A stretch of DNA of 64,000 nt from Patescibacteria group bacterium. GTDB lineage: Bacteria; Patescibacteriota; JACPGU01. The position numbers were made by a program, and so were the translations under genes. Shown here piece after piece: positions 1-64,000 of this stretch. The stretch is taken from NCBI GenBank assembly GCA_041675145.1, contig JBAYUK010000002.1, forward strand, positions 88,530-152,529, in the 5' to 3' direction. How positions within the stretch are numbered: position 1 is the first letter of the stretch; every line of letters begins with the position of its first letter. The notes under the pieces are model-generated. The model was not told the origin of the DNA. It saw only the letters and a list, made by a program, of their open reading frames with translations, and did not search any database.

Positions 1-2
1 AA

Positions 3-2498
3 GACCCTGGAGTTTCTTCTACTGAGACACTAACTCAAAGCGATAAAGAAGAAGGTATATGTAAAGAGGATGAAAAGCTAGGAGGCTTATCGTTATTCTT
101 CGGTCAAGGCGGGGTTTTCACTAATATAACTTGTTGGTTCTTATATCGTATTTTAGGGCTCAAAGATATTCTTATTGGGTGGCTAAAGCCCGAAGTAGTT
201 AAGGAGGTCTTTATAATAAAAGATGTTACTGCTGGTGGTAATGGAGTTTTGGATATTTGGAACGCCATTCGTACTATAATAAATGTTCTTTTTATTGTTG
301 CTTTTCTACTTATTGCTCTACTAAATGTACTAAGAGTCGATCTCAAGACATGGCAATTTCAAAGAATGATACCACAGTTAATATTTGCAATAATCTTAGT
401 CAACTTTAGCTTGGCTATATTTAACTTTGTTATTCTTGTATCCAACACTCTCGTCAATTATTTTTTCAGTATTCCAAAAGGACTAGATGAGCTTTTAGCT
501 ACAGGGGATAACACTGCACTAAGTGATATCTCTGGTAGTACTGTTTTTGGTGCCTTTGTTAAAACGATAACCGCGATTGTATTTGCAGGAATATTGCTAT
601 ACATGTATATCCTTATGTGGGTTCGTGTGATTGTTATTAATGTATTCTTCGGTCTTGCAGCTTTACCTTATGTAGCCAGAATTCTTCCATTCAAACAAAT
701 ACAAGAGAATGTAGGAAAGGTATGGTCTATGTTTGTAAACTGGGCATTAATGGCTCCGGTTGCTGCCATGTTCTTGTATATTGCAGGGTATGCTATTAGT
801 ACTCTTGGTAGTGCGCTTATACCTGAATCTGCTACAGGTGGAGCTATCGGCGGTACGGCTACTACAGGAGTAGGACAGTCTGTGTTGTTGCAGTCTGCAA
901 TGGCAATCACTCTTATGTATGTAGCAGCCACCCAACCACTCAAACTCGGTGGTGCAATTATGTCTCAGGCTCAAGGTATTTTGTCTGGAAAACAAGGAAT
1001 TCCAGGTACTAAGTTCAACCCAGTCAAAGCTATTAAAGAAAAGACTGGCGAGGTTGGTGCCGGTGTGAAATCTAAGTTTGCAGAGAGAACTGCAAAACTC
1101 GCCAATATGAAAGATGAAGACATAAAAGGTGGTTTTTTCACTCAGAGTTATTTAAAAGCTGCTCGCTTTGGATCTAAGGGTTCTCTAGGAGCAAAAAGAG
1201 CTGCTGGTGCTCCAGGAGAATTTAAAAAGAGTGCAGAAAAAGCTGCAGCGAACGCTAAAAAAGAATATGAGAAAAAGAGAAAGAAAGCTGGTTGGGAAAA
1301 TAAGCTACAACAGCCTTTTTGGGAGGATGATTTGAATGCAGAAAAAGACAAGATAAAATCGATTGATGCTGACTATTTAATGGATCAAGTAGAAAATGAG
1401 TTACTAGAAGAGGATGCGGCAAATCCTGGTCAAAAGAAAGCAAAGGCTCCGGATAAGATAAATAAGAAGAAGGTCGCCGCACTTATGGCGAAGATTCAAG
1501 ATGTAAACAACGGTGTTCACGGAGTAGATGCACAGAGAAGAGGTCGTGAGGTTATGGCAGATTTATCTAAACTTACTGGTGATAAATTCGCATCAAATAC
1601 TAAAACTGACGAACTAGCGAAAATGGATGGAATAATAATGGGAGGTGATAATACGAAGAGCCTTCTAGCGAGTCAGTTTCTTAATCGTTCTCGTATAGGA
1701 TTATATGGAGATACGGCAGGGGCTGGATCGGGAGCTGACCAGTTGCGCAACGATATGAACAGAATGACTATGACCGACATAGGAGGTCTACCTATATTCT
1801 CCGTTCAAGGAGCTGGACTAAGTAATATCTCTAAGATTATGGAGGAATTCGAAAACGAGAAGATAGCACAAGCAGATCAGATCATAAACCAGTTACAGAG
1901 TAAGCTAGGTGGATCGATGAGAGCAGAAGTAATGGAAGAGATTGGTAAAGGGGTTAAGAACGGAAATAGAGATAAAGTACTAAGAGACTTAAAGTCAGAT
2001 ACTTCTATTACATCAAAGTTTTCAGATAGCGAGATAGACAATATGGTAGATGGCGTATTTGGTCATGCAGATTTCGCCGACTCAACAAGAAGGTATCAAA
2101 ATATTGAAGCCTTGAATTCTAGAAGAACTCACTATGTCGAAGGTAATCAAGCGCGTAGATTCGAGAATTATGTTAATAAGTCTGGTTTTACAGAAGAACA
2201 GATTACTAACCGTATGAGTAACGAAACTAACAGGATCAATGATTTAATAAAAACCGGTGATGTTGCTGGAGCTACTAAGTTAGCACAAGAATTCTATAAG
2301 CCAGAGTTTTCGGGAAGAAATAATGTAACTCAAGAAGAACTCGAGAAGCACCTAGAGGCGACCAATAGAATCTTGGACTTACGAAGAAAGATGGCGTATG
2401 CCGGAAATGATAATAATTTAAAGAGAGAAAAACAACAGGCAGCAGCGGAGTGGAAGCGTATTAAGGGTCCAAAACCTCAAGGTAAAGCAGGAGCGTAA
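3..2498 (+). CDS. VirB6/TrbL-like polytopic membrane protein of a type IV secretion-like system; 5'-partial. The reading frame is open from the window edge; the only in-window start candidate is a TTG at 249. It has N-terminal multi-TM helices followed by a ~500 aa Lys/Glu/Ala-rich hydrophilic tail.
   Basis: ORF track (249..2498) extended by hand. The same frame has no stop codon back to nt 3 and no in-frame ATG upstream of the TTG at 249. The upstream translation (…LGGLSLFFGQGGVFTNITCWFLYRILGLKDILIGW…) looks like membrane-protein sequence. The architecture (5-6 hydrophobic helices plus a long charged tail) and the position immediately upstream of a VirB4 ATPase fit TrbL/VirB6. Confidence 0.5.
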   Translation, partial: DPGVSSTETLTQSDKEEGICKEDEKLGGLSLFFGQGGVFTNITCWFLYRILGLKDILIGWLKPEVVKEVFIIKDVTAGGNGVLDIWNAIRTIINVLFIVAFLLIALLNVLRVDLKTWQFQRMIPQLIFAIILVNFSLAIFNFVILVSNTLVNYFFSIPKGLDELLATGDNTALSDISGSTVFGAFVKTITAIVFAGILLYMYILMWVRVIVINVFFGLAALPYVARILPFKQIQENVGKVWSMFVNWALMAPVAAMFLYIAGYAISTLGSALIPESATGGAIGGTATTGVGQSVLLQSAMAITLMYVAATQPLKLGGAIMSQAQGILSGKQGIPGTKFNPVKAIKEKTGEVGAGVKSKFAERTAKLANMKDEDIKGGFFTQSYLKAARFGSKGSLGAKRAAGAPGEFKKSAEKAAANAKKEYEKKRKKAGWENKLQQPFWEDDLNAEKDKIKSIDADYLMDQVENELLEEDAANPGQKKAKAPDKINKKKVAALMAKIQDVNNGVHGVDAQRRGREVMADLSKLTGDKFASNTKTDELAKMDGIIMGGDNTKSLLASQFLNRSRIGLYGDTAGAGSGADQLRNDMNRMTMTDIGGLPIFSVQGAGLSNISKIMEEFENEKIAQADQIINQLQSKLGGSMRAEVMEEIGKGVKNGNRDKVLRDLKSDTSITSKFSDSEIDNMVDGVFGHADFADSTRRYQNIEALNSRRTHYVEGNQARRFENYVNKSGFTEEQITNRMSNETNRINDLIKTGDVAGATKLAQEFYKPEFSGRNNVTQEELEKHLEATNRILDLRRKMAYAGNDNNLKREKQQAAAEWKRIKGPKPQGKAGA

Positions 2499-2503
2499 TA
2501 TAG

Positions 2504-3142
2504 ATGCCAGACCAATATAAAATCCCACAAAATATAGATATAGAAGACAAGATACTCGGACCCTTTACGCTCCGACAGTTTCTCTATATGATAGGAGGAG
2601 GATCACTCCTTTACATTCTATTTTTGTCTTTTGGTCAAAGTAACTTTACTTTATTTGTTTTGATTGCGCTTCCAGTAGCACTACTTGTTTTTGCACTTGT
2701 TTTTATTCGAGTAAACGAACAGCCGTTTCTAGGATTTCTCCAATCGTTTATTATTTATTCTCTTGATCCTAAGATAAAGATTTGGAAGAAATCCACGCAT
2801 ATAAAAAGTATCATGGCACAAAGTGCGCAGGAAGCAACGCATGGTAGTCGTGCAATAGTGCGGCGCAGTAAAAAAGGTGCGCTCAAGTCTCGTCTCGCAC
2901 AGCTGACAACTATAATAGATACCCAGGGATACAAAACAGAAGCAGAAGACACAGATTTAGGAGATAGAATAGTTTCACCTTTTGATACAGAAACCACTCC
3001 TGACCAGTTAACAGTAGATGAATCGAATTTAGATGATGTATTTGGAGACTTAGAGCGTAGTATTGATCGTATTGCACCAGTAAAAGTAGAAGAAGAACGC
3101 GATGTAGCGCAGATGATCGGTAGTCTTCTTTCAAAAAAATAA
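2504..3142 (+). CDS. Small membrane protein (two predicted TM helices) in the T4SS-like cluster; possible VirB3-like/PrgI-like component.
   Basis: 212 aa with a hydrophobic hairpin (LLYILFLSF…LIALPVALLVFALVFI) near the N-terminus. It sits between the VirB6-like and VirB4 genes with an AGGAG RBS upstream. The functional assignment rests on context only. Confidence 0.4.
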   Translation: MPDQYKIPQNIDIEDKILGPFTLRQFLYMIGGGSLLYILFLSFGQSNFTLFVLIALPVALLVFALVFIRVNEQPFLGFLQSFIIYSLDPKIKIWKKSTHIKSIMAQSAQEATHGSRAIVRRSKKGALKSRLAQLTTIIDTQGYKTEAEDTDLGDRIVSPFDTETTPDQLTVDESNLDDVFGDLERSIDRIAPVKVEEERDVAQMIGSLLSKK

Positions 3143-3145
3143 ACA

Positions 3146-3871
3146 ATGGCAGACACAAACGAAAACAAAGAACAAAAATCAACCGTAGAGGCAGGTGCAG
3201 CACCCGCTTCAACCACACAGGGATTTCTCGATATAGATCAAATTCGAGAAGGTATTGTGATACTCAAGGATGGCGGTATGCGCATGGTCTTGTTGTGCTC
3301 TGCGGTGAACTTTGAGCTCAAGTCAGATATTGAACGGGACTCAGTCATCCTGGGGTATCAGAACTTCATCAACTCTCTAGACTTTCCAATTCAAATTCTA
3401 GTTCAATCAAGAAAGTTGGATTTATCTGGATACCTCTCTGACTTAGAGCGTCGTGGGCAGAAAGAAAGCAACGAACTACTTCAGACTCAAATTAACGACT
3501 ATGTACTCTATGTACGAGGCCTCATTGAGCTGGCTAATATTATGGAGAAGAGATTCTACGTAGTAGTGCCTCACTACCCAGCAGGATTCCAGAAAGTAGG
3601 ATTCTTAGCCCAGCTCTTTGGTAACCAAGCAACAGTGACGGTGAATAACTTTGAAGATGAGAAAAAGTCTCTGCGTCAAAAAGTACAGACAGTGGCCCAG
3701 GGATTGCAGGGTATAGGGCTGCGTGCTGCACAGCTGGATACTCAGGAACTAATTGAGTTATATTACTCGACATACAACCCAGACCAGGCAACCACACAAA
3801 AGTTAATAGACGTGACGCAACTTGAATCCGAGATTATTGCAAAATTACCAGAAGATATGGAAATAGGATAA
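3146..3871 (+). CDS. Hypothetical soluble protein co-transcribed with VirB4 (T4SS-associated).
   Basis: 241 aa ORF with no TM segments, tightly packed (4-nt gap to the upstream gene, 9-nt gap to VirB4). I recognise no family motif. Confidence 0.35.
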   Translation: MADTNENKEQKSTVEAGAAPASTTQGFLDIDQIREGIVILKDGGMRMVLLCSAVNFELKSDIERDSVILGYQNFINSLDFPIQILVQSRKLDLSGYLSDLERRGQKESNELLQTQINDYVLYVRGLIELANIMEKRFYVVVPHYPAGFQKVGFLAQLFGNQATVTVNNFEDEKKSLRQKVQTVAQGLQGIGLRAAQLDTQELIELYYSTYNPDQATTQKLIDVTQLESEIIAKLPEDMEIG

Positions 3872-3879
3872 ATCACCAC

Positions 3880-5952
3880 ATGGACAACCAAGAAACACAA
3901 AAAAAGATGGATAGTATTACGCCTCGACCAGCACAAACTCCGGTGCAGGCTATTCCAGTGGTAAGACCACAGGCTACGCCAGCTCCTACTCTAGTGCCAC
4001 AAGCGCAACCAGTACAAATGACAGCTCGAGCAGTACCACAGACAGCACCTATAGTAGCTCCAGTAGTAACACCTACTCCACTAAAGAAATCTGGTTTTTC
4101 TTTATTTGGTCCAAAGGTTTCTCCTGAACAGCAAGCTATTGCTCTTGCCGAAGAAAAAGCAAAAAAAGATCGCGAAACACGCGAGCTTGAAGCTAAGAAA
4201 ACATACGAGAAAGGACTCGCATCTATTCGTGATCTTATTGCACCATCTTCTGTACAGGTGCAGCCAAACTACTTGATGCTAAACGATCTCTATGTTCGTA
4301 CGCTTTTCATATTTAACTATCCTCGCTATATTTTTCCAAACTGGTTATCTCCGATCATTAATATTGATCAAACTATAGATATTGGTATCTTTATTTACCC
4401 AATCGACTCTCGGGGCTCTCTTGATGTACTGCGTAAGCGCTCAGGTCAAGTAGAGTCGGCTTTAAATATAGAGGCACAAAAAGGACTGGTGCGTAACCCA
4501 GAGCTTGAAACGGCTCTCGGAGATATTGAAGAGCTACGAGATAAACTCTCTCGAGGTGAAGAAAAGCTCTTCCACTCATGTTTGTATATAACACTGTATT
4601 CTAAAACACTCGATGACCTTGAGTTGCTTACCAAGAACGTTGAGTCTCAACTCGGTGGTAACTTAATTTATACCAAGAGAGCAAACTTCCAGACCAGCCA
4701 AGGGTTTCGCTCTACGCTTCCTCTCGCACAAGACTTATTGGATGTTCGTCGTAACTTCGATACCGGATCTCTTTCTACTACGTTCCCATTTACTTCAATG
4801 GACCTCACGAGTAATGAGGGAATTATGTATGGTATTAACCGACACAATAGAAGTCTTATTATCTTTGACCGATTTGAGAGCTTAGAGAACGCAAACGCAG
4901 TAGTGTTTGCGAAGTCTGGTGCTGGTAAGTCATATGCGGTAAAACTTGAAGCATTGCGCTATATGATGCTTGGAGTCGACGTTTTGATTATCGACCCAGA
5001 AAACGAGTACCAGAACTTGTGCAAAATTGTTGGCGGTAGTTATTTGAGCTTAAGTCTAAGTTCAGATCACCGCATTAACCCATTTGATATTCCACCACTT
5101 CCTGCTAACGCAAGTGCGGATATGGGAGAAGACAACTTGCGTAGTACTATCATCACTCTTAAAGGTTTAATGAATCTGTTCTTAGGTAAATTAACGCCTG
5201 AGGAAGACGGTATTATGGACCATGCCATTGCACAGACCTATACTAAAAAGGGAATTACGAACGACCCTACCACGCATACTAAAGAGCCGCCATTAATGGG
5301 AGATCTTCATAGTGTACTTTCTTCTATGGGTCCAGTCGCCGACTCACTTGCTAAAAGACTTGAAAAGTATGTTTCAGGTACTTTTTCTGGAATATTTAAC
5401 CAGCCAACTAATATCGACCTTAAAAAGGGATTTGTCGTATTTAATATTCGTGATCTTGAGTCTTCTCTTCGTCCTATTGCTATGTATATGGTACTCGACT
5501 ATATTTGGGCACGCATTCGTGCAGAGCGTCGTAAACGACTTCTCATAGTAGACGAGGCCTGGATCATGATGGAAAACGAAGATGCAGCTAAGTTTATTTA
5601 CTCAATTGCTAAGCGTGCTCGTAAGTACTACCTAGGGCTCACTACTATTACTCAGGACGTAGAAGACTTCTTGTCTTCGAAGTACGGTCGTGCAATCGTA
5701 ACAAACTCATCACTCCAGTTGCTTCTTAAGCAATCTCCAGCTTCAATTGAATCTATTGCAAAGACATTTAACCTTACCGCAGGTGAGCAATCACTACTAC
5801 TTGAATCTCGCGTAGGAGAGGGACTATTCTTCGCTGGCGCAAACCACGTTGCCATAAAGATTATTGCTTCAGAAACAGAAGACCAGATCGTGACTTCATC
5901 TCCAAAAGTCATCGCTGCCCGGGAAAAAGAGGAGCAGGAAGAAGCTGTATAA
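3880..5952 (+). CDS. virB4: VirB4/TrbE/PrgJ-family type IV secretion ATPase, with a ~110 aa Pro/Ala/Thr/Val-rich low-complexity N-terminal extension.
   Basis: Walker A 'VVFAKSGAGKSYAV' and Walker B 'RLLIVDEAWIMM' are present. The conserved Gram-positive VirB4 N-domain segment 'LYVRTLFIFNYPRYIFPNWLSPII' and the C-terminal 'LGLTTITQDVEDF' block are also present. Length is 690 aa. Confidence 0.8.
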   Translation: MDNQETQKKMDSITPRPAQTPVQAIPVVRPQATPAPTLVPQAQPVQMTARAVPQTAPIVAPVVTPTPLKKSGFSLFGPKVSPEQQAIALAEEKAKKDRETRELEAKKTYEKGLASIRDLIAPSSVQVQPNYLMLNDLYVRTLFIFNYPRYIFPNWLSPIINIDQTIDIGIFIYPIDSRGSLDVLRKRSGQVESALNIEAQKGLVRNPELETALGDIEELRDKLSRGEEKLFHSCLYITLYSKTLDDLELLTKNVESQLGGNLIYTKRANFQTSQGFRSTLPLAQDLLDVRRNFDTGSLSTTFPFTSMDLTSNEGIMYGINRHNRSLIIFDRFESLENANAVVFAKSGAGKSYAVKLEALRYMMLGVDVLIIDPENEYQNLCKIVGGSYLSLSLSSDHRINPFDIPPLPANASADMGEDNLRSTIITLKGLMNLFLGKLTPEEDGIMDHAIAQTYTKKGITNDPTTHTKEPPLMGDLHSVLSSMGPVADSLAKRLEKYVSGTFSGIFNQPTNIDLKKGFVVFNIRDLESSLRPIAMYMVLDYIWARIRAERRKRLLIVDEAWIMMENEDAAKFIYSIAKRARKYYLGLTTITQDVEDFLSSKYGRAIVTNSSLQLLLKQSPASIESIAKTFNLTAGEQSLLLESRVGEGLFFAGANHVAIKIIASETEDQIVTSSPKVIAAREKEEQEEAV

Positions 5953-6012
5953 ATATTTTAGACTTCCGATTCTTGATATGGTACTATATAGATATAGTAC
6001 TAATGAGCATGT

Positions 6013-6849
6013 ATGGCAGATCTAGAGCTTGTTGAATACCTTCGTCAGAACAAATCAAAATACTCTATCTCGGTTCTTACCCGTAGTCTTGTAGACCAAG
6101 GGGTTGAAGAAGAGGAGATTACTGAGGCACTATCAGTACTCGAACAAGAAGATCGAGAGCATGTTCGTGGTCTCATTCATGATGACGAAGGTGTGTCTAA
6201 TCACGAAGAAATTGTGGATGGTGGCGAGGTTGTTCGGAGTAGATTCGACTTCCTAGAGGATGCGAGAGCTAAGTCAGTCGTTACTAAACTAGATGGTATT
6301 TTAAAAGCTGCGCTTAAACTGATTGGTGTTAAGAAGCACGATGAGAACTCAGTTTCATCTGTTGTGTCTTATGGAGCTATTGCATTTGTTATGACAACGG
6401 TAATAGTGACCGTCTTTCAATACGGAGCAGCACAGTATGTATATCCACGAGTAGCAGAAGACGCAGGAGTTTTCGGCCGTCTTGCACTTCCTGATATATT
6501 TCTTTTATCTATTCACTTCGGTCCGTTAATTCTCTCTCTTCTGTGGGCACTTCTTCTAGGTGCGATCGGTACTTTTGTTTTTATTCGATACCTCATTCGT
6601 TTCTGGCCTTTTACGCTAGTCTCTGAGTTTACTTTAAAGCTTGGATTATTCTACGCACTTATCCATATTATCTTTGGAGTATTCTTCGGAGGACTCATTA
6701 TAAAGATTACTGGAGTGTACTTAGTAGGGTATCTGATCGTTACTATTGGTGCTCTTGGCGCCTCGTATGTAGCAGCGTTGTATTTTGTGAATTCATTACA
6801 ACAAAAACACCCACAAATCTTAAAAGACCTATTGTATAAAAAGTGGTAA
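6013..6849 (+). CDS. Membrane protein with an acidic N-terminal cytoplasmic domain and ~5 C-terminal TM helices; function unknown, possibly T4SS-associated.
   Basis: ORF track. The N-terminal 100 aa are Glu/Asp-rich and the C-terminal half is strongly hydrophobic. No motif recognised. Confidence 0.4.
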   Translation: MADLELVEYLRQNKSKYSISVLTRSLVDQGVEEEEITEALSVLEQEDREHVRGLIHDDEGVSNHEEIVDGGEVVRSRFDFLEDARAKSVVTKLDGILKAALKLIGVKKHDENSVSSVVSYGAIAFVMTTVIVTVFQYGAAQYVYPRVAEDAGVFGRLALPDIFLLSIHFGPLILSLLWALLLGAIGTFVFIRYLIRFWPFTLVSEFTLKLGLFYALIHIIFGVFFGGLIIKITGVYLVGYLIVTIGALGASYVAALYFVNSLQQKHPQILKDLLYKKW

Positions 6850-6881
6850 AAGCTTTTTAGCTAATTAAATAAGGAGTTTGT

Positions 6882-8234
6882 ATGGGTATTATCTCTTTAG
6901 TAAAAAACAAGGTTATACGGCCTCTGGTGCCCCGTTTTGTTTTCTCTTTGTACTACTTATCATGGGCAGCTGTCGCTGCTTTTTTGTATAGATTCCCGAG
7001 TCGTTCAATGGTGATAATAGGCGTGACAGGGACGAACGGAAAGACAAGTACGGTAAACGCTATTCACGCGGTACTACAAGACAACGGCATTCGTGCTGGC
7101 TTGATTTCTACCGCTAATTACAAGATAGGTGGTCGTGAATGGATAAACGAAACAAAGAACACCACGCTTGGCCGTTTTGGTTTACAGAAACGACTGCACG
7201 ATATGAAAAAGAGTGGATGTAAGGTGGTGGTGCTTGAAGTTTCATCAGAGGGTATAGTATCTCATCGCACTGTTGGGGTAGACTTTGATACGGTAATTTT
7301 CACGAACCTTACACCGGAGCATATAGAAGCTCACGGCTCTTTTGAAAAATATAAGGCAGCTAAGAAGAGTCTTTTTACTAACCTAAAAAAATCTCCTCGT
7401 AAAAAGATAGCAGGCATTGCTTCATCTGCACTGCGCAAGACTATAATCGCTAATATAGACGATGAACATGCGGAGGATTTTCTTAAGTCAGAAAGTGACG
7501 AGAAGTACGGTATTAGCATTACCAAGAAGAACTCGCTTTTTGCTTCTCAGGTAATGAGGGCAGAAGATATTGTCTCTTCTGATACGAGCTTGAGTGCAAC
7601 AATAATTGCAGACTCTGATGCATACAAAATACATTCTCCTCTGCTTGGTAAGATACAGATATATAATATTCTTGCTGGAGTGGCCGTTGCCCGTCTATTT
7701 GGGGTTTCCAGTGATGGGATAGAAAAGTCATATGCTCACTATAAAGGTGTAGCAGGTCGTATGGAACGAATTACCTCAAAGAAGGGGTTTGATGTAATCA
7801 TTGACTATGCAGTTACTCCCGAGGCACTTCAGACACTCTACAGTACTATTAGAGCTCTTTATTCTGGGAAGATTATTGCAGTATTTGGTTCATGTGGCGG
7901 TGGGCGTGATGTTGGTAAGCGTCGCCCCATGGGAAGAACCGTGAGTGGTTATGTGGACTACTCTATTCTAACCAACGAAGATCCGTATTTTGACGACCCG
8001 TATGACATAGTCCGTGATATTGAATTAGGCTTTATAGATAATGGAAAAGAAAAGAATAAGGACTACGAGATCCTGATAAATCGTGACCATGCTATTGAAA
8101 AAGCATTACTTATGGTTTCAGGTAAAGGTGATGTTGTGGTGGTTACAGGAAAGGGTTCTGAAACGGGGATGAATATCCAAGGGGAAGTAGTGCCATTCAA
8201 CGACCAAAAAACAGTACTCAAATATTTGAAATAG
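6882..8234 (+). CDS. Mur ligase family protein, MurE-like (UDP-N-acetylmuramoyl-tripeptide synthetase-like), lacking the usual N-terminal domain 1 and carrying an N-terminal TM helix instead.
   Basis: P-loop 'GVTGTNGKTST'. The block 'LEVSSEGIVSHRTVGVDFDTVIFTNLTPEHIEAHGSFEKYKAAK' aligns with the MurE central domain ('MEVSSHGLVQHR…FTNLSRDHLDYHG…YEAAK'). C-terminal 'TNEDPYFDDP' sits at the position of the MurE DNPR motif. Good AGGAG RBS. Confidence 0.65.
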   Translation: MGIISLVKNKVIRPLVPRFVFSLYYLSWAAVAAFLYRFPSRSMVIIGVTGTNGKTSTVNAIHAVLQDNGIRAGLISTANYKIGGREWINETKNTTLGRFGLQKRLHDMKKSGCKVVVLEVSSEGIVSHRTVGVDFDTVIFTNLTPEHIEAHGSFEKYKAAKKSLFTNLKKSPRKKIAGIASSALRKTIIANIDDEHAEDFLKSESDEKYGISITKKNSLFASQVMRAEDIVSSDTSLSATIIADSDAYKIHSPLLGKIQIYNILAGVAVARLFGVSSDGIEKSYAHYKGVAGRMERITSKKGFDVIIDYAVTPEALQTLYSTIRALYSGKIIAVFGSCGGGRDVGKRRPMGRTVSGYVDYSILTNEDPYFDDPYDIVRDIELGFIDNGKEKNKDYEILINRDHAIEKALLMVSGKGDVVVVTGKGSETGMNIQGEVVPFNDQKTVLKYLK

Positions 8235-8235
8235 T

Positions 8236-18435: not shown

Positions 18436-18453
18436 GGTGTTTTTTTTGAAAAA

Positions 18454-18527
18454 TCCTCCCGGATGGACTTGAACCATCGACCCCCACCTTATAAGGGTGG
18501 TGCTCTAACCAACTGAGCTACAGGAGG
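18454..18527 (-). tRNA. tRNA-Ile (anticodon UAU).
   Basis: The reverse complement reads CCTCCTGTAGCTCAGTTGGTTAGAGCACCACCCTTATAAGGTGGGGGTCGATGGTTCAAGTCCATCCGGGAGGA. The anticodon stem CCACC/GGTGG and loop CTTATAA give anticodon TAT. The T-loop TTCAAGT and acceptor pairing are intact. Confidence 0.75.
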
Positions 18528-18592
18528 ACAATAAAAGGAAAATAGTAATTTATCCTCCTGTTATGCTAGCAAAAAATGCTATATTTTGCAAT

Positions 18593-18976
18593 TTAGAGAG
18601 CAGAAGTTGTAGATTTGTAGGTAACTGACTTAATCCAGCCTGTTATTTCCTGCACAGAAGCCGTTGTGAGGTCCTTTTGTATGAATGAGAGTACCTCAGG
18701 GTCACTCATAGGGAGTTGGTGGCTGTTAATGGCCAGTAAAACGCCCAGAGACCCTAATGCAGTAGGGAGGTTCTGCTCAGAAAACGGTCGTTTCTTAGCA
18801 ATTGCGAAAAATAATGCCGCTGCTTTGCTGTATAAATCAGGAAACATCTCGGTGTGATGCATATACTGCACGGCCTTTTTTAGGGTCTTAAGATCTGAAA
18901 GGCCATCACGACCACCCACTTCTGAGGTGAGGCGGTTATGAATAAAGAGAATTTCTTGTGCTGATAGGTAATTCAT
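18593..18976 (-). CDS. Doc/Fic-family (death-on-curing-like) protein with a degenerate catalytic motif.
   Basis: 127 aa. 'MNYLSAQEILFIHNRLTSEVGGRDGLSDL…' aligns with phage P1 Doc. The segment 'AIAKKRPFSEQNLPTALGSLGVLLAING' aligns to Doc 'ATARGHIFNDANKRTALNSALLFLRRNG', with H→R, D→E, K→L and R→P substitutions. It lies immediately downstream of an AbrB/MazE-type small gene. Confidence 0.65.
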   Translation of the reverse strand: MNYLSAQEILFIHNRLTSEVGGRDGLSDLKTLKKAVQYMHHTEMFPDLYSKAAALFFAIAKKRPFSEQNLPTALGSLGVLLAINSHQLPMSDPEVLSFIQKDLTTASVQEITGWIKSVTYKSTTSAL

Positions 18977-18981
18977 AGGTA

Positions 18982-19215
18982 TTATTCAGAGAGCTTTTCG
19001 AGCTCTTTTTTATATTTTTTTATAAACGATTCGATGTGTTGCGCAGTTGACTCCTTGAGTTGGAAGTTAACGAGTGGTTCAATAATGATGCGACGGTTCT
19101 TTCCATCTACGTTTACATATACTTTATCTCCGATATCTATAGCGAGACTTGCCAGTACTTTCTTCGGAATAGTGACTGCAGCACTGGATCCGATCTTGAT
19201 AATTTTGTTTGCCAT
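18982..19215 (-). CDS. AbrB/MazE/SpoVT-family antitoxin-like DNA-binding protein (Phd-position partner of the Doc-like gene).
   Basis: 77 aa. 'KIIKIGSSAAVTIPKKVLASLAIDIGDKVYV' is a swapped-hairpin (AbrB/MazE) signature. There is a 5-nt gap to the Doc-like gene on the same strand. Confidence 0.6.
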   Translation of the reverse strand: MANKIIKIGSSAAVTIPKKVLASLAIDIGDKVYVNVDGKNRRIIIEPLVNFQLKESTAQHIESFIKKYKKELEKLSE

Positions 19216-19334
19216 GGGTATTTGTTACTGTATTTGTAGGTATTATAATAAAGTTATAAATACTTGCAATGATTTTTTGGTAAAAAAAGACCCGCTTTGA
19301 CCCGCGGGTGTAGGTATTTGGTTTTGTGGAAAGG

Positions 19335-20072
19335 TTATCTCGCCCAGGCAAATCTGTTCTCCACTTCATGACGGCGATTGTAGCCGTAGAAAGTGTGAGT
19401 AATAATGCCGCGGGCAACAGCGTCTTTATAGACGCCCCAGCAATAGTTAAGTTGCTGGTCCCAGTACTTGAAACTCTTGCCTTTTATGAACTTGTCGTGA
19501 AAGGCAGAGTTGAGTTGGCACAGACCGTGGTCAGTAGTGCCGTTGGTGTTGTGCCCAATGCGAGTCGGACTCCAGCCACTCTCGGCCTCTAGTGTTGTGA
19601 TAAAGGCAACATTGCCACCCGACATGGTCCAGGCATGTTTGATCATGTTGTTCTGTGACCACGCCGCTCCAAGTTTTACGGGGGTGCTCCCGTTATTCTT
19701 CTGTGGAGTGGGCTTGTTTGGCTTCTTGTCTTCTTTTGGTGTAGTTTTCTTCTTTGCACCAGGTTTTTTCTTTCCCTTCTTCTTGTGTTTTTTCACTGGT
19801 GTAGGTTGTGGTGAAGTTTTCCTTTCAGCTTCTTTCTGTTCTTCTGGAGAGACAAGACGGTGAAACCGTGTTGACCCGTCAGAACAGATATAGAAGTCCT
19901 TGATCCAGCCATCAGGCTGGGTCACTCCATATCCACCGGTGACTTTACAAACAGACTCTTTTTTAAGGAGAGCCCGTTGTTTTGCCTGGTCATTCAAGTA
20001 CCAAGGGATGAAGCCTTTTACGGTGAAAAGGAGAAGTCCTGTTGCCAGGACGATTTTGTGCCAGTTTTTCAT
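19335..20072 (-). CDS. Secreted/membrane-anchored lysozyme-like (lytic transglycosylase-type) protein with a highly Lys-rich linker.
   Basis: N-terminal signal/anchor 'IVLATGLLLFTV'. The linker 'KKHKKKGKKKPGAKKKTTPKEDKKPNKPTPQKN' is Lys-rich. The C-terminal domain 'TLEAESGWSPTRIGHNTNGTTDHGLCQLNSAF…YW' carries the E-S…G-(L)-x-Q-(L/I)-N pattern of SLT/lysozyme-like folds. Confidence 0.5.
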   Translation of the reverse strand: MKNWHKIVLATGLLLFTVKGFIPWYLNDQAKQRALLKKESVCKVTGGYGVTQPDGWIKDFYICSDGSTRFHRLVSPEEQKEAERKTSPQPTPVKKHKKKGKKKPGAKKKTTPKEDKKPNKPTPQKNNGSTPVKLGAAWSQNNMIKHAWTMSGGNVAFITTLEAESGWSPTRIGHNTNGTTDHGLCQLNSAFHDKFIKGKSFKYWDQQLNYCWGVYKDAVARGIITHTFYGYNRRHEVENRFAWAR

Positions 20073-20192
20073 GGCTCACCTCGTTTCTTTAAGGGTGGAT
20101 TGTGAAGGTTCAAGGTTCATAAAAAAACCAGGGGAACCTGGTCTATTTATATCACAAATTAATATAAAAGTCAATACTATATAACAAATACA

Positions 20193-21986
20193 CTACTTGA
20201 TACCAAATAATCCACTCTTTATATAGTCTTTAGTACCATCTGGGATATTGACGTTAATAACATACTTAAATGTTTGCCCGGTAACCGTTTTTTCTCCAGT
20301 TGAGCCAGTGACTTTAATGGCCATTACAATACCTGATACTCCGCGTTTGATGATCTCTATTTTTTGGAGCTCTCCAACGCTTGTATCTTCGTCGCTATTT
20401 AAGTAGCGCTGAAGGGTAGTACGGTCGAGCGAGATAGTCTGCCATGAGTTGTACGGAGACTGTTCTCCAGGGCTTTCTACGCCTCGAAGCCATGGTATGG
20501 GCTTTCCTCCCCAGACATTCTCGTTATTCTCGGTCCAGCCACCTGAGCTTGAGAAGTAGTAGGCGGTGATGAGGTCGTTATTATATTTGAGTACTTTGCC
20601 GTTCGTCTCAGCTACTGCCGCATCTGTTGAGGCAAACTCATGAGAAGCTCCCAGGTAAACCTGGCAGGCAGGAGTATCACAAAGGTCGTATTCGCTGTGA
20701 GAACCGCGATTCTTTATGGCATAGTTTCGTGCGGCAACTGCCTGAGCTTTGAGCGCCTCTTTTGTCCATGAAGCGGACATTTCACCAGAGATTACGCTAC
20801 GCAGGTAGTCTTCTAACGGGAGGGTATTAATCGTGGCGTATCCTCCTGGTGATCCAACTATTGAAATATTTCCTCTATAGCTATTGAAGCGGTCGAACTT
20901 ATACGTAATGACCAGCCGAGTATCGGGGCTTAGAGACCGCACTACGAGGCCTGGTTGTGTATCTATAATTGTTCCAGCTGGGACTTCTTCAACTGCCCCG
21001 TTTATGACCTTTTGGGCAGGGCCATTGGTTACAATTACTTTGCCCCCGTTTGCGCTGGCAGATAGTTTTACTTTAATAGCAGTATCTGAAGTGTTGATAG
21101 TATCCAGGTGAGTACCCTGGTAGTAATGAGTGAGTATTTCCTCATAGTCCCGACCAGAATCAGCCATTGCTTTAGCTCCATACTGGCTCATGCCTAAACC
21201 ATGGGGAGTACCGGCTCCGTAGATGATCATGCTTTGTTGCGTGGTAAAGTCTACGCTATCCCAGGTTGTAAATTCGCGTGTACTCTTTGATACACTCGGA
21301 ACATCGAGGTTTATAATCTGCTTTTCTACATCTTTTCCGGTTTTTTCCAGGTCTTTTATTTTGCTTTCTGTTTCAGTTATGGCGCTTTTAAGAGATCCTA
21401 TTTGGTTTTGTAGGATATCTATTTGCGCAGCGAGGATCTCTCTTTGAACCAGAGCTGCTTGCTTTGCTTCTGCAAGTTTACCAGCTTCTTCTTGGATTCC
21501 CTTGATGTGGTCTATGAGCTGGTCTTGGGTCGTTTTGATATATACCTGGCGCTCAACGAGCTCACTTAAACTGCCAGCGGACAAGAGGGCAAAAAACCGT
21601 TTGTTTCCAGACTGTTCTATATAAAGCGCGGCCAGAATTTCTCCTTGCTTCACCTTCTTTGCGTGGATTTCTTCTTCTGCCCCTGCTATTGCATCGAGAA
21701 GCTTAGTCACCTCTATTTTGTTGTTTTCAATCAGGGCTCTGTTCTGGTCTAAGTCGAGAAGTAAGCTACTTGTTTGGTTATGGAAATCCTGAGACTTTCC
21801 CAGTAGATCTGCTTGTTTATTCTTTATTTCATCAAGCGTTTCTAGGAGCTTGCTTTTCTGAGACTGCTCAGCATAAACTGGATTCAGGTTTAAAAAAACA
21901 CAGAGAACCAACCAGAAAACAGGCAGGATCTTTTTTGAAGATAGGGTTGATGTATGTAAGTTTTTCACGCAGAAAATGTATTGCAC
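20193..21986 (-). CDS. SpoIID/LytB-domain protein with an N-terminal signal peptide and a long coiled-coil region (cell-wall remodelling).
   Basis: The C-terminal block 'LEDYLRSVISGEMSASWTKEALKAQAVAARNYAI…DLCDTPACQVY' is the SpoIID/LytB amidase-enhancer signature. The N-terminal 250 aa are heptad-rich (Gln/Glu/Lys/Leu). Confidence 0.7.
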   Translation of the reverse strand: MQYIFCVKNLHTSTLSSKKILPVFWLVLCVFLNLNPVYAEQSQKSKLLETLDEIKNKQADLLGKSQDFHNQTSSLLLDLDQNRALIENNKIEVTKLLDAIAGAEEEIHAKKVKQGEILAALYIEQSGNKRFFALLSAGSLSELVERQVYIKTTQDQLIDHIKGIQEEAGKLAEAKQAALVQREILAAQIDILQNQIGSLKSAITETESKIKDLEKTGKDVEKQIINLDVPSVSKSTREFTTWDSVDFTTQQSMIIYGAGTPHGLGMSQYGAKAMADSGRDYEEILTHYYQGTHLDTINTSDTAIKVKLSASANGGKVIVTNGPAQKVINGAVEEVPAGTIIDTQPGLVVRSLSPDTRLVITYKFDRFNSYRGNISIVGSPGGYATINTLPLEDYLRSVISGEMSASWTKEALKAQAVAARNYAIKNRGSHSEYDLCDTPACQVYLGASHEFASTDAAVAETNGKVLKYNNDLITAYYFSSSGGWTENNENVWGGKPIPWLRGVESPGEQSPYNSWQTISLDRTTLQRYLNSDEDTSVGELQKIEIIKRGVSGIVMAIKVTGSTGEKTVTGQTFKYVINVNIPDGTKDYIKSGLFGIK

Positions 21987-22072
21987 TATTGTAGCACAAA
22001 ATGAGAAGGAGATAGTTTTGACAAAGCCATATTTTTATGATATAATATTCCCAATATGTTTTTATCTCCTAT

Positions 22073-23182
22073 ATGACGGCACGACGCGATATTCCAGTAA
22101 AACAACAACTCATAGAGCTTATCAAAAACAATAACCGGATAGCGGTTATTCCTTCTGGAGTATTTGATCCTGACGTATGGGCTGCAGCACTCTCGTTCAC
22201 AGCTATTCTCGAAACGGCCGGTAAGACAGTTGACTTGGTTTCAGTCTCTCAGGTTCCCGATAACCTTAAAAAGCTATCGAGTTTCGTGAAGAGCATTGTT
22301 CACGACTTACACTACACAGGGGACACTGTTATTCGAATAAATAGCGCAGCGGCTAGTATAGAAAAACTCAGATACGAAAAAAATAACGACGGTGGTATCG
22401 AGCTTATTATTACTCCAAAGCAAGGAGTAATAACCAAAGATGATATTACTATCGAGGCAGGTAGCTTCCCGTACGAGCTCGTAGTTGTTTTTGGTATTGA
22501 TCAGCTAAGCGAGAGTGGCCTTTCTCAGAGTGTATTAGCACACATACAAAAAGTTCCAATTATTAGTATCTCAAGAACAAAAGCCCAGAGAGATTTCGCA
22601 GGTATAGATTTCTTTGATCCACATGCTACAACGGTATCTGAGATGATTCCAGCTCTTGCGGAGTCGTGGGATAAAACGTTACTTAATAGTAACGGGGCAA
22701 ATGCGCTTTACACAGGATTGCTCAATGCGACAGATTTCTTCCAGAATAGCAGAACAACCTCAAAGCTTCTGACAGTAGCAGCACAGTTACTAGCTATCGG
22801 GGCTCGTAAGGGAGTGGTGGAAACTAAAACTACAGTTGAGAAAGTTGATTCTGGTGAAGTAAAAGAGCCAAGGCCTCAACTACATAAGGAAATTAAAAAA
22901 GAAGAAGCAGTTAAGAAAGATAATCCTATAGCGCCCAAAAGCACACAGGCTTTAACAGAAGACGAACTCTACGCCCCTTCTCTTTCTGATATAGAGCAAG
23001 AGAGCCCTACAATTATTGACGAAGCACCAGTACAAAACACAGGTCCTAGTATTTTAGGGACGCTTTTAGCATCAAAATCTAAGAGAGCAGAACCTAAGAT
23101 TGACTTCGCATCACTTGAGCAGTCTGTGTCGGCTCAGGCAAACAAGACACCAGATGTGCTAGGTAGCGAATACGAGGACTAA
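22073..23182 (+). CDS. Hypothetical protein; possible catalytically degenerate DHH-family (NrnA-like) domain with a disordered acidic C-terminal tail.
   Basis: The N-terminus 'RIAVIPSGVFDPDVWAAALSFTAILETAGKTVDLV' resembles NrnA motif I (…HxNPDGDAxGS…), but the Gly-Asp and, later, the DHH histidines are not conserved ('LVVVFGIDQ'). The last 120 aa are low-complexity. Confidence 0.3.
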   Translation: MTARRDIPVKQQLIELIKNNNRIAVIPSGVFDPDVWAAALSFTAILETAGKTVDLVSVSQVPDNLKKLSSFVKSIVHDLHYTGDTVIRINSAAASIEKLRYEKNNDGGIELIITPKQGVITKDDITIEAGSFPYELVVVFGIDQLSESGLSQSVLAHIQKVPIISISRTKAQRDFAGIDFFDPHATTVSEMIPALAESWDKTLLNSNGANALYTGLLNATDFFQNSRTTSKLLTVAAQLLAIGARKGVVETKTTVEKVDSGEVKEPRPQLHKEIKKEEAVKKDNPIAPKSTQALTEDELYAPSLSDIEQESPTIIDEAPVQNTGPSILGTLLASKSKRAEPKIDFASLEQSVSAQANKTPDVLGSEYED

Positions 23183-23203
23183 AAAGCCTGGCTAGAGTAG
23201 GCT

Positions 23204-23232
23204 TTGACTTATACGGTATTTTTTGTTATACT
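23204..23232 (+). promoter_or_regulatory. Sigma-70-like promoter (TTGACT-17 nt-TATACT) upstream of rpsO.
   Basis: Hexamers and 17-nt spacing read directly, ~68 nt upstream of the rpsO ATG. Confidence 0.45.
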
Positions 23233-23299
23233 GTGAGCAATTGAGTGATCGATACTATTCTTTCGTCCTCGCAATACTAGATTAAAAACGATAATTGTT

Positions 23300-23569
23300 A
23301 TGGCATTAACTACTACTGAAAAACAGGAAGTAATCAAAAATATTGGAGCAAAACCAGAGTCTACTGGTTCTACTGATGTGCAGATTGCTCTTTTGACAGC
23401 AAAGATTCATCAATTGAACGACCACTTAAAGAAACACCTCCACGATTTTAGTTCAAAGAGAGGGTTGCTGAAAAATGTCGGACAACGCCGTCGATTACTG
23501 CGCTATTTGAGCAAGCAGGATCCAAAGCAATACGAGCTCGTTTTGAAGAAACTAAACCTACGTAAATAG
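23300..23569 (+). CDS. rpsO: 30S ribosomal protein S15.
   Basis: 89 aa. 'GSTDVQIALLTAKIHQLNDHLKKHLHDFSSKRGLLKNVGQRRRLLRYL' is the canonical S15 sequence. rpsO-pnp synteny is conserved. Confidence 0.92.
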   Translation: MALTTTEKQEVIKNIGAKPESTGSTDVQIALLTAKIHQLNDHLKKHLHDFSSKRGLLKNVGQRRRLLRYLSKQDPKQYELVLKKLNLRK

Positions 23570-23685
23570 GTTATTTGAGGACGGAAATAGAGTTTAGCAA
23601 CACCGAGTGTTTTTAACCTCTCGGTCTGTCCTCAGTTTTTATACATACAATACAGGTACATATTAAAAAAGGAGAAAGGGTACTT
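23570..23685 (+). promoter_or_regulatory. Structured rpsO-pnp intergenic leader (long-range inverted repeat TGAGGAC…GTCCTCA enclosing an internal hairpin, followed by a T-run).
   Basis: The inverted repeat 'tgaggacgg…cggtctgtcctcagttttt' is visible in the sequence. In other bacteria this region carries the rpsO terminator and the RNase III-processed pnp autoregulatory hairpin (established knowledge). Confidence 0.35.
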
Positions 23686-25794
23686 TTGTTACCCGAAGAT
23701 TATATGCGTACTATTCAAAACTTTTCGCACGATTTTGGTGGAAAAAAGCTCTCAGTAGAATTTGGAAAGCTAGCACCACAGGCAGATGCAGCTGTTCGTG
23801 TTCAGTATGGTGAGACTACTATTCTTGCAACTGTAATGGGAGCAAAAGATAAAAGAGATGAGACAATAGACTTCTTACCGCTAACCGTAGACTACGAAGA
23901 GCGTTTCTACGCTGCCGGGAAGATTTCTGGCTCTCGTTTTATTAAGCGTGAAGGTCGTCCATCTGAAGAAGCGACTCTAACCTCTCGTCTTATTGATCGT
24001 CCTATCCGTCCGTTATTTCCTGAAGGATACTTTTGTGATGTTCAGGTCATGATCACCGTTCTTTCGTATGACCACGAGAACTCTCCTCGTATTCCTGCGC
24101 TATTTGGAACATCACTTGCGTTGTCTTTGTCTTCTATTCCATGGAATGGACCGGTAAGTATCGCAGAAGTTGGTCTCATTGATGGATCTCTCGTTTTAAA
24201 TCCGACCGAGGAACAAATGAAGAAGTCTGAAATGGATTTAACCGTAGTTTCTACAAGTGAGCGCGTCATTATGATTGAAGCCGGCGCAAAGCAAGTACCA
24301 CAAGAAAAGGTACTTGAGGCTATTACCTTTGCACATAGTGCAAACCAAGAGATTATTGCTTTTCAACAAAAGATAATTACAGCACACGGTGCTTTAAAGC
24401 GCACGTTTACGAATAGCTTTGACGAAGCGTTATATAACGAAGTAGCTGAGAAATCAAATGCATTCTTTGCATCTCTATCATCTATTACAGAAAAGTTAGA
24501 GCGCAGAGCAAAAACCGATGAGTTTATAGCAGAGCTTACTGCTCACTACAAGGAAGATGCAGTTAAGGCAAAACGAGCACACCAGTACTTTGATCTAGTC
24601 GAGAAGAAGTATGTTCGTTCTCAAATTATACAGAACAGTAAACGAGTAGATGGCCGTGGTATTAACGATGTTCGCCCTATATCTTCTGAGGTAACTATTG
24701 TTCCGCGCGTGCATGGTTCAGCGCTGTTTAATCGTGGCTACACCCAGATCTTTAACGTAACCACACTTGGCGCTCCAGGTCTCAAGCAGATGCTGGACAC
24801 CATGATGGAAAACGATAGTACCAAGCGGTATATGCACCACTACAATTTCCCGCCGTATTCTACTGGTGAGACAAAAGGTTTGCGTTCTCCAGGTCGTCGC
24901 GAAATTGGTCACGGAGCACTTGCTGAAAAGGCACTCGTTCCAGTACTCCCAAGTGAAGAAGAATTTCCATATGCTATCCGTTTAGTTTCAGAGGCAATGT
25001 CATCTGATGGTTCCACTTCAATGGGATCTACGTGTGCTTCAACATTGTCATTAATGGATGCAGGAGTGCCTCTTAAGGCTCCGGTATCTGGTATTGCTAT
25101 GGGGCTTATTGATGAAGGAGACAAGTATGTAGTTCTAACCGACATCGCAGGTCATGAAGATCACCATGGAGATATGGACTTTAAGATTACAGGAACTACG
25201 AATGGTATTACGGCTATCCAGTTGGATGTAAAAAACACTGGTCTTACTATGCCGATGATTAAAGAAACGTTTGAAAAAGGTCTAACAGGACGACTCCATA
25301 TTCTACAAGAAATGCTAAAGACCATCGCAACGCCTCGTGCAGAGCTTTCTCCATATGCGCCTCGTGTTGAAGTAGTGATGATTAACCCAGAAAAGATTCG
25401 CGATGTAATTGGTCCTGGCGGAAAAATGATTAATAAAATCATTGCAGAAACTGGAGCGCAGATTGATATTGAACAAGATGGTCGTGTTATTATTTCATCT
25501 CCAGACAAGACAAGTATTGAAAAGGCAAAAGAGATGATCGCAGGTCTTACTGAAGAGCCAGAAGTTGGAAGAATCTACCCAGCAACAGTGGTAAAAATTA
25601 TGGACTTTGGTGCGTTCGTTGCAATACCATCAGGACAAGAAGGTCTCGTTCATGTTTCAGAGATAGATAGCAAGAGAGTAGAAAAAGTATCTGACTATCT
25701 CCAAGAAGGACAAGCAGTGCGCGTTAAGCTTATGGCAATTGATGATCTCGGTCGCCTTAACTTCTCAATCAAACAAGCAGCAGAAAATAACTAG
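23686..25794 (+). CDS. pnp: Polyribonucleotide nucleotidyltransferase (PNPase).
   Basis: Two RNase PH domains and C-terminal KH plus S1 domains ('GLVHVSEIDSKRVEKVSDYLQEGQAVRVK'). The ORF-track start is a TTG; an alternative ATG (MRTIQNF…) lies 18 nt downstream. Confidence 0.93.
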   Translation: MLPEDYMRTIQNFSHDFGGKKLSVEFGKLAPQADAAVRVQYGETTILATVMGAKDKRDETIDFLPLTVDYEERFYAAGKISGSRFIKREGRPSEEATLTSRLIDRPIRPLFPEGYFCDVQVMITVLSYDHENSPRIPALFGTSLALSLSSIPWNGPVSIAEVGLIDGSLVLNPTEEQMKKSEMDLTVVSTSERVIMIEAGAKQVPQEKVLEAITFAHSANQEIIAFQQKIITAHGALKRTFTNSFDEALYNEVAEKSNAFFASLSSITEKLERRAKTDEFIAELTAHYKEDAVKAKRAHQYFDLVEKKYVRSQIIQNSKRVDGRGINDVRPISSEVTIVPRVHGSALFNRGYTQIFNVTTLGAPGLKQMLDTMMENDSTKRYMHHYNFPPYSTGETKGLRSPGRREIGHGALAEKALVPVLPSEEEFPYAIRLVSEAMSSDGSTSMGSTCASTLSLMDAGVPLKAPVSGIAMGLIDEGDKYVVLTDIAGHEDHHGDMDFKITGTTNGITAIQLDVKNTGLTMPMIKETFEKGLTGRLHILQEMLKTIATPRAELSPYAPRVEVVMINPEKIRDVIGPGGKMINKIIAETGAQIDIEQDGRVIISSPDKTSIEKAKEMIAGLTEEPEVGRIYPATVVKIMDFGAFVAIPSGQEGLVHVSEIDSKRVEKVSDYLQEGQAVRVKLMAIDDLGRLNFSIKQAAENN

Positions 25795-25864
25795 TACAAT
25801 ATTAAGATTAAATTTAAGAACATACGATCGTAATTAATTTTCGATCCTGTGTTTATATAGTTCT

Positions 25865-27730
25865 ATGACACAAGTAACAACAGACAATCAACCAACCTCA
25901 AGCGCTCCAAAACCTCGCTCTAACTTTCGTAAGAATAAAGATCGTGGCAGACAGCGTGCGCCAAAATCTCGTCACAATATTGTGACTCGTTCAGCAAAGC
26001 CTGAATCTTCTAATCAAACTCCCATCGTGAGTGGTTTGCCGACTCGCGCTAAGCTTAAAATCATTGCACTTGGAGGACTGGGAGAAGTAGGAAAGAATAT
26101 GACGGTTATTGAATACGATGACCCTCATGCTCCAGACGGAGGAGATATTTTAATTATCGACCTTGGTTTTGGATTCCCAGACCCAGACATGCCAGGAGTA
26201 GACTTAGTACTCCCTGACATCTCATATCTTGATGACAAGAAACATAAGATTCGTGGTGTAATTATTACTCACGGACACGAGGACCACATTGGTGGTGTGC
26301 CGCATCTACTGCCACACATTAATGCTCCTGTGTATGGTACGAAACTCTCAATTGGATTTATTGAAAAGAAATTTGAAGAGTACCCGATTCTTAAAAATAA
26401 TAAGTTCTTTGTTTTCGATCCATCTGAGACGCTTCAGATAGGAGTCTTTAAAATTGAACCATACCGTGTTGTTCACTCAATCATGGACTCAGTTGGATAC
26501 GCTATCCATACTCCGTTCGGTTTGATTGTTACAACTGGAGACTTCAAGCTTGATCCGGATCCAGTTGATGGACGACCAACAGACATGGAAAAGTTGGCTC
26601 GTATTTGTGAGAAAGACAAAGTACTTCTTTTGATGTCAGACAGTTGTAACGTTGAGCGTACTGATTTGCCAATTCCCGAGAAAGAACTCGGTAAGGCATT
26701 TGACGAGGTATTTACGATCGCAAAACACCGCATCATTATTACTTCGTTTGGATCTCAGGTTTCTCGTATGCAACAGGTTATTTGGGCGGCAGAAAAGTAT
26801 GGTCGCAAGATCTCTTTAGTTGGACGCAGTATGCAAGAGAGATTCGAAGTTGCAACTCGTCTTGGATATTTAAAAACGCAAAGTCCAGATCTCCTTATCT
26901 CGATGCATGATGTAAAGAAATATGCAGAAGATAAAGTTGTTATTCTTTGTACTGGTAGTCAGGGCGAGGAGCGCTCAGCACTCGTGCGTATGTCAACTGG
27001 TGACCACGCACAGATCAACATCAAGAAGACTGATACGATCATGTTATCTGCTTCTCCTATTCCTGGTAACGAAGGATCAGTTGTTCGTATGATGGACGAC
27101 CTTATGCGCCAAGGACCAAATGTTATCTATAACCAAAAGATGACGGTTCACGTTTCAGGTCACGCGTTCCAGAACGAGTTAACTACTATGATAGAAACAG
27201 TGAAGCCAGAGTACTTTATGCCGATTCACGGTGAGTACCATCACTTAGTGTTGCACCGCGAAGTAGCGGTGAGAACAGGTATCCCTTTTGATAACTGTTT
27301 TGTAATGGAAAACGGCCACGTTCTAGAGATCGACGAACGCGGTATGCAGGTAGCTGAAAAGCGTGCTAACTCCGGTATCGTTATTATTGACGGTGCTGGC
27401 GTTGGAGATATTGGACACATTGTTTTGCGAGACCGCCAAGCGATGGCGCAGTCGGGAATTTTCGTAGTCATTATTACTGTCGCAAAGCGTGATGGACGAA
27501 TGCTTACGAGCCCAGATATTATTTCTCGTGGATTCGTATATATGCGTGAAGCAGAAGAACTAATCCATGGAGCTCGTGATGAAATTAAGCATCTTATTAA
27601 GAGTTATGCGAAGCGCGACCCCGGTAACTGGAAGATGGTAAAAGACGTGATTAAAGACGAGCTAGCTGAGTACTTGTACAAGCATACCAAGCGTCGTCCA
27701 ATGGTGATTCCTGTTATAATTGAAATATAG
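25865..27730 (+). CDS. rnj: Ribonuclease J (metallo-beta-lactamase / beta-CASP family).
   Basis: 'HGHEDHIGG' MBL motif. A beta-CASP region and C-terminal domain are present. 621 aa with a basic N-terminal extension. Confidence 0.88.
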   Translation: MTQVTTDNQPTSSAPKPRSNFRKNKDRGRQRAPKSRHNIVTRSAKPESSNQTPIVSGLPTRAKLKIIALGGLGEVGKNMTVIEYDDPHAPDGGDILIIDLGFGFPDPDMPGVDLVLPDISYLDDKKHKIRGVIITHGHEDHIGGVPHLLPHINAPVYGTKLSIGFIEKKFEEYPILKNNKFFVFDPSETLQIGVFKIEPYRVVHSIMDSVGYAIHTPFGLIVTTGDFKLDPDPVDGRPTDMEKLARICEKDKVLLLMSDSCNVERTDLPIPEKELGKAFDEVFTIAKHRIIITSFGSQVSRMQQVIWAAEKYGRKISLVGRSMQERFEVATRLGYLKTQSPDLLISMHDVKKYAEDKVVILCTGSQGEERSALVRMSTGDHAQINIKKTDTIMLSASPIPGNEGSVVRMMDDLMRQGPNVIYNQKMTVHVSGHAFQNELTTMIETVKPEYFMPIHGEYHHLVLHREVAVRTGIPFDNCFVMENGHVLEIDERGMQVAEKRANSGIVIIDGAGVGDIGHIVLRDRQAMAQSGIFVVIITVAKRDGRMLTSPDIISRGFVYMREAEELIHGARDEIKHLIKSYAKRDPGNWKMVKDVIKDELAEYLYKHTKRRPMVIPVIIEI

Positions 27731-27752
27731 AATTACTCGTAACAACACTCCT

Positions 27753-28262
27753 ATGAGTATCGCAAATCTTCCATTTGGTGAAATAGAAAAATTCAATGTT
27801 GTAGTAGAGATACCACAAGGTAGCCAGGATAAGTATGAGTACCGTGATGATCTTGGTGTTATGGAATTAGACCGCGTACTTTTTGGGGCACAACGATATC
27901 CTGTAAACTATGGATTTGTGCCTGAGACTCATGCAGAAGATGGAGACCATACTGATGTTTTGTTGCTCTCTACTAATCCTATTATTGTTGGCGGTATGGT
28001 TGCTTCTCGTGCTGTAGGATTTATGGATATGGTAGATAATGGAGAAGTTGACTGCAAGGTAATTGCAGTACCAGTTCATGACCCTCGCTTTGAGCACATA
28101 AAGGACATTTCTGATGTTTCTCCTCACCTACTAAAAGAGATACAGAACTTTTTTGAGAGTTATAAAGCTCTCCAGAAAAAAACAGTTGAAATCAAAGGTT
28201 TTTCAGGAAAAGAACGCGCAATAGAGGAACTAGAAAAGACACGTGCTGCGTACACGAAATAA
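27753..28262 (+). CDS. ppa: Inorganic pyrophosphatase (family I).
   Basis: 'FNVVVEIPQGSQDKYEY…DGDHTDVLLL' are family I PPase motifs. The ORF-track start at 27720 is a TTG overlapping rnj; I moved the start to ATG 27753 (MSIANLP…), which matches the E. coli Ppa N-terminus. Confidence 0.88.
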   Translation: MSIANLPFGEIEKFNVVVEIPQGSQDKYEYRDDLGVMELDRVLFGAQRYPVNYGFVPETHAEDGDHTDVLLLSTNPIIVGGMVASRAVGFMDMVDNGEVDCKVIAVPVHDPRFEHIKDISDVSPHLLKEIQNFFESYKALQKKTVEIKGFSGKERAIEELEKTRAAYTK

Positions 28263-28282
28263 CGAGAGATACGGAAGTGCTA

Positions 28283-28312
28283 AAAAGACCCCTTTTTATG
28301 GGGTCTTTTTAT
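28283..28312 (+). terminator. Rho-independent terminator (AAAAGACCCC-TTTTTAT-GGGGTCTTTT plus T-run) after ppa.
   Basis: Perfect 10-bp inverted repeat followed by a T-tract. Confidence 0.7.
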
Positions 28313-28365
28313 ATCCAAAAACCTTGCTTTATTTCATACTGTGTTGTGTGCTAGAATAGATCTAT

Positions 28366-30612
28366 ATGAAGAAGAACTTCAAGAAAAACAAAAAATCATC
28401 CTTTAAGGAAGAGCGGGATAGTAAGAAAGAAGTAGGACGCGAGCCTGGTTTTTCACTGAGTCCTGACACGAAGCGAGAGATTGCCTCTATCACCCTTATG
28501 GTGCTCGGTATCGTGTGCTTTCTCAGTCTTTTTAGTCTCTTTGGTGTAGTAGGTGGAGCAATCCACGATATATTGCGTCAAGGGTTAGGTTGGGGCTCTT
28601 ACTTGTTTGCCTTCTCTCTTGTTGGGGTAGGGTATGCTTTGTTCTTCCCTGACCGTTTTAGATTGCATCCTGCCACGTATATCGGGCTTACGGCAGTCAA
28701 TGTACTCGTACCGATGTTAATCCATGTATTTGTGAACACCGATATGTCACTCGCAACAGCAGCAGACGGTAATGCAGGTGGTTTTGTAGGGCACTTACTG
28801 GGTACTGGTCTCAAGCAATCAGTCTCTCTTACGGGAGCCCTTATTATTTTGCTCGCTTTAATCATTGTCTCAGTCCTTGTTGTGTTTAATACAAGCTTGA
28901 AGCGTATCCAGGAAACACTCGAAACTGAAGCGCTTGAGGCAGAAACAAATGCAACAGAACAAATTGGAAGACTAAAGATTAATCTTCCAAAGATTAATCT
29001 GAAAGATCTTGCTAACGCCAAGAACGCAGATAGCGATGACGATGAGAAACCTCCTGTAAAAGAAGGTATCTCACCATTCAAAAAGAAAGAAGCAGCTACT
29101 CCAAAAGAAGGAGATAAGCCAGAAAAGACAGTACAAGACCAAGACTGGAAATATCCAGCTACTAATATTTTAGATAGTTCAAAATACACCGTCGAAAGCG
29201 GTAATGTAAAAGGTAATGCAGAGATTATATCAAAGACACTTTCTCAGTTTGGAATTGGCGTAACGATGCAGGACGTAAATGTCGGTCCGACTTTTACGCA
29301 GTATACACTCAAGCCTTCAGAAGGTATGAAGTTGTCTAAGATTACGAATCTTCAAGACGACCTTGCCCTAGCCCTTGCTACTCACCCAATCCGTATTGAA
29401 GCACCGATTCCGGGTAAGTCACTTGTAGGAGTTGAAGTGCCAAATAAGAAGGTAGCTCAAGTTCGTTTGCGTGAGTTGCTAGAATCAGGAGAGTATCGTA
29501 GCTTCGCAGACCGTGGGAATCTTGTGGTTGCACTTGGTAAAGACGTATCTGGTGCGCCTGCGGTAACGGACATTTCAAAGACCCCTCACTTACTTATTGC
29601 GGGTTCTACCGGATCTGGTAAGTCGGTGTGTGTAAACACCGTACTTGTGAGCTTACTGTATCGCTATTCACCGAAAGAACTACGCCTCATTCTAGTAGAC
29701 CCAAAGCGTGTAGAAATGACGGGATATAATGGTATCGCGCATCTTCTCACTCCAGTTATTACTGATCCAGACAAAACAATTAACGCGTTGCGTTGGGCGG
29801 TAAACGAGATGGAAAACCGCTACAAGATTTTGGCAGAAAGTGGCGCGCGCGAAATTGCCGGATACAATAAAAGACTTCCTAAAGAAGAAGAGAAGATGCC
29901 GTATATTGTGATTGTTATCGACGAGTTAGCGGATGTTATGATACAGGCAGCTCAAGAGGTAGAAGGTCTTATTGTTCGTATCGCACAGATGGCTCGTGCA
30001 GTTGGTATCCACTTGATACTTGCTACTCAGCGTCCGTCGGTAAATGTTGTAACCGGACTTATTAAAGCCAATGTTCCTGCGCGTATCGCGTTTCGTGTAG
30101 CATCACAAATTGACAGTCGTACTATTATTGATGGTGTTGGCGCAGAGCGTCTGATCGGTCGTGGAGACATGTTGTACCTATCTGGGGACGGTCAAAAGCC
30201 TCGTCGTATCCAAGGAGTGTTTATTGAAGATAAAGAAATTAAAACAGTGCTAGATGTGATTCGTGAACAGCAAGAGCCACAATATAACGACGAAGTAATT
30301 AAGCCTCAGAAATCTGCCCTCGGTAGTCATAGTGGAGGGGGTGCAAACAGCGATGCTGATGATGATATGTACCAACAGGCCTACGACGAGGTAGTGCGCT
30401 CTGGAAAGGCCTCTGCGTCGTTCCTACAGCGTCGTCTGGGAATTGGATACGCTCGTGCCGCACGACTCCTGGACCTTCTAGAAGAGAACAATGTGATTGG
30501 TCCCGGTAATGGCGCTAAAGCTCGTGAAGTAATGGTTGTGTCTGGCGACTCTAACGAGATGGCGCAAAGTATTTACGAAGATGATTGGGGAGATGGATCT
30601 GATAAAGAATAA
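28366..30612 (+). CDS. ftsK: DNA translocase FtsK/SpoIIIE.
   Basis: N-terminal TM helices are present. The motor domain has Walker A 'AGSTGSGKS' and 'DELAD'. The C-terminal gamma winged-helix is 'SFLQRRLGIGYARAARLLDLLEE'. Confidence 0.9.
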   Translation: MKKNFKKNKKSSFKEERDSKKEVGREPGFSLSPDTKREIASITLMVLGIVCFLSLFSLFGVVGGAIHDILRQGLGWGSYLFAFSLVGVGYALFFPDRFRLHPATYIGLTAVNVLVPMLIHVFVNTDMSLATAADGNAGGFVGHLLGTGLKQSVSLTGALIILLALIIVSVLVVFNTSLKRIQETLETEALEAETNATEQIGRLKINLPKINLKDLANAKNADSDDDEKPPVKEGISPFKKKEAATPKEGDKPEKTVQDQDWKYPATNILDSSKYTVESGNVKGNAEIISKTLSQFGIGVTMQDVNVGPTFTQYTLKPSEGMKLSKITNLQDDLALALATHPIRIEAPIPGKSLVGVEVPNKKVAQVRLRELLESGEYRSFADRGNLVVALGKDVSGAPAVTDISKTPHLLIAGSTGSGKSVCVNTVLVSLLYRYSPKELRLILVDPKRVEMTGYNGIAHLLTPVITDPDKTINALRWAVNEMENRYKILAESGAREIAGYNKRLPKEEEKMPYIVIVIDELADVMIQAAQEVEGLIVRIAQMARAVGIHLILATQRPSVNVVTGLIKANVPARIAFRVASQIDSRTIIDGVGAERLIGRGDMLYLSGDGQKPRRIQGVFIEDKEIKTVLDVIREQQEPQYNDEVIKPQKSALGSHSGGGANSDADDDMYQQAYDEVVRSGKASASFLQRRLGIGYARAARLLDLLEENNVIGPGNGAKAREVMVVSGDSNEMAQSIYEDDWGDGSDKE

Positions 30613-30623
30613 CTACATACTAT

Positions 30624-31115
30624 ATGGCAGATTTTTCATTTGATATTGAGTCACAATTTGATCGTCAGGAATTGGTTAATGCTGTTGACCAGGTGAAGCG
30701 TGAGCTTTCGTTTCGGTATGACTTTAAGACATCTCCATACGAGATTGAGCTCGAGAAAGATGTCTTGGTTGTCACCGCCGAGGATGACTACAAGTTAAAA
30801 GCCATTCACGAAATTATGCAGGCAAAACTTGTTGCTCGTAAACTAGATTTACGAGTGCTCGACTTCAACTCACCAAAAGAGCCTGCAGCTTTAGGCCATG
30901 TGCGACAAAAGATAAAAGTTATCTCAGTGCTCTCAAGTGAGAAAGCAAAGGAGATCTCAAAGCTTGTAACGCAGAACTTTAAAAAAGCGAAAAGCAGTAT
31001 TCAGGGTGAAACAGTGCGTGTTTCTTCTGCTTCAAAAGATATATTGCAAGATATCATGCAGTACTTAAAAGAGCATGATGTGGGAGTGCCACTGCAATAT
31101 ACGAACTTTAGATAA
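30624..31115 (+). CDS. yajQ: YajQ-family nucleotide-binding protein (UPF0234).
   Basis: 'MADFSFDIESQFDRQELVNAVDQVKRELSFRYDFK' is the typical YajQ N-terminus. 163 aa. Confidence 0.8.
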   Translation: MADFSFDIESQFDRQELVNAVDQVKRELSFRYDFKTSPYEIELEKDVLVVTAEDDYKLKAIHEIMQAKLVARKLDLRVLDFNSPKEPAALGHVRQKIKVISVLSSEKAKEISKLVTQNFKKAKSSIQGETVRVSSASKDILQDIMQYLKEHDVGVPLQYTNFR

Positions 31116-31137
31116 GTGTAATTGGTTATGATATAGG

Positions 31138-31163
31138 GAGAAGGGGCACCCCTTCTCTTTTTA
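31138..31163 (+). terminator. Rho-independent terminator (GAGAAGGGG…CCCCTTCTC plus TTTTT) after yajQ.
   Basis: GC-rich inverted repeat followed by a T-run. Confidence 0.6.
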
Positions 31164-31222
31164 TTGTAACTGTAATAGTATAGAGGTATCTTAATTATGT
31201 ATTGGAGGGATAAGGAGTATAT

Positions 31223-32257
31223 ATGGCAACAAAAAAGGAAGATATGGCACCCGAAGGACAAGGAGCTAGTAAGGAAGTAGAAGCAAAGCAGAAGGCGGTA
31301 CGCCTTGCTCTTGATCAGATCGAAAAGCAATTCGGGGCTGGGGCTATTATGAATATGGGAGATAACCATAAGTTAGATATCCAGGTTATTCCAACCGGTT
31401 CTTTGACGCTGGACATTGCTTTAGGTGCAGGCGGTATCCCAAAGGGTCGTATTATTGAAGTCTTTGGTCCTGAATCGTCTGGTAAGACTACGCTTACTCT
31501 CCATATGGCAGCAGAAGCGCAAAGACAAGGTGGTCTTGTTGCCTTTATTGACGCTGAGCACGCGCTTGATCCTGAATACGCAAAGCGCATCGGAGTGAAC
31601 TTAAACGACCTCCTTGTCTCTCAGCCAGATACTGGTGAGCAAGCACTGGAGATTGCGGAAACACTGATTCGTTCGAATGCAGTGGATCTGATTATTATCG
31701 ACTCGGTAGCAGCGCTTGTTCCTCGCGCAGAAATTGAAGGAGAGATGGGAGACAGCCATATGGGTCTTCAAGCTCGCTTGATGAGTCAAGCACTGAGAAA
31801 AATAACTGGTGCAGTTTCTCGTTCTAATACTTCTGTAATCTTCATTAACCAGATTCGTATGAAGATCGGAGTAATGTTTGGTAACCCTGAGACAACAACA
31901 GGCGGTAACGCGCTTAAGTTCTACGCATCAGTACGACTAGATATTAGACGAAGTGCGCAGATCAAGGACGGAGATAATGTTATGGGTAACCACGTTACCG
32001 TGAAGGTAGTGAAGAATAAGATTGCCCCACCATTTAGAGTCGCTGAATTTGATGTCATGTATAACGAAGGAATCAGCAAGACTGGAGAGATTGTAGATCT
32101 TGGAGTAAAGTTGGGAATTATTAATAAATCTGGTGCGTGGTTTGACTACGGAGAGCATAAGCTTGGCCAGGGTCGTGAATCTGCAAAACAATTTCTAAAA
32201 GACAATCCAAAAGTAGCGAAAGAACTCGAAAAGAAAATAATGGCAATGGCGAAATAA
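31223..32257 (+). CDS. recA: Recombinase RecA.
   Basis: '[16 protein letters not shown]', '[36 protein letters not shown]' and '[34 protein letters not shown]' are near-universal RecA blocks. Confidence 0.97.
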
Positions 32258-32260
32258 TAA

Positions 32261-32911
32261 TTGGGAGACTTCGGTCTCCTAATTACTTTTATGATTATCA
32301 CCAAGATAGAACAGCAAAAGAAAAGACTAAATCGCTCATCTCTCTATATAGATGATGTGTTCTATTGTGGTGTAGATACACAAGTAGTAGTTTCTTGTAG
32401 TTTAAAAAAAGGAAAAGAAATAACTCAGGAAGAGCTCGATGAAATAGAGAGACGAGAGTTGTCTCATAAAGCGTGGGATTATGTATTGCGATTTGTAGGA
32501 ATTAGAATGCGTAGTGAGTTAGAAATCCGTCGTAGACTAAAACAGAAGGAATATAGTGAACCGCTTATAGATTCTCTTATAAAAAAATCTCAGGAATATA
32601 ATCTAATTAACGACGATCAGTTTGCTCAGGCCTATGTTAGAGATCGCGTATTGTTTCGTAATAAAGGAAAGCGAGCATTAGAGTTCGAGTTAAAGAACAA
32701 AGGAATAGAAAAAGATATAATTCAAAAAACATTATCCAGTATAGGAGAGGAGGATGAGTTAGGTACTGCTCGTTTGGCATTAACCAAAAAGTACAAAGGC
32801 AACAACTTTAGTGATAAGAAGGCTTATGAGAAGGCTATGCGTTTTTTAGCAGGTAGAGGGTTCTCTTGGCCTACTATACAGAAGGCACTAGATAAAAAAC
32901 CAGATTTATAG
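32261..32911 (+). CDS. recX: RecX-family regulatory protein; true start possibly downstream of the ORF-track start.
   Basis: Three-helix repeat pattern ('EIRRRLKQKEYSEPLIDSLIKK…DDQFAQAYVRDRVLFRNKGKRALEFELKNKGIEKDII'). It lies immediately after recA, which is the conserved synteny. Confidence 0.65.
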   Translation: MGDFGLLITFMIITKIEQQKKRLNRSSLYIDDVFYCGVDTQVVVSCSLKKGKEITQEELDEIERRELSHKAWDYVLRFVGIRMRSELEIRRRLKQKEYSEPLIDSLIKKSQEYNLINDDQFAQAYVRDRVLFRNKGKRALEFELKNKGIEKDIIQKTLSSIGEEDELGTARLALTKKYKGNNFSDKKAYEKAMRFLAGRGFSWPTIQKALDKKPDL

Positions 32912-33050
32912 TATATACAGAGTACTTGTTGTTTTCTCGTTAACCTCTCTTGAGAGGAGAAGGATGTTTCGAATACTCAAATACTTGAGTCTTGGCAATA
33001 TCTGGTTAATGAGAAATACTTCTAAGTTTTTATTTCTCTAAAACCGTTTT

Positions 33051-34511
33051 ATGATAAAACAAAACAGAACAAAAATAGTTGCAACAATTGGTCCAGCATC
33101 AGCAAGTGAAAAAGTACTACGAAGCTTAGTTGAGGCCGGTATGGACGTAGCTCGTTTTAACTTCTCACATGGTGAATACGATCTCTTTGAGGGGTGGCTT
33201 AAGATACTAAGAGCTATTAGTGTTGAGAAAAACCAACCAATAGCAGTTCTACAAGACTTACAAGGACCGCGTATTAGAGTTGGCGGTGACCTACCAAAAG
33301 AAGGTGTTACGCTTAAGGATGGAGAAGTAGTTGGTATTGGATACGGAGCATATAGAGTTGGCTTTGTGCCAATAGACTACCCCGGTCTTTTAAAGGACAT
33401 CGGTGTTGGTAGCAGGATCTTACTTGTTGATGGTCTTATTGAACTTCAAGTAGTATCTGTATCTAAAACAGAAGCACAAGCAAAGGTAGTAATAGGTGGA
33501 GATATTTTTCCTCATAAAGGAGTTAATATCCCGAATGGCAATCTTTCCATTAGTGCTTTAACCGAAAAAGATAAAAAAGATCTCCAGTGGGGGCTGAAAA
33601 ACGGAGTCGATTACATTGCTCTTTCTTTTGTTCGTAAAGCAGAAGATATTAAAGAACTCAAAGAGCTCATTAAGAAATACAAACCAGGCTCACCAGTACG
33701 AATTATCGCAAAGATAGAGATGCATGAAGCAGTAGACAATATACTCAGCATCTTGCGGGAAGTGGATGGCATAATGGTAGCTCGTGGAGACTTAGGTATA
33801 GAAATGCCAGCAGAGGACGTTCCTGTTGTTCAAAAGAAATTAATTCTAGCAGCAATTGAACACGGCAAGCCAGTTATAACTGCAACTCAGATGATGGAGT
33901 CTATGATGGAGAATCCTCGTCCAACCAGAGCAGAAGTCTCAGATGTTGCAAATGCTGTATTAGACGGAACTGACGCAGTAATGTTATCTGGTGAAACTGC
34001 AGGTGGTCAGTATCCAGTTGAAGTGGTCCAGATGATGACAAAGATTATTACAAAAGTAGAAAAAGAAATATTTAGACCAAAGAGCCATGGCTTTGAGAAC
34101 TTTACAAGAAAAGATCTCGAAGACTTACGTCACGGAGAAAGTAGAGTAACTTCTGCTGATGTGTTAGGAGCCTCAGTTGAGATGGTGGCAGCAGAAATGG
34201 AAGCACGCCATATAGTAGTTGCAACTCACTCCGGCTATTCTGCTCGAATGGTAGCAAAGGACCGTCCAAAAACAAATATTATTGCCCTCTCTCCTGATGA
34301 GATTGTGGTTCGTCAACTTGCTCTTGTGTGGGGCGTAAGATCATACTACCTACCATTCTTCTCAAGTACTGATGAATTGATGGCGGGAATTGTAGCATGG
34401 CTTAAGACCCACAAGCTGGCAAAGAAGAAAGAAATTGTAGCTATTGTTACAGCACACCCACTTAATACAAAGGACCATAATAATCTTATTAAGGTACAAG
34501 AGATTTCTTAA
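33051..34511 (+). CDS. pyk: Pyruvate kinase.
   Basis: 'TKIVATIGPAS', 'FNFSHGE', 'IIAKIEMHEAVDN…MVARGDLGIEMP' and 'MLSGETAGGQYP' are all characteristic. Confidence 0.9.
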   Translation: MIKQNRTKIVATIGPASASEKVLRSLVEAGMDVARFNFSHGEYDLFEGWLKILRAISVEKNQPIAVLQDLQGPRIRVGGDLPKEGVTLKDGEVVGIGYGAYRVGFVPIDYPGLLKDIGVGSRILLVDGLIELQVVSVSKTEAQAKVVIGGDIFPHKGVNIPNGNLSISALTEKDKKDLQWGLKNGVDYIALSFVRKAEDIKELKELIKKYKPGSPVRIIAKIEMHEAVDNILSILREVDGIMVARGDLGIEMPAEDVPVVQKKLILAAIEHGKPVITATQMMESMMENPRPTRAEVSDVANAVLDGTDAVMLSGETAGGQYPVEVVQMMTKIITKVEKEIFRPKSHGFENFTRKDLEDLRHGESRVTSADVLGASVEMVAAEMEARHIVVATHSGYSARMVAKDRPKTNIIALSPDEIVVRQLALVWGVRSYYLPFFSSTDELMAGIVAWLKTHKLAKKKEIVAIVTAHPLNTKDHNNLIKVQEIS

Positions 34512-34516
34512 GACAC

Positions 34517-34595
34517 GGAGGAGTGGTTGAAGGCGCAGTCTTGGAAAGACTGTAGGCTCGCAAGGGTCTCGCAGGTTCGAATCCTGTCTCCTCCG
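34517..34595 (+). tRNA. tRNA-Ser (anticodon GGA) with a long variable arm; the D-arm appears atypically short in my manual folding.
   Basis: GGAGGAG-TG-GTTGAAGGCG-CAGTC-TTGGAAA-GACTG-TAGGCTCGCAAGGGTCTC-GCAGG-TTCGAAT-CCTGT-CTCCTCC-G. The acceptor, anticodon stem-loop (GGA), class II variable arm and T-arm are clear. I could not place the 5' D-stem strand. Confidence 0.6.
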
Positions 34596-34726
34596 TTGCT
34601 ACTTTTTATTAGGAGTATTTTGTAGTATACAGTTTTTTTGCTATATAAAGCTATAAAAAAGTGATTGAAAAAAACCTATTTTCATGTTATAATAATTTCA
34701 AATATTACAAAAGTAAACACAAAGAT

Positions 34727-35434
34727 ATGACACAAAAAGGTACATTCTTGCAAAGGATCAGTGTGCGTAAAGGAGCACTCGCTCTCGCTTCTTTTCTCGT
34801 TGTTGCTAGTGCGGGTAGTTATGCTCTTGCGAGTAATACTTCAAACTTTCAGCTCACAATTAACCCAGGTACTCTCTCAATTGATATCGTAAATGGATCG
34901 TATGTAACTGTTGCTAGTCCAACTGTAGTATTTGGTGCAGTAACAACTGGATTCTCTTGTCAGACACCAGGAGCGACAGGTACTTTTGGTACAGCAACTC
35001 AAAAGCTATACATCGCTAACCCGGATGCGGCAGATAATGGTTGGACAGCATCACTTGCTGCCTCTGACCCAACAGACGAGTGGTCAGATACGGTGCCTTT
35101 AGACTTTAATGACCCGACTGGAACTCCATCAGGGTGTGCCGACGGAGCTGACGCAGACTCAAGTAAAGGAAAGATGACAGTAAATGCATCTGGTGCAACT
35201 CTCGCTAACGGTCAATGTACTGGGTGTAACACTTCAAATGTAACGCTTGGTAGCTCGGCTTCTTTCAGTGAAGGTGTTCTTGATAGCGTAACGGTTGCTT
35301 CAGCAGCTGCTGCAGCGAACGATATTGCTGACTACACGGTTCAAGGAGTGGCAGTGTCACAGACTATTCCAAGTTCTCAGCCAGCATCATCGGGATATGA
35401 CATTAACATGGTTCTTTCAATTGTTGCTCTCTAG
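34727..35434 (+). CDS. Secreted Ser/Thr/Gly/Ala-rich surface protein; paralogous to the C-terminal domain of the 1248-aa protein at 36846..40592.
   Basis: Start moved to ATG 34727 (MTQKG…) ahead of a Sec signal peptide (…ASFLVVASAGSYALA|SN). Conserved blocks are shared with the giant protein: 'LDFNDPTG…ADGADADSSKGKMTVN…G…C…LGSSASFSEGV' versus 'FDFNDPTANAIDGADADSKGGQMTIN…GC…LGSSSSFSQGV'. The C-terminal endings are similar ('…SIVAL' / '…ITITAL'). Followed by a strong terminator. Confidence 0.6.
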   Translation: MTQKGTFLQRISVRKGALALASFLVVASAGSYALASNTSNFQLTINPGTLSIDIVNGSYVTVASPTVVFGAVTTGFSCQTPGATGTFGTATQKLYIANPDAADNGWTASLAASDPTDEWSDTVPLDFNDPTGTPSGCADGADADSSKGKMTVNASGATLANGQCTGCNTSNVTLGSSASFSEGVLDSVTVASAAAAANDIADYTVQGVAVSQTIPSSQPASSGYDINMVLSIVAL

Positions 35435-35456
35435 AAAAAGTTGAAAAAAATATAGA

Positions 35457-35487
35457 AAATCCAGCCTTGCGAGGCTGGATTTTTTTA
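35457..35487 (+). terminator. Rho-independent terminator (AATCCAGCC-TTGCGA-GGCTGGATT plus TTTTTT).
   Basis: 9-bp GC-rich inverted repeat plus T6. Confidence 0.75.
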
Positions 35488-35522
35488 TGCTAGACTGAGG
35501 GCTAATACATACGAAGTAGTTT

Positions 35523-36776
35523 ATGAAATATACCAACATACAATCTCTCTTTTTTATTGCCTTAATCCCGGTACTTATAGGGGCATTTATTCCTACAGCT
35601 AAGGCTGTTGAGTATGGTGGTGTTGGAGGAAGGCCAGCATATCCACGGTCTGACAATCCTCGTACAGACTCTATTTTCGTACATAACGCGAATCCAGGAG
35701 ATGTTATTAAAGAAGGTGTCACAGTTATTAATAACACCAACGAGTCAAAAACACTTTCTGTATACGGTGGAGACTATATCCCATCTTCAGGTGGCGGGTT
35801 TGCATGTCGTCAGTTTACTGAACAACAGACAGAGGTCGGTTCATGGATTGAACTAAGTAAAAAGGAGGTAACACTCGAGCCGAAAACAAATGAGCTTATT
35901 CCTTTTACGATTAGTGTTCCCAAAAACGCAAGTGTAGGTGAGAATGACGGATGTATCTTAATTGAGGAAAAGAAAATGAGCGCAGTGGATGACGGTGAAA
36001 AAGCAGGAGTTAGTCTTCGCTTTAGAACTGGACTGCGCGTAGTAGTTACTATCCCAGGAGACATTGTAAAAAAACTTGATATATTAAACTTCAACTCAAC
36101 TAAGAAAGGTGACAAAAATATATTGCTTTCAGCTCAGGTAAAAAATAGCGGAAATGTTTCTATTGATACCGATGTAAAGATAGTTACTCGTGATATGTTT
36201 AACCGCGAGATAGCAGATCATGGTGGTGAGTTCTCTATTCTAAGAGGGCAGACTAGTGATTATAACTTTGAACTCAAGCAGCCGTTTTGGGGAGGACTTT
36301 TCTCGGCAAACCTTTCTGCGGCGTATGACCCAAGTATCACAGTTGAGTTAGGAAAGAAGTCAGATGAAAAAAGAGTAACGCTTACTGCTAAGAAGATCGT
36401 GTTCTTTTCTCCTCCAACACCACTTGCGGCCGTTATTGAGATAGTGGTTCTATTGTTGGTACTATTTCTTCTTACTAGGGTTATTAAGAAAAAGAAACAA
36501 GACCGATGGATAGCTAATAAATGGGTGCGATATACGGTACAAAAAGGAGATACAATAAACAGCTTAGCTTCAAAACACTCTGTTTCTTGGAAGTTGATAG
36601 TAAGAGCAAACAATATGCAGCCACCGTTTGTTATGGAACAGGGGAACACTATCCGACTTCCATTGATCAAAAAGAATAGGGATGTGCTCGCTGTGCTACC
36701 AGTAAAAAAACCGACAGCTTCTAAAGTAAAAAAAGTACCAAGTAAGACAAAGTTAAAGACTAAAACAAAGAGGTAG
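35523..36776 (+). CDS. Signal-peptide protein with a ~290 aa extracytoplasmic beta-rich domain, a single C-terminal TM helix, then a LysM domain and a Lys-rich tail.
   Basis: Signal peptide 'LFFIALIPVLIGAFIPTAKA|VEYGG'. TM segment 'LAAVIEIVVLLLVLFLLT' followed by 'RVIKKKKQ'. LysM motif 'YTVQKGDTINSLASKHSVSWKLIVRANNM'. The architecture resembles the membrane-anchored partner proteins of Firmicute WxL-type surface loci, but I cannot confirm homology. Confidence 0.55.
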   Translation: MKYTNIQSLFFIALIPVLIGAFIPTAKAVEYGGVGGRPAYPRSDNPRTDSIFVHNANPGDVIKEGVTVINNTNESKTLSVYGGDYIPSSGGGFACRQFTEQQTEVGSWIELSKKEVTLEPKTNELIPFTISVPKNASVGENDGCILIEEKKMSAVDDGEKAGVSLRFRTGLRVVVTIPGDIVKKLDILNFNSTKKGDKNILLSAQVKNSGNVSIDTDVKIVTRDMFNREIADHGGEFSILRGQTSDYNFELKQPFWGGLFSANLSAAYDPSITVELGKKSDEKRVTLTAKKIVFFSPPTPLAAVIEIVVLLLVLFLLTRVIKKKKQDRWIANKWVRYTVQKGDTINSLASKHSVSWKLIVRANNMQPPFVMEQGNTIRLPLIKKNRDVLAVLPVKKPTASKVKKVPSKTKLKTKTKR

Positions 36777-36784
36777 AAATTCAT

Positions 36785-36816
36785 AAGAAAGTGGGGTAAA
36801 ACCCACTTTCTTTGTT
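36785..36816 (+). terminator. Probable terminator hairpin (AAGAAAGTGGG-loop-CCCACTTTCTT) after the LysM protein gene.
   Basis: 11-bp inverted repeat; the downstream T-tract is weak (TTTGTT). Confidence 0.45.
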
Positions 36817-36845
36817 CCTGGTATTTGTTATAATTTTATATATAA

Positions 36846-39800
36846 ATGTATGAGATAAACAAACAAAGAAAAAGCATTTTTTCTATCGTAAAGCTACCTT
36901 CGTTGGTTGCTATTCTTTTCGTTTTAGAGATAGTACTTTCTTTCGTAGCGCAGTTCCCAAATCAACCGATTGCAGGTAGTGCACAAGCAGTTAGTTTAAC
37001 CCAGGGAGATGGGCTTGCAGTGTATGGGGTTTCTGCCAATACAACACCTCAAGTAAGAACATATACTGGAGCTACGAATGTATTTAGCTCTGCCTCTAGT
37101 ACGGTTAGCGGTAGTGCGCCACTATCTCTAGTCAACAAAACTTCGCCTACAAAACAGGAGGCAATCATTGGATATATAAACTCGAGTGGAACTTTACAAA
37201 TAGCGTGCTATAACGGAACAAGCTACACAAACGAATGGAGTGTGAGTGTAGGTGGCACTGGTACAGATCGTCGCTTTGATATTGCGTACGAAACTAGTAC
37301 TGGCGACGTTATGGTGTTGTACTCTACCAACACTGCGACTACTAACGAGTTGGCCTATCGAACTAAGTTAGGCTCTACAGGCTGCGGTGCAGCAAACTGG
37401 GCAAGTGCAACTAATCTTGACCCGGTAAGAACCTCTGGAGTTGTGCAGTGGGTGAAGATGGCATGGGATCGTCGTTCATCTTCTAATCTCATCACTGCTA
37501 TCTGGGCAGACGCCAACTCTGACCTTTCTGCGCAAGTGTGGTCTGGAACAGCTTGGAGTAACGAGCCATCAGCAGCGCTTGCAACAACGCTTGATGTTAT
37601 CTCTGCTGCCCAGGATGTGGAAGATTTTGATGTGGAGTACGAATCTTTATCTGGTGATGTAAAGGTAGTCTGGGGAGTTGCGCAGGGAAATAATAATCCT
37701 GGAGTACGAGAGTCTAATTGTACTGGAGGAATATCTAGTTGTACCTGGAGTGCAGTTGCTACACCAGCGACATTTAATGATGATGCAACTAACCTTGATC
37801 TTTCTGCTAACCCCCTAACTGACGAAATGGTATTTGCTTCAATTGGACAAGATCAACATGACCTACAGATTGGGTACTGGTCGGGTTCTGCCTGGACAAA
37901 TGATGCAAACGTAGATACTTCCTCAGATACACCACTTACAAAAACAAAAAAAGTCGCTACAGGGTGGGTGAAGACAGGGAGCACTACCAGAAGTATTATT
38001 GTTTATGCAGATGGTAACGGTACGACTACGAACCTTAGCTACTATACTGGGAATTCTGGGACATTTAGTGCGGGAACTGACTTTACTATGAGTCCAGTGC
38101 CTGGAGCTTTCCGTTCATTTGATATACAACAAGATCCGTATAGTTCGGATAGGATTTTGCTAACATATAGCGACGCAAACAACGATCTATTTGCTAAAAG
38201 ACTAGTTATAACAGCTGGCCCAACGTTTACATGGACTAACGCTGATTCTAGTTCGGCACTTGAAACTAGCCTCGGGCAAGCAGCGCCATTGGATTTTTCG
38301 TACGCTTTTTGGCGCTATGCTCCAAGGTTTAATGAAGCAGGATACCGTTGGTTTGAAAACAATAACTCAACTAACGCAGGAGTTGCTACAGCAAATCCTA
38401 GTGCAAGTGATGAGTTTGTTCGTGACATGAAAGCTGACTCTCAATATCTATACGCAGTAGGGCACGATACAAGCCCAGGTAATAACCAGTGGAGAATTGA
38501 AAAGAGATATATTACAAACTATGACTACGACACGAGTTTTGGAACAAGTGGAGTGATGGCCAACAATCCTTCATCAGGAGATGATCGAGCTCTAGAATTA
38601 GATATAGATACAACTTCCATGTATATTGCTGGGTATGATGTTACTCCAGGTAACGCTAGATGGAGAATTGAAAAAAGAAGTAAGTCTACTGGGTTTACTG
38701 ATTTTGGTTTTGGAACGCTCGGCGTTATTACGACCGATGTGAGTGGTGGCGATGACTATGCTCGCAGTATTACTGCTGACTCTAGTTATATCTACATTGC
38801 AGGAGTTGATGCAACGAGCTCAAATAATAGATGGCGGATAGAAAAAAGAAATAAGTCAAATGGGACTCTTGTCTCTGGCTTTGGTACTTCAGGTGTTGTA
38901 ACGAATAATCCAAGTGCAGGAGACGACCAGCCGTTGTCTATTGTGGTTAGTGGTAGCTATATCTATACGGCAGGTTATGATTCGACTCCTGGTAATAAGC
39001 AAATTCGTATAGAAAAAAGACTAACTAGTACTGGTGCTCTTGATACTGGGTTTGGTGTGAGTGGTGTCGTAACGAGTAACCCAGGTAGTGGAGATGATGT
39101 AATAAATAAAGTAAAAACTGATGGCACATATCTGTATGTTGCAGGATACGATTCTTCTGTTGGGGCAGCTAACCTCCAGTGGCGTTTTGAAAAAAGAAAT
39201 GTTTCAGATGGGTCTCTAGTTGGAGCATTCGGTTCATCAGGAGTTGCTACCAGTAACCCTACTAGTTCAAATGATGAGCTGTATGACTTTGACTATGATG
39301 GTACATATATATACCTCGGAGGTTCTGATGCAATCTCTGGTGGTGACTATGAATGGCGAATAGAAAAGCGATCCATATCTACAGGTAGTTTGGATGGTTC
39401 TTTTGGAATATCTGGAGTTATAACTAGTAACCCAGGTTCAGGATTAGATCGAATTCGTGCTGTAAAACTTTCTTCAACTAGTATTCTGACCGGTGGAGCT
39501 GGAACTAATTCTACAAATCTTGAATGGAGATTTGAAAAAAGATCTTCTACTGGTGGAGCACTTGCAAAGGTGTTGGCTGCACAGAATACTGCTGCAACTT
39601 TAACTACTATTAATGATACTTTTCGTTTACGACAACTCATAACAGTGACTGCAAATAATTTCCAGGCAGATCAGAGTTTTAAGTTGCAGTTTGCAACTAA
39701 GTCAGGAACTTGTGATACTGCTTTTTCTGGTGAAACATATACAGATATTACTGCTTCAACAGCCATTGCGTATTATAATAATGTAACTCCTACTGATGGT

Positions 39801-40592
39801 ACTGCAACAGTGAGTAATCCTCAGGATCCGACTACAGGAAATACAATAAATTACCAAACCTACGAAGAAGCAAACAACTTCACTAACTCTCAATCAACAA
39901 TTCCGGTAAACCAGGATGGTCTTTGGGATTTTTCATTATATGATAAGACGGCTACAGTAAATACTTCATACTGTTTTCGTGTAGTGAAGAGTGATGGTGT
40001 ACTGCTGGATACTTATACTCAGGTTCCGGAAATAATTACTGCTCCAGGAGCACTAACAACTGATATAGTGGATACAGGTGGCAGTTCAGTATCGAGCCCA
40101 CTTGTTACTATGAGCACAGCAATGAGCGCTAAGAACTTCCAAACTACTACTGGGACGCTTGGTACCTCTTCAGAAAAAGTCAGGGTCAACAACACAACTT
40201 CCAATCCTAAGTGGCAGATTACAATAGCTGCATCTGGAGGAGTTACTTCTCTTTGGAATGGAACAGGTAACACTTTTGATTTTAATGACCCAACAGCTAA
40301 TGCAATAGACGGAGCAGATGCTGACTCGAAAGGTGGCCAGATGACAATTAACCCTGCAGGGGGTAGTATTGCTCCTAAGTCTGGGTGTACAAATACAGGA
40401 CTAAGCTTGGGAAGTTCATCTAGTTTTTCACAAGGAGTAACAGATGCTATTTCACTCATGTCGGCAGGTGCTAGTGCGGGCGTGAACTGTTTCTGGGATT
40501 TACTCAATGTTGCCATTTCTCAGACAGTTCCCTCATTTCAGCCTTCGGATACATATTCAAGAGCTATGACTATAACAATAACTGCACTCTAA
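36846..40592 (+). CDS. Giant secreted surface protein (1248 aa) in three parts: N-terminal signal peptide and Trp-rich region; about seven tandem ~60-aa beta-propeller-type repeats ending in 'WRIEKR'; and a C-terminal domain paralogous to the 34727..35434 protein.
   Basis: Tandem protein repeats of the form 'G(T/V)SGV(V/I)T(S/N)NP(S/G)SGDD…YIY(I/T)AGYD(S/V)TPGN..WRIEKR..S.G.L…FG' run from aa ~515 to ~905. The repeats are in frame and diverged at the DNA level. The signal peptide is 'LPSLVAILFVLEIVLSFVAQ'. Confidence 0.7.
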   Translation: MYEINKQRKSIFSIVKLPSLVAILFVLEIVLSFVAQFPNQPIAGSAQAVSLTQGDGLAVYGVSANTTPQVRTYTGATNVFSSASSTVSGSAPLSLVNKTSPTKQEAIIGYINSSGTLQIACYNGTSYTNEWSVSVGGTGTDRRFDIAYETSTGDVMVLYSTNTATTNELAYRTKLGSTGCGAANWASATNLDPVRTSGVVQWVKMAWDRRSSSNLITAIWADANSDLSAQVWSGTAWSNEPSAALATTLDVISAAQDVEDFDVEYESLSGDVKVVWGVAQGNNNPGVRESNCTGGISSCTWSAVATPATFNDDATNLDLSANPLTDEMVFASIGQDQHDLQIGYWSGSAWTNDANVDTSSDTPLTKTKKVATGWVKTGSTTRSIIVYADGNGTTTNLSYYTGNSGTFSAGTDFTMSPVPGAFRSFDIQQDPYSSDRILLTYSDANNDLFAKRLVITAGPTFTWTNADSSSALETSLGQAAPLDFSYAFWRYAPRFNEAGYRWFENNNSTNAGVATANPSASDEFVRDMKADSQYLYAVGHDTSPGNNQWRIEKRYITNYDYDTSFGTSGVMANNPSSGDDRALELDIDTTSMYIAGYDVTPGNARWRIEKRSKSTGFTDFGFGTLGVITTDVSGGDDYARSITADSSYIYIAGVDATSSNNRWRIEKRNKSNGTLVSGFGTSGVVTNNPSAGDDQPLSIVVSGSYIYTAGYDSTPGNKQIRIEKRLTSTGALDTGFGVSGVVTSNPGSGDDVINKVKTDGTYLYVAGYDSSVGAANLQWRFEKRNVSDGSLVGAFGSSGVATSNPTSSNDELYDFDYDGTYIYLGGSDAISGGDYEWRIEKRSISTGSLDGSFGISGVITSNPGSGLDRIRAVKLSSTSILTGGAGTNSTNLEWRFEKRSSTGGALAKVLAAQNTAATLTTINDTFRLRQLITVTANNFQADQSFKLQFATKSGTCDTAFSGETYTDITASTAIAYYNNVTPTDGTATVSNPQDPTTGNTINYQTYEEANNFTNSQSTIPVNQDGLWDFSLYDKTATVNTSYCFRVVKSDGVLLDTYTQVPEIITAPGALTTDIVDTGGSSVSSPLVTMSTAMSAKNFQTTTGTLGTSSEKVRVNNTTSNPKWQITIAASGGVTSLWNGTGNTFDFNDPTANAIDGADADSKGGQMTINPAGGSIAPKSGCTNTGLSLGSSSSFSQGVTDAISLMSAGASAGVNCFWDLLNVAISQTVPSFQPSDTYSRAMTITITAL

Positions 40593-41500
40593 TGAATAAT
40601 AAATACCACATGTTTATTGTTATTCTGCTTCTTGCTGTAGCGCCAGTTATTGTTCGAGCTGGGTCAAATGCATTGTTTCAGCTAGAGATTCAAAACAGTG
40701 CAACACCAACGCTGAGCACACCAAGTAGCCAAGGAGGGGGAAGTAGTATAGGAAACCAAGTAAATAACCTACCTCTTGGTTCGTACAGTTTCAGTGGAGT
40801 TAGTTTTAGTGGAGCGAAGATAGAAATAATGAAAGATGGGGAAGCGTACACCCAGGTCGTGGCTGATGCGGGTGGAAACTTTTCTGGATTAATTAGCGGA
40901 TTAAATCAAGGTACATATACTTTTGGATTCATTGTGTATGATAAGAATAACCATCATAGTGATCTTGTTACGCAAGGTATTTCAATTACAGGTTCCGGGT
41001 TAGTGACTGGCTCAATAGTTGAATTACCGCCTACCGTTACAATTATTGAAGATGAAGGTAAAAAATTAAACCTCACTGGATATGGTAAGAAAGATTCTAA
41101 TATAGATATTGTAATTAGTAGTAATAGTAAAGAAATAAGTAAAATATCAGCACAAAGCTTAAACGATGGGTACTATATCGTAGATATTGGAAAATTAGAG
41201 TTTGAGGAAGATTATTATGATGTTTTTGTGTATGAGTCTCGGGCAGGAGCTGTAGCGAAGACAAAGATATCTTTTTCTGTTAGCAATAAAAGAGTTATTC
41301 TAAAAGAAGGAGAGTGTTTAGTAAGAGCAGACTTGAACTGCGACGGAAGAGTTAATCTAATAGATTTCTCAATTGCATCGTATTGGTATAATCGAACACT
41401 TACTAATGATTTTTTGGATATAGAAAAAGGTAGGTTAAATGGAGACGGACAAGTAAATCTTATAGATTTTAGTATTATGGCTTACTTCTGGACAGGATGA
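40592..41500 (+). CDS. Secreted protein with a C-terminal dockerin-like module (two calcium-binding repeats).
   Basis: Signal peptide 'MFIVILLLAVAPVIVRA'. The C-terminus 'DLNCDGRVNLIDFSIASYWYN…RLNGDGQVNLIDFSIMAYFW' shows the duplicated D-x-N-x-D-G-x-V-N-x-x-D F-loop pattern of type I dockerins. Confidence 0.65.
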   Translation: MNNKYHMFIVILLLAVAPVIVRAGSNALFQLEIQNSATPTLSTPSSQGGGSSIGNQVNNLPLGSYSFSGVSFSGAKIEIMKDGEAYTQVVADAGGNFSGLISGLNQGTYTFGFIVYDKNNHHSDLVTQGISITGSGLVTGSIVELPPTVTIIEDEGKKLNLTGYGKKDSNIDIVISSNSKEISKISAQSLNDGYYIVDIGKLEFEEDYYDVFVYESRAGAVAKTKISFSVSNKRVILKEGECLVRADLNCDGRVNLIDFSIASYWYNRTLTNDFLDIEKGRLNGDGQVNLIDFSIMAYFWTG

Positions 41501-42366
41501 AGATATATTGGATAATTATAATTTTTGTTTTCGCATTATATATCCCATCGCAAGTTCGGGCTGTTGCTGGTGATCCCCAGCTTTTTTTTACTAAAAAAGG
41601 CACCATACAGAACGTTAAAAATGGAGAGAGATTTTCAGTTGACCTTGTACTGTCTTCGAGTACTCCTATTAATGTAGTTAACGGTATTGTTGATATATCT
41701 GGACCGGCTGAAGTTGAGCAGATCATTACTGGTAGCTCAATTATTTCTCAGTGGATTGAGCCAGTTCAGATTAGGAAAGATATAAGCACCATTCCTTTTT
41801 CTGGTGTAGTTTTCGGAGGATACGCTGGGGACATAGGGCAGGTATTCACTCTTGTTTTAAAATCTAAGAATCCTGGAGAAATACTTGTCACAGTAAAAAA
41901 TACTCAAGGCTATATTAATGATGGAAATGGAACTTATATAGCACTTAAATCAGCTCCTCTAAAAATTAATGTAACGAGCGAAGACTCACATATTGTATCT
42001 CCTGTCATACAAGACACTACGCCTCCAGAGGAATTTAGTCCAGAAGTGTACCGTGACTCAGTGTTGACTGAGAATAAATGGCTCGTTTCATTTATTACTC
42101 AAGATAAAGGATCTGGTATTGAGAGATACATGGTAAAAGAAGGATCAGGTGATTTTGTGGATGCAGCCAGTCCATATGTCCTAAAGAGTGATCCAATAAA
42201 CGAAGAGATAACAGTAAGAGCAATAGATAGGTTAGGAAATATGCGTGATGCGGTCGTTACTCCCCTTGATAGTAAGGAACAAAATCCGTATATATTCCTA
42301 CTGTTTGTTGCTGGCTTATTACTGGTATCATTAACTTGGCGTAATAAGACTAAAATAAAGAAGTAG
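41497..42366 (+). CDS. Membrane-anchored cohesin-like protein (signal peptide plus ~140-aa beta-sandwich plus C-terminal TM anchor).
   Basis: The block 'VNGIVDISGPAEVEQIITGSSIISQWIEP…GQVFTLVLKSKNPGEILVTV' matches the cohesin pattern (…Yd.s.Le.v.v..G.i……G.l..i.Fk.k..G). The C-terminal hydrophobic anchor is 'YIFLLFVAGLLLVSLTW' followed by 'RNKTKIKK'. Confidence 0.55.
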   Translation: MKIYWIIIIFVFALYIPSQVRAVAGDPQLFFTKKGTIQNVKNGERFSVDLVLSSSTPINVVNGIVDISGPAEVEQIITGSSIISQWIEPVQIRKDISTIPFSGVVFGGYAGDIGQVFTLVLKSKNPGEILVTVKNTQGYINDGNGTYIALKSAPLKINVTSEDSHIVSPVIQDTTPPEEFSPEVYRDSVLTENKWLVSFITQDKGSGIERYMVKEGSGDFVDAASPYVLKSDPINEEITVRAIDRLGNMRDAVVTPLDSKEQNPYIFLLFVAGLLLVSLTWRNKTKIKK

Positions 42367-42370
42367 AGTT

Positions 42371-43249
42371 ATGCAGATTATAGTATATAAAACATTTCTT
42401 TCTTTCTGGGCTCTACTGCTCGTGATTTTTTCACTTGTAAGTCCAGTATTCGCAGTAAGCTCACAAGCGAGCATATTTATTGTTGGCCCAGCACAGGTAG
42501 AACAAGGACAGGTCTTTTCTTCATCTGTATTTGTAAGTTCTGCTGTCTCAATGAATGCAGTCAGTGCTACTATTTCCTATGATTCTTCGATGCTTGACTT
42601 AGTTCAGGTAGTAAAAGCCCCATCAATTATAAGTCTATGGGTACAGGAACCTGAGCTAGTACCGGGGTCTGTAAGGTTCTCTGCTACTATTTTAAACCCT
42701 GGGTATCAGGGGGATGGCGGGCAACTGGTTACTCTCCAGTTTAAACCAAAGAATACTGGAATATCCACCGTTAGTGTTACTAGTGGTATGATCTTAGCAA
42801 ACGACGGTTTAGGTACAGATATTACTGGACCACTAGGTTTATATCGTTTCGAGGTGAACCCATTAGCTATTAAGAAGCCTATATTAGAACCAGAGCAAAA
42901 GATTCCCGCAGAGAATGGTCTACCTTCGGGTGGTGAGTCAGATGCATTATCTGGGCCAGGGGTAGATATTATACAAAAGGCTATACAGCAACTAGATTTA
43001 AACAATGTTCCAAGTGTAGATATCCAGAAGTTAACACAAGCGCTGCCAGTCGAATATATCTTTCAAGATCAAAGAGTTAAAACCACACTCGCTGTGGTAG
43101 AACAAAAAGTTAAGCAGTACCAGGTAGCGACAGTAACATCTGTAGCGGTGAATACCGTTTCGATTAGTTTTTCTGTTGTCTACTGGGTTAGACTACTGAG
43201 ATCTCGTAGGCTTCTAGCTAGTCTGGCTAAAAAGATCGCAAATCTTTAA
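42371..43249 (+). CDS. Second membrane-anchored cohesin-like protein, paralogous to the preceding gene.
   Basis: 'VSATISYDSSMLDLVQVVKAPSIISLWVQEP…GQLVTLQFKPKNTGISTVSV' aligns block-for-block with the previous protein and with the cohesin consensus. It has a signal peptide and a C-terminal hydrophobic segment 'VAVNTVSISFSVVYWV'. Confidence 0.55.
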   Translation: MQIIVYKTFLSFWALLLVIFSLVSPVFAVSSQASIFIVGPAQVEQGQVFSSSVFVSSAVSMNAVSATISYDSSMLDLVQVVKAPSIISLWVQEPELVPGSVRFSATILNPGYQGDGGQLVTLQFKPKNTGISTVSVTSGMILANDGLGTDITGPLGLYRFEVNPLAIKKPILEPEQKIPAENGLPSGGESDALSGPGVDIIQKAIQQLDLNNVPSVDIQKLTQALPVEYIFQDQRVKTTLAVVEQKVKQYQVATVTSVAVNTVSISFSVVYWVRLLRSRRLLASLAKKIANL

Positions 43250-43250
43250 C

Positions 43251-43279
43251 TTGATTTTTATCTGTTCTTTTCCTATAGT
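43251..43279 (+). promoter_or_regulatory. Sigma-70-like promoter (TTGATT-17 nt-TATAGT) upstream of the peroxiredoxin gene.
   Basis: Hexamers and spacing read directly, ~47 nt upstream of the ATG. Confidence 0.45.
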
Positions 43280-43325
43280 GAGAGGAGGATAATAATTTTA
43301 CAGATACTAACAGATTGGGGGAACT

Positions 43326-43907
43326 ATGCTGAAAATCGGTGATAATATATTGACAAATCCTGAAATGAGTGACTATAAGTTTCATGCATTTCATCAAGAA
43401 AAAGACATAGAAATGACATATAAACAGTTGGCTGGTAAGTGGGTAGTTCTCTTTTTCTACCCAGCGGATTTCACCTTTATTTGTCCAACAGAACTAGAAG
43501 AGATGGCAGTAAAATATGAACAGTTGCAGCAAATGGGAGTAGAAGTTCTTTCTGTTAGTACTGATACTGTCTTTGTACATAAAGCGTGGCACGACGAGTC
43601 TCCTGCTATAAAGAAGATCAACTTTCCTATGGTAGCTGACCCTACTGGAAAGATATCTCGCGCATTTGGTACATATATAGAAGATGAGGGTCTCTCTCTT
43701 CGTGGAACATTCATTATTGACCCAGATGGCGTCTTAAAGGCGTTTGAAATACATGACAACAGTATTGGTCGTAGTGCCGATGAGCTTGTTCGTAAGATTC
43801 AGGCAGCTCAGTATGTAAGAGAACATGGTGGAGAAGTTTGCCCTGCAAACTGGAAGCCAGGAGATAAAACGCTTAAGCCAGGACTTGATCTGGTTGGAAA
43901 GATATAA
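43326..43907 (+). CDS. ahpC: Typical 2-Cys peroxiredoxin (AhpC/TSA family).
   Basis: Peroxidatic Cys motif 'FYPADFTFICPTE' and resolving Cys 'GEVCPANW' are both present. Confidence 0.88.
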   Translation: MLKIGDNILTNPEMSDYKFHAFHQEKDIEMTYKQLAGKWVVLFFYPADFTFICPTELEEMAVKYEQLQQMGVEVLSVSTDTVFVHKAWHDESPAIKKINFPMVADPTGKISRAFGTYIEDEGLSLRGTFIIDPDGVLKAFEIHDNSIGRSADELVRKIQAAQYVREHGGEVCPANWKPGDKTLKPGLDLVGKI

Positions 43908-43928
43908 CAATACTTGAACTTTTATAAC

Positions 43929-43958
43929 AAAAGAAATCCGGAGGGGATTTCTTTTGTT
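43929..43958 (+). terminator. Rho-independent terminator (AAAGAAATCC-GGAGG-GGATTTCTTT plus TGTT).
   Basis: 10-bp inverted repeat after the ahpC stop. Confidence 0.6.
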
Positions 43959-43971
43959 ATACTAAACTCTC

Positions 43972-45765
43972 ATGAACCAAACAGAAGAGATAAAAAAGAA
44001 GATCGATATCGTCGATCTCATATCTTCATACTTTACACTGCAAAAAGCAGGGTTTAACTATCGTGGAGTCTGTCCTTTTCACAAAGAAAAAACCCCTTCT
44101 TTTATGGTGAGTCCAGATAAACAGATCTGGTATTGTTTCGGTTGTAACCAAGGTGGAGATGTTTTTTCTTTTGTAGAGAAAATAGAAGGAATTGACTTTG
44201 TCGGAGCATTGAAGATACTTGCAGACCGTGCTGGAGTCATACTTACTCATAATGTTCCAGAAAAAAAAGTAGCTAGAGATAGGTTCTTTGAGATGAATAG
44301 TCTCGCTATGAAGTTTTATGAGTATATTTTAGAGACATCAAAAGAAGGTCAGGGAGCTAAAGACTACCTAGTAAGCCAAAGAGGTATTGCACCAGAGACC
44401 ATAAAGACTTTTCATATTGGCTATTCTCCAGTTGGCCCAGATATTCTCCATTCTTTTTTACTCAAAAGAGGATATACAGAAGAGGAGATGATGCAGCTTG
44501 GACTTGTTTCGCGTGACTCTCGTGGAAAGGTGGTAGATAAGATGCGAGAGAGAGTAATATTTCCTATTCTGTCTGCACAAGGAAAGGTAGTTGGCTTTGG
44601 AGGGAGAATAATTCGTGAGTATACAAATACGAATTTTATCCCACCAAAGTATCTCAACTCACCACAGTCCCCAGTGTATGATAAGAGTAGTGTTCTGTAT
44701 GGGTTAGATATAGCTCGTCCATATATACGAGAAGATGACTTTGTCGTAGTAGTTGAGGGGTACCTCGATGTTATTGCCTCGCATCAAGCCGGCATACGAT
44801 CAGTTGTTGCATCTTCTGGTACTGCCCTTTCCCATGAGCAATTGCAGCTACTTTCTCGGTACACAAAAAATATTATTTTTTGTTTTGATTCAGATGATGC
44901 GGGCTGGCAGGCACTAAAACGAGCGCTACAAACAAGTCTCGGTCATGATATTGAAGTGAGGGCGATCTTACTCACGACAGCAAAAGACCCGGATGAGTTA
45001 GTGAAGCGCGATCCGAAACTATGGCAGGATGAAATTATTTCTGCCCAACCTATTTTAGAGCTGTATTATAAGAACATCATTAAGACTCATGATTTGAGTA
45101 AAATGGATCAGAAGAAAAAGGCTTCGGAAGACATTATGAATCTCATTTCACAGTTGAAGCACGAAGTAGAGCGGTCATATTATGTTAAAAAAATGTCGTA
45201 CGACTTTGATATTCCAGAAACAACACTTCGTGACACGATTGCTCAACTAAAAACTAAGCCAACTACTACTCGCGATCCTGGTGTGGTGACGGGTAATACT
45301 AGCCTTGCAGATACTGAGGCAAAAGAGATAAAACTCTCCAGAGAACTACTATATTTAGGGTCGCTCATAGCTATGCCTGAAGGGGGAATATTTCTAGAGA
45401 CAGAGCTTGCTGATGATCTATTTACAGAAGAAATAGCAAAAAACATTTACAAATATATATCCGAGTGGCATAATAGTAAAAAGTCAAATGAAAGTATACA
45501 GGTTAAGAGTTACCTAGAAGAGCATATTACGGACCATAAGATACAAGAGACAATTGCACTAATGTGCTTTTTGGCTCAATCTTTTTTTGAAGGTCTGGAA
45601 AGTGATCAAATCACTGCTGATATAAGAGCTCTTCATCTATTGGTAATTCAAGACAAGAAAGAGAGAAGAAAAAAAGACATTCAAAAAGAAATATATATGT
45701 GCGATAAAGAGAAAGATAGGGATATGATCAAGTCGTTACTTCGAGAACTACAAAGCTTGATCTAG
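43972..45765 (+). CDS. dnaG: DNA primase DnaG.
   Basis: Zinc-binding domain '[34 protein letters not shown]' is present. The TOPRIM domain has '[11 protein letters not shown]' and '[11 protein letters not shown]'. Confidence 0.9.
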
Positions 45766-45790
45766 GAATAATATCAACTCAAAAAATACT

Positions 45791-46924
45791 ATGGCAAAAA
45801 AGAAAACAGCCTCTCCTAGTCGCTCATCTCATGAGCCAGAAATAGAGCAGTTGATAGAGAAAGGAAAACAACAGGGTTTCGTGACTCAAGCAGATATTCT
45901 TGCTATCGTACCAAATGCTGAAGAAGATATTGAAAAGTTCGATGACATCTATAGTGTTCTCCTAGAAGAAGGTATTGAAGTGAGTGCTGATGGAGGGATT
46001 GATGAAGAAAGCGGACCTTCTGCTGAAGTGATGGAAGAGGCAGCAGACGACGACCTCTTAGAGCAAATACAAAATCAAGAAGAGACTCTGGCGGATATTT
46101 CAAATGACTCAGTGAGAATGTATCTTCGTGAAATCGGACGTATTCCTTTACTTACCTCTGATGAGGAAGTGGTTTTAGCGAAAAAGATCGAAAAAGGGGA
46201 AAAGGACGGTAAGGATCGTTTGGCAGAAGCTAACTTGAGACTTGTGGTTAGTATCGCAAAGAAGTATGTAGGAAGAGGGTTGCCACTCCTAGATCTTATT
46301 CAGGAGGGTAACTTGGGTCTTATGAAAGCGGTTGATAAATTCGACTATAAAAGAGGATATAAGTTCTCAACCTATGCTACATGGTGGATCCGTCAAGCGA
46401 TCACCCGAGCAATAGCAGACCAAGCTCGCGTTATCCGTATTCCTGTTCACATGGTCGAGACCATTAATAAATTAATGCGCGTACAGCGACAATTATCTCA
46501 AGAACTGCAACGCGATCCAACTCCGGAAGAAATTGCAGCAGAGATGGCTATGGAAATAGAAAAGGTACAGCAGATTCTAAAGATTTCTCAGCAGACTATC
46601 TCACTTGAGACTACTGTTGGAGAAGAAGATGACAGTCGGTTGTCTGACTTCATCCCTGACGAGAAGAACCTCTCTCCAGATGATGCTGCTACTCACCAAC
46701 TTCTTCGTGAACAGTTGCGTGAAGTTATAAAAACTCTTTATCCTCGTGAGCAGAAGATTGTTAATATGCGTTTCGGTCTTGAGGACGGAAAGAGCCATAC
46801 ACTTGAGGAAGTAGGTAGAGAATTTGGGGTAACTCGAGAGAGAATCCGTCAGATTGAAGCTAAGGCTCTTTTGAAACTCAGAAGGAACAGAGATAGCAAG
46901 ATGTTGAAAGAGTACCTCAAATAA
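45791..46924 (+). CDS. rpoD: RNA polymerase sigma factor RpoD (primary sigma-70).
   Basis: Region 2.4 is '[27 protein letters not shown]'. Region 4.2 is '[24 protein letters not shown]'. dnaG-rpoD synteny is conserved. Confidence 0.92.
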
Positions 46925-46968
46925 GCTATAATAACCATCATTGCGGAAAACGAAAAAGAAGGTCGTAT

Positions 46969-47040
46969 TCAGGGGTAGCTCAGTGGTAGAGCAATCGGCT
47001 GTTAACCGATTGGCCGTGGGTTCGAATCCCACCCCCTGAG
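46969..47040 (+). tRNA. tRNA-Asn (anticodon GUU).
   Basis: TCAGGGG-TA-GCTC-AGTGGTA-GAGC-A-ATCGG-CTGTTAA-CCGAT-TGGCC-GTGGG-TTCGAAT-CCCAC-CCCCTGA-G. The cloverleaf is canonical. Confidence 0.85.
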
Positions 47041-47085
47041 TACGGTCTTCTTTTTTATGCTTTATTTTACTAATACTACATAAAA

Positions 47086-47871
47086 ATGAACATAATACAT
47101 GCCATCATACTTGGAGTTGTAGAGGGTATAACTGAGTTTCTCCCTGTTTCGTCTACTGGGCACTTAATACTGTCCTCAAAGCTCTTAGGGCTTACTCAAG
47201 ATGACTTCATGAAGACATTTGAGATTGCGATACAGAGTGGGGCTATCCTGGCTGTAATCGCCCTGTATTGGAAGAAGTTCTTCAATAGTAATCTACTGAA
47301 AAAAACTGCCGTAGCCTTTATTCCTACTGCGGTTATTGGATTTGCATTATATAAAATTATAAAAAATGTTTTCTTATCTAGTGACCTTATCGTCCTGGTA
47401 GCTTTGTTTACTGGGGGGTTGGTGCTTATTCTTATTGAAATGTGGTTGAGTAAGAGGAGTGAAGAAGGAAAAGAAGAGGTCACTGATATGGCAAACTTAT
47501 CATATAAACAAGCAGCTATAATAGGTACTGCCCAGGCATTAGCTGTAATACCGGGTGTATCTAGGTCTGCTGCAAGTATTATAGGTGGAAGGGTAATTGG
47601 TTTATCGAGAAGCCTTGCTACAGAGTTTTCTTTCTTCCTAGCTGTGCCTACTATATTGTTTGCTACCCTGTATGATCTAAAAAACGGTATTGGATCTATT
47701 TCTTACGATCAAGGAGTAATTCTTGGAATTGGTCTTTTAATTTCGTTCATTACTGCAATTTTCGTGATAAAGTTGTTCCTTTCGTATATCAGGAAGCATG
47801 ATTTCACTGTTTTTGGGGTATACCGTATTGTTGTATCAGTGTTTTTATATATCGTGCTATTTAGGATGTAA
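47086..47871 (+). CDS. uppP: Undecaprenyl-diphosphatase (UppP/BacA).
   Basis: 'GVVEGITEFLPVSSTGHLIL' and 'PGVSRSAASIIGG' are signature motifs. It is a polytopic membrane protein. Confidence 0.9.
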   Translation: MNIIHAIILGVVEGITEFLPVSSTGHLILSSKLLGLTQDDFMKTFEIAIQSGAILAVIALYWKKFFNSNLLKKTAVAFIPTAVIGFALYKIIKNVFLSSDLIVLVALFTGGLVLILIEMWLSKRSEEGKEEVTDMANLSYKQAAIIGTAQALAVIPGVSRSAASIIGGRVIGLSRSLATEFSFFLAVPTILFATLYDLKNGIGSISYDQGVILGIGLLISFITAIFVIKLFLSYIRKHDFTVFGVYRIVVSVFLYIVLFRM

Positions 47872-47880
47872 TTATTTGTT

Positions 47881-48588
47881 ATGGATATAAGGTCACCTTT
47901 TATAGTTATTGATAAGCCTAAAGGTATTACTTCCTTTGGTGTGATACATAAACTAAGAAAGATAACTGGTATAAAGAAGATCGGGCATACGGGAACACTA
48001 GATCCACTGGCATCTGGTGTTTTAATTTGTGCTATTGGTAGGGAATCTACCAAGCAAATCGGAAACTTCTTGGATGCAGATAAGTCGTACAAGGCTCTAA
48101 TTAGGCTTGGCGCAACAAGCGCATCATACGATTTAGAAACAGAAATTATACACAGGGGGGTATTTTTTTTAAGAATTCCGAGTAAAAATAAAATAAAAAA
48201 AGTTTGCGAAGTCTTTTTGGGAGACTTTTTTCAAACTCCGCCTATATATTCTGCAAAAAAAATAAAAGGAAAAAAATATTATGACTTAGCTCGAGCAGGA
48301 ATAGAGTTTACTCCAAAAGCTAAAGAAATAAATATTAAAAAAATTGAAATAGTAAAGTATAGGTGGCCTTTTTTAGAGATAATTGTTGAATGTTCTTCTG
48401 GTACATACATAAGAAGCCTCGCAAACGATATCGGTGAAAAACTGAAAGTTGGTGGTGTTTTATGTGAGCTTGAGCGTATTGCAGTCGACACAATTACTAT
48501 ATTTGATACGCATAAATTAGATGATGTGACGCCAAATAATTGGAAAGAAAAAATATTTAAAAAAAATCATAAATATATATTGACATAG
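47881..48588 (+). CDS. truB: tRNA pseudouridine(55) synthase TruB.
   Basis: 'IDKPKGITSFGVIHKLRKITGIKKIGHTGTLDPLASGVL' contains the catalytic Asp motif. Confidence 0.88.
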   Translation: MDIRSPFIVIDKPKGITSFGVIHKLRKITGIKKIGHTGTLDPLASGVLICAIGRESTKQIGNFLDADKSYKALIRLGATSASYDLETEIIHRGVFFLRIPSKNKIKKVCEVFLGDFFQTPPIYSAKKIKGKKYYDLARAGIEFTPKAKEINIKKIEIVKYRWPFLEIIVECSSGTYIRSLANDIGEKLKVGGVLCELERIAVDTITIFDTHKLDDVTPNNWKEKIFKKNHKYILT

Positions 48589-48647
48589 TTTCTAGTATTG
48601 CTATGATTGTTATATACAAATAAAAATATAAGTAACACAAACAGTAT

Positions 48648-48767
48648 ATGGCAGCAAAAAAGAAGGTAGTTAAGAAAGCAGCACCGAAGAAGAAAGTTGC
48701 GAAGAAGGCTGTAAAGAAGACCGTGAAAAAGACTGTGAAGAAGAAGACTGTGAAAAAAAAGAAATAG
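48648..48767 (+). CDS. Small (39 aa) extremely Lys-rich protein (AKK/VKK repeats), histone-H1/HC1-like basic protein.
   Basis: It falls below the ORF-track length cut-off. The ATG at 48648 to the TAG at 48765 encodes MAAKKKVVKKAAPKKKVAKKAVKKTVKKTVKKKTVKKKK. It is followed 20 nt later by a strong terminator. Confidence 0.5.
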   Translation: MAAKKKVVKKAAPKKKVAKKAVKKTVKKTVKKKTVKKKK

Positions 48768-48786
48768 TTTTTCGCAACTTCATATA

Positions 48787-48812
48787 AAACCCCTGTTTAT
48801 CAGGGGTTTTAT
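48787..48812 (+). terminator. Rho-independent terminator (AAAACCCCTG-TTTAT-CAGGGGTTTT).
   Basis: Perfect 10-bp inverted repeat followed by T-rich sequence. Confidence 0.75.
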
Positions 48813-48844
48813 AGTATGTAAGGCTTCATGGTAAACTATATATA

Positions 48845-50170
48845 ATGAAACTTATAAATATATCAGTGCAGAAACTAGAAAAGATAAGCGCTTACTTTTT
48901 TTTAACGTTTATATTTTTTCTTCCTTTCATGAAAAGAAAGGAATTTTACCTACCTGATTCTTTTTGGAATGGAAATTTTATAGAGTATGTAACTCCGTCT
49001 ATATATGTATCGGAGCTATTTCTATTGGTTGCGCTTGGTATTTTCTTACTTCTTTTCATTTTATTTAAAGAAAAATATATCTTTAAAAGTATTTTAACTA
49101 GAAATTTAACTAGGTTGTTTATACTTTTTCAGGTTTTTTCTCTAGTCTCTTTATTTTTTTCTCAAACGCAAATTGTTAGCTTATACTACATTCTTGTATC
49201 TTGGGTACTCTTTATTACGATTTTGTACTTAACTTACTTTTTAAGAAGTATGAGCAACATAAGAAGTCTTACGAATGTCTTCCTGGTAGCTATGACGATC
49301 CAGGGTGTTATCGCTATGCTGCAGTTTATAACAGGCCATTCTATTGGGCTGCATGTTATAGGAGAACAATACCTATCTTCAGAAACCATAGGAGTAGCTA
49401 AGGTGGTTTTTGGCTCCGTAAAGCATATAAGGCCTTACGGTACTTTTTCTCATCCAAATATACTAGGTTACTTTACTGCCATAGCAATATACCTTGGCCT
49501 AAACGACTATATATCTCTAGAAGGTAACAGAAGGACTTTACGAATAATTACGCTGTTTATCCTTGCTCTTACGCTTCTTTTGACCTTCTCGCGTATATCT
49601 TGGATTGTAGCAACGATATTCGTTGTAGGTATTTACCTAAAAAAGTTTCATAAGACACTTCACATAAGAAACTTTTTTAAAGAAAATACTAAACCGCTTA
49701 CTTATCTTATTGTATTTAGTACTTTACTCGTTGGAGCAGTTATGTGGTATCGAGTTAACCCACTTAACCCACTTACCTGGGAGTCTTTAGTCGTTAGGTA
49801 TCAGCTTTATATTCATTCGTTAAAAATGTTGTTATTGTATCCGCAAGGAGTAGGAATTGGAAATTACTCAATTATTCTAACTAAAACATACTCATCTCTC
49901 CCATTCTGGATGTTGCAACCAGTTCATAATACGTTTTTGCTAGCAATAAACGAGCTAGGGTTGGGACTTGTAGTTCTTATGCTTGCCGCGTTGCCTTACG
50001 CTTGGAAGAAGCTACAGAAGACGACATATGAGAATAAGCTACTCATTACAGGTCTACTTATATTTATGATATTTGATCATGCATTTTGGGATATTAGGCA
50101 AGCGCAATACTTATTTGTATTAGTCATTGGTCTGTGCATCTCCCGAATAGAAATAGGTCGTAAAACATGA
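48845..50170 (+). CDS. Polytopic membrane protein of the O-antigen ligase/polymerase (Wzy_C/WaaL-like) family.
   Basis: More than 10 predicted TM helices. 'LTFSRISWIVATIFVVG' resembles the Wzy_C 'SRG…W' loop region. First gene of the glycan cluster. Confidence 0.55.
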   Translation: MKLINISVQKLEKISAYFFLTFIFFLPFMKRKEFYLPDSFWNGNFIEYVTPSIYVSELFLLVALGIFLLLFILFKEKYIFKSILTRNLTRLFILFQVFSLVSLFFSQTQIVSLYYILVSWVLFITILYLTYFLRSMSNIRSLTNVFLVAMTIQGVIAMLQFITGHSIGLHVIGEQYLSSETIGVAKVVFGSVKHIRPYGTFSHPNILGYFTAIAIYLGLNDYISLEGNRRTLRIITLFILALTLLLTFSRISWIVATIFVVGIYLKKFHKTLHIRNFFKENTKPLTYLIVFSTLLVGAVMWYRVNPLNPLTWESLVVRYQLYIHSLKMLLLYPQGVGIGNYSIILTKTYSSLPFWMLQPVHNTFLLAINELGLGLVVLMLAALPYAWKKLQKTTYENKLLITGLLIFMIFDHAFWDIRQAQYLFVLVIGLCISRIEIGRKT

Positions 50171-50183
50171 TATAATAGCTCAT

Positions 50184-51605
50184 ATGGCTGGTTATACAAA
50201 AAAGATTGCCTACAACACTCTCATTCAGTTTGTGGGCAAGGCAATCACTACAACTATCTCTATAGTTACTCTAGCGACCATTGCTCGATATCTGGGTGTT
50301 AGTCTATATGGAGAATACGCTACTGCCTTCGCCTTTATAGGCTTTTTTTCTATTTTGGCTGATATGGGCTTCTATACTATTGCAGTTAAGGAGATGGCAG
50401 CACGGCCAGATGAAAAAGACTACATAATAGGCAATATCCTGCTGATGCGAATAGCGCTCGCTCTTGCCTTTGTGGTAATTGCTCCTATTGTTGGCTGGTT
50501 GATTCCTGTGTATTCTCTTGCAGTGAAACAGGGAATACTGATTATTTGTTTGTCTACATTCTTTGTTCTCATAAACCAAATCTTTGTTAGTGTTTTTCAG
50601 TACTTTTTAAGGATGGATAAGCTGGTGTTAGCAGACTCTATCTCTCGCGCAGTTATGCTAGTAGTTGTACTAATTGCAGTCTACCTAAAACTACCTCTAC
50701 CATTCTTCTTTTTAGCGCACCTTTTGGCAAATATCGCTCTATGTTTACTGTCGTATCTGTTTGCGCGTAAGTTTGTTACGGTCAGACTCAAGTACGATTC
50801 AAAATACTGGAAGTATATAGCGAAAGAAGCATCAACTCTTGGCCTCGTTCTTGTTCTAGGTTTCGTGTACTTTAAGGTAGATTCTCTAATGCTGTCTCTA
50901 CTTGCAGATAGTAGGGCAGTGGGTATATATAGTGCATCGTATAAGGTTCTGGAGATTATGATAACAATACCAGCAATGTTTATGGGGTCAGTTTTTCCTC
51001 TAATAGTTAGGTATATAAAAGATAAAGACGAGAGACTTCAGGGTAGTTTTCAAAAAAGTTTTGATTTTATGAGCTTGCTTGCCCTACCTATGTTACTTTC
51101 TCTTGTTGTGTTAGCAAAGCCTATTATGCTACTCCTGGCTGGAGGAGAATTTACTGATTCAATTCTCGTACTCCAGTACTTATCTTTTGCTATCTTTATA
51201 ATATTTTATGGCACTATCTTTGGAAACTTTGTAGTGGCTGCAAACCTTCAGAAAAAGATGATATACGTATATCTTCTTGGTATGGTATTTAATACTATTA
51301 CTAATGCGTATTTAATATCTCGTTTCTCTTACTACGGTGCTGCTCTCACGACAGTTGTAACTGAGTTACTCGTTGCTTCTCTTACTTTTATAATAATTAA
51401 GAGACACTTTGGTTTTGTTCCTAACTTAAGGATCTTTTTTAAGGCCCTCACCGCTTCAGTCGTAATGGCAGCGTTGCTGTACGTTACTCGTGGCGCTATT
51501 CACGTCCTTTTGCTTGCACCAATTGGCCTGTTTCTCTATATAGGGGTGTTATATGTCCTAAAGGCTATTAACCGAGATACGTTAAAAACTATTTTTAAAA
51601 GTTAA
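50184..51605 (+). CDS. wzx: Wzx-type oligosaccharide flippase (polysaccharide biosynthesis protein, MOP superfamily).
   Basis: 'KKIAYNTLIQFVGKAITTTISIVTLATIARYLGVSLYGEY' is the typical Wzx N-terminus. About 12 TM helices. Confidence 0.7.
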   Translation: MAGYTKKIAYNTLIQFVGKAITTTISIVTLATIARYLGVSLYGEYATAFAFIGFFSILADMGFYTIAVKEMAARPDEKDYIIGNILLMRIALALAFVVIAPIVGWLIPVYSLAVKQGILIICLSTFFVLINQIFVSVFQYFLRMDKLVLADSISRAVMLVVVLIAVYLKLPLPFFFLAHLLANIALCLLSYLFARKFVTVRLKYDSKYWKYIAKEASTLGLVLVLGFVYFKVDSLMLSLLADSRAVGIYSASYKVLEIMITIPAMFMGSVFPLIVRYIKDKDERLQGSFQKSFDFMSLLALPMLLSLVVLAKPIMLLLAGGEFTDSILVLQYLSFAIFIIFYGTIFGNFVVAANLQKKMIYVYLLGMVFNTITNAYLISRFSYYGAALTTVVTELLVASLTFIIIKRHFGFVPNLRIFFKALTASVVMAALLYVTRGAIHVLLLAPIGLFLYIGVLYVLKAINRDTLKTIFKS

Positions 51606-51609
51606 GTAT

Positions 51610-52746
51610 ATGCGAGTATTGGTTTTTAAATCTTCTTGGGTGTTTGGAGGAGGAGAGATATATAATCTCCAGCTTTTTAATATCTTAAAAGAACTACATA
51701 TTGAAACTGTTCTCTTTTCTTACAATGATGACTTCATTAAGAAGTCCGAAGGTACTGGTGTTACAACAAAAAAAGTGTTCTGGGGTAGTGAGCCAAGCTC
51801 TCTTAGGTACCTAGCACAGTTCTTTATATTAATGCCGTACAACTACCTGGTATTTTTTATACTGTTGTTTAAATATAGAGGGAGTGGTAACGTAGTCTTT
51901 TTCCAAGGTATCCATGACAAAATAATTGGAACAGGTATAGCACGCATTCTTGGTTATAGGGTTTATTGGTTGGAGCACCTTTCTTTGATGCCTTGGATTG
52001 TAAGGTGGGACAAGAGAGTTATTAAATATCTGTACAATAAGAGCTCAAAAAAAGTAGACGGTGTTATTGCTATATCTCAGTCGGTAAAGAAAGAGCTTAT
52101 TTCTTACCTAGCTATTAACAAAGAAAAAGTAAGTGTTCTTTACTACGGCATAAACCTTAATCTTCCAAATCGTAACCCTTCTGAAAAAGTTGAGGAGTTC
52201 TTAAAAAATAATACAGGTACAGTTATCGGGTATGTTGGTCGTCTTCATAACGAAAAGGGACTATCCATACTAATACAAGCCTTTAATGAAGTACAAAAAG
52301 ACTTACCATCCAAGCTTATTCTCGTTGGAGAGGGAGAAGATCGTCTGAAGTTAGAAGAGTTGGTGGAGGAGATGGGAATAACTGATAAAGTTTTATTTAC
52401 TGGCTTTCAGGAGAATGTTTATTCTTGTATCGAAAAGGTGGATGTTTTTGTTTTACCCTCATTAGTACGAGAATCTCTAGGGATAGTATTACTTGAGGCA
52501 ATGTCGTTGAAAAAGATATGTGTAGCAAGTCGCATTGGGGGAATTCCTGAGATTATACAGAACGGTATAAACGGGTATTTGGTTGGCCCTGGAGATGTAT
52601 CAGAGCTATCAAGGGTACTATATAGTATTCATAGTTTGTCTAAAGAAAATACGCATGCAATACAGGAAAATGCATATGCTACTATCATAGAAAAATTTAG
52701 TTACCAAGAGATGAAGAAATTAGTTTCGAAGTTGCTACACATATGA
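51610..52746 (+). CDS. Glycosyltransferase family 4 (GT-B, RfaB-like).
   Basis: 'GRLHNEKG' and the 'SLGIVLLEAMS' E-x7-E motif are present. Confidence 0.75.
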   Translation: MRVLVFKSSWVFGGGEIYNLQLFNILKELHIETVLFSYNDDFIKKSEGTGVTTKKVFWGSEPSSLRYLAQFFILMPYNYLVFFILLFKYRGSGNVVFFQGIHDKIIGTGIARILGYRVYWLEHLSLMPWIVRWDKRVIKYLYNKSSKKVDGVIAISQSVKKELISYLAINKEKVSVLYYGINLNLPNRNPSEKVEEFLKNNTGTVIGYVGRLHNEKGLSILIQAFNEVQKDLPSKLILVGEGEDRLKLEELVEEMGITDKVLFTGFQENVYSCIEKVDVFVLPSLVRESLGIVLLEAMSLKKICVASRIGGIPEIIQNGINGYLVGPGDVSELSRVLYSIHSLSKENTHAIQENAYATIIEKFSYQEMKKLVSKLLHI

Positions 52747-53846
52747 AAATAGGAATAGATACAAGACTGCCATTAAAAGAGAAAACGGGTATGGGCTATT
52801 TAGCTCAGAATTTAGTGAGTGGCATGGTAGACATCTCTAAAAAAAATAGTGATGAGGTTACCCTTATTGGAGACTCAATAGGTAACTATAATAATGTTAA
52901 GTACATTAAGCTTTCAGGAATAGTGAAGAGAGGCCTAAACTTTATATGGAGATACCTGCCAGTACCAGTTAACTTGCTTGGAAAGCCATTTGACGCTTTT
53001 CTGTTCCCTAACTTTGTAGATTTCCCGGTAAGAGCAAAAAGAAAGGTAGTTATTATTGGTGACTTATCTTTTTTGAAATATCCGGATTTTATTGAGAAGA
53101 AAAATAGAAATTATCTTTTGAAGTACGTACCGAAAGCAATACAGCGTTCTGATCATATACTTGCGATTACGCAAGTAGTAAAAGATGAGATAGTGGAGTA
53201 TTATGGCGTTCCAGAGGCTAAGATAAGTGTTATGCACTTGGCTCCTAATAAAGATATTTCTTTTACAGGTAATAGTATTGAGCTGAACAGAGTAAGAGAT
53301 AAATACGGTATACCAGATAACTACTTTTTATCAGTTGGTACAATCGAGCCAAGAAAGAACCACGCTGTATTATTGGAGGCAATGGCAAAAATGAAAAGTA
53401 ATACTGACTCACGGTATGTATTAGTAATAGCAGGAAAAAAAGATTCTGATTACGAAAGGTTACAGTTACTTGCAAGTAAGTTACAAATAGAAGACAGAGT
53501 TATTTTTACGGGTTATATAGAAGAGGGAGACTTTTCTGCGCTATATAGTGGGTCTAAGATATGTATCTTCTCTTCACTGTATGAGGGTTTTGGCATACCA
53601 GTGATTGAGGCTATGAGCTGCAGAGTTCCAGTCATACTCTCAAACATACCTACCTTCCACGAAATAGCGGGAGAAAACGCTTTGTATTTTGACCCAGAAA
53701 ATGCAGAACAGCTAGTGGAGAAGATACGATTAATTCTAGAGAACCCAGATTTGAGACAGAACTTAGTGGATTCGGCTTCATCTTCTGTTAAAAGATTTAC
53801 CTGGGAAAGATCGGCACAGATAGCATACAGAGCTCTTTTTAAATAG
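52743..53846 (+). CDS. Glycosyltransferase family 4.
   Basis: 'GTIEPRKNH…EGFGIPVIEAMSC' is present. 4-nt overlap with the upstream gene. Confidence 0.75.
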   Translation: MKIGIDTRLPLKEKTGMGYLAQNLVSGMVDISKKNSDEVTLIGDSIGNYNNVKYIKLSGIVKRGLNFIWRYLPVPVNLLGKPFDAFLFPNFVDFPVRAKRKVVIIGDLSFLKYPDFIEKKNRNYLLKYVPKAIQRSDHILAITQVVKDEIVEYYGVPEAKISVMHLAPNKDISFTGNSIELNRVRDKYGIPDNYFLSVGTIEPRKNHAVLLEAMAKMKSNTDSRYVLVIAGKKDSDYERLQLLASKLQIEDRVIFTGYIEEGDFSALYSGSKICIFSSLYEGFGIPVIEAMSCRVPVILSNIPTFHEIAGENALYFDPENAEQLVEKIRLILENPDLRQNLVDSASSSVKRFTWERSAQIAYRALFK

Positions 53847-53870
53847 GGTAGGTTACTGTAGAATACATAT

Positions 53871-55031
53871 ATGCTTATAGGATTTGACTGCCGCATAATT
53901 AGAGATAAAAACCCAGCCGGAATCTCCTGGGTTGTTTTAGAGTCGTTGCGTAAGATACTCTCTCTCGATCGTAAAAATGAATACCTCTTAATATTCGACA
54001 GTATCGAGATAAAGGACTATGTGCTGCACTACTTACGGCACATTAAAAAACAGTATCGGGTTATGATTGTGCCTTTCAGTTTACTTGGTGTTAAAAATTT
54101 AATACACCTGCCTGCTGTGCTTGAATCAAAGAACATAGATGTCTACTACTTGCCGTACTACTTTACTACGCCTTTCCATAAGAAAAGCTATAAAGTCGTC
54201 TTAACGGTTTTTGACCTAATTCATTTCTTCTATCCCAAGCTTAAGATGGGATTAGGAAGAAAGCTTTTTCACTTATTTAAACTTGCACCGTACCTTGTAC
54301 TAAGAAGAGCAGATAAGATTATTACTATCTCTATAAACACTTCCAGAGATTTAATACATATGTTTCGTGTTCCTTCTAGAAAAATTAAGATGATATATGT
54401 AGGTGTCTCTGAAAGATTTAGGAAAGTAGACATGGTACTTGCTAAGAAGCTTATGAGGGAGAAGTACTCTATTCAAAAAAACTATATCCTTTACGTAGGA
54501 AGAAACGAACCACATAAGAATATAAAAGCTTTAATAGGTGCATACGCTTTACTGCCACAGGCAGTGAGGGATAGTCATACGCTCGTATTAGCAGGAAAAG
54601 AAGAGGAGCGATATGCACAGTCAATTCACGACTTTGTAAACAAGCTACACATAACTGAGAATGTCGTATTTACTGGGTATGTAGATGAATCCGACTTACC
54701 GTATGTATATAGTGGAGCCAGTGTTTTTGTCTTCCCATCTTTTTATGAAGGCTTTGGCATGCCAGTTCTTGAGGCCATGGCATGTGAGGTCCCAGTTATT
54801 TGTTCAGATAGTTCTTGTTTGCCTGAGGCAGGTGGGAATGCTGCTTTATACTTCCACCCAGAAGATGTCCGTGATTTAACAAGTAAGCTATATGAAGTGT
54901 TGAGCAATTCAATGAAGAGAGAGGATATGATTAAGAAAGGAAAAGTACAGGTGAGAAAATTCACGTGGTTTAACTCTATTTCGCAACTCATAGAGTGCTT
55001 AGAGCAAGTAGTACACGGTGATATGAAATGA
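53871..55031 (+). CDS. Glycosyltransferase family 4.
   Basis: 'GRNEPHKNI…EGFGMPVLEAMAC' is present. Confidence 0.75.
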   Translation: MLIGFDCRIIRDKNPAGISWVVLESLRKILSLDRKNEYLLIFDSIEIKDYVLHYLRHIKKQYRVMIVPFSLLGVKNLIHLPAVLESKNIDVYYLPYYFTTPFHKKSYKVVLTVFDLIHFFYPKLKMGLGRKLFHLFKLAPYLVLRRADKIITISINTSRDLIHMFRVPSRKIKMIYVGVSERFRKVDMVLAKKLMREKYSIQKNYILYVGRNEPHKNIKALIGAYALLPQAVRDSHTLVLAGKEEERYAQSIHDFVNKLHITENVVFTGYVDESDLPYVYSGASVFVFPSFYEGFGMPVLEAMACEVPVICSDSSCLPEAGGNAALYFHPEDVRDLTSKLYEVLSNSMKREDMIKKGKVQVRKFTWFNSISQLIECLEQVVHGDMK

Positions 55032-56341
55032 AAAACATTCTATTAAAAAATAAGTTGGATATCTGGTATATTCTCGTTCTTTTCTTTATAACTATTCCTT
55101 TAGAGAGAATAGGTAGTTTTGGTCTGGCTGGTTTTACGGTTAGGTTGAGCCAGATAATAATTCTAGGCTTACTGTGTTTTTATTTCTGGAGTTTGGTTAA
55201 AAAAGAACAACGTGAAGTGGTCATGCCATACCCCATAGTGTTGTATGTTATTTTTCTCTGCGCAGGTCTAGTTTCCTTAATAACTGCTAAAGAACAGATG
55301 CGCGGGTTATTTATTCTTATTTTTGATGCTTTCATGATCAGTGTTCCTGTTGTAATCGTGTGGCTGGTAGATACACGTAAGAAGCTTGAGGCTATCATAG
55401 CTGTATTAGTATATATATCTGTAGTGGTTTGTGCCTTTGGGTTCTTCCAGTTTTTTGGTGATCTTATTGGTCTGCCACAAGCACTCACTGGATTGTCGGA
55501 CCGGTATGTCAAAATAGTGGTCGGTATTCCTAGGATACAGTCTACATTTATTGAGCCTTTGTACTTGGCAAACTTTTTAGTCTTTCCTCTTATGGCCACT
55601 GCATTTCTTAGTCTCAAGAAGAAACAACCAAAACGCATACAATACTTTGCTTTTTCAGTAATCTTTTTTCTAGCTATAGTTCTTACCTTATCTAAGGGAG
55701 GTATAGCAGTTACTATAGCTTTACTGCTAGGAGTAGTAGTGTTTTACTTTAGATCTGTCTTTTCTAAAAAAAATATCCCTTACTTTATTGCTCTTGCAGT
55801 GCTTATTGCTGGTCTCGGGTGGGGTATCTTAGGTATTAGCCAAAGAGCTCTGGATTTGAATAAGAATATTACGAAAGCAATAGAAGTGCTTACTGGTGGG
55901 TCTGTTCGCGAACGTCAGGAGGCCTCTGATACGGCTTTGCAGGCGTTTTACGAGCATCCTGTCACTGGGATAGGGGTGGGTAACTTTGGCCCATACTACG
56001 CCGGTTATCCAACGCAGGCTCCAGACTATGGGTGGGCTATTACAAATAACGAGTTTCTTGAGGTGCTAGCTGAGATGGGGATATTAGGACTTACTTTATT
56101 TATCTTGTTCCTTGGCTCTATCTTCTACCGGTCGATATATTTATATTTCATAGTAAAAGATGAGTTTACTCGGTTGGCACTTATTGCCACGCTCTTTGCA
56201 TTAGTTGGGGTGTTTATTCAGTACTTTACGTTCTCTACCTTATATATAATGCACATATGGGTGTTAATTGGTATAACGCTTGCAGCTCAAAATATTGCTC
56301 AAAAAGAAATAGATTCTAAAAGTAGGTTATTGCAAACATGA
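55028..56341 (+). CDS. Polytopic membrane protein, O-antigen ligase/polymerase (Wzy_C) family.
   Basis: About 11 TM helices. 'LTLSKGGIAVTIALLLG' occupies the Wzy_C signature position. 4-nt overlap with the upstream GT. Confidence 0.55.
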   Translation: MKNILLKNKLDIWYILVLFFITIPLERIGSFGLAGFTVRLSQIIILGLLCFYFWSLVKKEQREVVMPYPIVLYVIFLCAGLVSLITAKEQMRGLFILIFDAFMISVPVVIVWLVDTRKKLEAIIAVLVYISVVVCAFGFFQFFGDLIGLPQALTGLSDRYVKIVVGIPRIQSTFIEPLYLANFLVFPLMATAFLSLKKKQPKRIQYFAFSVIFFLAIVLTLSKGGIAVTIALLLGVVVFYFRSVFSKKNIPYFIALAVLIAGLGWGILGISQRALDLNKNITKAIEVLTGGSVRERQEASDTALQAFYEHPVTGIGVGNFGPYYAGYPTQAPDYGWAITNNEFLEVLAEMGILGLTLFILFLGSIFYRSIYLYFIVKDEFTRLALIATLFALVGVFIQYFTFSTLYIMHIWVLIGITLAAQNIAQKEIDSKSRLLQT

Positions 56342-57576
56342 TACAGTTGATCCCATTTATTATTACACTTCTTCTACCAAGCTATCTCATACGATTTAGT
56401 TTTTATGGTGTACCTACGACGTTACTCGAAATAATAGTATATGGTGGTTTGTGTGTAACACTTATTCATGCTGTGCATAGCAAGCAGTTTGTGCAAGCAG
56501 TAAAAAAAGTGTATTCAAATGTGTTTTTTAAATTAGCCATAATTCTATTGCTGGTTTCTGCTATAACTGTTTTCGTATCTCCTGATCTTTTATCTGCAGC
56601 TGGTATCTGGAAGGCTTATTTTTTCGACTCTCTTATATATATCTTCTTGTATATATATTGGGCGAGAAACAAGAAGGATATAGATATGGTGCTTGCATCC
56701 TTTAGTATTAGTGCAGGCTTACTCGTATTAGGCTCGTTACTATTACCCCGTTACGGCTTGTCGGTCGACGGAAGGTTGCAGAGCATATTCTCTTCACCAA
56801 ATTATCTAGCCTTATATATTACACCCGCTCTTCCTGTGTGTTGGTACCTTGTAACTCAAAAGGATTCACTTTTTATTAAGAGACTTTTTCTTGGGCTTAC
56901 TTTTCTTGTTATTCTAGCTGGAGTAATACTGACATACTCACGGGGAGCATGGATGGCATTACTGGGGGCTGGTATGGTTAGTTTATATTTTATTTATATC
57001 AGCAGAACTACTGGCAGGAAAAATAGAGTAGTAAAAGCAAGTTCGTATCATAAGAAGGTACTTCTCGTTATTACAGGATTGGTAGTAAGTATTACCACGA
57101 TAGGTTTGCTGTACTCAAGCTTATTTAAGTTTAGAGGCGTACAGTCTGATACTATACGAATTGCGATATGGCAACAGAGTATTAGCTACATAAAAGAAAC
57201 CCCACTACTCGGGGTTGGTCTTGGTAACTTTCAAAACTACTTTAGTGAACACACGAAAACATTTATAAACTTTCCTGAGTACATTACTCCTCATGCTCTT
57301 ACTCCGCACAATATGGTACTGAACTTATGGCTTCAAACTGGAATTATTGGGCTTACTGCTTTTCTAGTAGTAGTTGTACTGTTCTATACTAGAGTTAAAA
57401 ATGGAATACTCCAGGAAGAAGTACATACGAGAGGTTTGTATGTGGCACTCGGGTTGTCGATGGCTACTATACTGTTTCAGGGTCTAGTAGATAGTGCTAT
57501 ATGGAAAAATGACCTTATACTTGTATTCTGGATGGTGGTGATATCTATCTCGGTGAGTAGTACTAGGGATGTATAG
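56338..57576 (+). CDS. O-antigen ligase family (WaaL/Wzy_C) polytopic membrane protein.
   Basis: 'LTYSRGAWMALLGAGMVSL' is a classic Wzy_C motif. About 10 TM helices. Confidence 0.65.
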   Translation: MIQLIPFIITLLLPSYLIRFSFYGVPTTLLEIIVYGGLCVTLIHAVHSKQFVQAVKKVYSNVFFKLAIILLLVSAITVFVSPDLLSAAGIWKAYFFDSLIYIFLYIYWARNKKDIDMVLASFSISAGLLVLGSLLLPRYGLSVDGRLQSIFSSPNYLALYITPALPVCWYLVTQKDSLFIKRLFLGLTFLVILAGVILTYSRGAWMALLGAGMVSLYFIYISRTTGRKNRVVKASSYHKKVLLVITGLVVSITTIGLLYSSLFKFRGVQSDTIRIAIWQQSISYIKETPLLGVGLGNFQNYFSEHTKTFINFPEYITPHALTPHNMVLNLWLQTGIIGLTAFLVVVVLFYTRVKNGILQEEVHTRGLYVALGLSMATILFQGLVDSAIWKNDLILVFWMVVISISVSSTRDV

Positions 57577-57579
57577 TCT

Positions 57580-58047
57580 TTAAAACGGCCATATAGTAGT
57601 TATGATCTTCTCCCAGGATGCATGTTCTTTATCTGTGTGGTGATCAAGCCCGACTAGGTGAAGTAGACTGTGCAGGAACAAGTATTGATACGCCCTGGTC
57701 TTGCTTTTAAGTGGTATCGGATAAGAATTGATATTCTTATCAATAAAGCGTGGGCATAGGTAGATGTCTCCTAAGAGAATCTCTTTACTGCTCTTCTGCA
57801 CTTCTTTGAAAAGCGTAGTTGAAGTGATGTCTATAGGGAAAGAAAGAACATCAGTAGGCTTATTTATGCCTCTATGTTCCTTGTTTAAGCTTTGAATCTT
57901 CTTCTCTCCAACAATAATGAGTGAAACGAAGATGTTTTTGTTTTGTACTGCATAGAACTCTAAAAATTGAGAAAACATAAACAAAAAATACCGTTCAGGT
58001 ATTTTTTGTTTTGTACTGTTGGTTATAACAATGCTTTTGTGTTTCAT
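57580..58047 (-). CDS. ybeY: Endoribonuclease YbeY (rRNA maturation factor).
   Basis: 'HSLLHLVGLDHH' is the H-x3-H-x5-H zinc motif of the UPF0054/YbeY family. 155 aa. Confidence 0.8.
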   Translation of the reverse strand: MKHKSIVITNSTKQKIPERYFLFMFSQFLEFYAVQNKNIFVSLIIVGEKKIQSLNKEHRGINKPTDVLSFPIDITSTTLFKEVQKSSKEILLGDIYLCPRFIDKNINSYPIPLKSKTRAYQYLFLHSLLHLVGLDHHTDKEHASWEKIITTIWPF

Positions 58048-58493
58048 TATTTTTGAGATAGTATTTCACCAAGAATACGATTCACTACACTACCATCCGC
58101 TTTTCCTTTAATCTTTGGCATAAGCTCTCGCATAATACTTCCAGTTTTACCCTTATCTTCTTCAGACAGGGAAGCAATAACTTCGAGAATAGTAGCCTTG
58201 ATAGTTTCTTCATTCATTTGTTCTGGAAGGAAAGAGGCAATGATATCGTATTCTTTTTCTTCTTCTTGAGCTAAGTCATCTCTATTGTTATTTCTGTAAA
58301 CAGTAGCAGATTCCTTTCGCTTCTTTGCCTCTTTCCCGAGTACGTCCAGAACTTCAGATTCGCCTAATTCGCTACCTTTTTCAATCATCTTGTTTTTAAC
58401 AGCAGTCTTTAACATGCGAAGTACTGAGAGCATGGTCTCATTTTTTTCACGCATTGCTGCAACTAATTTTTCGTCGATGGTTGAGAGTAGCAT
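58047..58493 (-). CDS. yqeY: GatB/YqeY-domain protein.
   Basis: 148 aa. The N-terminal 'EKLVAAMREKNETMLSVLRMLKTAVKN' and the C-terminal 'IMRELMPKIKGKADGSVVNRILGEILS' are typical of YqeY. Confidence 0.75.
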   Translation of the reverse strand: MLLSTIDEKLVAAMREKNETMLSVLRMLKTAVKNKMIEKGSELGESEVLDVLGKEAKKRKESATVYRNNNRDDLAQEEEKEYDIIASFLPEQMNEETIKATILEVIASLSEEDKGKTGSIMRELMPKIKGKADGSVVNRILGEILSQK

Positions 58494-58502
58494 TGTATAG
58501 TT

Positions 58503-58715
58503 TTAGTATAGGAACTGTTTTACGCGAGTCTCTTTACGAATCTTCTTTCGAATAGCTCCTTCGCGTCTTTTCGTTTTAGATACTTTTTTCTTGCGATAAA
58601 TTTCTTCACGGGCACGGTTTAAGTTACCCTCTTGCTGGAGGAGGCGGTTAAATCTGCGCATTAGACTCTCGAAAGATTCGTTTTCTTTTCTTTTGAGTTG
58701 GTTCAAGGAAATCAC
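58503..58715 (-). CDS. rpsU: 30S ribosomal protein S21.
   Basis: 'ENESFESLMRRFNRLLQQEGNLNRAREEIYRKK' aligns with E. coli S21 '[33 protein letters not shown]'. 70 aa. Confidence 0.8.
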   Translation of the reverse strand: MISLNQLKRKENESFESLMRRFNRLLQQEGNLNRAREEIYRKKKVSKTKRREGAIRKKIRKETRVKQFLY

Positions 58716-58777
58716 CTCCTATCTGTAATGTGGCTTATTTTAGCTCAAAATAGAATAAAAAGCAACTGGAGATATTT

Positions 58778-60232
58778 TTATATTCCACCTGCAATATCTG
58801 ATAGTTTCTTATTATGAGCATCCAAGTAGTCAAAAATACTTGCATCCTGTAGGTTCTTCTCTTGTTTCTTTTGTGTTACTTGAGGAGTAGCAGTACTCTG
58901 TAAACTTGTACCGTGAGTGAGTGGGATCTGAAGCTTTGGGGTACTTTCGTTTACTACAGAGAAAGTGCCTCCATCATAATGGTCTGAGTCCTTGGTGTTA
59001 CTTGCAAAGCGATAGTTGTATGACATGACCTTAAGGTAGTACTCTCCGTCGGGTAGTAGGGCGTTAAATGATCCATTCTTGTCAGTAATCTTAGTAGCGA
59101 GGAGTTTGTTGTATTTCTTATCAAATATTCTAATAACTAAACCTATGATAGGTTTATGGGTGTTGATATCGAATATATATCCAAGTGGTTTAATGGGTTT
59201 CTCAGATAAAGCTCTCTTAAGGATAAATAGGAGAATGTACATTACGCACAGAATTGCGTTCACGATATCTGGGTTCACCCATAGTGCGAATAGCCCCATC
59301 ATGAATCCAAATACCAAGACCGGGTACGATATCTTTTCTAAGAATGAGCGAATAGCATCCTTTATTCTCGGCGCAGCAATGTGAGACGAAATAGGATCCA
59401 GCGGCACTGACTGGTTAAATGAGACTTCACCAGAGGTTCTGATTTGTTCACCGAAATATAGTTTTGTATAAGTACCGTCGTTAATGAGTCCTTGAGTTAA
59501 GGTTGAGGGAAACTGGAGAGTAGGCTTTGAAGCTGAAATAAGGTACGAACCTGCTTTTGGTTCAAAGTAGAATCGACCCTTCTCATCAGTGACAGCGGTT
59601 TGCACAATTGTTCTCGTAGCCGCATCGATGAGTCGTACAATACTAAGCTCAACTGGGTTTTTCGTTTGTGCATCATATACAGTACCCCAGCGTTTGATGT
59701 TCTTTTTCTTTTTTATGCCAAAGATATTTATAAGAGCATTAAATAGATAGTTTAAGAGTGGCAAGATATCTGCAGTTGAGCTGGCTACCGTAATTCCAGT
59801 TATTCCTAGTGTAAAGACGCTTGCACCCACAGCAGTTGGCGTTATGGTGTGTGCGGCAAATCTTTTAACCTCAGGGTTGTTACGGAAGTCGCTAATACGC
59901 TGAGAAATGGTAGGAGTAGGTAGTGGCTCTTGAATAGTGGGCTTTGGAGTAACAGGTACTACAGGAATGGGTGTTGGCTTTGGAGTTGGTTGCGGTATGG
60001 TTCCTGTGCCCTGGCTAGGTTGCGTACTAGGTTGTGTAGTAGGATTTACTTGATCTACTACAGGTGGCTCAGATGGAGGAGGAGTGTCGGTGGTAATAAC
60101 AGGAGGAGTTACGTCAACTTCAATGGTGATAGCATGAGAAACGACAGAGAAAGACCATGTTGAGATGGTAAGGGAGAAAATGAGAAATGCAAGTAGGCGA
60201 AAGTATTGAGATCTGTATTTCTTTGATTGCAT
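58778..60232 (-). CDS. Membrane protein with a signal peptide, a Pro/Thr-rich linker, and two carboxypeptidase-regulatory-like (transthyretin-like) beta-sandwich domains separated by TM segments.
   Basis: Signal peptide 'LLAFLIFSLTISTWSFSVVSHA'. The P/T-rich linker spans aa ~45-105. The duplicated motif is 'DEKGRFYFEPKAGSYLISASKP' / 'DKNGSFNALLPDGEYYLKVMSYNY'. The hydrophobic segment is 'YPVLVFGFMMGLFALWV…ILCVMYILLFIL'. Confidence 0.5.
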   Translation of the reverse strand: MQSKKYRSQYFRLLAFLIFSLTISTWSFSVVSHAITIEVDVTPPVITTDTPPPSEPPVVDQVNPTTQPSTQPSQGTGTIPQPTPKPTPIPVVPVTPKPTIQEPLPTPTISQRISDFRNNPEVKRFAAHTITPTAVGASVFTLGITGITVASSTADILPLLNYLFNALINIFGIKKKKNIKRWGTVYDAQTKNPVELSIVRLIDAATRTIVQTAVTDEKGRFYFEPKAGSYLISASKPTLQFPSTLTQGLINDGTYTKLYFGEQIRTSGEVSFNQSVPLDPISSHIAAPRIKDAIRSFLEKISYPVLVFGFMMGLFALWVNPDIVNAILCVMYILLFILKRALSEKPIKPLGYIFDINTHKPIIGLVIRIFDKKYNKLLATKITDKNGSFNALLPDGEYYLKVMSYNYRFASNTKDSDHYDGGTFSVVNESTPKLQIPLTHGTSLQSTATPQVTQKKQEKNLQDASIFDYLDAHNKKLSDIAGGI

Positions 60233-60346
60233 GGTACGTTTGTATGCGTTTTGAGATTGATTCTATTGTACCTGATTCGCTATGTCTTCCACAAGAACAG
60301 GAGAGAATTTTCTCGGTGGCAAAAAATATTGTTAAAAATAGCTTAT

Positions 60347-60375
60347 TTTAGCAACTATTGATAAGGTGTCACACT
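60347..60375 (+). promoter_or_regulatory. Sigma-70-like promoter (TTGATA-17 nt-TATACT) upstream of rny.
   Basis: Hexamers and spacing read directly, ~50 nt upstream of the rny ATG. Confidence 0.4.
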
Positions 60376-60424
60376 TTCTATATACTAGATAGGTAGATCT
60401 TTTATTCTTTAATGTATCAAACCT

Positions 60425-61945
60425 ATGACAAGCACGATATTATTTCTCGCTTTGGGTCTAGGCGGCGGCTTCCTTGTAAGCTACCTTTTACGTAACTTTC
60501 TGGATAACCAAAAAGTACAAAAAGCACGCAGCTCAGCTCAAACGATAATTGAAAAGGCAGAAACAGAGAAAAAGAATATATTACTTAATGCACGAGACGA
60601 ATCACTAAAGATACTGAGTGAGGCAAAACAAGAAGAGTTGAAGCGCAGAGAATATATTACAGGACTTGAGCAGAAGTTAACCAAGAAAGAAGAGACTCTT
60701 GATCAAAAGAGTAGTACTCTTGATCAGAAGCAACAGGAGATCGAACAGATTAAAAACCAAATCTCGCAGGAGAAAGAAAAGGTTAGCGAACTGCACAAGA
60801 AGCAAGAAGAGGAGCTTGTGAAGGTAGCTAAGCTCACTCGTGATGAAGCGAAGAACTTACTTGTATCGCAGGTAGAGCAAGATTTTAGTGATGTCTTGGC
60901 GAAAAAAGTTCGTCAAATGGAAGAAGAGGCTCGTGAGCAAGCAGAAGTACGAGCGCGTGGTATTGTGGCAAATGTTATAGATAGATACGCGGCTGACTTT
61001 ACAGCAGAGTTTACTGTTCTTTCTGTAGCGCTTCCGAACGATGAAATGAAAGGAAGAATCATTGGTAAAGAGGGTCGAAATATCCAGGCTTTTGAAAAAG
61101 CGACTGGAGTAGACCTTCTTGTAGATGATACTCCTGGAATGGTTACTATCTCTTCATTTGACACTGTTCGTCGTCATATCGCAAAGCTTGCTCTTGAGAA
61201 GATGATATTTGATGGCCGTATCCACCCAGCTCGTATTGAAGAGATTGTAGAGAAAGCAAAAAATGAAATTAACGAGAAGATCAAACAGGCTGGTGAGAAG
61301 GCAGTGTATGACCTTGGCCTTAATGATATCCACCCAGAGCTTATAAAGCTTCTTGGCCGTTTGAAGTTTAGAACGAGTTATGGTCAGAACCAGCTCGATC
61401 ACGCAGTTGAAGTTGCAAAGATTGCTGAGATGTTGGCTGCCGAAATTGGAGCAGACCGTGTGATGGCCAAAAAAGCTGCACTCTTCCACGATATCGGAAA
61501 AGCGCTATCTCAAGAGATGGGAGCGTCCCACGTGGATCTTGGACGAGATATCGCAGTGAAGTATGGATTTAGTCCTGAGATTATTAACGCTATGGAATCT
61601 AACCACGAAGGAGCGGAAGCTCAGACGGTTGAGGCAGTACTTGTTCGTGCTGCAGACGCTATATCTGCTTCTCGTCCTGGAGTACGCCGTGAAAGCGTTG
61701 AGAACTATGTTAAGCGTCTTAAAGAGCTTGAGGCTATTGCCAATACTTTTGATGGTGTAGATAAGTCGTTTGCGATTCAAGCTGGTCGTGAAGTGAGAGT
61801 TATTGTAAAGCCAGAGAAGATAGACGACTACGCAGCAATGAAGCTTGCGAACAGTATCGCAGCTAAGATTCAGAAGGATCTGATCTATCCAGGAAACATT
61901 AAAGTGAATGTAATTCGTGAAACGCGAGCAGTCGATTACGCATAA
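60425..61945 (+). CDS. rny: Ribonuclease Y.
   Basis: The N-terminal TM helix is followed by a coiled coil. The KH domain is 'KGRIIGKEGRNIQAFEKATGVDL'. The HD domain is 'LFHDIGKA'. 506 aa. Confidence 0.92.
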   Translation: MTSTILFLALGLGGGFLVSYLLRNFLDNQKVQKARSSAQTIIEKAETEKKNILLNARDESLKILSEAKQEELKRREYITGLEQKLTKKEETLDQKSSTLDQKQQEIEQIKNQISQEKEKVSELHKKQEEELVKVAKLTRDEAKNLLVSQVEQDFSDVLAKKVRQMEEEAREQAEVRARGIVANVIDRYAADFTAEFTVLSVALPNDEMKGRIIGKEGRNIQAFEKATGVDLLVDDTPGMVTISSFDTVRRHIAKLALEKMIFDGRIHPARIEEIVEKAKNEINEKIKQAGEKAVYDLGLNDIHPELIKLLGRLKFRTSYGQNQLDHAVEVAKIAEMLAAEIGADRVMAKKAALFHDIGKALSQEMGASHVDLGRDIAVKYGFSPEIINAMESNHEGAEAQTVEAVLVRAADAISASRPGVRRESVENYVKRLKELEAIANTFDGVDKSFAIQAGREVRVIVKPEKIDDYAAMKLANSIAAKIQKDLIYPGNIKVNVIRETRAVDYA

Positions 61946-61960
61946 TTTGCCTAAATAGAC

Positions 61961-61989
61961 TTGCTTTGCATAAAGCGCTTTGCTATAAT
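61961..61989 (+). promoter_or_regulatory. Sigma-70-like promoter (TTGCTT-17 nt-TATAAT) upstream of hup.
   Basis: Consensus-like hexamers with exact 17-nt spacer, ~50 nt upstream of the HU ATG. Confidence 0.5.
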
Positions 61990-62038
61990 TACTACAAAGA
62001 GTCCTATTAATAATATCTCGCGAGGAAGGAGAATAGTT

Positions 62039-62317
62039 ATGACAAACAAGGCACAACTCATCGAAAAAGTCGCACAATCTACCGGTCTATCGAAAAGCGT
62101 TGCAAGTATCGCTTTCAACACTATCTTTTCTTCGATCACGAAGTCACTAGCAGCTGGTGAGTCAGTTAGTATCGCAAGCTTTGGTAAATTCGAAATCCGT
62201 AAGCGAGCAGCTCGTTCTGGAGTAAATCCTCGCAAGATTCAGCAGAAGATTGAAATCCCATCTGTTACTGTTGCTCGCTTCAGAGCTGGTAAGGGTCTTA
62301 AGATGGCGGTTCGCTAA
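62039..62317 (+). CDS. hup: DNA-binding protein HU (histone-like).
   Basis: The ORF-track ORF (61961..62317) was trimmed to ATG 62039, which is preceded by an AGGAAGGAG RBS. 'MTNKAQLIEKVAQSTGLSKSVASIAFNTIF…SFGKFEIRKRAARSGVNPRKIQQKIEIPSVTVARFRAGKGLK' is canonical HU/IHF. Confidence 0.88.
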   Translation: MTNKAQLIEKVAQSTGLSKSVASIAFNTIFSSITKSLAAGESVSIASFGKFEIRKRAARSGVNPRKIQQKIEIPSVTVARFRAGKGLKMAVR

Positions 62318-62343
62318 TTTACGCTAACAAGAAGATCTCATAT

Positions 62344-62371
62344 AAAATCATCCGCATAGGCGGATGATTTT
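62344..62371. terminator. Bidirectional rho-independent terminator (AAAATCATCCGC-ATAG-GCGGATGATTTT) between hup (+) and tRNA-Arg (-).
   Basis: Perfect 12-bp inverted repeat flanked by A/T runs on both sides. Confidence 0.75.
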
Positions 62372-62381
62372 ATATATACAA

Positions 62382-62454
62382 TGCCGATGGGGGGAGTCGA
62401 ACCTCCAACCTTTTCCTTAGGACGGAACTGCTCTATCCATTGAGCTACATCGGC
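62382..62454 (-). tRNA. tRNA-Arg (anticodon CCU).
   Basis: The reverse complement reads GCCGATGTAGCTCAATGGATAGAGCAGTTCCGTCCTAAGGAAAAGGTTGGAGGTTCGACTCCCCCATCGGCA. The anticodon loop is GTCCTAA, with one G·A mismatch at the top of the anticodon stem. Confidence 0.7.
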
Positions 62455-62525
62455 AGAAGTCTATGTATTGTAGCTTTTTCACCCCTTCCTGTAAACTTTT
62501 CTCTCTTTTTGTGTATACTAGTACT

Positions 62526-63332
62526 ATGAAGAATAAGTTTCGTATAAGCCAACTAGCCCTGACATTTAACCCACGAGGGATACATGCTCGTACGCGCCAC
62601 AGGGAGCTTGTAGGGCGCCTAAAAGAGCAGAATATGCATGAAAGAATGCAGAAGGCTTTTCGTTCCCCGTATCTCTATGTAGGGCTTGGCCTTGTAATCG
62701 GGTTACTAGTCACTACACAGCTTAAAACTGAGTCTGCTAGACCTCTTTCTCCAGTTCAGTCATATGATCGGTTTATTGATCTTCAGAAGGAGTATCTAGA
62801 TACTCGAGAACAGCTCAAGCAAGAGTCAGTAAAGGTGAGAGCGGAGATTAGTGCGAAGGAAGACCAAGGAGGGGGAAAGAACGGGGTATCTTCTGCAATC
62901 CTCTCAGAAATTGCGCAACAGCAACTAATGGCAGGAGAGACGAAGGTTACCGGTCAAGGAGTAGTTGTCTCCTTGTCTGATGGAGACTCACAGATAAAAG
63001 ATGAGATAACAAAATCTCTTGTTCATGCTGCGGATCTTCGAGATATTGTGAATTTGTTATGGTACTCAGGTGCCGAGGCGATCTCTATTAACGGCGAAAG
63101 AATAACGCACAATACTTCTATAGACTGTATTGTAAGTACCATTCTCATCAATACTAATAACTACGCTCCTCCATTTACCGTGCGTGCAATCGGCAACTCG
63201 GGTGATCTGTATGGGGTATTAAATGGTTCACGCAAACTCGTTGATATCAAGAAACGAGCATCAAAAAAACAGATCACTTTCTCAATGGAGAAAAACGGTG
63301 ATATTACTGTCGATACGTTAAACGGACTATAA
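62526..63332 (+). CDS. DUF881-family protein (YlxW/YlxX-like, cell-division associated); start codon uncertain.
   Basis: TM segment 'LYVGLGLVIGLLVTTQL' is present. Family-conserved blocks 'TGQGVVVSLSDGD' and 'DLRDIVNLLWYSGAEAISINGERI' are present. The ORF-track start 62463 abuts the tRNA, so I moved it to the in-frame ATG at 62526; the ATG at 62634 is an alternative. Confidence 0.55.
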   Translation: MKNKFRISQLALTFNPRGIHARTRHRELVGRLKEQNMHERMQKAFRSPYLYVGLGLVIGLLVTTQLKTESARPLSPVQSYDRFIDLQKEYLDTREQLKQESVKVRAEISAKEDQGGGKNGVSSAILSEIAQQQLMAGETKVTGQGVVVSLSDGDSQIKDEITKSLVHAADLRDIVNLLWYSGAEAISINGERITHNTSIDCIVSTILINTNNYAPPFTVRAIGNSGDLYGVLNGSRKLVDIKKRASKKQITFSMEKNGDITVDTLNGL

Positions 63333-63341
63333 TACAGATAT

Positions 63342-64000
63342 ATGAAGATATCTCATGGAAGTGTTGGGTACAAAGTATCACTACTTATTATCACTGGGGT
63401 GGTAGGTATTTTAGTGGTTGGGCAAGTTCGTGCGATAGCTGACGAGTATCCAAAGAAGAATAAGGATGAGGCAATCAAACTGTCGTACGAAGTAATAGAC
63501 CTTTCTCGTTCTAATGATGAATTACGAGATGAGTTGTACCGACTTAAGATTAAAGATAATAAGTTGTCTTTTGAGCAGCAGGACAAAACAAAAGCAAGAC
63601 AAAATGCACAAGAACGGCTACTAGAATATAAGAAAAATACAGGAGTAGACCAAGTGGCAGGACCAGGAGTTGAAGTCGTTGTGAAAGGAGGACTTTTAAC
63701 TGAGGAGATGGTTGACCTTATAAATGGAATTCGAAACATTAAACCAACTGCAATAGGTATTAACGGTCGAAGGGTGATATATAAGTCATATGTAATTGTG
63801 GATCAAGATCAGCTTGAGTTTGATAACAAGAAATACTCTTTTCCTGTTACTATTCAGGTCATAGGAAATGTAGAGGATATAAAGAAGTCACTTGAGAGAA
63901 GTGGAGGATTACTTGATATCCTAAAGAAGAACTCATTTGGGAAGGCGGACTTCAGCCTAGCAACAAAAGATTCAATTATTCTTCCTCCAACAGATCAAAA
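63342..64000 (+). CDS. Second DUF881-family protein, 3'-partial (runs off the window).
   Basis: Hand-translated from ATG 63342: MKISHGSVGYKVSLLIITGVVGILVVGQVRAIADEY…VAGPGVEVVVKGG…EEMVDLINGIRNIKPTAIGINGRRV…. It has the same TM-plus-DUF881 blocks as the preceding gene and is open to the window end. It supersedes the antisense ORF-track call 63353..63739. Confidence 0.6.
   Translation, partial: MKISHGSVGYKVSLLIITGVVGILVVGQVRAIADEYPKKNKDEAIKLSYEVIDLSRSNDELRDELYRLKIKDNKLSFEQQDKTKARQNAQERLLEYKKNTGVDQVAGPGVEVVVKGGLLTEEMVDLINGIRNIKPTAIGINGRRVIYKSYVIVDQDQLEFDNKKYSFPVTIQVIGNVEDIKKSLERSGGLLDILKKNSFGKADFSLATKDSIILPPTDQ

Follow-up and report, generated by a model that had tools for sequence, protein, structure and literature searches.

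Type IV secretion systems (T4SSs) of the Patescibacteria (CPR) were described in 2023 (Wang et al., 2023; PMC10633639) and 2025 (Quinonero-Coronel et al., 2025; PMC12102498), and they are the subject of a review (PMC12857230). In these bacteria the VirB4, TrsD, PrgI/VirB3, VirB6 and VirB2-like components are widespread and chromosomally encoded, mostly in the absence of a relaxase (PMC12102498). In Ca. Southlakia epibionticum ML1, the cluster SEML1_0006-0019 was found by Tn-seq to be essential for epibiotic growth, and this T4SS cluster has no recognisable coupling and relaxase proteins (PMC10633639).

The locus described here lies at one end of the window (the whole 64-kb stretch of DNA that was analysed), and four of its five genes encode the inner-membrane core of a Patescibacteria T4SS, namely the VirB6-like, PrgI/VirB3-like, TrsD-like and VirB4 proteins (Table 1). 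The region is very probably the cytoplasmic-membrane core of a chromosomal T4SS of these bacteria, descended from the MPF-FATA conjugation machinery of monoderms. The list of open reading frames and their translations gave the five genes at the same coordinates as a previous sequence-only reading of this DNA, which had described them as co-directional and packed, and they are indeed tightly spaced on the + strand, with gaps of 5, 3, 8 and 60 nt in gene order. That reading had also proposed a minimal VirB4/VirB6 apparatus of the kind known from CPR/Saccharibacteria, with kinship to the conjugative systems of Gram-positive bacteria, and profile matches, fold matches and synteny all support the proposal.

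Table 1. Features of the T4SS locus, with positions in the window.
Feature	Coordinates	Strand	Remarks
VirB6-like protein	3..2498	+	open at 5' edge; last 831 residues of 1161-aa protein
VirB6/TrbL-like polytopic membrane core (indirect assignment)	3..1052	+	residues 331-680 of 1161-aa protein
Lys/Ala/Gly/Glu-rich C-terminal tail of VirB6-like protein	1053..2498	+	481 aa
PrgI/VirB3-like two-helix membrane protein	2504..3142	+	212 aa; Pfam PF12666
TrsD/TraC-like protein (detached VirB4 N-terminal domain)	3146..3871	+	241 aa
CD1110-type VirB4 ATPase without N-terminal domain	3880..5952	+	690 aa
Orphan membrane protein p5	6013..6849	+	278 aa

The VirB4 ATPase had already been recognised as such, and its identity was borne out by the NCBIfam CD1110 family (E 1.8e-114, 383.6 bits vs a cutoff of 325), in which residues 99-659 of the protein align to model positions 171-734 of 752. 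It also matches Pfam P-loop_TraG (E 1.2e-27) and, among the proteins of known structure, the C-terminal domain of VirB4 (PDB 4AG5; E 8.8e-50) and TrwK (E 8.8e-6). Both the Walker A (SGAGKS, residues 346-351, nt 4915-4932) and the Walker B motif (LLIVDEAW, residues 554-561, nt 5539-5562) are intact. The protein does carry the Pro/Ala-rich N-terminal extension that had been noted (P 16%, A 13% and Q 11% in the first 100 residues), but this is shorter than the ~110 aa originally assigned to it: just residues 1 to ~70 (nt 3880-4092) form a variable, low-complexity, Pro/Ala/Gln-rich stretch, and conservation among close relatives begins at GFSLFGPK, residue 72.

The gene that ends 8 nt upstream of virB4 encodes a protein with no predicted TM segment, in agreement with its earlier description as soluble. 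Its matches to the NCBIfam VirB4 models are confined to N-terminal model positions, 128-284 of 894 in the Mbov_0397 model (E 7.9e-8) and 10-100 of 752 in the CD1110 model; it also matches the TrsD/TraD family NF041427 (E 1.3e-3), and its precomputed Pfam assignment is PF26593 (TraC-like). A VirB3/VirB8-like fold had been suggested for this protein, but structure prediction leads to VirB4 instead: TrwK/VirB4 chains fill the first 14 places among the PDB matches of the AlphaFold2 model (pLDDT 81), with E 3.6e-4 to 5.6e-3, and are followed by a match with E 0.15. VirB8 is built of one N-terminal TM helix and an NTF2-like outer domain; a VirB8/PrgL-like identity was rejected, given the absence of a TM segment and of any VirB8 among the 50 matches listed. 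The two ORFs cover the VirB4 models in a complementary, non-overlapping manner, and in another locus (L037) the TrsD-like part and VirB4 are fused in a single 873-aa ORF, so that the TrsD-like gene and the short virB4, to add to what had been noticed before, are best read as a single split gene.

The small protein encoded between the VirB6-like and TrsD-like genes had been described as having two TM segments. Two hydrophobic helices are found at approximately residues 26-68, followed by an acidic C-terminal region of ~120 aa, and its family, PrgI/VirB3-like, is given by a match to Pfam PrgI (E 7.4e-11, 42.9 bits vs a cutoff of 27, residues 6-90) which, like that of VirB4 to CD1110, far exceeds what chance would give. 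Homologues were found by jackhmmer in 71 CPR ORFs, nearly always directly upstream of the TrsD-like gene.

The assignment of the first gene as a VirB6/TrbL-type polytopic protein near virB4 is indirect, and is suggested by its homologues and by the predicted fold of its core. The protein itself reaches the threshold of no Pfam or NCBIfam family. The evidence from its relatives is positive: an exhaustive HMMER search gave homologues in 2274 cluster representatives at E<=1e-3, and Pfam TrbL/VirB6 (PF04610) is matched by 15 of 59 sampled members of the family. In one of them (P0033), the TrbL match (residues 145-318, E 1.4e-7, 32 bits vs a cutoff of 25.9) falls inside the stretch, residues 99-347, that aligns to the core of the protein described here. 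The AlphaFold2 model of this core (pLDDT 82, pTM 0.75) points in the same direction, since TrwI/VirB6 of plasmid R388 accounts for each of its top three PDB matches in Foldseek (E 0.07-0.09, probability 0.97-1.0, TM 0.4-0.5), the next match having E 1.2. The core contains a conserved W-x3-R-x3-N motif that begins at nt 258, and the N-terminal anchor and an outer domain of ~330 aa that contains Cys are encoded upstream of the window.

The long Lys/Glu/Ala-rich tail, previously estimated at ~500 aa, is real (K 11%, A 11%, G 9% and E 8%). It has no Pfam match even at E<=10, jackhmmer detected no homologue of it in the other 80 CPR loci, and it is presumably cytoplasmic and lineage-specific. Long tails are the rule in the VirB6-like family: among the matches listed, the proteins are mostly 600-1400 aa long, with the core in the middle. 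Members of the family were found by jackhmmer at most 10 kb upstream of VirB4 in 44 CPR loci. A published survey found VirB6 to be scarce in Microgenomatia-type loci, and the core homologues that the iterative search recovered upstream of virB4 in loci of this type are an addition to that picture.

The order PrgI, TrsD, VirB4 is conserved in ~75 CPR genomes, nearly all of the 80 loci that were returned, which record titles or gene content identify as CPR MAGs. The TrsD-like and VirB4 ORFs are separate in 74 CPR loci, and most commonly they overlap by 4 nt, as translationally coupled genes do. VirB4 is 46-77% identical to the VirB4 proteins of the 80 loci (~50% for most), whereas its identity to the best plasmid VirB4s does not exceed 38%; with these levels of identity as a proxy, it may belong to the monophyletic Patescibacteria VirB4 clade. 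The locus shares with the published T4SSs of this clade the set of VirB6, PrgI/VirB3, TrsD and VirB4, the chromosomal location, the absence of a relaxase or coupling protein nearby, and a VirB4 ~50% identical to those found across CPR classes (PMC12102498; PMC10633639). It differs from them in that no dnaA/dnaN was found near it, and in two additions of its own clade, the variable Pro/Ala-rich N-terminus of VirB4 and the orphan membrane protein that follows it. The ML1 cluster has an array of VirB2-like pilins as well as peptidase/lysozyme genes, neither of which adjoins virB4 in this window. Pilin genes near virB4 are frequent, not universal, in T4SSs of the clade.

Beyond the Patescibacteria, a similar pair of genes is found in the staphylococcal plasmids pGO1 and pSK41, which represent the MPF-FATA subclass with a separate TrsD: in both, a homologue of the VirB4 N-terminus (TrsD) lies just upstream of a VirB4-type ATPase (TrsE, a VirB4 homologue). 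The resemblance of TrsD to the N-terminus of VirB4 has been reported, and the pGO1 subclass has no recognisable VirB6, whereas a VirB6-like protein is present here (PMC12102498). Unlike the locus described here, these plasmids are conjugative and carry a relaxase and a coupling protein. The order PrgI-like, TrsD-like, CD1110 VirB4 is also found on megaplasmids of Bacillota, for example that of Pontibacillus sp. (NZ_CP062975), whose VirB4 is 35% and whose TrsD-like protein is 30% identical to those in the window; its proteins of 116, 274 and 621 aa are matched by CPR-derived profiles (E 9e-12, 4e-52 and 3e-176, respectively), and its 780-aa upstream protein is not matched by the CPR VirB6-like profile. 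In contrast to the region described here, this cluster has a pilin-like gene (Mbov_0395 family) and a 1051-aa peptidoglycan metalloendopeptidase.

The template for the proposed assembly is the inner-membrane complex of R388 Trw (TrwM/VirB3, TrwK/VirB4 and TrwI/VirB6; PDB 7O3V, 7O41, 8RTB and 8RTD), which provides the best fold matches for both the VirB6-like core (TrwI) and the TrsD-like protein (TrwK). It is, however, a diderm conjugative system with VirB7/9/10, VirB8, VirB5, VirB2, VirB11 and VirD4, its VirB4 consists of one polypeptide chain, unlike the split one here, and its sequence identity to the proteins of the locus is 11-14%. By analogy with this solved system and with the T4SSs of Gram-positive bacteria, and with assembly, topology and substrate all inferred, VirB4 would be the cytoplasmic motor, the TrsD-like protein would supply its missing N-terminal domain in trans, and the PrgI/VirB3-like protein would anchor this VirB4/TrsD motor to the membrane. 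The VirB6-like protein would form the membrane channel or platform, to which the large outer domain at its N-terminus and the long tail in the cytoplasm may be lineage-specific additions.

The fifth gene, p5, is of a different kind. It had been described as encoding a membrane protein with an acidic N-terminal domain, and this part of the description stands: the N-terminal ~110 aa are acidic and are followed by 4-5 hydrophobic segments, or, in terms of its build, a conserved helical N-terminal module of ~45 aa is joined by an acidic linker to 4-5 TM segments. Its inclusion in the module does not stand in the same way, for it is an orphan with no profile link to T4SSs. No family is matched above threshold, with weak winged-helix/RecX-like hints at residues 7-50 only, and a word-indexed search of 5.8 billion proteins returned p5 alone. 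Only the three closest relatives (L002-L004) were found to have homologues (28-35% identity), each in the slot that separates VirB4 from MurE, and hhalign did not link p5 to any other family adjoining VirB4. To what had been noticed before can thus be added a clade-specific membrane protein wedged between virB4 and murE, tied to the T4SS by position alone, its membership of the system being unproven. It is possible, if doubtful, that all five genes form one functional unit in which p5 is a T4SS subunit peculiar to the lineage that takes, for example, the place of the missing VirB8. Its position directly downstream of VirB4 and in the same orientation in four related genomes is consistent with this, as are the short gaps on either side (60 nt before and 32 nt after), the interval between VirB4 and MurE, in which no terminator-like site was found, and its fast evolution, which resembles that of VirB6 (28-35% identity, vs 67-77% for VirB4). 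On the other hand, p5 is homologous to no T4SS family, profile comparison did not connect it with the genes located after VirB4 elsewhere among CPR lineages, it is missing from the other 77 loci, and its small cytoplasmic helical module with 4-5 TM segments is unlike the build of VirB8; being equally near murE and polA, it may simply be co-transcribed with both.

The apparatus seen in the window is incomplete, its remaining parts, if any, being encoded in other regions of the genome. The window yielded neither a VirB2-like pilin nor a VirB1-like hydrolase or a VirB8-like protein, and the earlier statement that it contains no relaxase, coupling protein or pilin holds across the ORFs scanned: Pfam and NCBIfam scans and an ORF survey of the 64 kb detected no relaxase, coupling protein, integrase or pilin array. 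The scans covered the non-overlapping gene-like ORFs of at least 100 aa, except 61961..62317 (118 aa) and the open frame 63342..63998, and gave housekeeping or unrelated families or no match; FtsK, for instance, lies at 28366..30612, with canonical 4TM, alpha and gamma domains. Inspection of the positions of the short ORFs between the main ones revealed no array of small genes. Two short ORFs resemble, by eye, ribosomal proteins S15 and S21.

With neither a relaxase nor a coupling protein in cis, DNA conjugation is most likely not the role of this T4SS; by analogy, it more probably powers the assembly of a pilus and/or macromolecule transfer where the epibiont and its bacterial host touch. Alternatively, the system may be an uptake machine, similar to ComB of Helicobacter or to archaeal Ced, that imports host DNA, RNA or other macromolecules rather than an exporter. 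In favour of import, CPR bacteria have no nucleotide biosynthesis, VirB4 has weak P-loop matches to CedB and CedD, no relaxase or T4CP for DNA export was found, and a 2026 preprint (10.64898/2026.06.21.733656) reports that a cultivated member acquires host RNA, describes tubular structures, perhaps T4SS pili, and connects a monophyletic VirB4 with macromolecule transfer. Import is nonetheless considered unlikely: the matches to CedB and CedD are far below the cutoffs (35.2 bits vs 700 and 20.9 vs 600, respectively), cover the shared P-loop region only and are what the search for Ced/ComB-type import components yielded. Furthermore, loss of comEC in S. epibionticum abolishes competence, not viability, while the T4SS is still essential (PMC12857230), which implies that the essential role of the T4SS is not natural transformation. 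A bolder and rather improbable version of the same idea is that the pared-down core of VirB6, VirB3 and two-piece VirB4, wired together with p5 into a murE-polA operon and without coupling protein or pilin in cis, could be a feeding conduit for host RNA, DNA or metabolites, with the 480-aa VirB6 tail and p5 as substrate-handling parts.

The setting of the genes is chromosomal and not mobile. Downstream neighbours include MurE, PolA, HolA, FemX, TsaD and ValS, and the 6.5 kb upstream, on the identical contig, hold genes for a GGDEF cyclase, a membrane protein with a beta-propeller and a large envelope protein, and none for a relaxase, VirD4 or integrase; both flanks of the core are housekeeping or unrelated genes. 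The GC content of the region equals that of the rest of the window, and no tRNA gene lies nearer than 11 kb. In L004, moreover, the synteny GGDEF, VirB6, PrgI, TrsD, VirB4, p5, MurE, PolA is kept even though its housekeeping genes are just ~60% identical to those here. The alternative left by the sequence-only reading, in which the five genes would close a larger conjugative element at its 3' end, finds no support in these flanks, where no conjugative genes were detected, and the related view of a decayed remnant of a recently acquired Gram-positive-type ICE or plasmid, with its other modules outside the window, to which the homology to MPF-FATA conjugation proteins, the shared gene order on the Bacillota megaplasmid and the CD1110 'conjugal transfer ATPase' cutoff beaten by VirB4 could be credited, is highly improbable in the face of 6.5 kb upstream and 58 kb downstream with no relaxase, T4CP or integrase detected, no compositional break, no tRNA gene close by, synteny kept in diverged relatives, a VirB4 nearer to many CPR classes than to plasmids, and the published tally, 15 of ~2,470 cases with a relaxase close to virB4 (PMC12102498).

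The chromosomal T4SS core described here adds a further case to the thousands of CPR genomes in which this gene set has been catalogued, and in that sense it is ordinary. Few machines have been shown to be essential for the epibiotic life of these ultra-small bacteria, and the Patescibacteria T4SS to which it belongs is among them.

The five co-directional genes noticed at the start of the window are all present in the ORF list and its translation (Table), separated by intergenic gaps of only 5, 3, 8 and 60 nt, and recomputation agreed with the compositional and hydrophobic details first described for their products, which confirms that observation. The main interpretation of the sequence-only reading, a minimal VirB4/VirB6-type apparatus, is also supported, and the system is in fact already known, since it is the one described by Quinonero-Coronel et al. 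(2025; PMC12102498). These authors place the VirB4 proteins of Patescibacteria in a monophyletic clade related to the MPF-FATA class, and they report that the systems are chromosomal and usually lack a relaxase, that PrgI/VirB3, VirB6 and VirB2-like pilins occur in them, and that the most abundant accessory component is TrsD, a remote homologue of the VirB4 N-terminus that has no assigned function.

The identity of protein 4 as a VirB4 ATPase is well established. Its profile check places it in the NCBIfam family 'VirB4-like conjugal transfer ATPase, CD1110 family' (E 1.8e-114; 383.6 bits, cutoff 325), it matches Pfam P-loop_TraG (E 1.2e-27) and the solved VirB4 C-terminal domain 4AG5 (E 8.8e-50), and both the Walker A motif (SGAGKS, residues 346-351) and the Walker B motif (LLIVDEAW, 554-561) are intact. 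The first ~70 residues are variable, even between the closest relatives. The CD1110 match begins at residue 99 of the protein and at position 171 of the 752 in the model, and such a late start implies that the usual N-terminal domain is missing.

This missing part is encoded by the preceding gene: protein 3 is a detached VirB4 N-terminal domain. It matches positions 10-100 of 752 in the CD1110 model and 128-284 of 894 in the Mbov_0397-family VirB4 model, in which protein 4 covers positions 292-892; it also matches the TrsD/TraD family, and its database homologues carry the Pfam family PF26593 ('TraC-like') and the NCBI name 'TraC family protein'. The TrsD-family profile found no sequence-level match in the PDB. 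A structure model built from an alignment of 61 sequences, these being database homologues, reached a pLDDT of 81, and chains of TrwK/VirB4 of R388 take all of the top 14 places among its PDB matches (E 3.6e-4 to 5.6e-3), the remaining matches having E values of 0.15 or worse. In L037, a CPR locus, a single 873-aa ORF combines both parts, with residues 71-279 aligning to protein 3 and 266-864 to protein 4. The VirB8-like fold that had been suggested for this 241-aa protein is rejected on the same TrwK/VirB4 matches. Separate TrsD and VirB4 ORFs occur in 74 loci, most often overlapping by 4 nt, as is usual for translationally coupled genes, and for this reason the split is taken as ancestral and not as a sequencing frameshift.

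Protein 2 is a member of the PrgI/VirB3 family, as its score against PF12666 (42.9 bits, cutoff 27) and its two hydrophobic helices bear out the earlier VirB3-like suggestion; a PDB sequence search gave no match. The case of protein 1 is less direct. The sequence upstream of the window is available from L001, an identical contig in a public sequencing run, and gives a full length of 1161 aa, consisting of an N-terminal membrane anchor, an outer domain of ~330 aa, a polytopic core and a 481-aa tail rich in Lys, Ala, Gly and Glu, with 10 cysteines in the first 400 residues. The protein itself has no direct family match, so its VirB6 assignment depends on relatives and on the predicted fold. An exhaustive HMMER search with the membrane core found 2274 cluster representatives at E<=1e-3, those listed being mostly 600-1400 aa long with the core in the middle, and 15 of 59 sampled family members match Pfam TrbL/VirB6; in one of them (P0033) the match (residues 145-318, 32 bits, cutoff 25.9) lies within the stretch aligned to protein 1. 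The three best PDB matches of the core model (pLDDT 82, pTM 0.75) are TrwI/VirB6 of R388 (E 0.07-0.09, probability 0.97-1.0), followed by DotA (E 1.2). On this indirect evidence from relatives and modelling, protein 1 is accepted as VirB6-like. A word-indexed search with the full-length protein returned almost nothing, perhaps because the low-complexity tail dominates the shared words, and against PDB sequences the family profile picked up nothing beyond low-complexity noise, contributed by designed helical proteins. Neither the tail nor the outer domain has a Pfam match at E<=10 or a homologue among the other loci.

The last protein, p5, is linked to the system only by position. Its homologues are confined to the three closest relatives (L002-L004; 28-35% identity), where they invariably occupy the slot between VirB4 and MurE; a large word-indexed protein search returned only p5 itself, and it belongs to no family, its first ~50 residues giving only sub-threshold winged-helix or RecX-like hints. 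In profile comparisons, hhalign connected it with none of the families found after VirB4 in other lineages; kinship with the VirB6-like core, with the large proteins 3' of virB4 in Microgenomatia or with the small one-TM proteins of those loci was rejected in each case (probability <1%).

The alternative that the module is the 3' end of a larger conjugative element, with further secretion or conjugation genes upstream, has to be rejected. Neither the 64-kb window, as had been noticed for the relaxase, coupling protein and pilin, nor the 6.5 kb upstream contains a detectable relaxase, coupling protein, integrase, VirB8, VirB1 or pilin array; the genes that precede the VirB6-like one encode a 1445-aa envelope protein, a membrane protein with a beta-propeller and a GGDEF cyclase. 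GC content is uniform. Downstream lie MurE, PolA, HolA, FemX, TsaD, ValS and a QueE-like radical-SAM protein (7-carboxy-7-deazaguanine synthase-like), then PNPase, RNase J, pyrophosphatase, FtsK, RecA, RecX and pyruvate kinase, and farther on DnaG, RpoD, UppP, TruB, a polysaccharide cluster, YbeY and RNase Y. The relative L004 keeps the order GGDEF, VirB6, PrgI, TrsD, VirB4, p5, MurE, PolA with MurE and PolA only ~60% identical; the locus is stable and chromosomal rather than the terminal part of a mobile element. A strong hairpin parts the GGDEF and VirB6-like genes, and from VirB4 through p5 to murE no similar terminator-like site is present. The monoderm VirB1 has two domains, a lytic transglycosylase and a cysteine peptidase (PMC12102498), a build matched by a 460-aa protein of L004. 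The 1445-aa protein in the equivalent place in L001 may be a VirB1 analogue, the sole support being a sub-threshold Peptidase_M15_4 match (E 0.017).

Table. Features of the window (no prefix) and of related loci (L001, identical contig; L004, close relative; L082, Bacillota locus)
Feature	Position	Strand	Remarks
Protein 1, VirB6-like	3..2498	+	open at window edge
Protein 2, PrgI/VirB3-like	2504..3142	+	
Protein 3, TrsD-like	3146..3871	+	
Protein 4, VirB4	3880..5952	+	
Protein 5, p5	6013..6849	+	
GGDEF diguanylate cyclase	L001 5615-6445	+	directly upstream of VirB6-like gene; in L004 4360-5163, same place, 58% identity
Hairpin, 10-bp stem	L001 6470-6493		reads as terminator on both strands; between GGDEF and VirB6-like genes
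SLT transglycosylase + NlpC/P60 protein, 460 aa	L004 1074-2456	-	3 kb upstream of VirB6, opposite strand
Membrane-anchored protein, 1445 aa	L001 3-3500	-	SxHxxGxAxD-like motif
Counterpart of CPR gene order	L082 7516-17069		NZ_CP062975, Pontibacillus megaplasmid, typed non-mobilizable
tRNA genes, CAU anticodon (two)	17772-17845, 17868-17941	-	
tRNA-Ile, UAU anticodon	18453-18528	-	adjoins the CAU pair
Fic/DOC-family protein, 127 aa	18593-18976	-	between tRNA cluster and unannotated 245-aa ORF
LysM/WxL-interacting protein	35523-36776		just upstream of 1248-aa orphan
1248-aa orphan, then three ~290-300-aa proteins	36846-43249	+	
Polysaccharide cluster	48845-57576	+	GC 0.33-0.38

Other features of the window deserve mention. 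In bacteria AUA is usually read by a lysidine-modified CAU tRNA, and a UAU isoacceptor such as the one found here is uncommon; a small Fic/DOC-family protein is encoded nearby. Two of the three ~290-300-aa proteins that follow the 1248-aa orphan have weak dockerin and cohesin matches; a dockerin-domain protein is among the essential envelope proteins of Southlakia epibionticum (Wang et al., 2023; PMC10633639). The polysaccharide cluster, of lower GC, encodes a flippase, three GT4 glycosyltransferases, two Wzy_C/O-antigen-ligase-like proteins and a 441-aa orphan.

A VirB4 scan with one genome per species returned 80 loci, all CPR/Patescibacteria MAGs by record title or gene content, several titled 'uncultured Gammaproteobacteria' being taken as mislabelled bins. 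VirB4 identity ranges from 46 to 77%, gene maps show the order PrgI, TrsD, VirB4 in nearly all loci, and iterative searches place a VirB6-like core <=10 kb upstream in 44. The published survey found VirB6 homologues scarce in the class Microgenomatia (PMC12102498); VirB6-like relatives lie 6-10 kb upstream of VirB4 in many Daviesbacteria/Microgenomatia loci (L060, L063, L067-L070, L078-L080 and others). Microgenomatia-type loci (L011, L013, L055-L081 and others) also have, directly 3' of VirB4, large multi-TM proteins of 372-1241 aa that make up a family of 39 members. One-TM proteins of ~150 aa that may be pilins come next; hhalign linked neither group to the VirB6-like core or p5.

Outside CPR, the PrgI-like, TrsD-like and VirB4 trio is shared with Bacillota megaplasmids, which fits the proposed monoderm origin. 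In the Pontibacillus locus the order is a pilin-like gene, a 780-aa protein, PrgI-like, TrsD-like, CD1110 VirB4 and a 1051-aa peptidoglycan DD-metalloendopeptidase family protein, and the cluster is adjoined by flagellar genes.

Regarding function, the lack of a relaxase and a T4CP makes conjugation unlikely; the system may export effectors or import host material. In S. epibionticum, Tn-seq showed that a T4SS cluster without recognisable coupling and relaxase proteins is essential for growth on the host (Wang et al., 2023; PMC10633639; summarised in a 2025 review, PMC12857230), and a 2026 preprint on a parasite that feeds on RNA connects the transfer of macromolecules with CPR VirB4. By analogy with the inner-membrane complex of R388, VirB4 hexamers completed in trans by TrsD would dock on VirB3/PrgI and on a channel or platform formed by VirB6, and ATP hydrolysis would drive pilus assembly and/or the passage of substrates where the epibiont meets its host.

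Follow-up and report, generated by a model that had tools for sequence, protein, structure and literature searches.

A putative membrane-anchored cohesin–dockerin module at the tail of a surface-protein operon in CPR bacteria

Cohesin–dockerin systems classically assemble enzymes, and in WxL loci a TM-anchored DUF916/WxLIP-like protein is encoded together with secreted proteins that have a C-terminal domain in common. Cohesin–dockerin pairs outside the cellulosome are also described, in the survey by Peer et al. 2009 (as cited in PMC9012536). Within the CPR, the Pam pilus operon of Ca. Mycosynbacter amalyticus is a lineage-specific system in which all components have Sec signal peptides; it encodes Ig-fold pilins, PapD-like TM chaperones (PamC/PamD) and PamR, which has two FnIII domains and a membrane helix, and it is reported mostly in Saccharimonadia and Microgenomatia (bioRxiv 10.64898/2026.03.03.709456). 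Our literature search found no paper describing a CPR-wide cohesin–dockerin module; what is already known, besides the non-cellulosomal pairs, is the set of domain names that NCBI gives to two products of the locus examined here.

A sizeable part of bacterial diversity belongs to the ultra-small CPR bacteria (Patescibacteria), which have tiny genomes; most are uncultured, and the cultivated members are attached to other cells, so that surface construction is central to their biology. Here, a trio of adjacent genes, A (40592-41500), B (41497-42366) and C (42371-43249), was analyzed in a Patescibacteria MAG, within a window that comprises the whole 64-kb stretch of DNA under study. On balance, A, B and C probably form a self-contained, membrane-anchored cohesin–dockerin module of the CPR cell envelope.

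The trio and its operon

The ORFs of A, B and C were confirmed at these positions. The features of the region are the following.

34661..35434, plus strand: small secreted protein, 257 aa as called, with a domain of about 200 aa that recurs at the C-terminal end of the 1248-aa surface protein
34665..34693, plus strand: promoter-like site (TTGAAA, 17-nt spacer, TATAAT, extended TG), just 3' of tRNA-Ser
35456..35483, no strand assigned: hairpin, a perfect 12-bp palindrome between genes 1 and 2
35523..36776, plus strand: membrane protein with signal peptide, WxLIP_PGBD-like Ig domain, TM segment at residues 303-321 and C-terminal LysM
36846..40592, plus strand: large surface protein, 1248 aa, with N-terminal signal/anchor, some seven propeller-like repeats and, at its C-terminus, the domain of ORF 34661
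40592..41500, plus strand: protein A, 302 aa, with signal peptide, two Ig/FnIII-like domains and C-terminal dockerin
41309..41497, plus strand: dockerin module of A, residues 240-302, from Pfam, loop pattern, profile and model
41497..42366, plus strand: protein B, 289 aa, with signal peptide, cohesin, FnIII-like domain and C-terminal TM helix
41578-41985, plus strand: cohesin of B, residues 28-163, from profile and fold matches
42043-42258, plus strand: FnIII-like domain of B, residues 183-254
42286-42360, plus strand: TM helix of B, residues 264-288, a modelled helix with a hydropathy peak at 263-281
42371..43249, plus strand: protein C, 292 aa, with signal peptide, cohesin, linker, TM segment and basic tail
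42482-42868, plus strand: cohesin of C, residues 38 to about 166, with the Pfam match at 38-146
43124-43180, plus strand: TM segment of C, residues 252-270, from hydropathy, with a linker of about 85 aa between cohesin and TM

The trio is the 3' end of an operon that spans approximately 34665-43249. The probable operon start is the promoter-like site, the best of the region with 11 of 12 consensus matches; because this site lies inside the called GTG start of ORF 34661, the true start of that gene is probably the ATG at 34727. The hairpin, with 12 pairs, a 4-nt loop and A and T runs on its flanks, is a possible partial terminator or attenuator. The stop of the 1248-aa protein overlaps the start of A (TAATG), the stop of A overlaps the start of B (ATGA), and C starts 4 nt past the stop of B; the trio is thus predicted to be co-transcribed, and is probably translationally coupled, with the genes that precede it and encode large surface proteins with propeller repeats. 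The genes 3' of C in the window encode a peroxiredoxin, DnaG and RpoD. The earlier note had described a simple surface scaffold with no glycoside hydrolase nearby, and the non-cellulolytic context is borne out, as a Pfam scan of 28 window proteins revealed none; its picture of an isolated trio has to be given up, since the three genes close a longer operon.

In a subset of loci, this one included, the upstream products are pilin-like and chaperone-like proteins with a faint resemblance to the Pam pilus. The product of ORF 34661 is a candidate pilin-like subunit: 5 of 12 relatives in other loci matched the NCBIfam model NF058581 (CPR_Pam_pilin_C), the best at E=1e-5 and 25.7 bits (cutoff 55), and relatives of its domain gave a weak match to Pfam SCPU. 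No NF058581 match was found in the window's own proteins. ORF 35523 encodes what may be a membrane-anchored chaperone, or else a partner, for proteins of the upstream families; it combines a WxLIP_PGBD-type Ig-like domain with a TM helix, a pairing that may liken it to the Pam chaperones. It scored 23.0 bits for WxLIP_PGBD (cutoff 27.3) and 35.8 bits for LysM, while its ortholog in locus L066 reached 30.9 bits for WxLIP_PGBD, above that cutoff; in 28-29 loci a member of the family is the immediate 5' neighbour of A. ORF 36846 gave a weak match to the delta-60 repeat.

Dockerin and cohesin domains

Protein A, named 'dockerin type I repeat-containing protein' by NCBI, comprises a disordered Ser/Thr/Gly-rich stretch (residues 16-58), two Ig/FnIII-like domains (63-132 and 137-230) and a C-terminus (240-302) that is a type I-like dockerin. 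Pfam Dockerin_1 (PF00404) matched full-length A at 24.5 bits (cutoff 22.9) and its last 72 residues at 29.6 bits, and it was matched by all 45 of 45 orthologous A segments at E<=0.01. The A-family dockerin profile aligns over both repeats of 2y3n_B (E=6e-7) and also matches 5nrm_B, 1daq and 2mte. In keeping with the dockerin proposed for the 41323..41497 region, the model contains three helices (256-265, 272-281 and 290-300; pLDDT 84-95), as expected of two tandem segments of about 22 residues in which a 12-residue Ca loop precedes a helix.

Two 'D-x-N-x-D-G-x-V-N-L-I-D-F' calcium-binding segments had been claimed for A; their spacing of 34 residues is that of the solved dockerin 2y3n_B, while the second segment departs from the motif by starting with Arg. 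Loop 1 (D247-L-N-C-D-G-R-V-N-L-I-D-F, 41330-41365, D247..D258) has canonical D/N ligands at all of positions 1, 3, 5, 9 and 12. Loop 2 (R281-L-N-G-D-G-Q-V-N-L-I-D-F, 41432-41467, R281..D292) is canonical at positions 3, 5, 9 and 12, and the Arg at position 1 breaks the canonical ligand rule; of 82 orthologs, 63 have a basic residue there and 5 have Asp, which makes calcium binding at loop 2 uncertain. When a relaxed loop pattern was run over six frames of the 64 kb, only A's two loops matched, which argues against chance, and no second dockerin ORF was found in the window. Cys241 and Cys250 covary across orthologs and probably form a disulfide, which would fit an extracytoplasmic location. Furthermore, the dockerin is the best-conserved region of A, with a mean column identity of 63% (full-length B and C family alignments, 33-36%), and this degree of conservation fits a constrained interface. 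In the window, A lacks the DUF4215 module that most orthologs have, which leaves it with no recognisable functional head in this genome.

The two genes downstream of A had been read as paralogous beta-sandwich proteins of the cohesin type, a reading that the comparisons support. B and C align at 31% identity over 147 aa (BLASTP, E=2e-11), and their family profiles at 100% in hhalign (E=1.7e-45). C, which NCBI names 'cohesin domain-containing protein', matches Pfam Cohesin (PF00963) over residues 38-146 at 27.0 bits and so passes the cutoff of 24.1; B falls short in Pfam, where it has no cohesin match at E<=1, yet its profile is tied to that of C, and its homolog P0160 has a precomputed PF00963 match. 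The B profile matches R. flavefaciens cohesins (5aoz, 8e-5). The AlphaFold model of B (mean pLDDT 89.9) has an all-beta cohesin domain devoid of helix, and in a Foldseek search against the PDB ranks 1-32 were cohesins throughout, with 2w1n the best (E=1.6e-9). Superposition on 2xdh gave a target-normalised TM-score of 0.78 (rmsd 2.9 A), and on 6kgd, 5n5p, 4dh2 and 3ul4 a TM of 0.71-0.74, at 9-18% sequence identity to solved cohesins in the structural alignments. As modelled, the fold of B is a nine-strand beta-sandwich superposable on solved cohesins; for C, a likeness to the cohesin fold is predicted from its homology to B.

The C-terminal membrane anchors that had been suggested for both proteins coincide with the hydropathy peaks at 263-281 in B and 252-270 in C. 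The peak in C is weaker (mean Kyte-Doolittle hydropathy 1.66), and its orthologs show clear TM segments. B and C are predicted to be type I membrane proteins with an extracellular cohesin. Each has one cohesin and a TM helix as anchor, and no match to a carbohydrate-binding module was found in either.

Distribution, function and competing explanations

The trio is widespread in CPR bacteria. Relatives of A occur in at least 555 species-representative genomes, with named records in Paceibacterota/Parcubacteria-type lineages, and the B family numbers 3,778 cluster representatives (50% identity, E<=1e-30). In 77 of 78 loci the gene directly after A is B, 63 of 65 loci have a C gene, and the A-B-C order is kept across orthologs that are 27-44% identical; conserved adjacency is the usual genomic sign of cooperating proteins. 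None of the 84 loci examined contains a second dockerin ORF within +-10 kb of A, and the number of cohesin genes per single dockerin ranges from 2 to 5. Across hundreds of CPR species the trio recurs beside genes for large surface proteins. In seeded HMM searches, the pilin-like family was found upstream of A in 17 of 82 loci; in most other loci this place is taken by giant proteins with LVIVD propellers and by an anchored protein of 138 aa, and some related loci contain a class A beta-lactamase-like hydrolase gene that has no dockerin.

In the module that we favor, A, B and C would be exported via Sec, each with a cleavable signal peptide. B and C would be retained in the cytoplasmic membrane by their single C-terminal helix, with the short basic tail intracellular, and would display the cohesin on a spacer, namely the FnIII-like domain in B and the flexible linker in C. 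A, which has no anchor of its own, would be kept at the cell by its dockerin plugged into the cohesin of B and/or C, so that its two Ig-like domains project outward; most species would add a poly-Gly linker and a Cys-rich DUF4215 knob. In a subset of genomes, including this one, the module would also be coupled with pilin-like and WxLIP-like membrane proteins. Given an operon shared with surface proteins, the module likely organizes or anchors a surface adhesion or filament structure and is not an enzyme scaffold. The analysis establishes the domain identities, predicted topology, operon layout, near-universal synteny and family size; from these we infer the contact between A and B/C, its calcium dependence, the cohesin used and the biological role. 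The support for dockerin binding on the 8-3-6-5 sheet of a B or C cohesin is indirect and comes from gene order. Several points weigh against the module: the non-canonical loop 2, the absence of a Pfam cohesin match for B, the moderate hydrophobicity of the TM segment of C and the missing functional head of A. Moreover, one dockerin faces two cohesin proteins (up to five in some loci), a stoichiometry that the module leaves unexplained, and the upstream genes are linked to it by gene order only.

A possible, if doubtful, reading extends this module without excluding it. The trio would anchor, or form the base of, a filament built by donor-strand exchange and related to the Pam pilus of CPR bacteria, in which A, a tandem Ig/FnIII protein, would be the fibre-terminating adaptor and counterpart of PamR; the dockerin would replace the membrane helix, and anchoring would be left to B and C. 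The Pam operon likewise combines Ig-fold pilins with PapD-like chaperones that end in a C-terminal TM and with a tandem-FnIII TM anchor, and the genes immediately preceding A, in the window and in at least 10 further loci of this upstream layout, encode small and large proteins with a common pilin-like domain plus a WxLIP-like two-domain TM protein. The NF058581 and SCPU matches of the domain relatives point the same way, as does the hairpin 3' of the first pilin-like gene, since a partial terminator is expected after the highly expressed first pilin gene of a pilus operon. However, all NF058581 matches are below the cutoff and come from outside the window's proteins, PDB sequence matches are absent, and the pilin-like family is restricted to the 17 of 82 loci noted above, with LVIVD propellers and the 138-aa anchored protein in most others. 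Moreover, the ATP synthase adjacency that is typical of pam neighbourhoods was seen in just 2 of 83 loci, cohesin and dockerin go unmentioned in the Pam preprint, and RbmA, the structure by which its authors describe PamR, lies outside the top 50 fold matches of A.

A broader proposal, which we regard as unlikely, is that in a large part of the CPR a dedicated cohesin–dockerin 'plug and socket' anchors or assembles major surface fibres or adhesins. The anchored structures may be the propeller-repeat giants and Pam-like donor-strand-type subunits, and A's symmetric dockerin could bridge the cohesins of B and C into a heterotrimeric base. If true, surface filaments would be held on a monoderm cell by a new route, independent of sortase or usher.

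It is improbable that B and C are not dockerin receptors but a cohesin-resembling structural or pilin-like module, with A's dockerin directed at another target, for instance a cohesin from another locus, a glycan of the host cell or a polymer of the cell wall. The low identity to classical cohesins (9-18%), the position of B below Pfam thresholds, the 2-5 cohesin genes per dockerin and the non-canonical loop 2 would agree with it, and Pam pilins are likewise described with a nine-strand beta-sandwich N-terminal domain. Nevertheless, the dockerin gene strictly adjoins cohesin genes in approximately 99% of loci, a further dockerin or cohesin ORF is absent within +-10 kb, C exceeds the curated Pfam cohesin cutoff, and the top 32 fold matches of B are dockerin-binding or related cohesins, including the non-cellulosomal A. 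fulgidus cohesin.

We give very little credence to a minimal cellulosome- or amylosome-like scaffold in which B and C recruit dockerin hydrolases encoded elsewhere and A is one client: although assembling enzymes is the classical task of such systems, the scans covered a 64-kb window of a 366-kb contig in a genome with other contigs, and a hydrolase gene accompanies some related loci, neither a glycoside hydrolase, among 28 proteins scanned, nor a second dockerin turned up in the window, a second dockerin is missing from 84 of 84 loci, B and C each carry just one cohesin and lack a carbohydrate-binding module, the accompanying hydrolase lacks a dockerin, and the strict 1:1 occurrence of A with B over hundreds of species indicates a dedicated pair.

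With at least 555 species representatives, the trio ranks among the more widespread CPR-specific envelope modules, and it offers a concrete, testable protein–protein interaction where most envelope genes are 'hypothetical'. The membrane-anchored module would place cohesin–dockerin recognition in the role of a housekeeping surface anchor, remote from plant-biomass degradation. Its presence in cultivable parasites of methanogens makes it testable as a host-attachment determinant, and the dockerin variant, with its basic loop 2 and disulfide staple, could inform dockerin biophysics and engineering.

Comparison with described systems

The likeness to the WxL/Csc loci of Firmicutes (WxLIP_PGBD, PF06030) concerns the upstream genes only, which share an operon organization with a common C-terminal domain and a TM WxLIP-like protein; the cohesin–dockerin trio is not part of it, and none of 10 upstream-family proteins matched a WxL domain model at E<=5. 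With the Pam pilus, this operon shares CPR specificity, Sec signals, Ig-fold subunits, a candidate two-domain membrane chaperone-like protein and a tandem FnIII component. In contrast, cohesin and dockerin are not reported in Pam, NF058581 matches here remain below cutoff, the named records here are of Paceibacterota/Parcubacteria type whereas Pam is mainly reported in Saccharimonadia and Microgenomatia, and the ATP synthase operon that adjoins the trio in 2 of 83 loci is absent from the window.

The cellulosomes of Clostridia (C. thermocellum OlpA/OlpC, 3ul4 and 4dh2; P. cellulosolvens Cel48 dockerin, 2y3n_B) share with the trio the type I-like dockerin, seen in the two near-identical helix faces of A (VNL[IV]DFSI[AM]AY), the all-beta cohesin, and the logic of attaching a secreted protein via an anchored cohesin. 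The trio differs from them in its anchor, a TM helix instead of SLH or sortase, in having neither enzymes nor a carbohydrate-binding module, and in its 9-18% identity to solved modules. A carries Ig-like domains only, and both a multi-cohesin scaffoldin with a CBM and an SLH/sortase anchor are absent.

The non-cellulosomal pairs, such as the Archaeoglobus fulgidus cohesin (2xdh), on which the B model superposes, and the Clostridium perfringens GH84C cohesin-FN3 (2w1n), whose cohesin plus FnIII layout B shares, resemble the trio in using single cohesins and dockerins with no scaffoldin or link to cellulose. Unlike these pairs, the trio places its cohesins on dedicated type I membrane proteins, and its dockerin protein has no enzyme domain. 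Its genes are fixed together and conserved in at least 555 CPR species, and its dockerin is distinguished by the basic residue at position 1 of loop 2 and by the cysteine staple of loop 1.

Dockerin and cohesin domains of the three proteins

The core of the module consists of three consecutive genes, whose products are referred to here as A, B, and C and, together, as the trio:

40592-41500, same strand as B and C: protein A (dockerin), 302 aa, ORF call
41497-42366, same strand as A and C: protein B (cohesin), 289 aa, ORF call
42371-43249, same strand as A and B: protein C (cohesin), 292 aa, ORF call

The domain names of A ("dockerin type I repeat-containing protein") and C ("cohesin domain-containing protein") have already been assigned by the NCBI pipeline, and B is listed as "hypothetical protein." Two loop-helix segments occupy part of the last 63 residues of A (41330-41365 and 41432-41467), and these were the only sites found when a relaxed loop pattern was applied to the six frames of the 64-kb window. 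The earlier note had read both as "D-x-N-x-D-G-x-V-N-L-I-D-F"; the two segments are present, but the second begins with Arg rather than Asp. Its assignment of the region to a type I dockerin is borne out by several lines of evidence. Pfam Dockerin_1 scored 24.5 bits on full-length A, against a cutoff of 22.9, and 29.6 bits on the segment alone, while a profile built from 45 orthologous segments spans both repeats of solved type I dockerins (2y3n_B, E = 6e-7; also 5nrm_B, 1daq, and 2mte). The AlphaFold model of A (mean pLDDT 76.6) comprises a signal peptide, a disordered stretch (residues 16-58), and a pair of Ig/FnIII-like sandwiches (63-132 and 137-230), followed by a C-terminal module of three helices at pLDDT 84-95. 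In a fold search with full-length A, tandem Ig/FnIII proteins dominated and the small dockerin was invisible; a dockerin-only profile search was used in its place.

Comparison of 82 distinct A orthologs revealed that loop 1 is fully canonical. Position 1 of loop 2 is basic in 63 of them (Arg in 31, Lys in 26, and His in 6) and Asp in 5. An upstream Cys is paired with a Cys at loop-1 position 6 (43 orthologs) or position 4 (23), never both, and the 13 orthologs without the upstream Cys have neither loop-1 Cys. This covariation is as expected from a disulfide, and a disulfide fits an extracytoplasmic location. Both dockerin helices are near-identical (VNL[IV]DFSI[AM]AY), an internal symmetry typical of dockerins. 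The dockerin is also the best-conserved part of A, with a mean column identity of 63%; in family alignments of full-length B and C, the corresponding values are 33-36%. At the other end of the protein, the majority of the A family carries a Cys-rich DUF4215 (PF13948) domain and 7-10 glycines ahead of the first Ig-like domain (e.g., L001:8001-9059 and L003:8001-8939, where L numbers denote related loci from other genomes and coordinates are those within the locus). The window A has neither, and a Ser/Thr/Gly/Gln-rich disordered stretch is found there instead.

B and C had been taken for paralogous domains that match the cohesin consensus. This was upheld directly for C, which scored 27.0 bits against Pfam Cohesin over residues 38-146 (cutoff 24.1), whereas B had no Pfam cohesin match and was identified through paralogy and fold. 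The two proteins share 31% identity over 147 aa (E = 2e-11), and their family profiles align with an hhalign probability of 100% (E = 1.7e-45). Additionally, the B-family profile matches solved Ruminococcus flavefaciens cohesins (5aoz, E = 8e-5; 5m2o, E = 3e-4). The AlphaFold model of B (mean pLDDT 89.9) contains an all-beta domain (28-163), a second beta domain (183-254), and a helix (264-288). When this model was searched against the PDB with Foldseek, all of ranks 1-32 were cohesins. The top match was the cohesin+FN3 double module of C. perfringens GH84C (2w1n, E = 1.6e-9), which has two domains, like B, and the non-cellulosomal cohesin of Archaeoglobus fulgidus superposed on the B model with a target-normalised TM-score of 0.78 and an rmsd of 2.9 Å. 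Both B and C begin with signal peptides, and the C-terminal membrane anchors proposed earlier were recovered as hydrophobic segments followed by basic tails; the segment of C is weaker than that of B in this genome and clear in C orthologs. Most C-family members possess an extra Ig-like domain that the window C does not have.

Operon structure and conserved synteny

The start codon of B overlaps the stop of A (ATGA), B and C are separated by 4 nt, and the start codon of A overlaps the stop of the upstream 1248-aa ORF (TAATG). The trio forms the 3′ end of a six-gene, same-strand block with the following upstream features:

34665-34693: strong promoter-like site, the best of the region, directly after tRNA-Ser at the 5′ end of the block
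34661-35434, same strand as the trio: small secreted protein
35456-35483: 12-bp hairpin, perfectly palindromic and bordered by A and T runs, between the small secreted-protein gene and the next gene
35523-36776, same strand as the trio: protein combining a WxLIP_PGBD-like domain with a TM helix and LysM (Pfam scan)
36846-40592, same strand as the trio: 1248-aa protein with propeller-like repeats and a C-terminal domain of ~250 aa that is also present in the small secreted protein

Since the promoter-like site overlaps the mechanically called GTG start (34661), the true start of the first ORF is probably the ATG at 34727 (MTQKGTF...), giving ~235 aa. The hairpin could be a partial terminator that boosts the expression ratio of the first gene. 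Encoded at 35523-36776 is a protein with an apparently cleavable signal peptide followed by an extracellular Ig-like domain, a TM helix (303-321), a Lys-rich stretch, and LysM (337-380). This topology is puzzling, as the positive-inside rule places LysM in the cytoplasm, yet LysM domains bind peptidoglycan; the L066 and L038 orthologs share the layout.

The block is flanked by housekeeping genes, namely FtsK, RecA, RecX, pyruvate kinase, and tRNA-Ser upstream and peroxiredoxin, DnaG, and RpoD downstream. Farther downstream, where local GC drops to 0.33-0.38, lies a surface-polysaccharide biosynthesis cluster (48845-57576) encoding a Polysacc_synt flippase, three GT4 glycosyltransferases, two Wzy_C/O-antigen-ligase-like proteins, and one protein without a Pfam match. 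On the minus strand at 17772-18528, two adjoining tRNA-Met(CAT) genes are accompanied by a tRNA-Ile gene whose anticodon is TAT. Bacterial genomes do not commonly encode a UAU anticodon for Ile. In agreement with the earlier note, no glycoside hydrolase was detected by Pfam among the 28 window proteins scanned, and no further dockerin or cohesin lies inside the 64-kb window.

The A family has more than 767 matches in a 90%-identity protein collection, and a scan of one genome per GTDB species identified relatives in at least 555 genomes. The named lineages among these all belong to the candidate phyla radiation (CPR): Paceibacterota, Magasanik-, Uhr-, Wolfe-, Campbell-, Komeili-, Falkow-, and Veblenbacteria, and Minisyncoccia. 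For several fetched loci with typical CPR gene content, including L007, L019, L022, L070, and L073, the record title names Gammaproteobacteria, Planctomycetia, Ca. Methylomirabilis, or Aenigmatarchaeota. Mislabelling or mis-binning of MAG contigs probably accounts for them, as opposed to a true presence beyond CPR. Of the 83 loci fetched, 78 have enough downstream sequence, and 77 of these have a B-type gene 3′ of A, co-oriented and no more than 3.3 kb away; a C-type gene was found in 63 of 65. A single C copy was counted in 59 loci, a pair in 13, and four copies in one locus. Ortholog identity is merely 27-44%. No other dockerin ORF was found within ±10 kb in any of 84 loci.

Variations on this arrangement were also observed. 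The gene order is A-C-B-C in L030, L033, L044, and L061, and in the sole exception for B (L027:14751-20369), B lies ~4 kb downstream of A and is followed by four C-type genes. Where two C paralogs occur, a shorter one usually precedes a longer one. Searching 1.84 billion proteins with the B-family profile at E ≤ 1e-30 retrieved 3,778 cluster representatives (50% identity). Some of the matched proteins (P0178, P0184, P0191, and others) are giants, 3,400-5,300 aa long, that contain 13-38 tandem copies of the second, FnIII/OmpL47-like domain of B. Others, 530-970 aa long and matched in 2-3 stretches, resemble B-B or B-C fusions or read-through of adjacent genes. SEML1_0315, the essential "dockerin" gene of Southlakia epibionticum, was ruled out as a trio ortholog; it encodes a stand-alone protein of 927 aa without cohesin neighbours, and its flanking genes encode a hydrolase and a tRNA (Wang et al. 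2023, PMC10633639).

Upstream surface-protein genes and the Pam pilus

A large secreted protein is encoded ahead of the trio in either of two alternative recurrent layouts, and none of the large upstream proteins in the loci scanned contains a cohesin or dockerin. The first layout, that of the window, combines large and small proteins sharing a pilin-like domain with a WxLIP-like TM protein immediately 5′ of A. The WxLIP-like gene lies directly 5′ of A in 28-29 loci, and its L066 ortholog scores above the Pfam cutoff. In the second, a giant protein 1,500-2,900 aa long bears LVIVD/propeller repeats and a tail rich in Pro/Glu, a 138-aa N-anchored protein is encoded immediately 5′ of A (31 loci), and a class A beta-lactamase-like gene is often present. 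Such genes recur between those for the giant propeller protein and the 138-aa anchored protein, as L015:7885-8889 (PF13354, 117 bits) and as similar ~330-aa genes in L008, L029, L042, L043, L072, L074, and L081, the Pfam assignment applying to the L015 gene. An initial count of the pilin-like family upstream in 65 of 83 loci was withdrawn, as single-linkage BLAST clustering had chained through long repetitive proteins; seeded iterative HMM searches place it upstream in 17 of 82 loci. The full five-gene cluster (pilin-like, WxLIP-like, A, B, and C) is present in a genome whose B is identical to MCSN_0760 of Ca. Microsyncoccus archaeolyticus. This CPR bacterium was enriched in a methanogen co-culture, in a study that does not mention the cluster genes (PMC10936435).

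The Pam pilus was recently reported, mainly in Saccharimonadia and Microgenomatia and adjoining ATP synthase genes, in a 2026 preprint (bioRxiv 10.64898/2026.03.03.709456). It includes pilins of the donor-strand-exchange type, PapD-like chaperones that carry a TM helix at the C-terminus, and PamR, a tandem-FnIII, TM-anchored terminator; cohesin and dockerin are unmentioned in the preprint. The small upstream proteins resemble it in a suggestive but weak manner: 5 of 12 matched NCBIfam NF058581 "CPR_Pam_pilin_C," all below the cutoff (best 25.7 bits versus 55), and some had weak Pfam SCPU matches. The window's own proteins had no Pam match. The pilin-like family matched no PDB sequence, possibly because Pam structures are too distant or absent from the set searched. 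ATP synthase adjacency, as a sign of a pam-type neighbourhood, was seen in only 2 of 83 loci, there 3′ of the trio. Given these results, a Pam-like filament base is an attractive extension rather than a finding.

Proposed assembly and relation to known systems

In the arrangement that we propose, all of these proteins would be exported by the Sec pathway. B and C would stay in the membrane as type I proteins, each displaying one cohesin, and A, once freed from its signal peptide, would be caught through its dockerin by B, C, or both. This predicted contact may be calcium-dependent; loop 2 is non-canonical. The Ig-like stalk of A, which in most species also bears a poly-Gly linker and a Cys-rich DUF4215 knob, would then point outward. 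Because the trio is co-transcribed with large surface proteins, this suggests that the complex organises or anchors a surface structure for attachment.

The general idea is not new, since cohesin-dockerin pairs beyond cellulosomes are well documented. Non-cellulosomal pairs were documented by Peer et al. 2009, as cited in PMC9012536, which also discusses ANME genomes and pairs from archaea; a further example outside the cellulosome is the R. bromii amylosome (PMC4611034). The literature searched on cohesin or dockerin with Patescibacteria, candidate phyla radiation, or Parcubacteria contained no description of the module. Within that literature, several aspects appear to be undescribed: a fixed three-gene module joining TM-anchored single-cohesin proteins with an enzyme-free dockerin stalk, its near-universal synteny over hundreds of CPR species, its occurrence alongside genes for large surface proteins, and the family-specific dockerin features of A. 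Compared with a cellulosome, the trio is built without enzymes, a multi-cohesin scaffoldin, a CBM, or an SLH or sortase anchor, and thus dispenses with the features that define such complexes.
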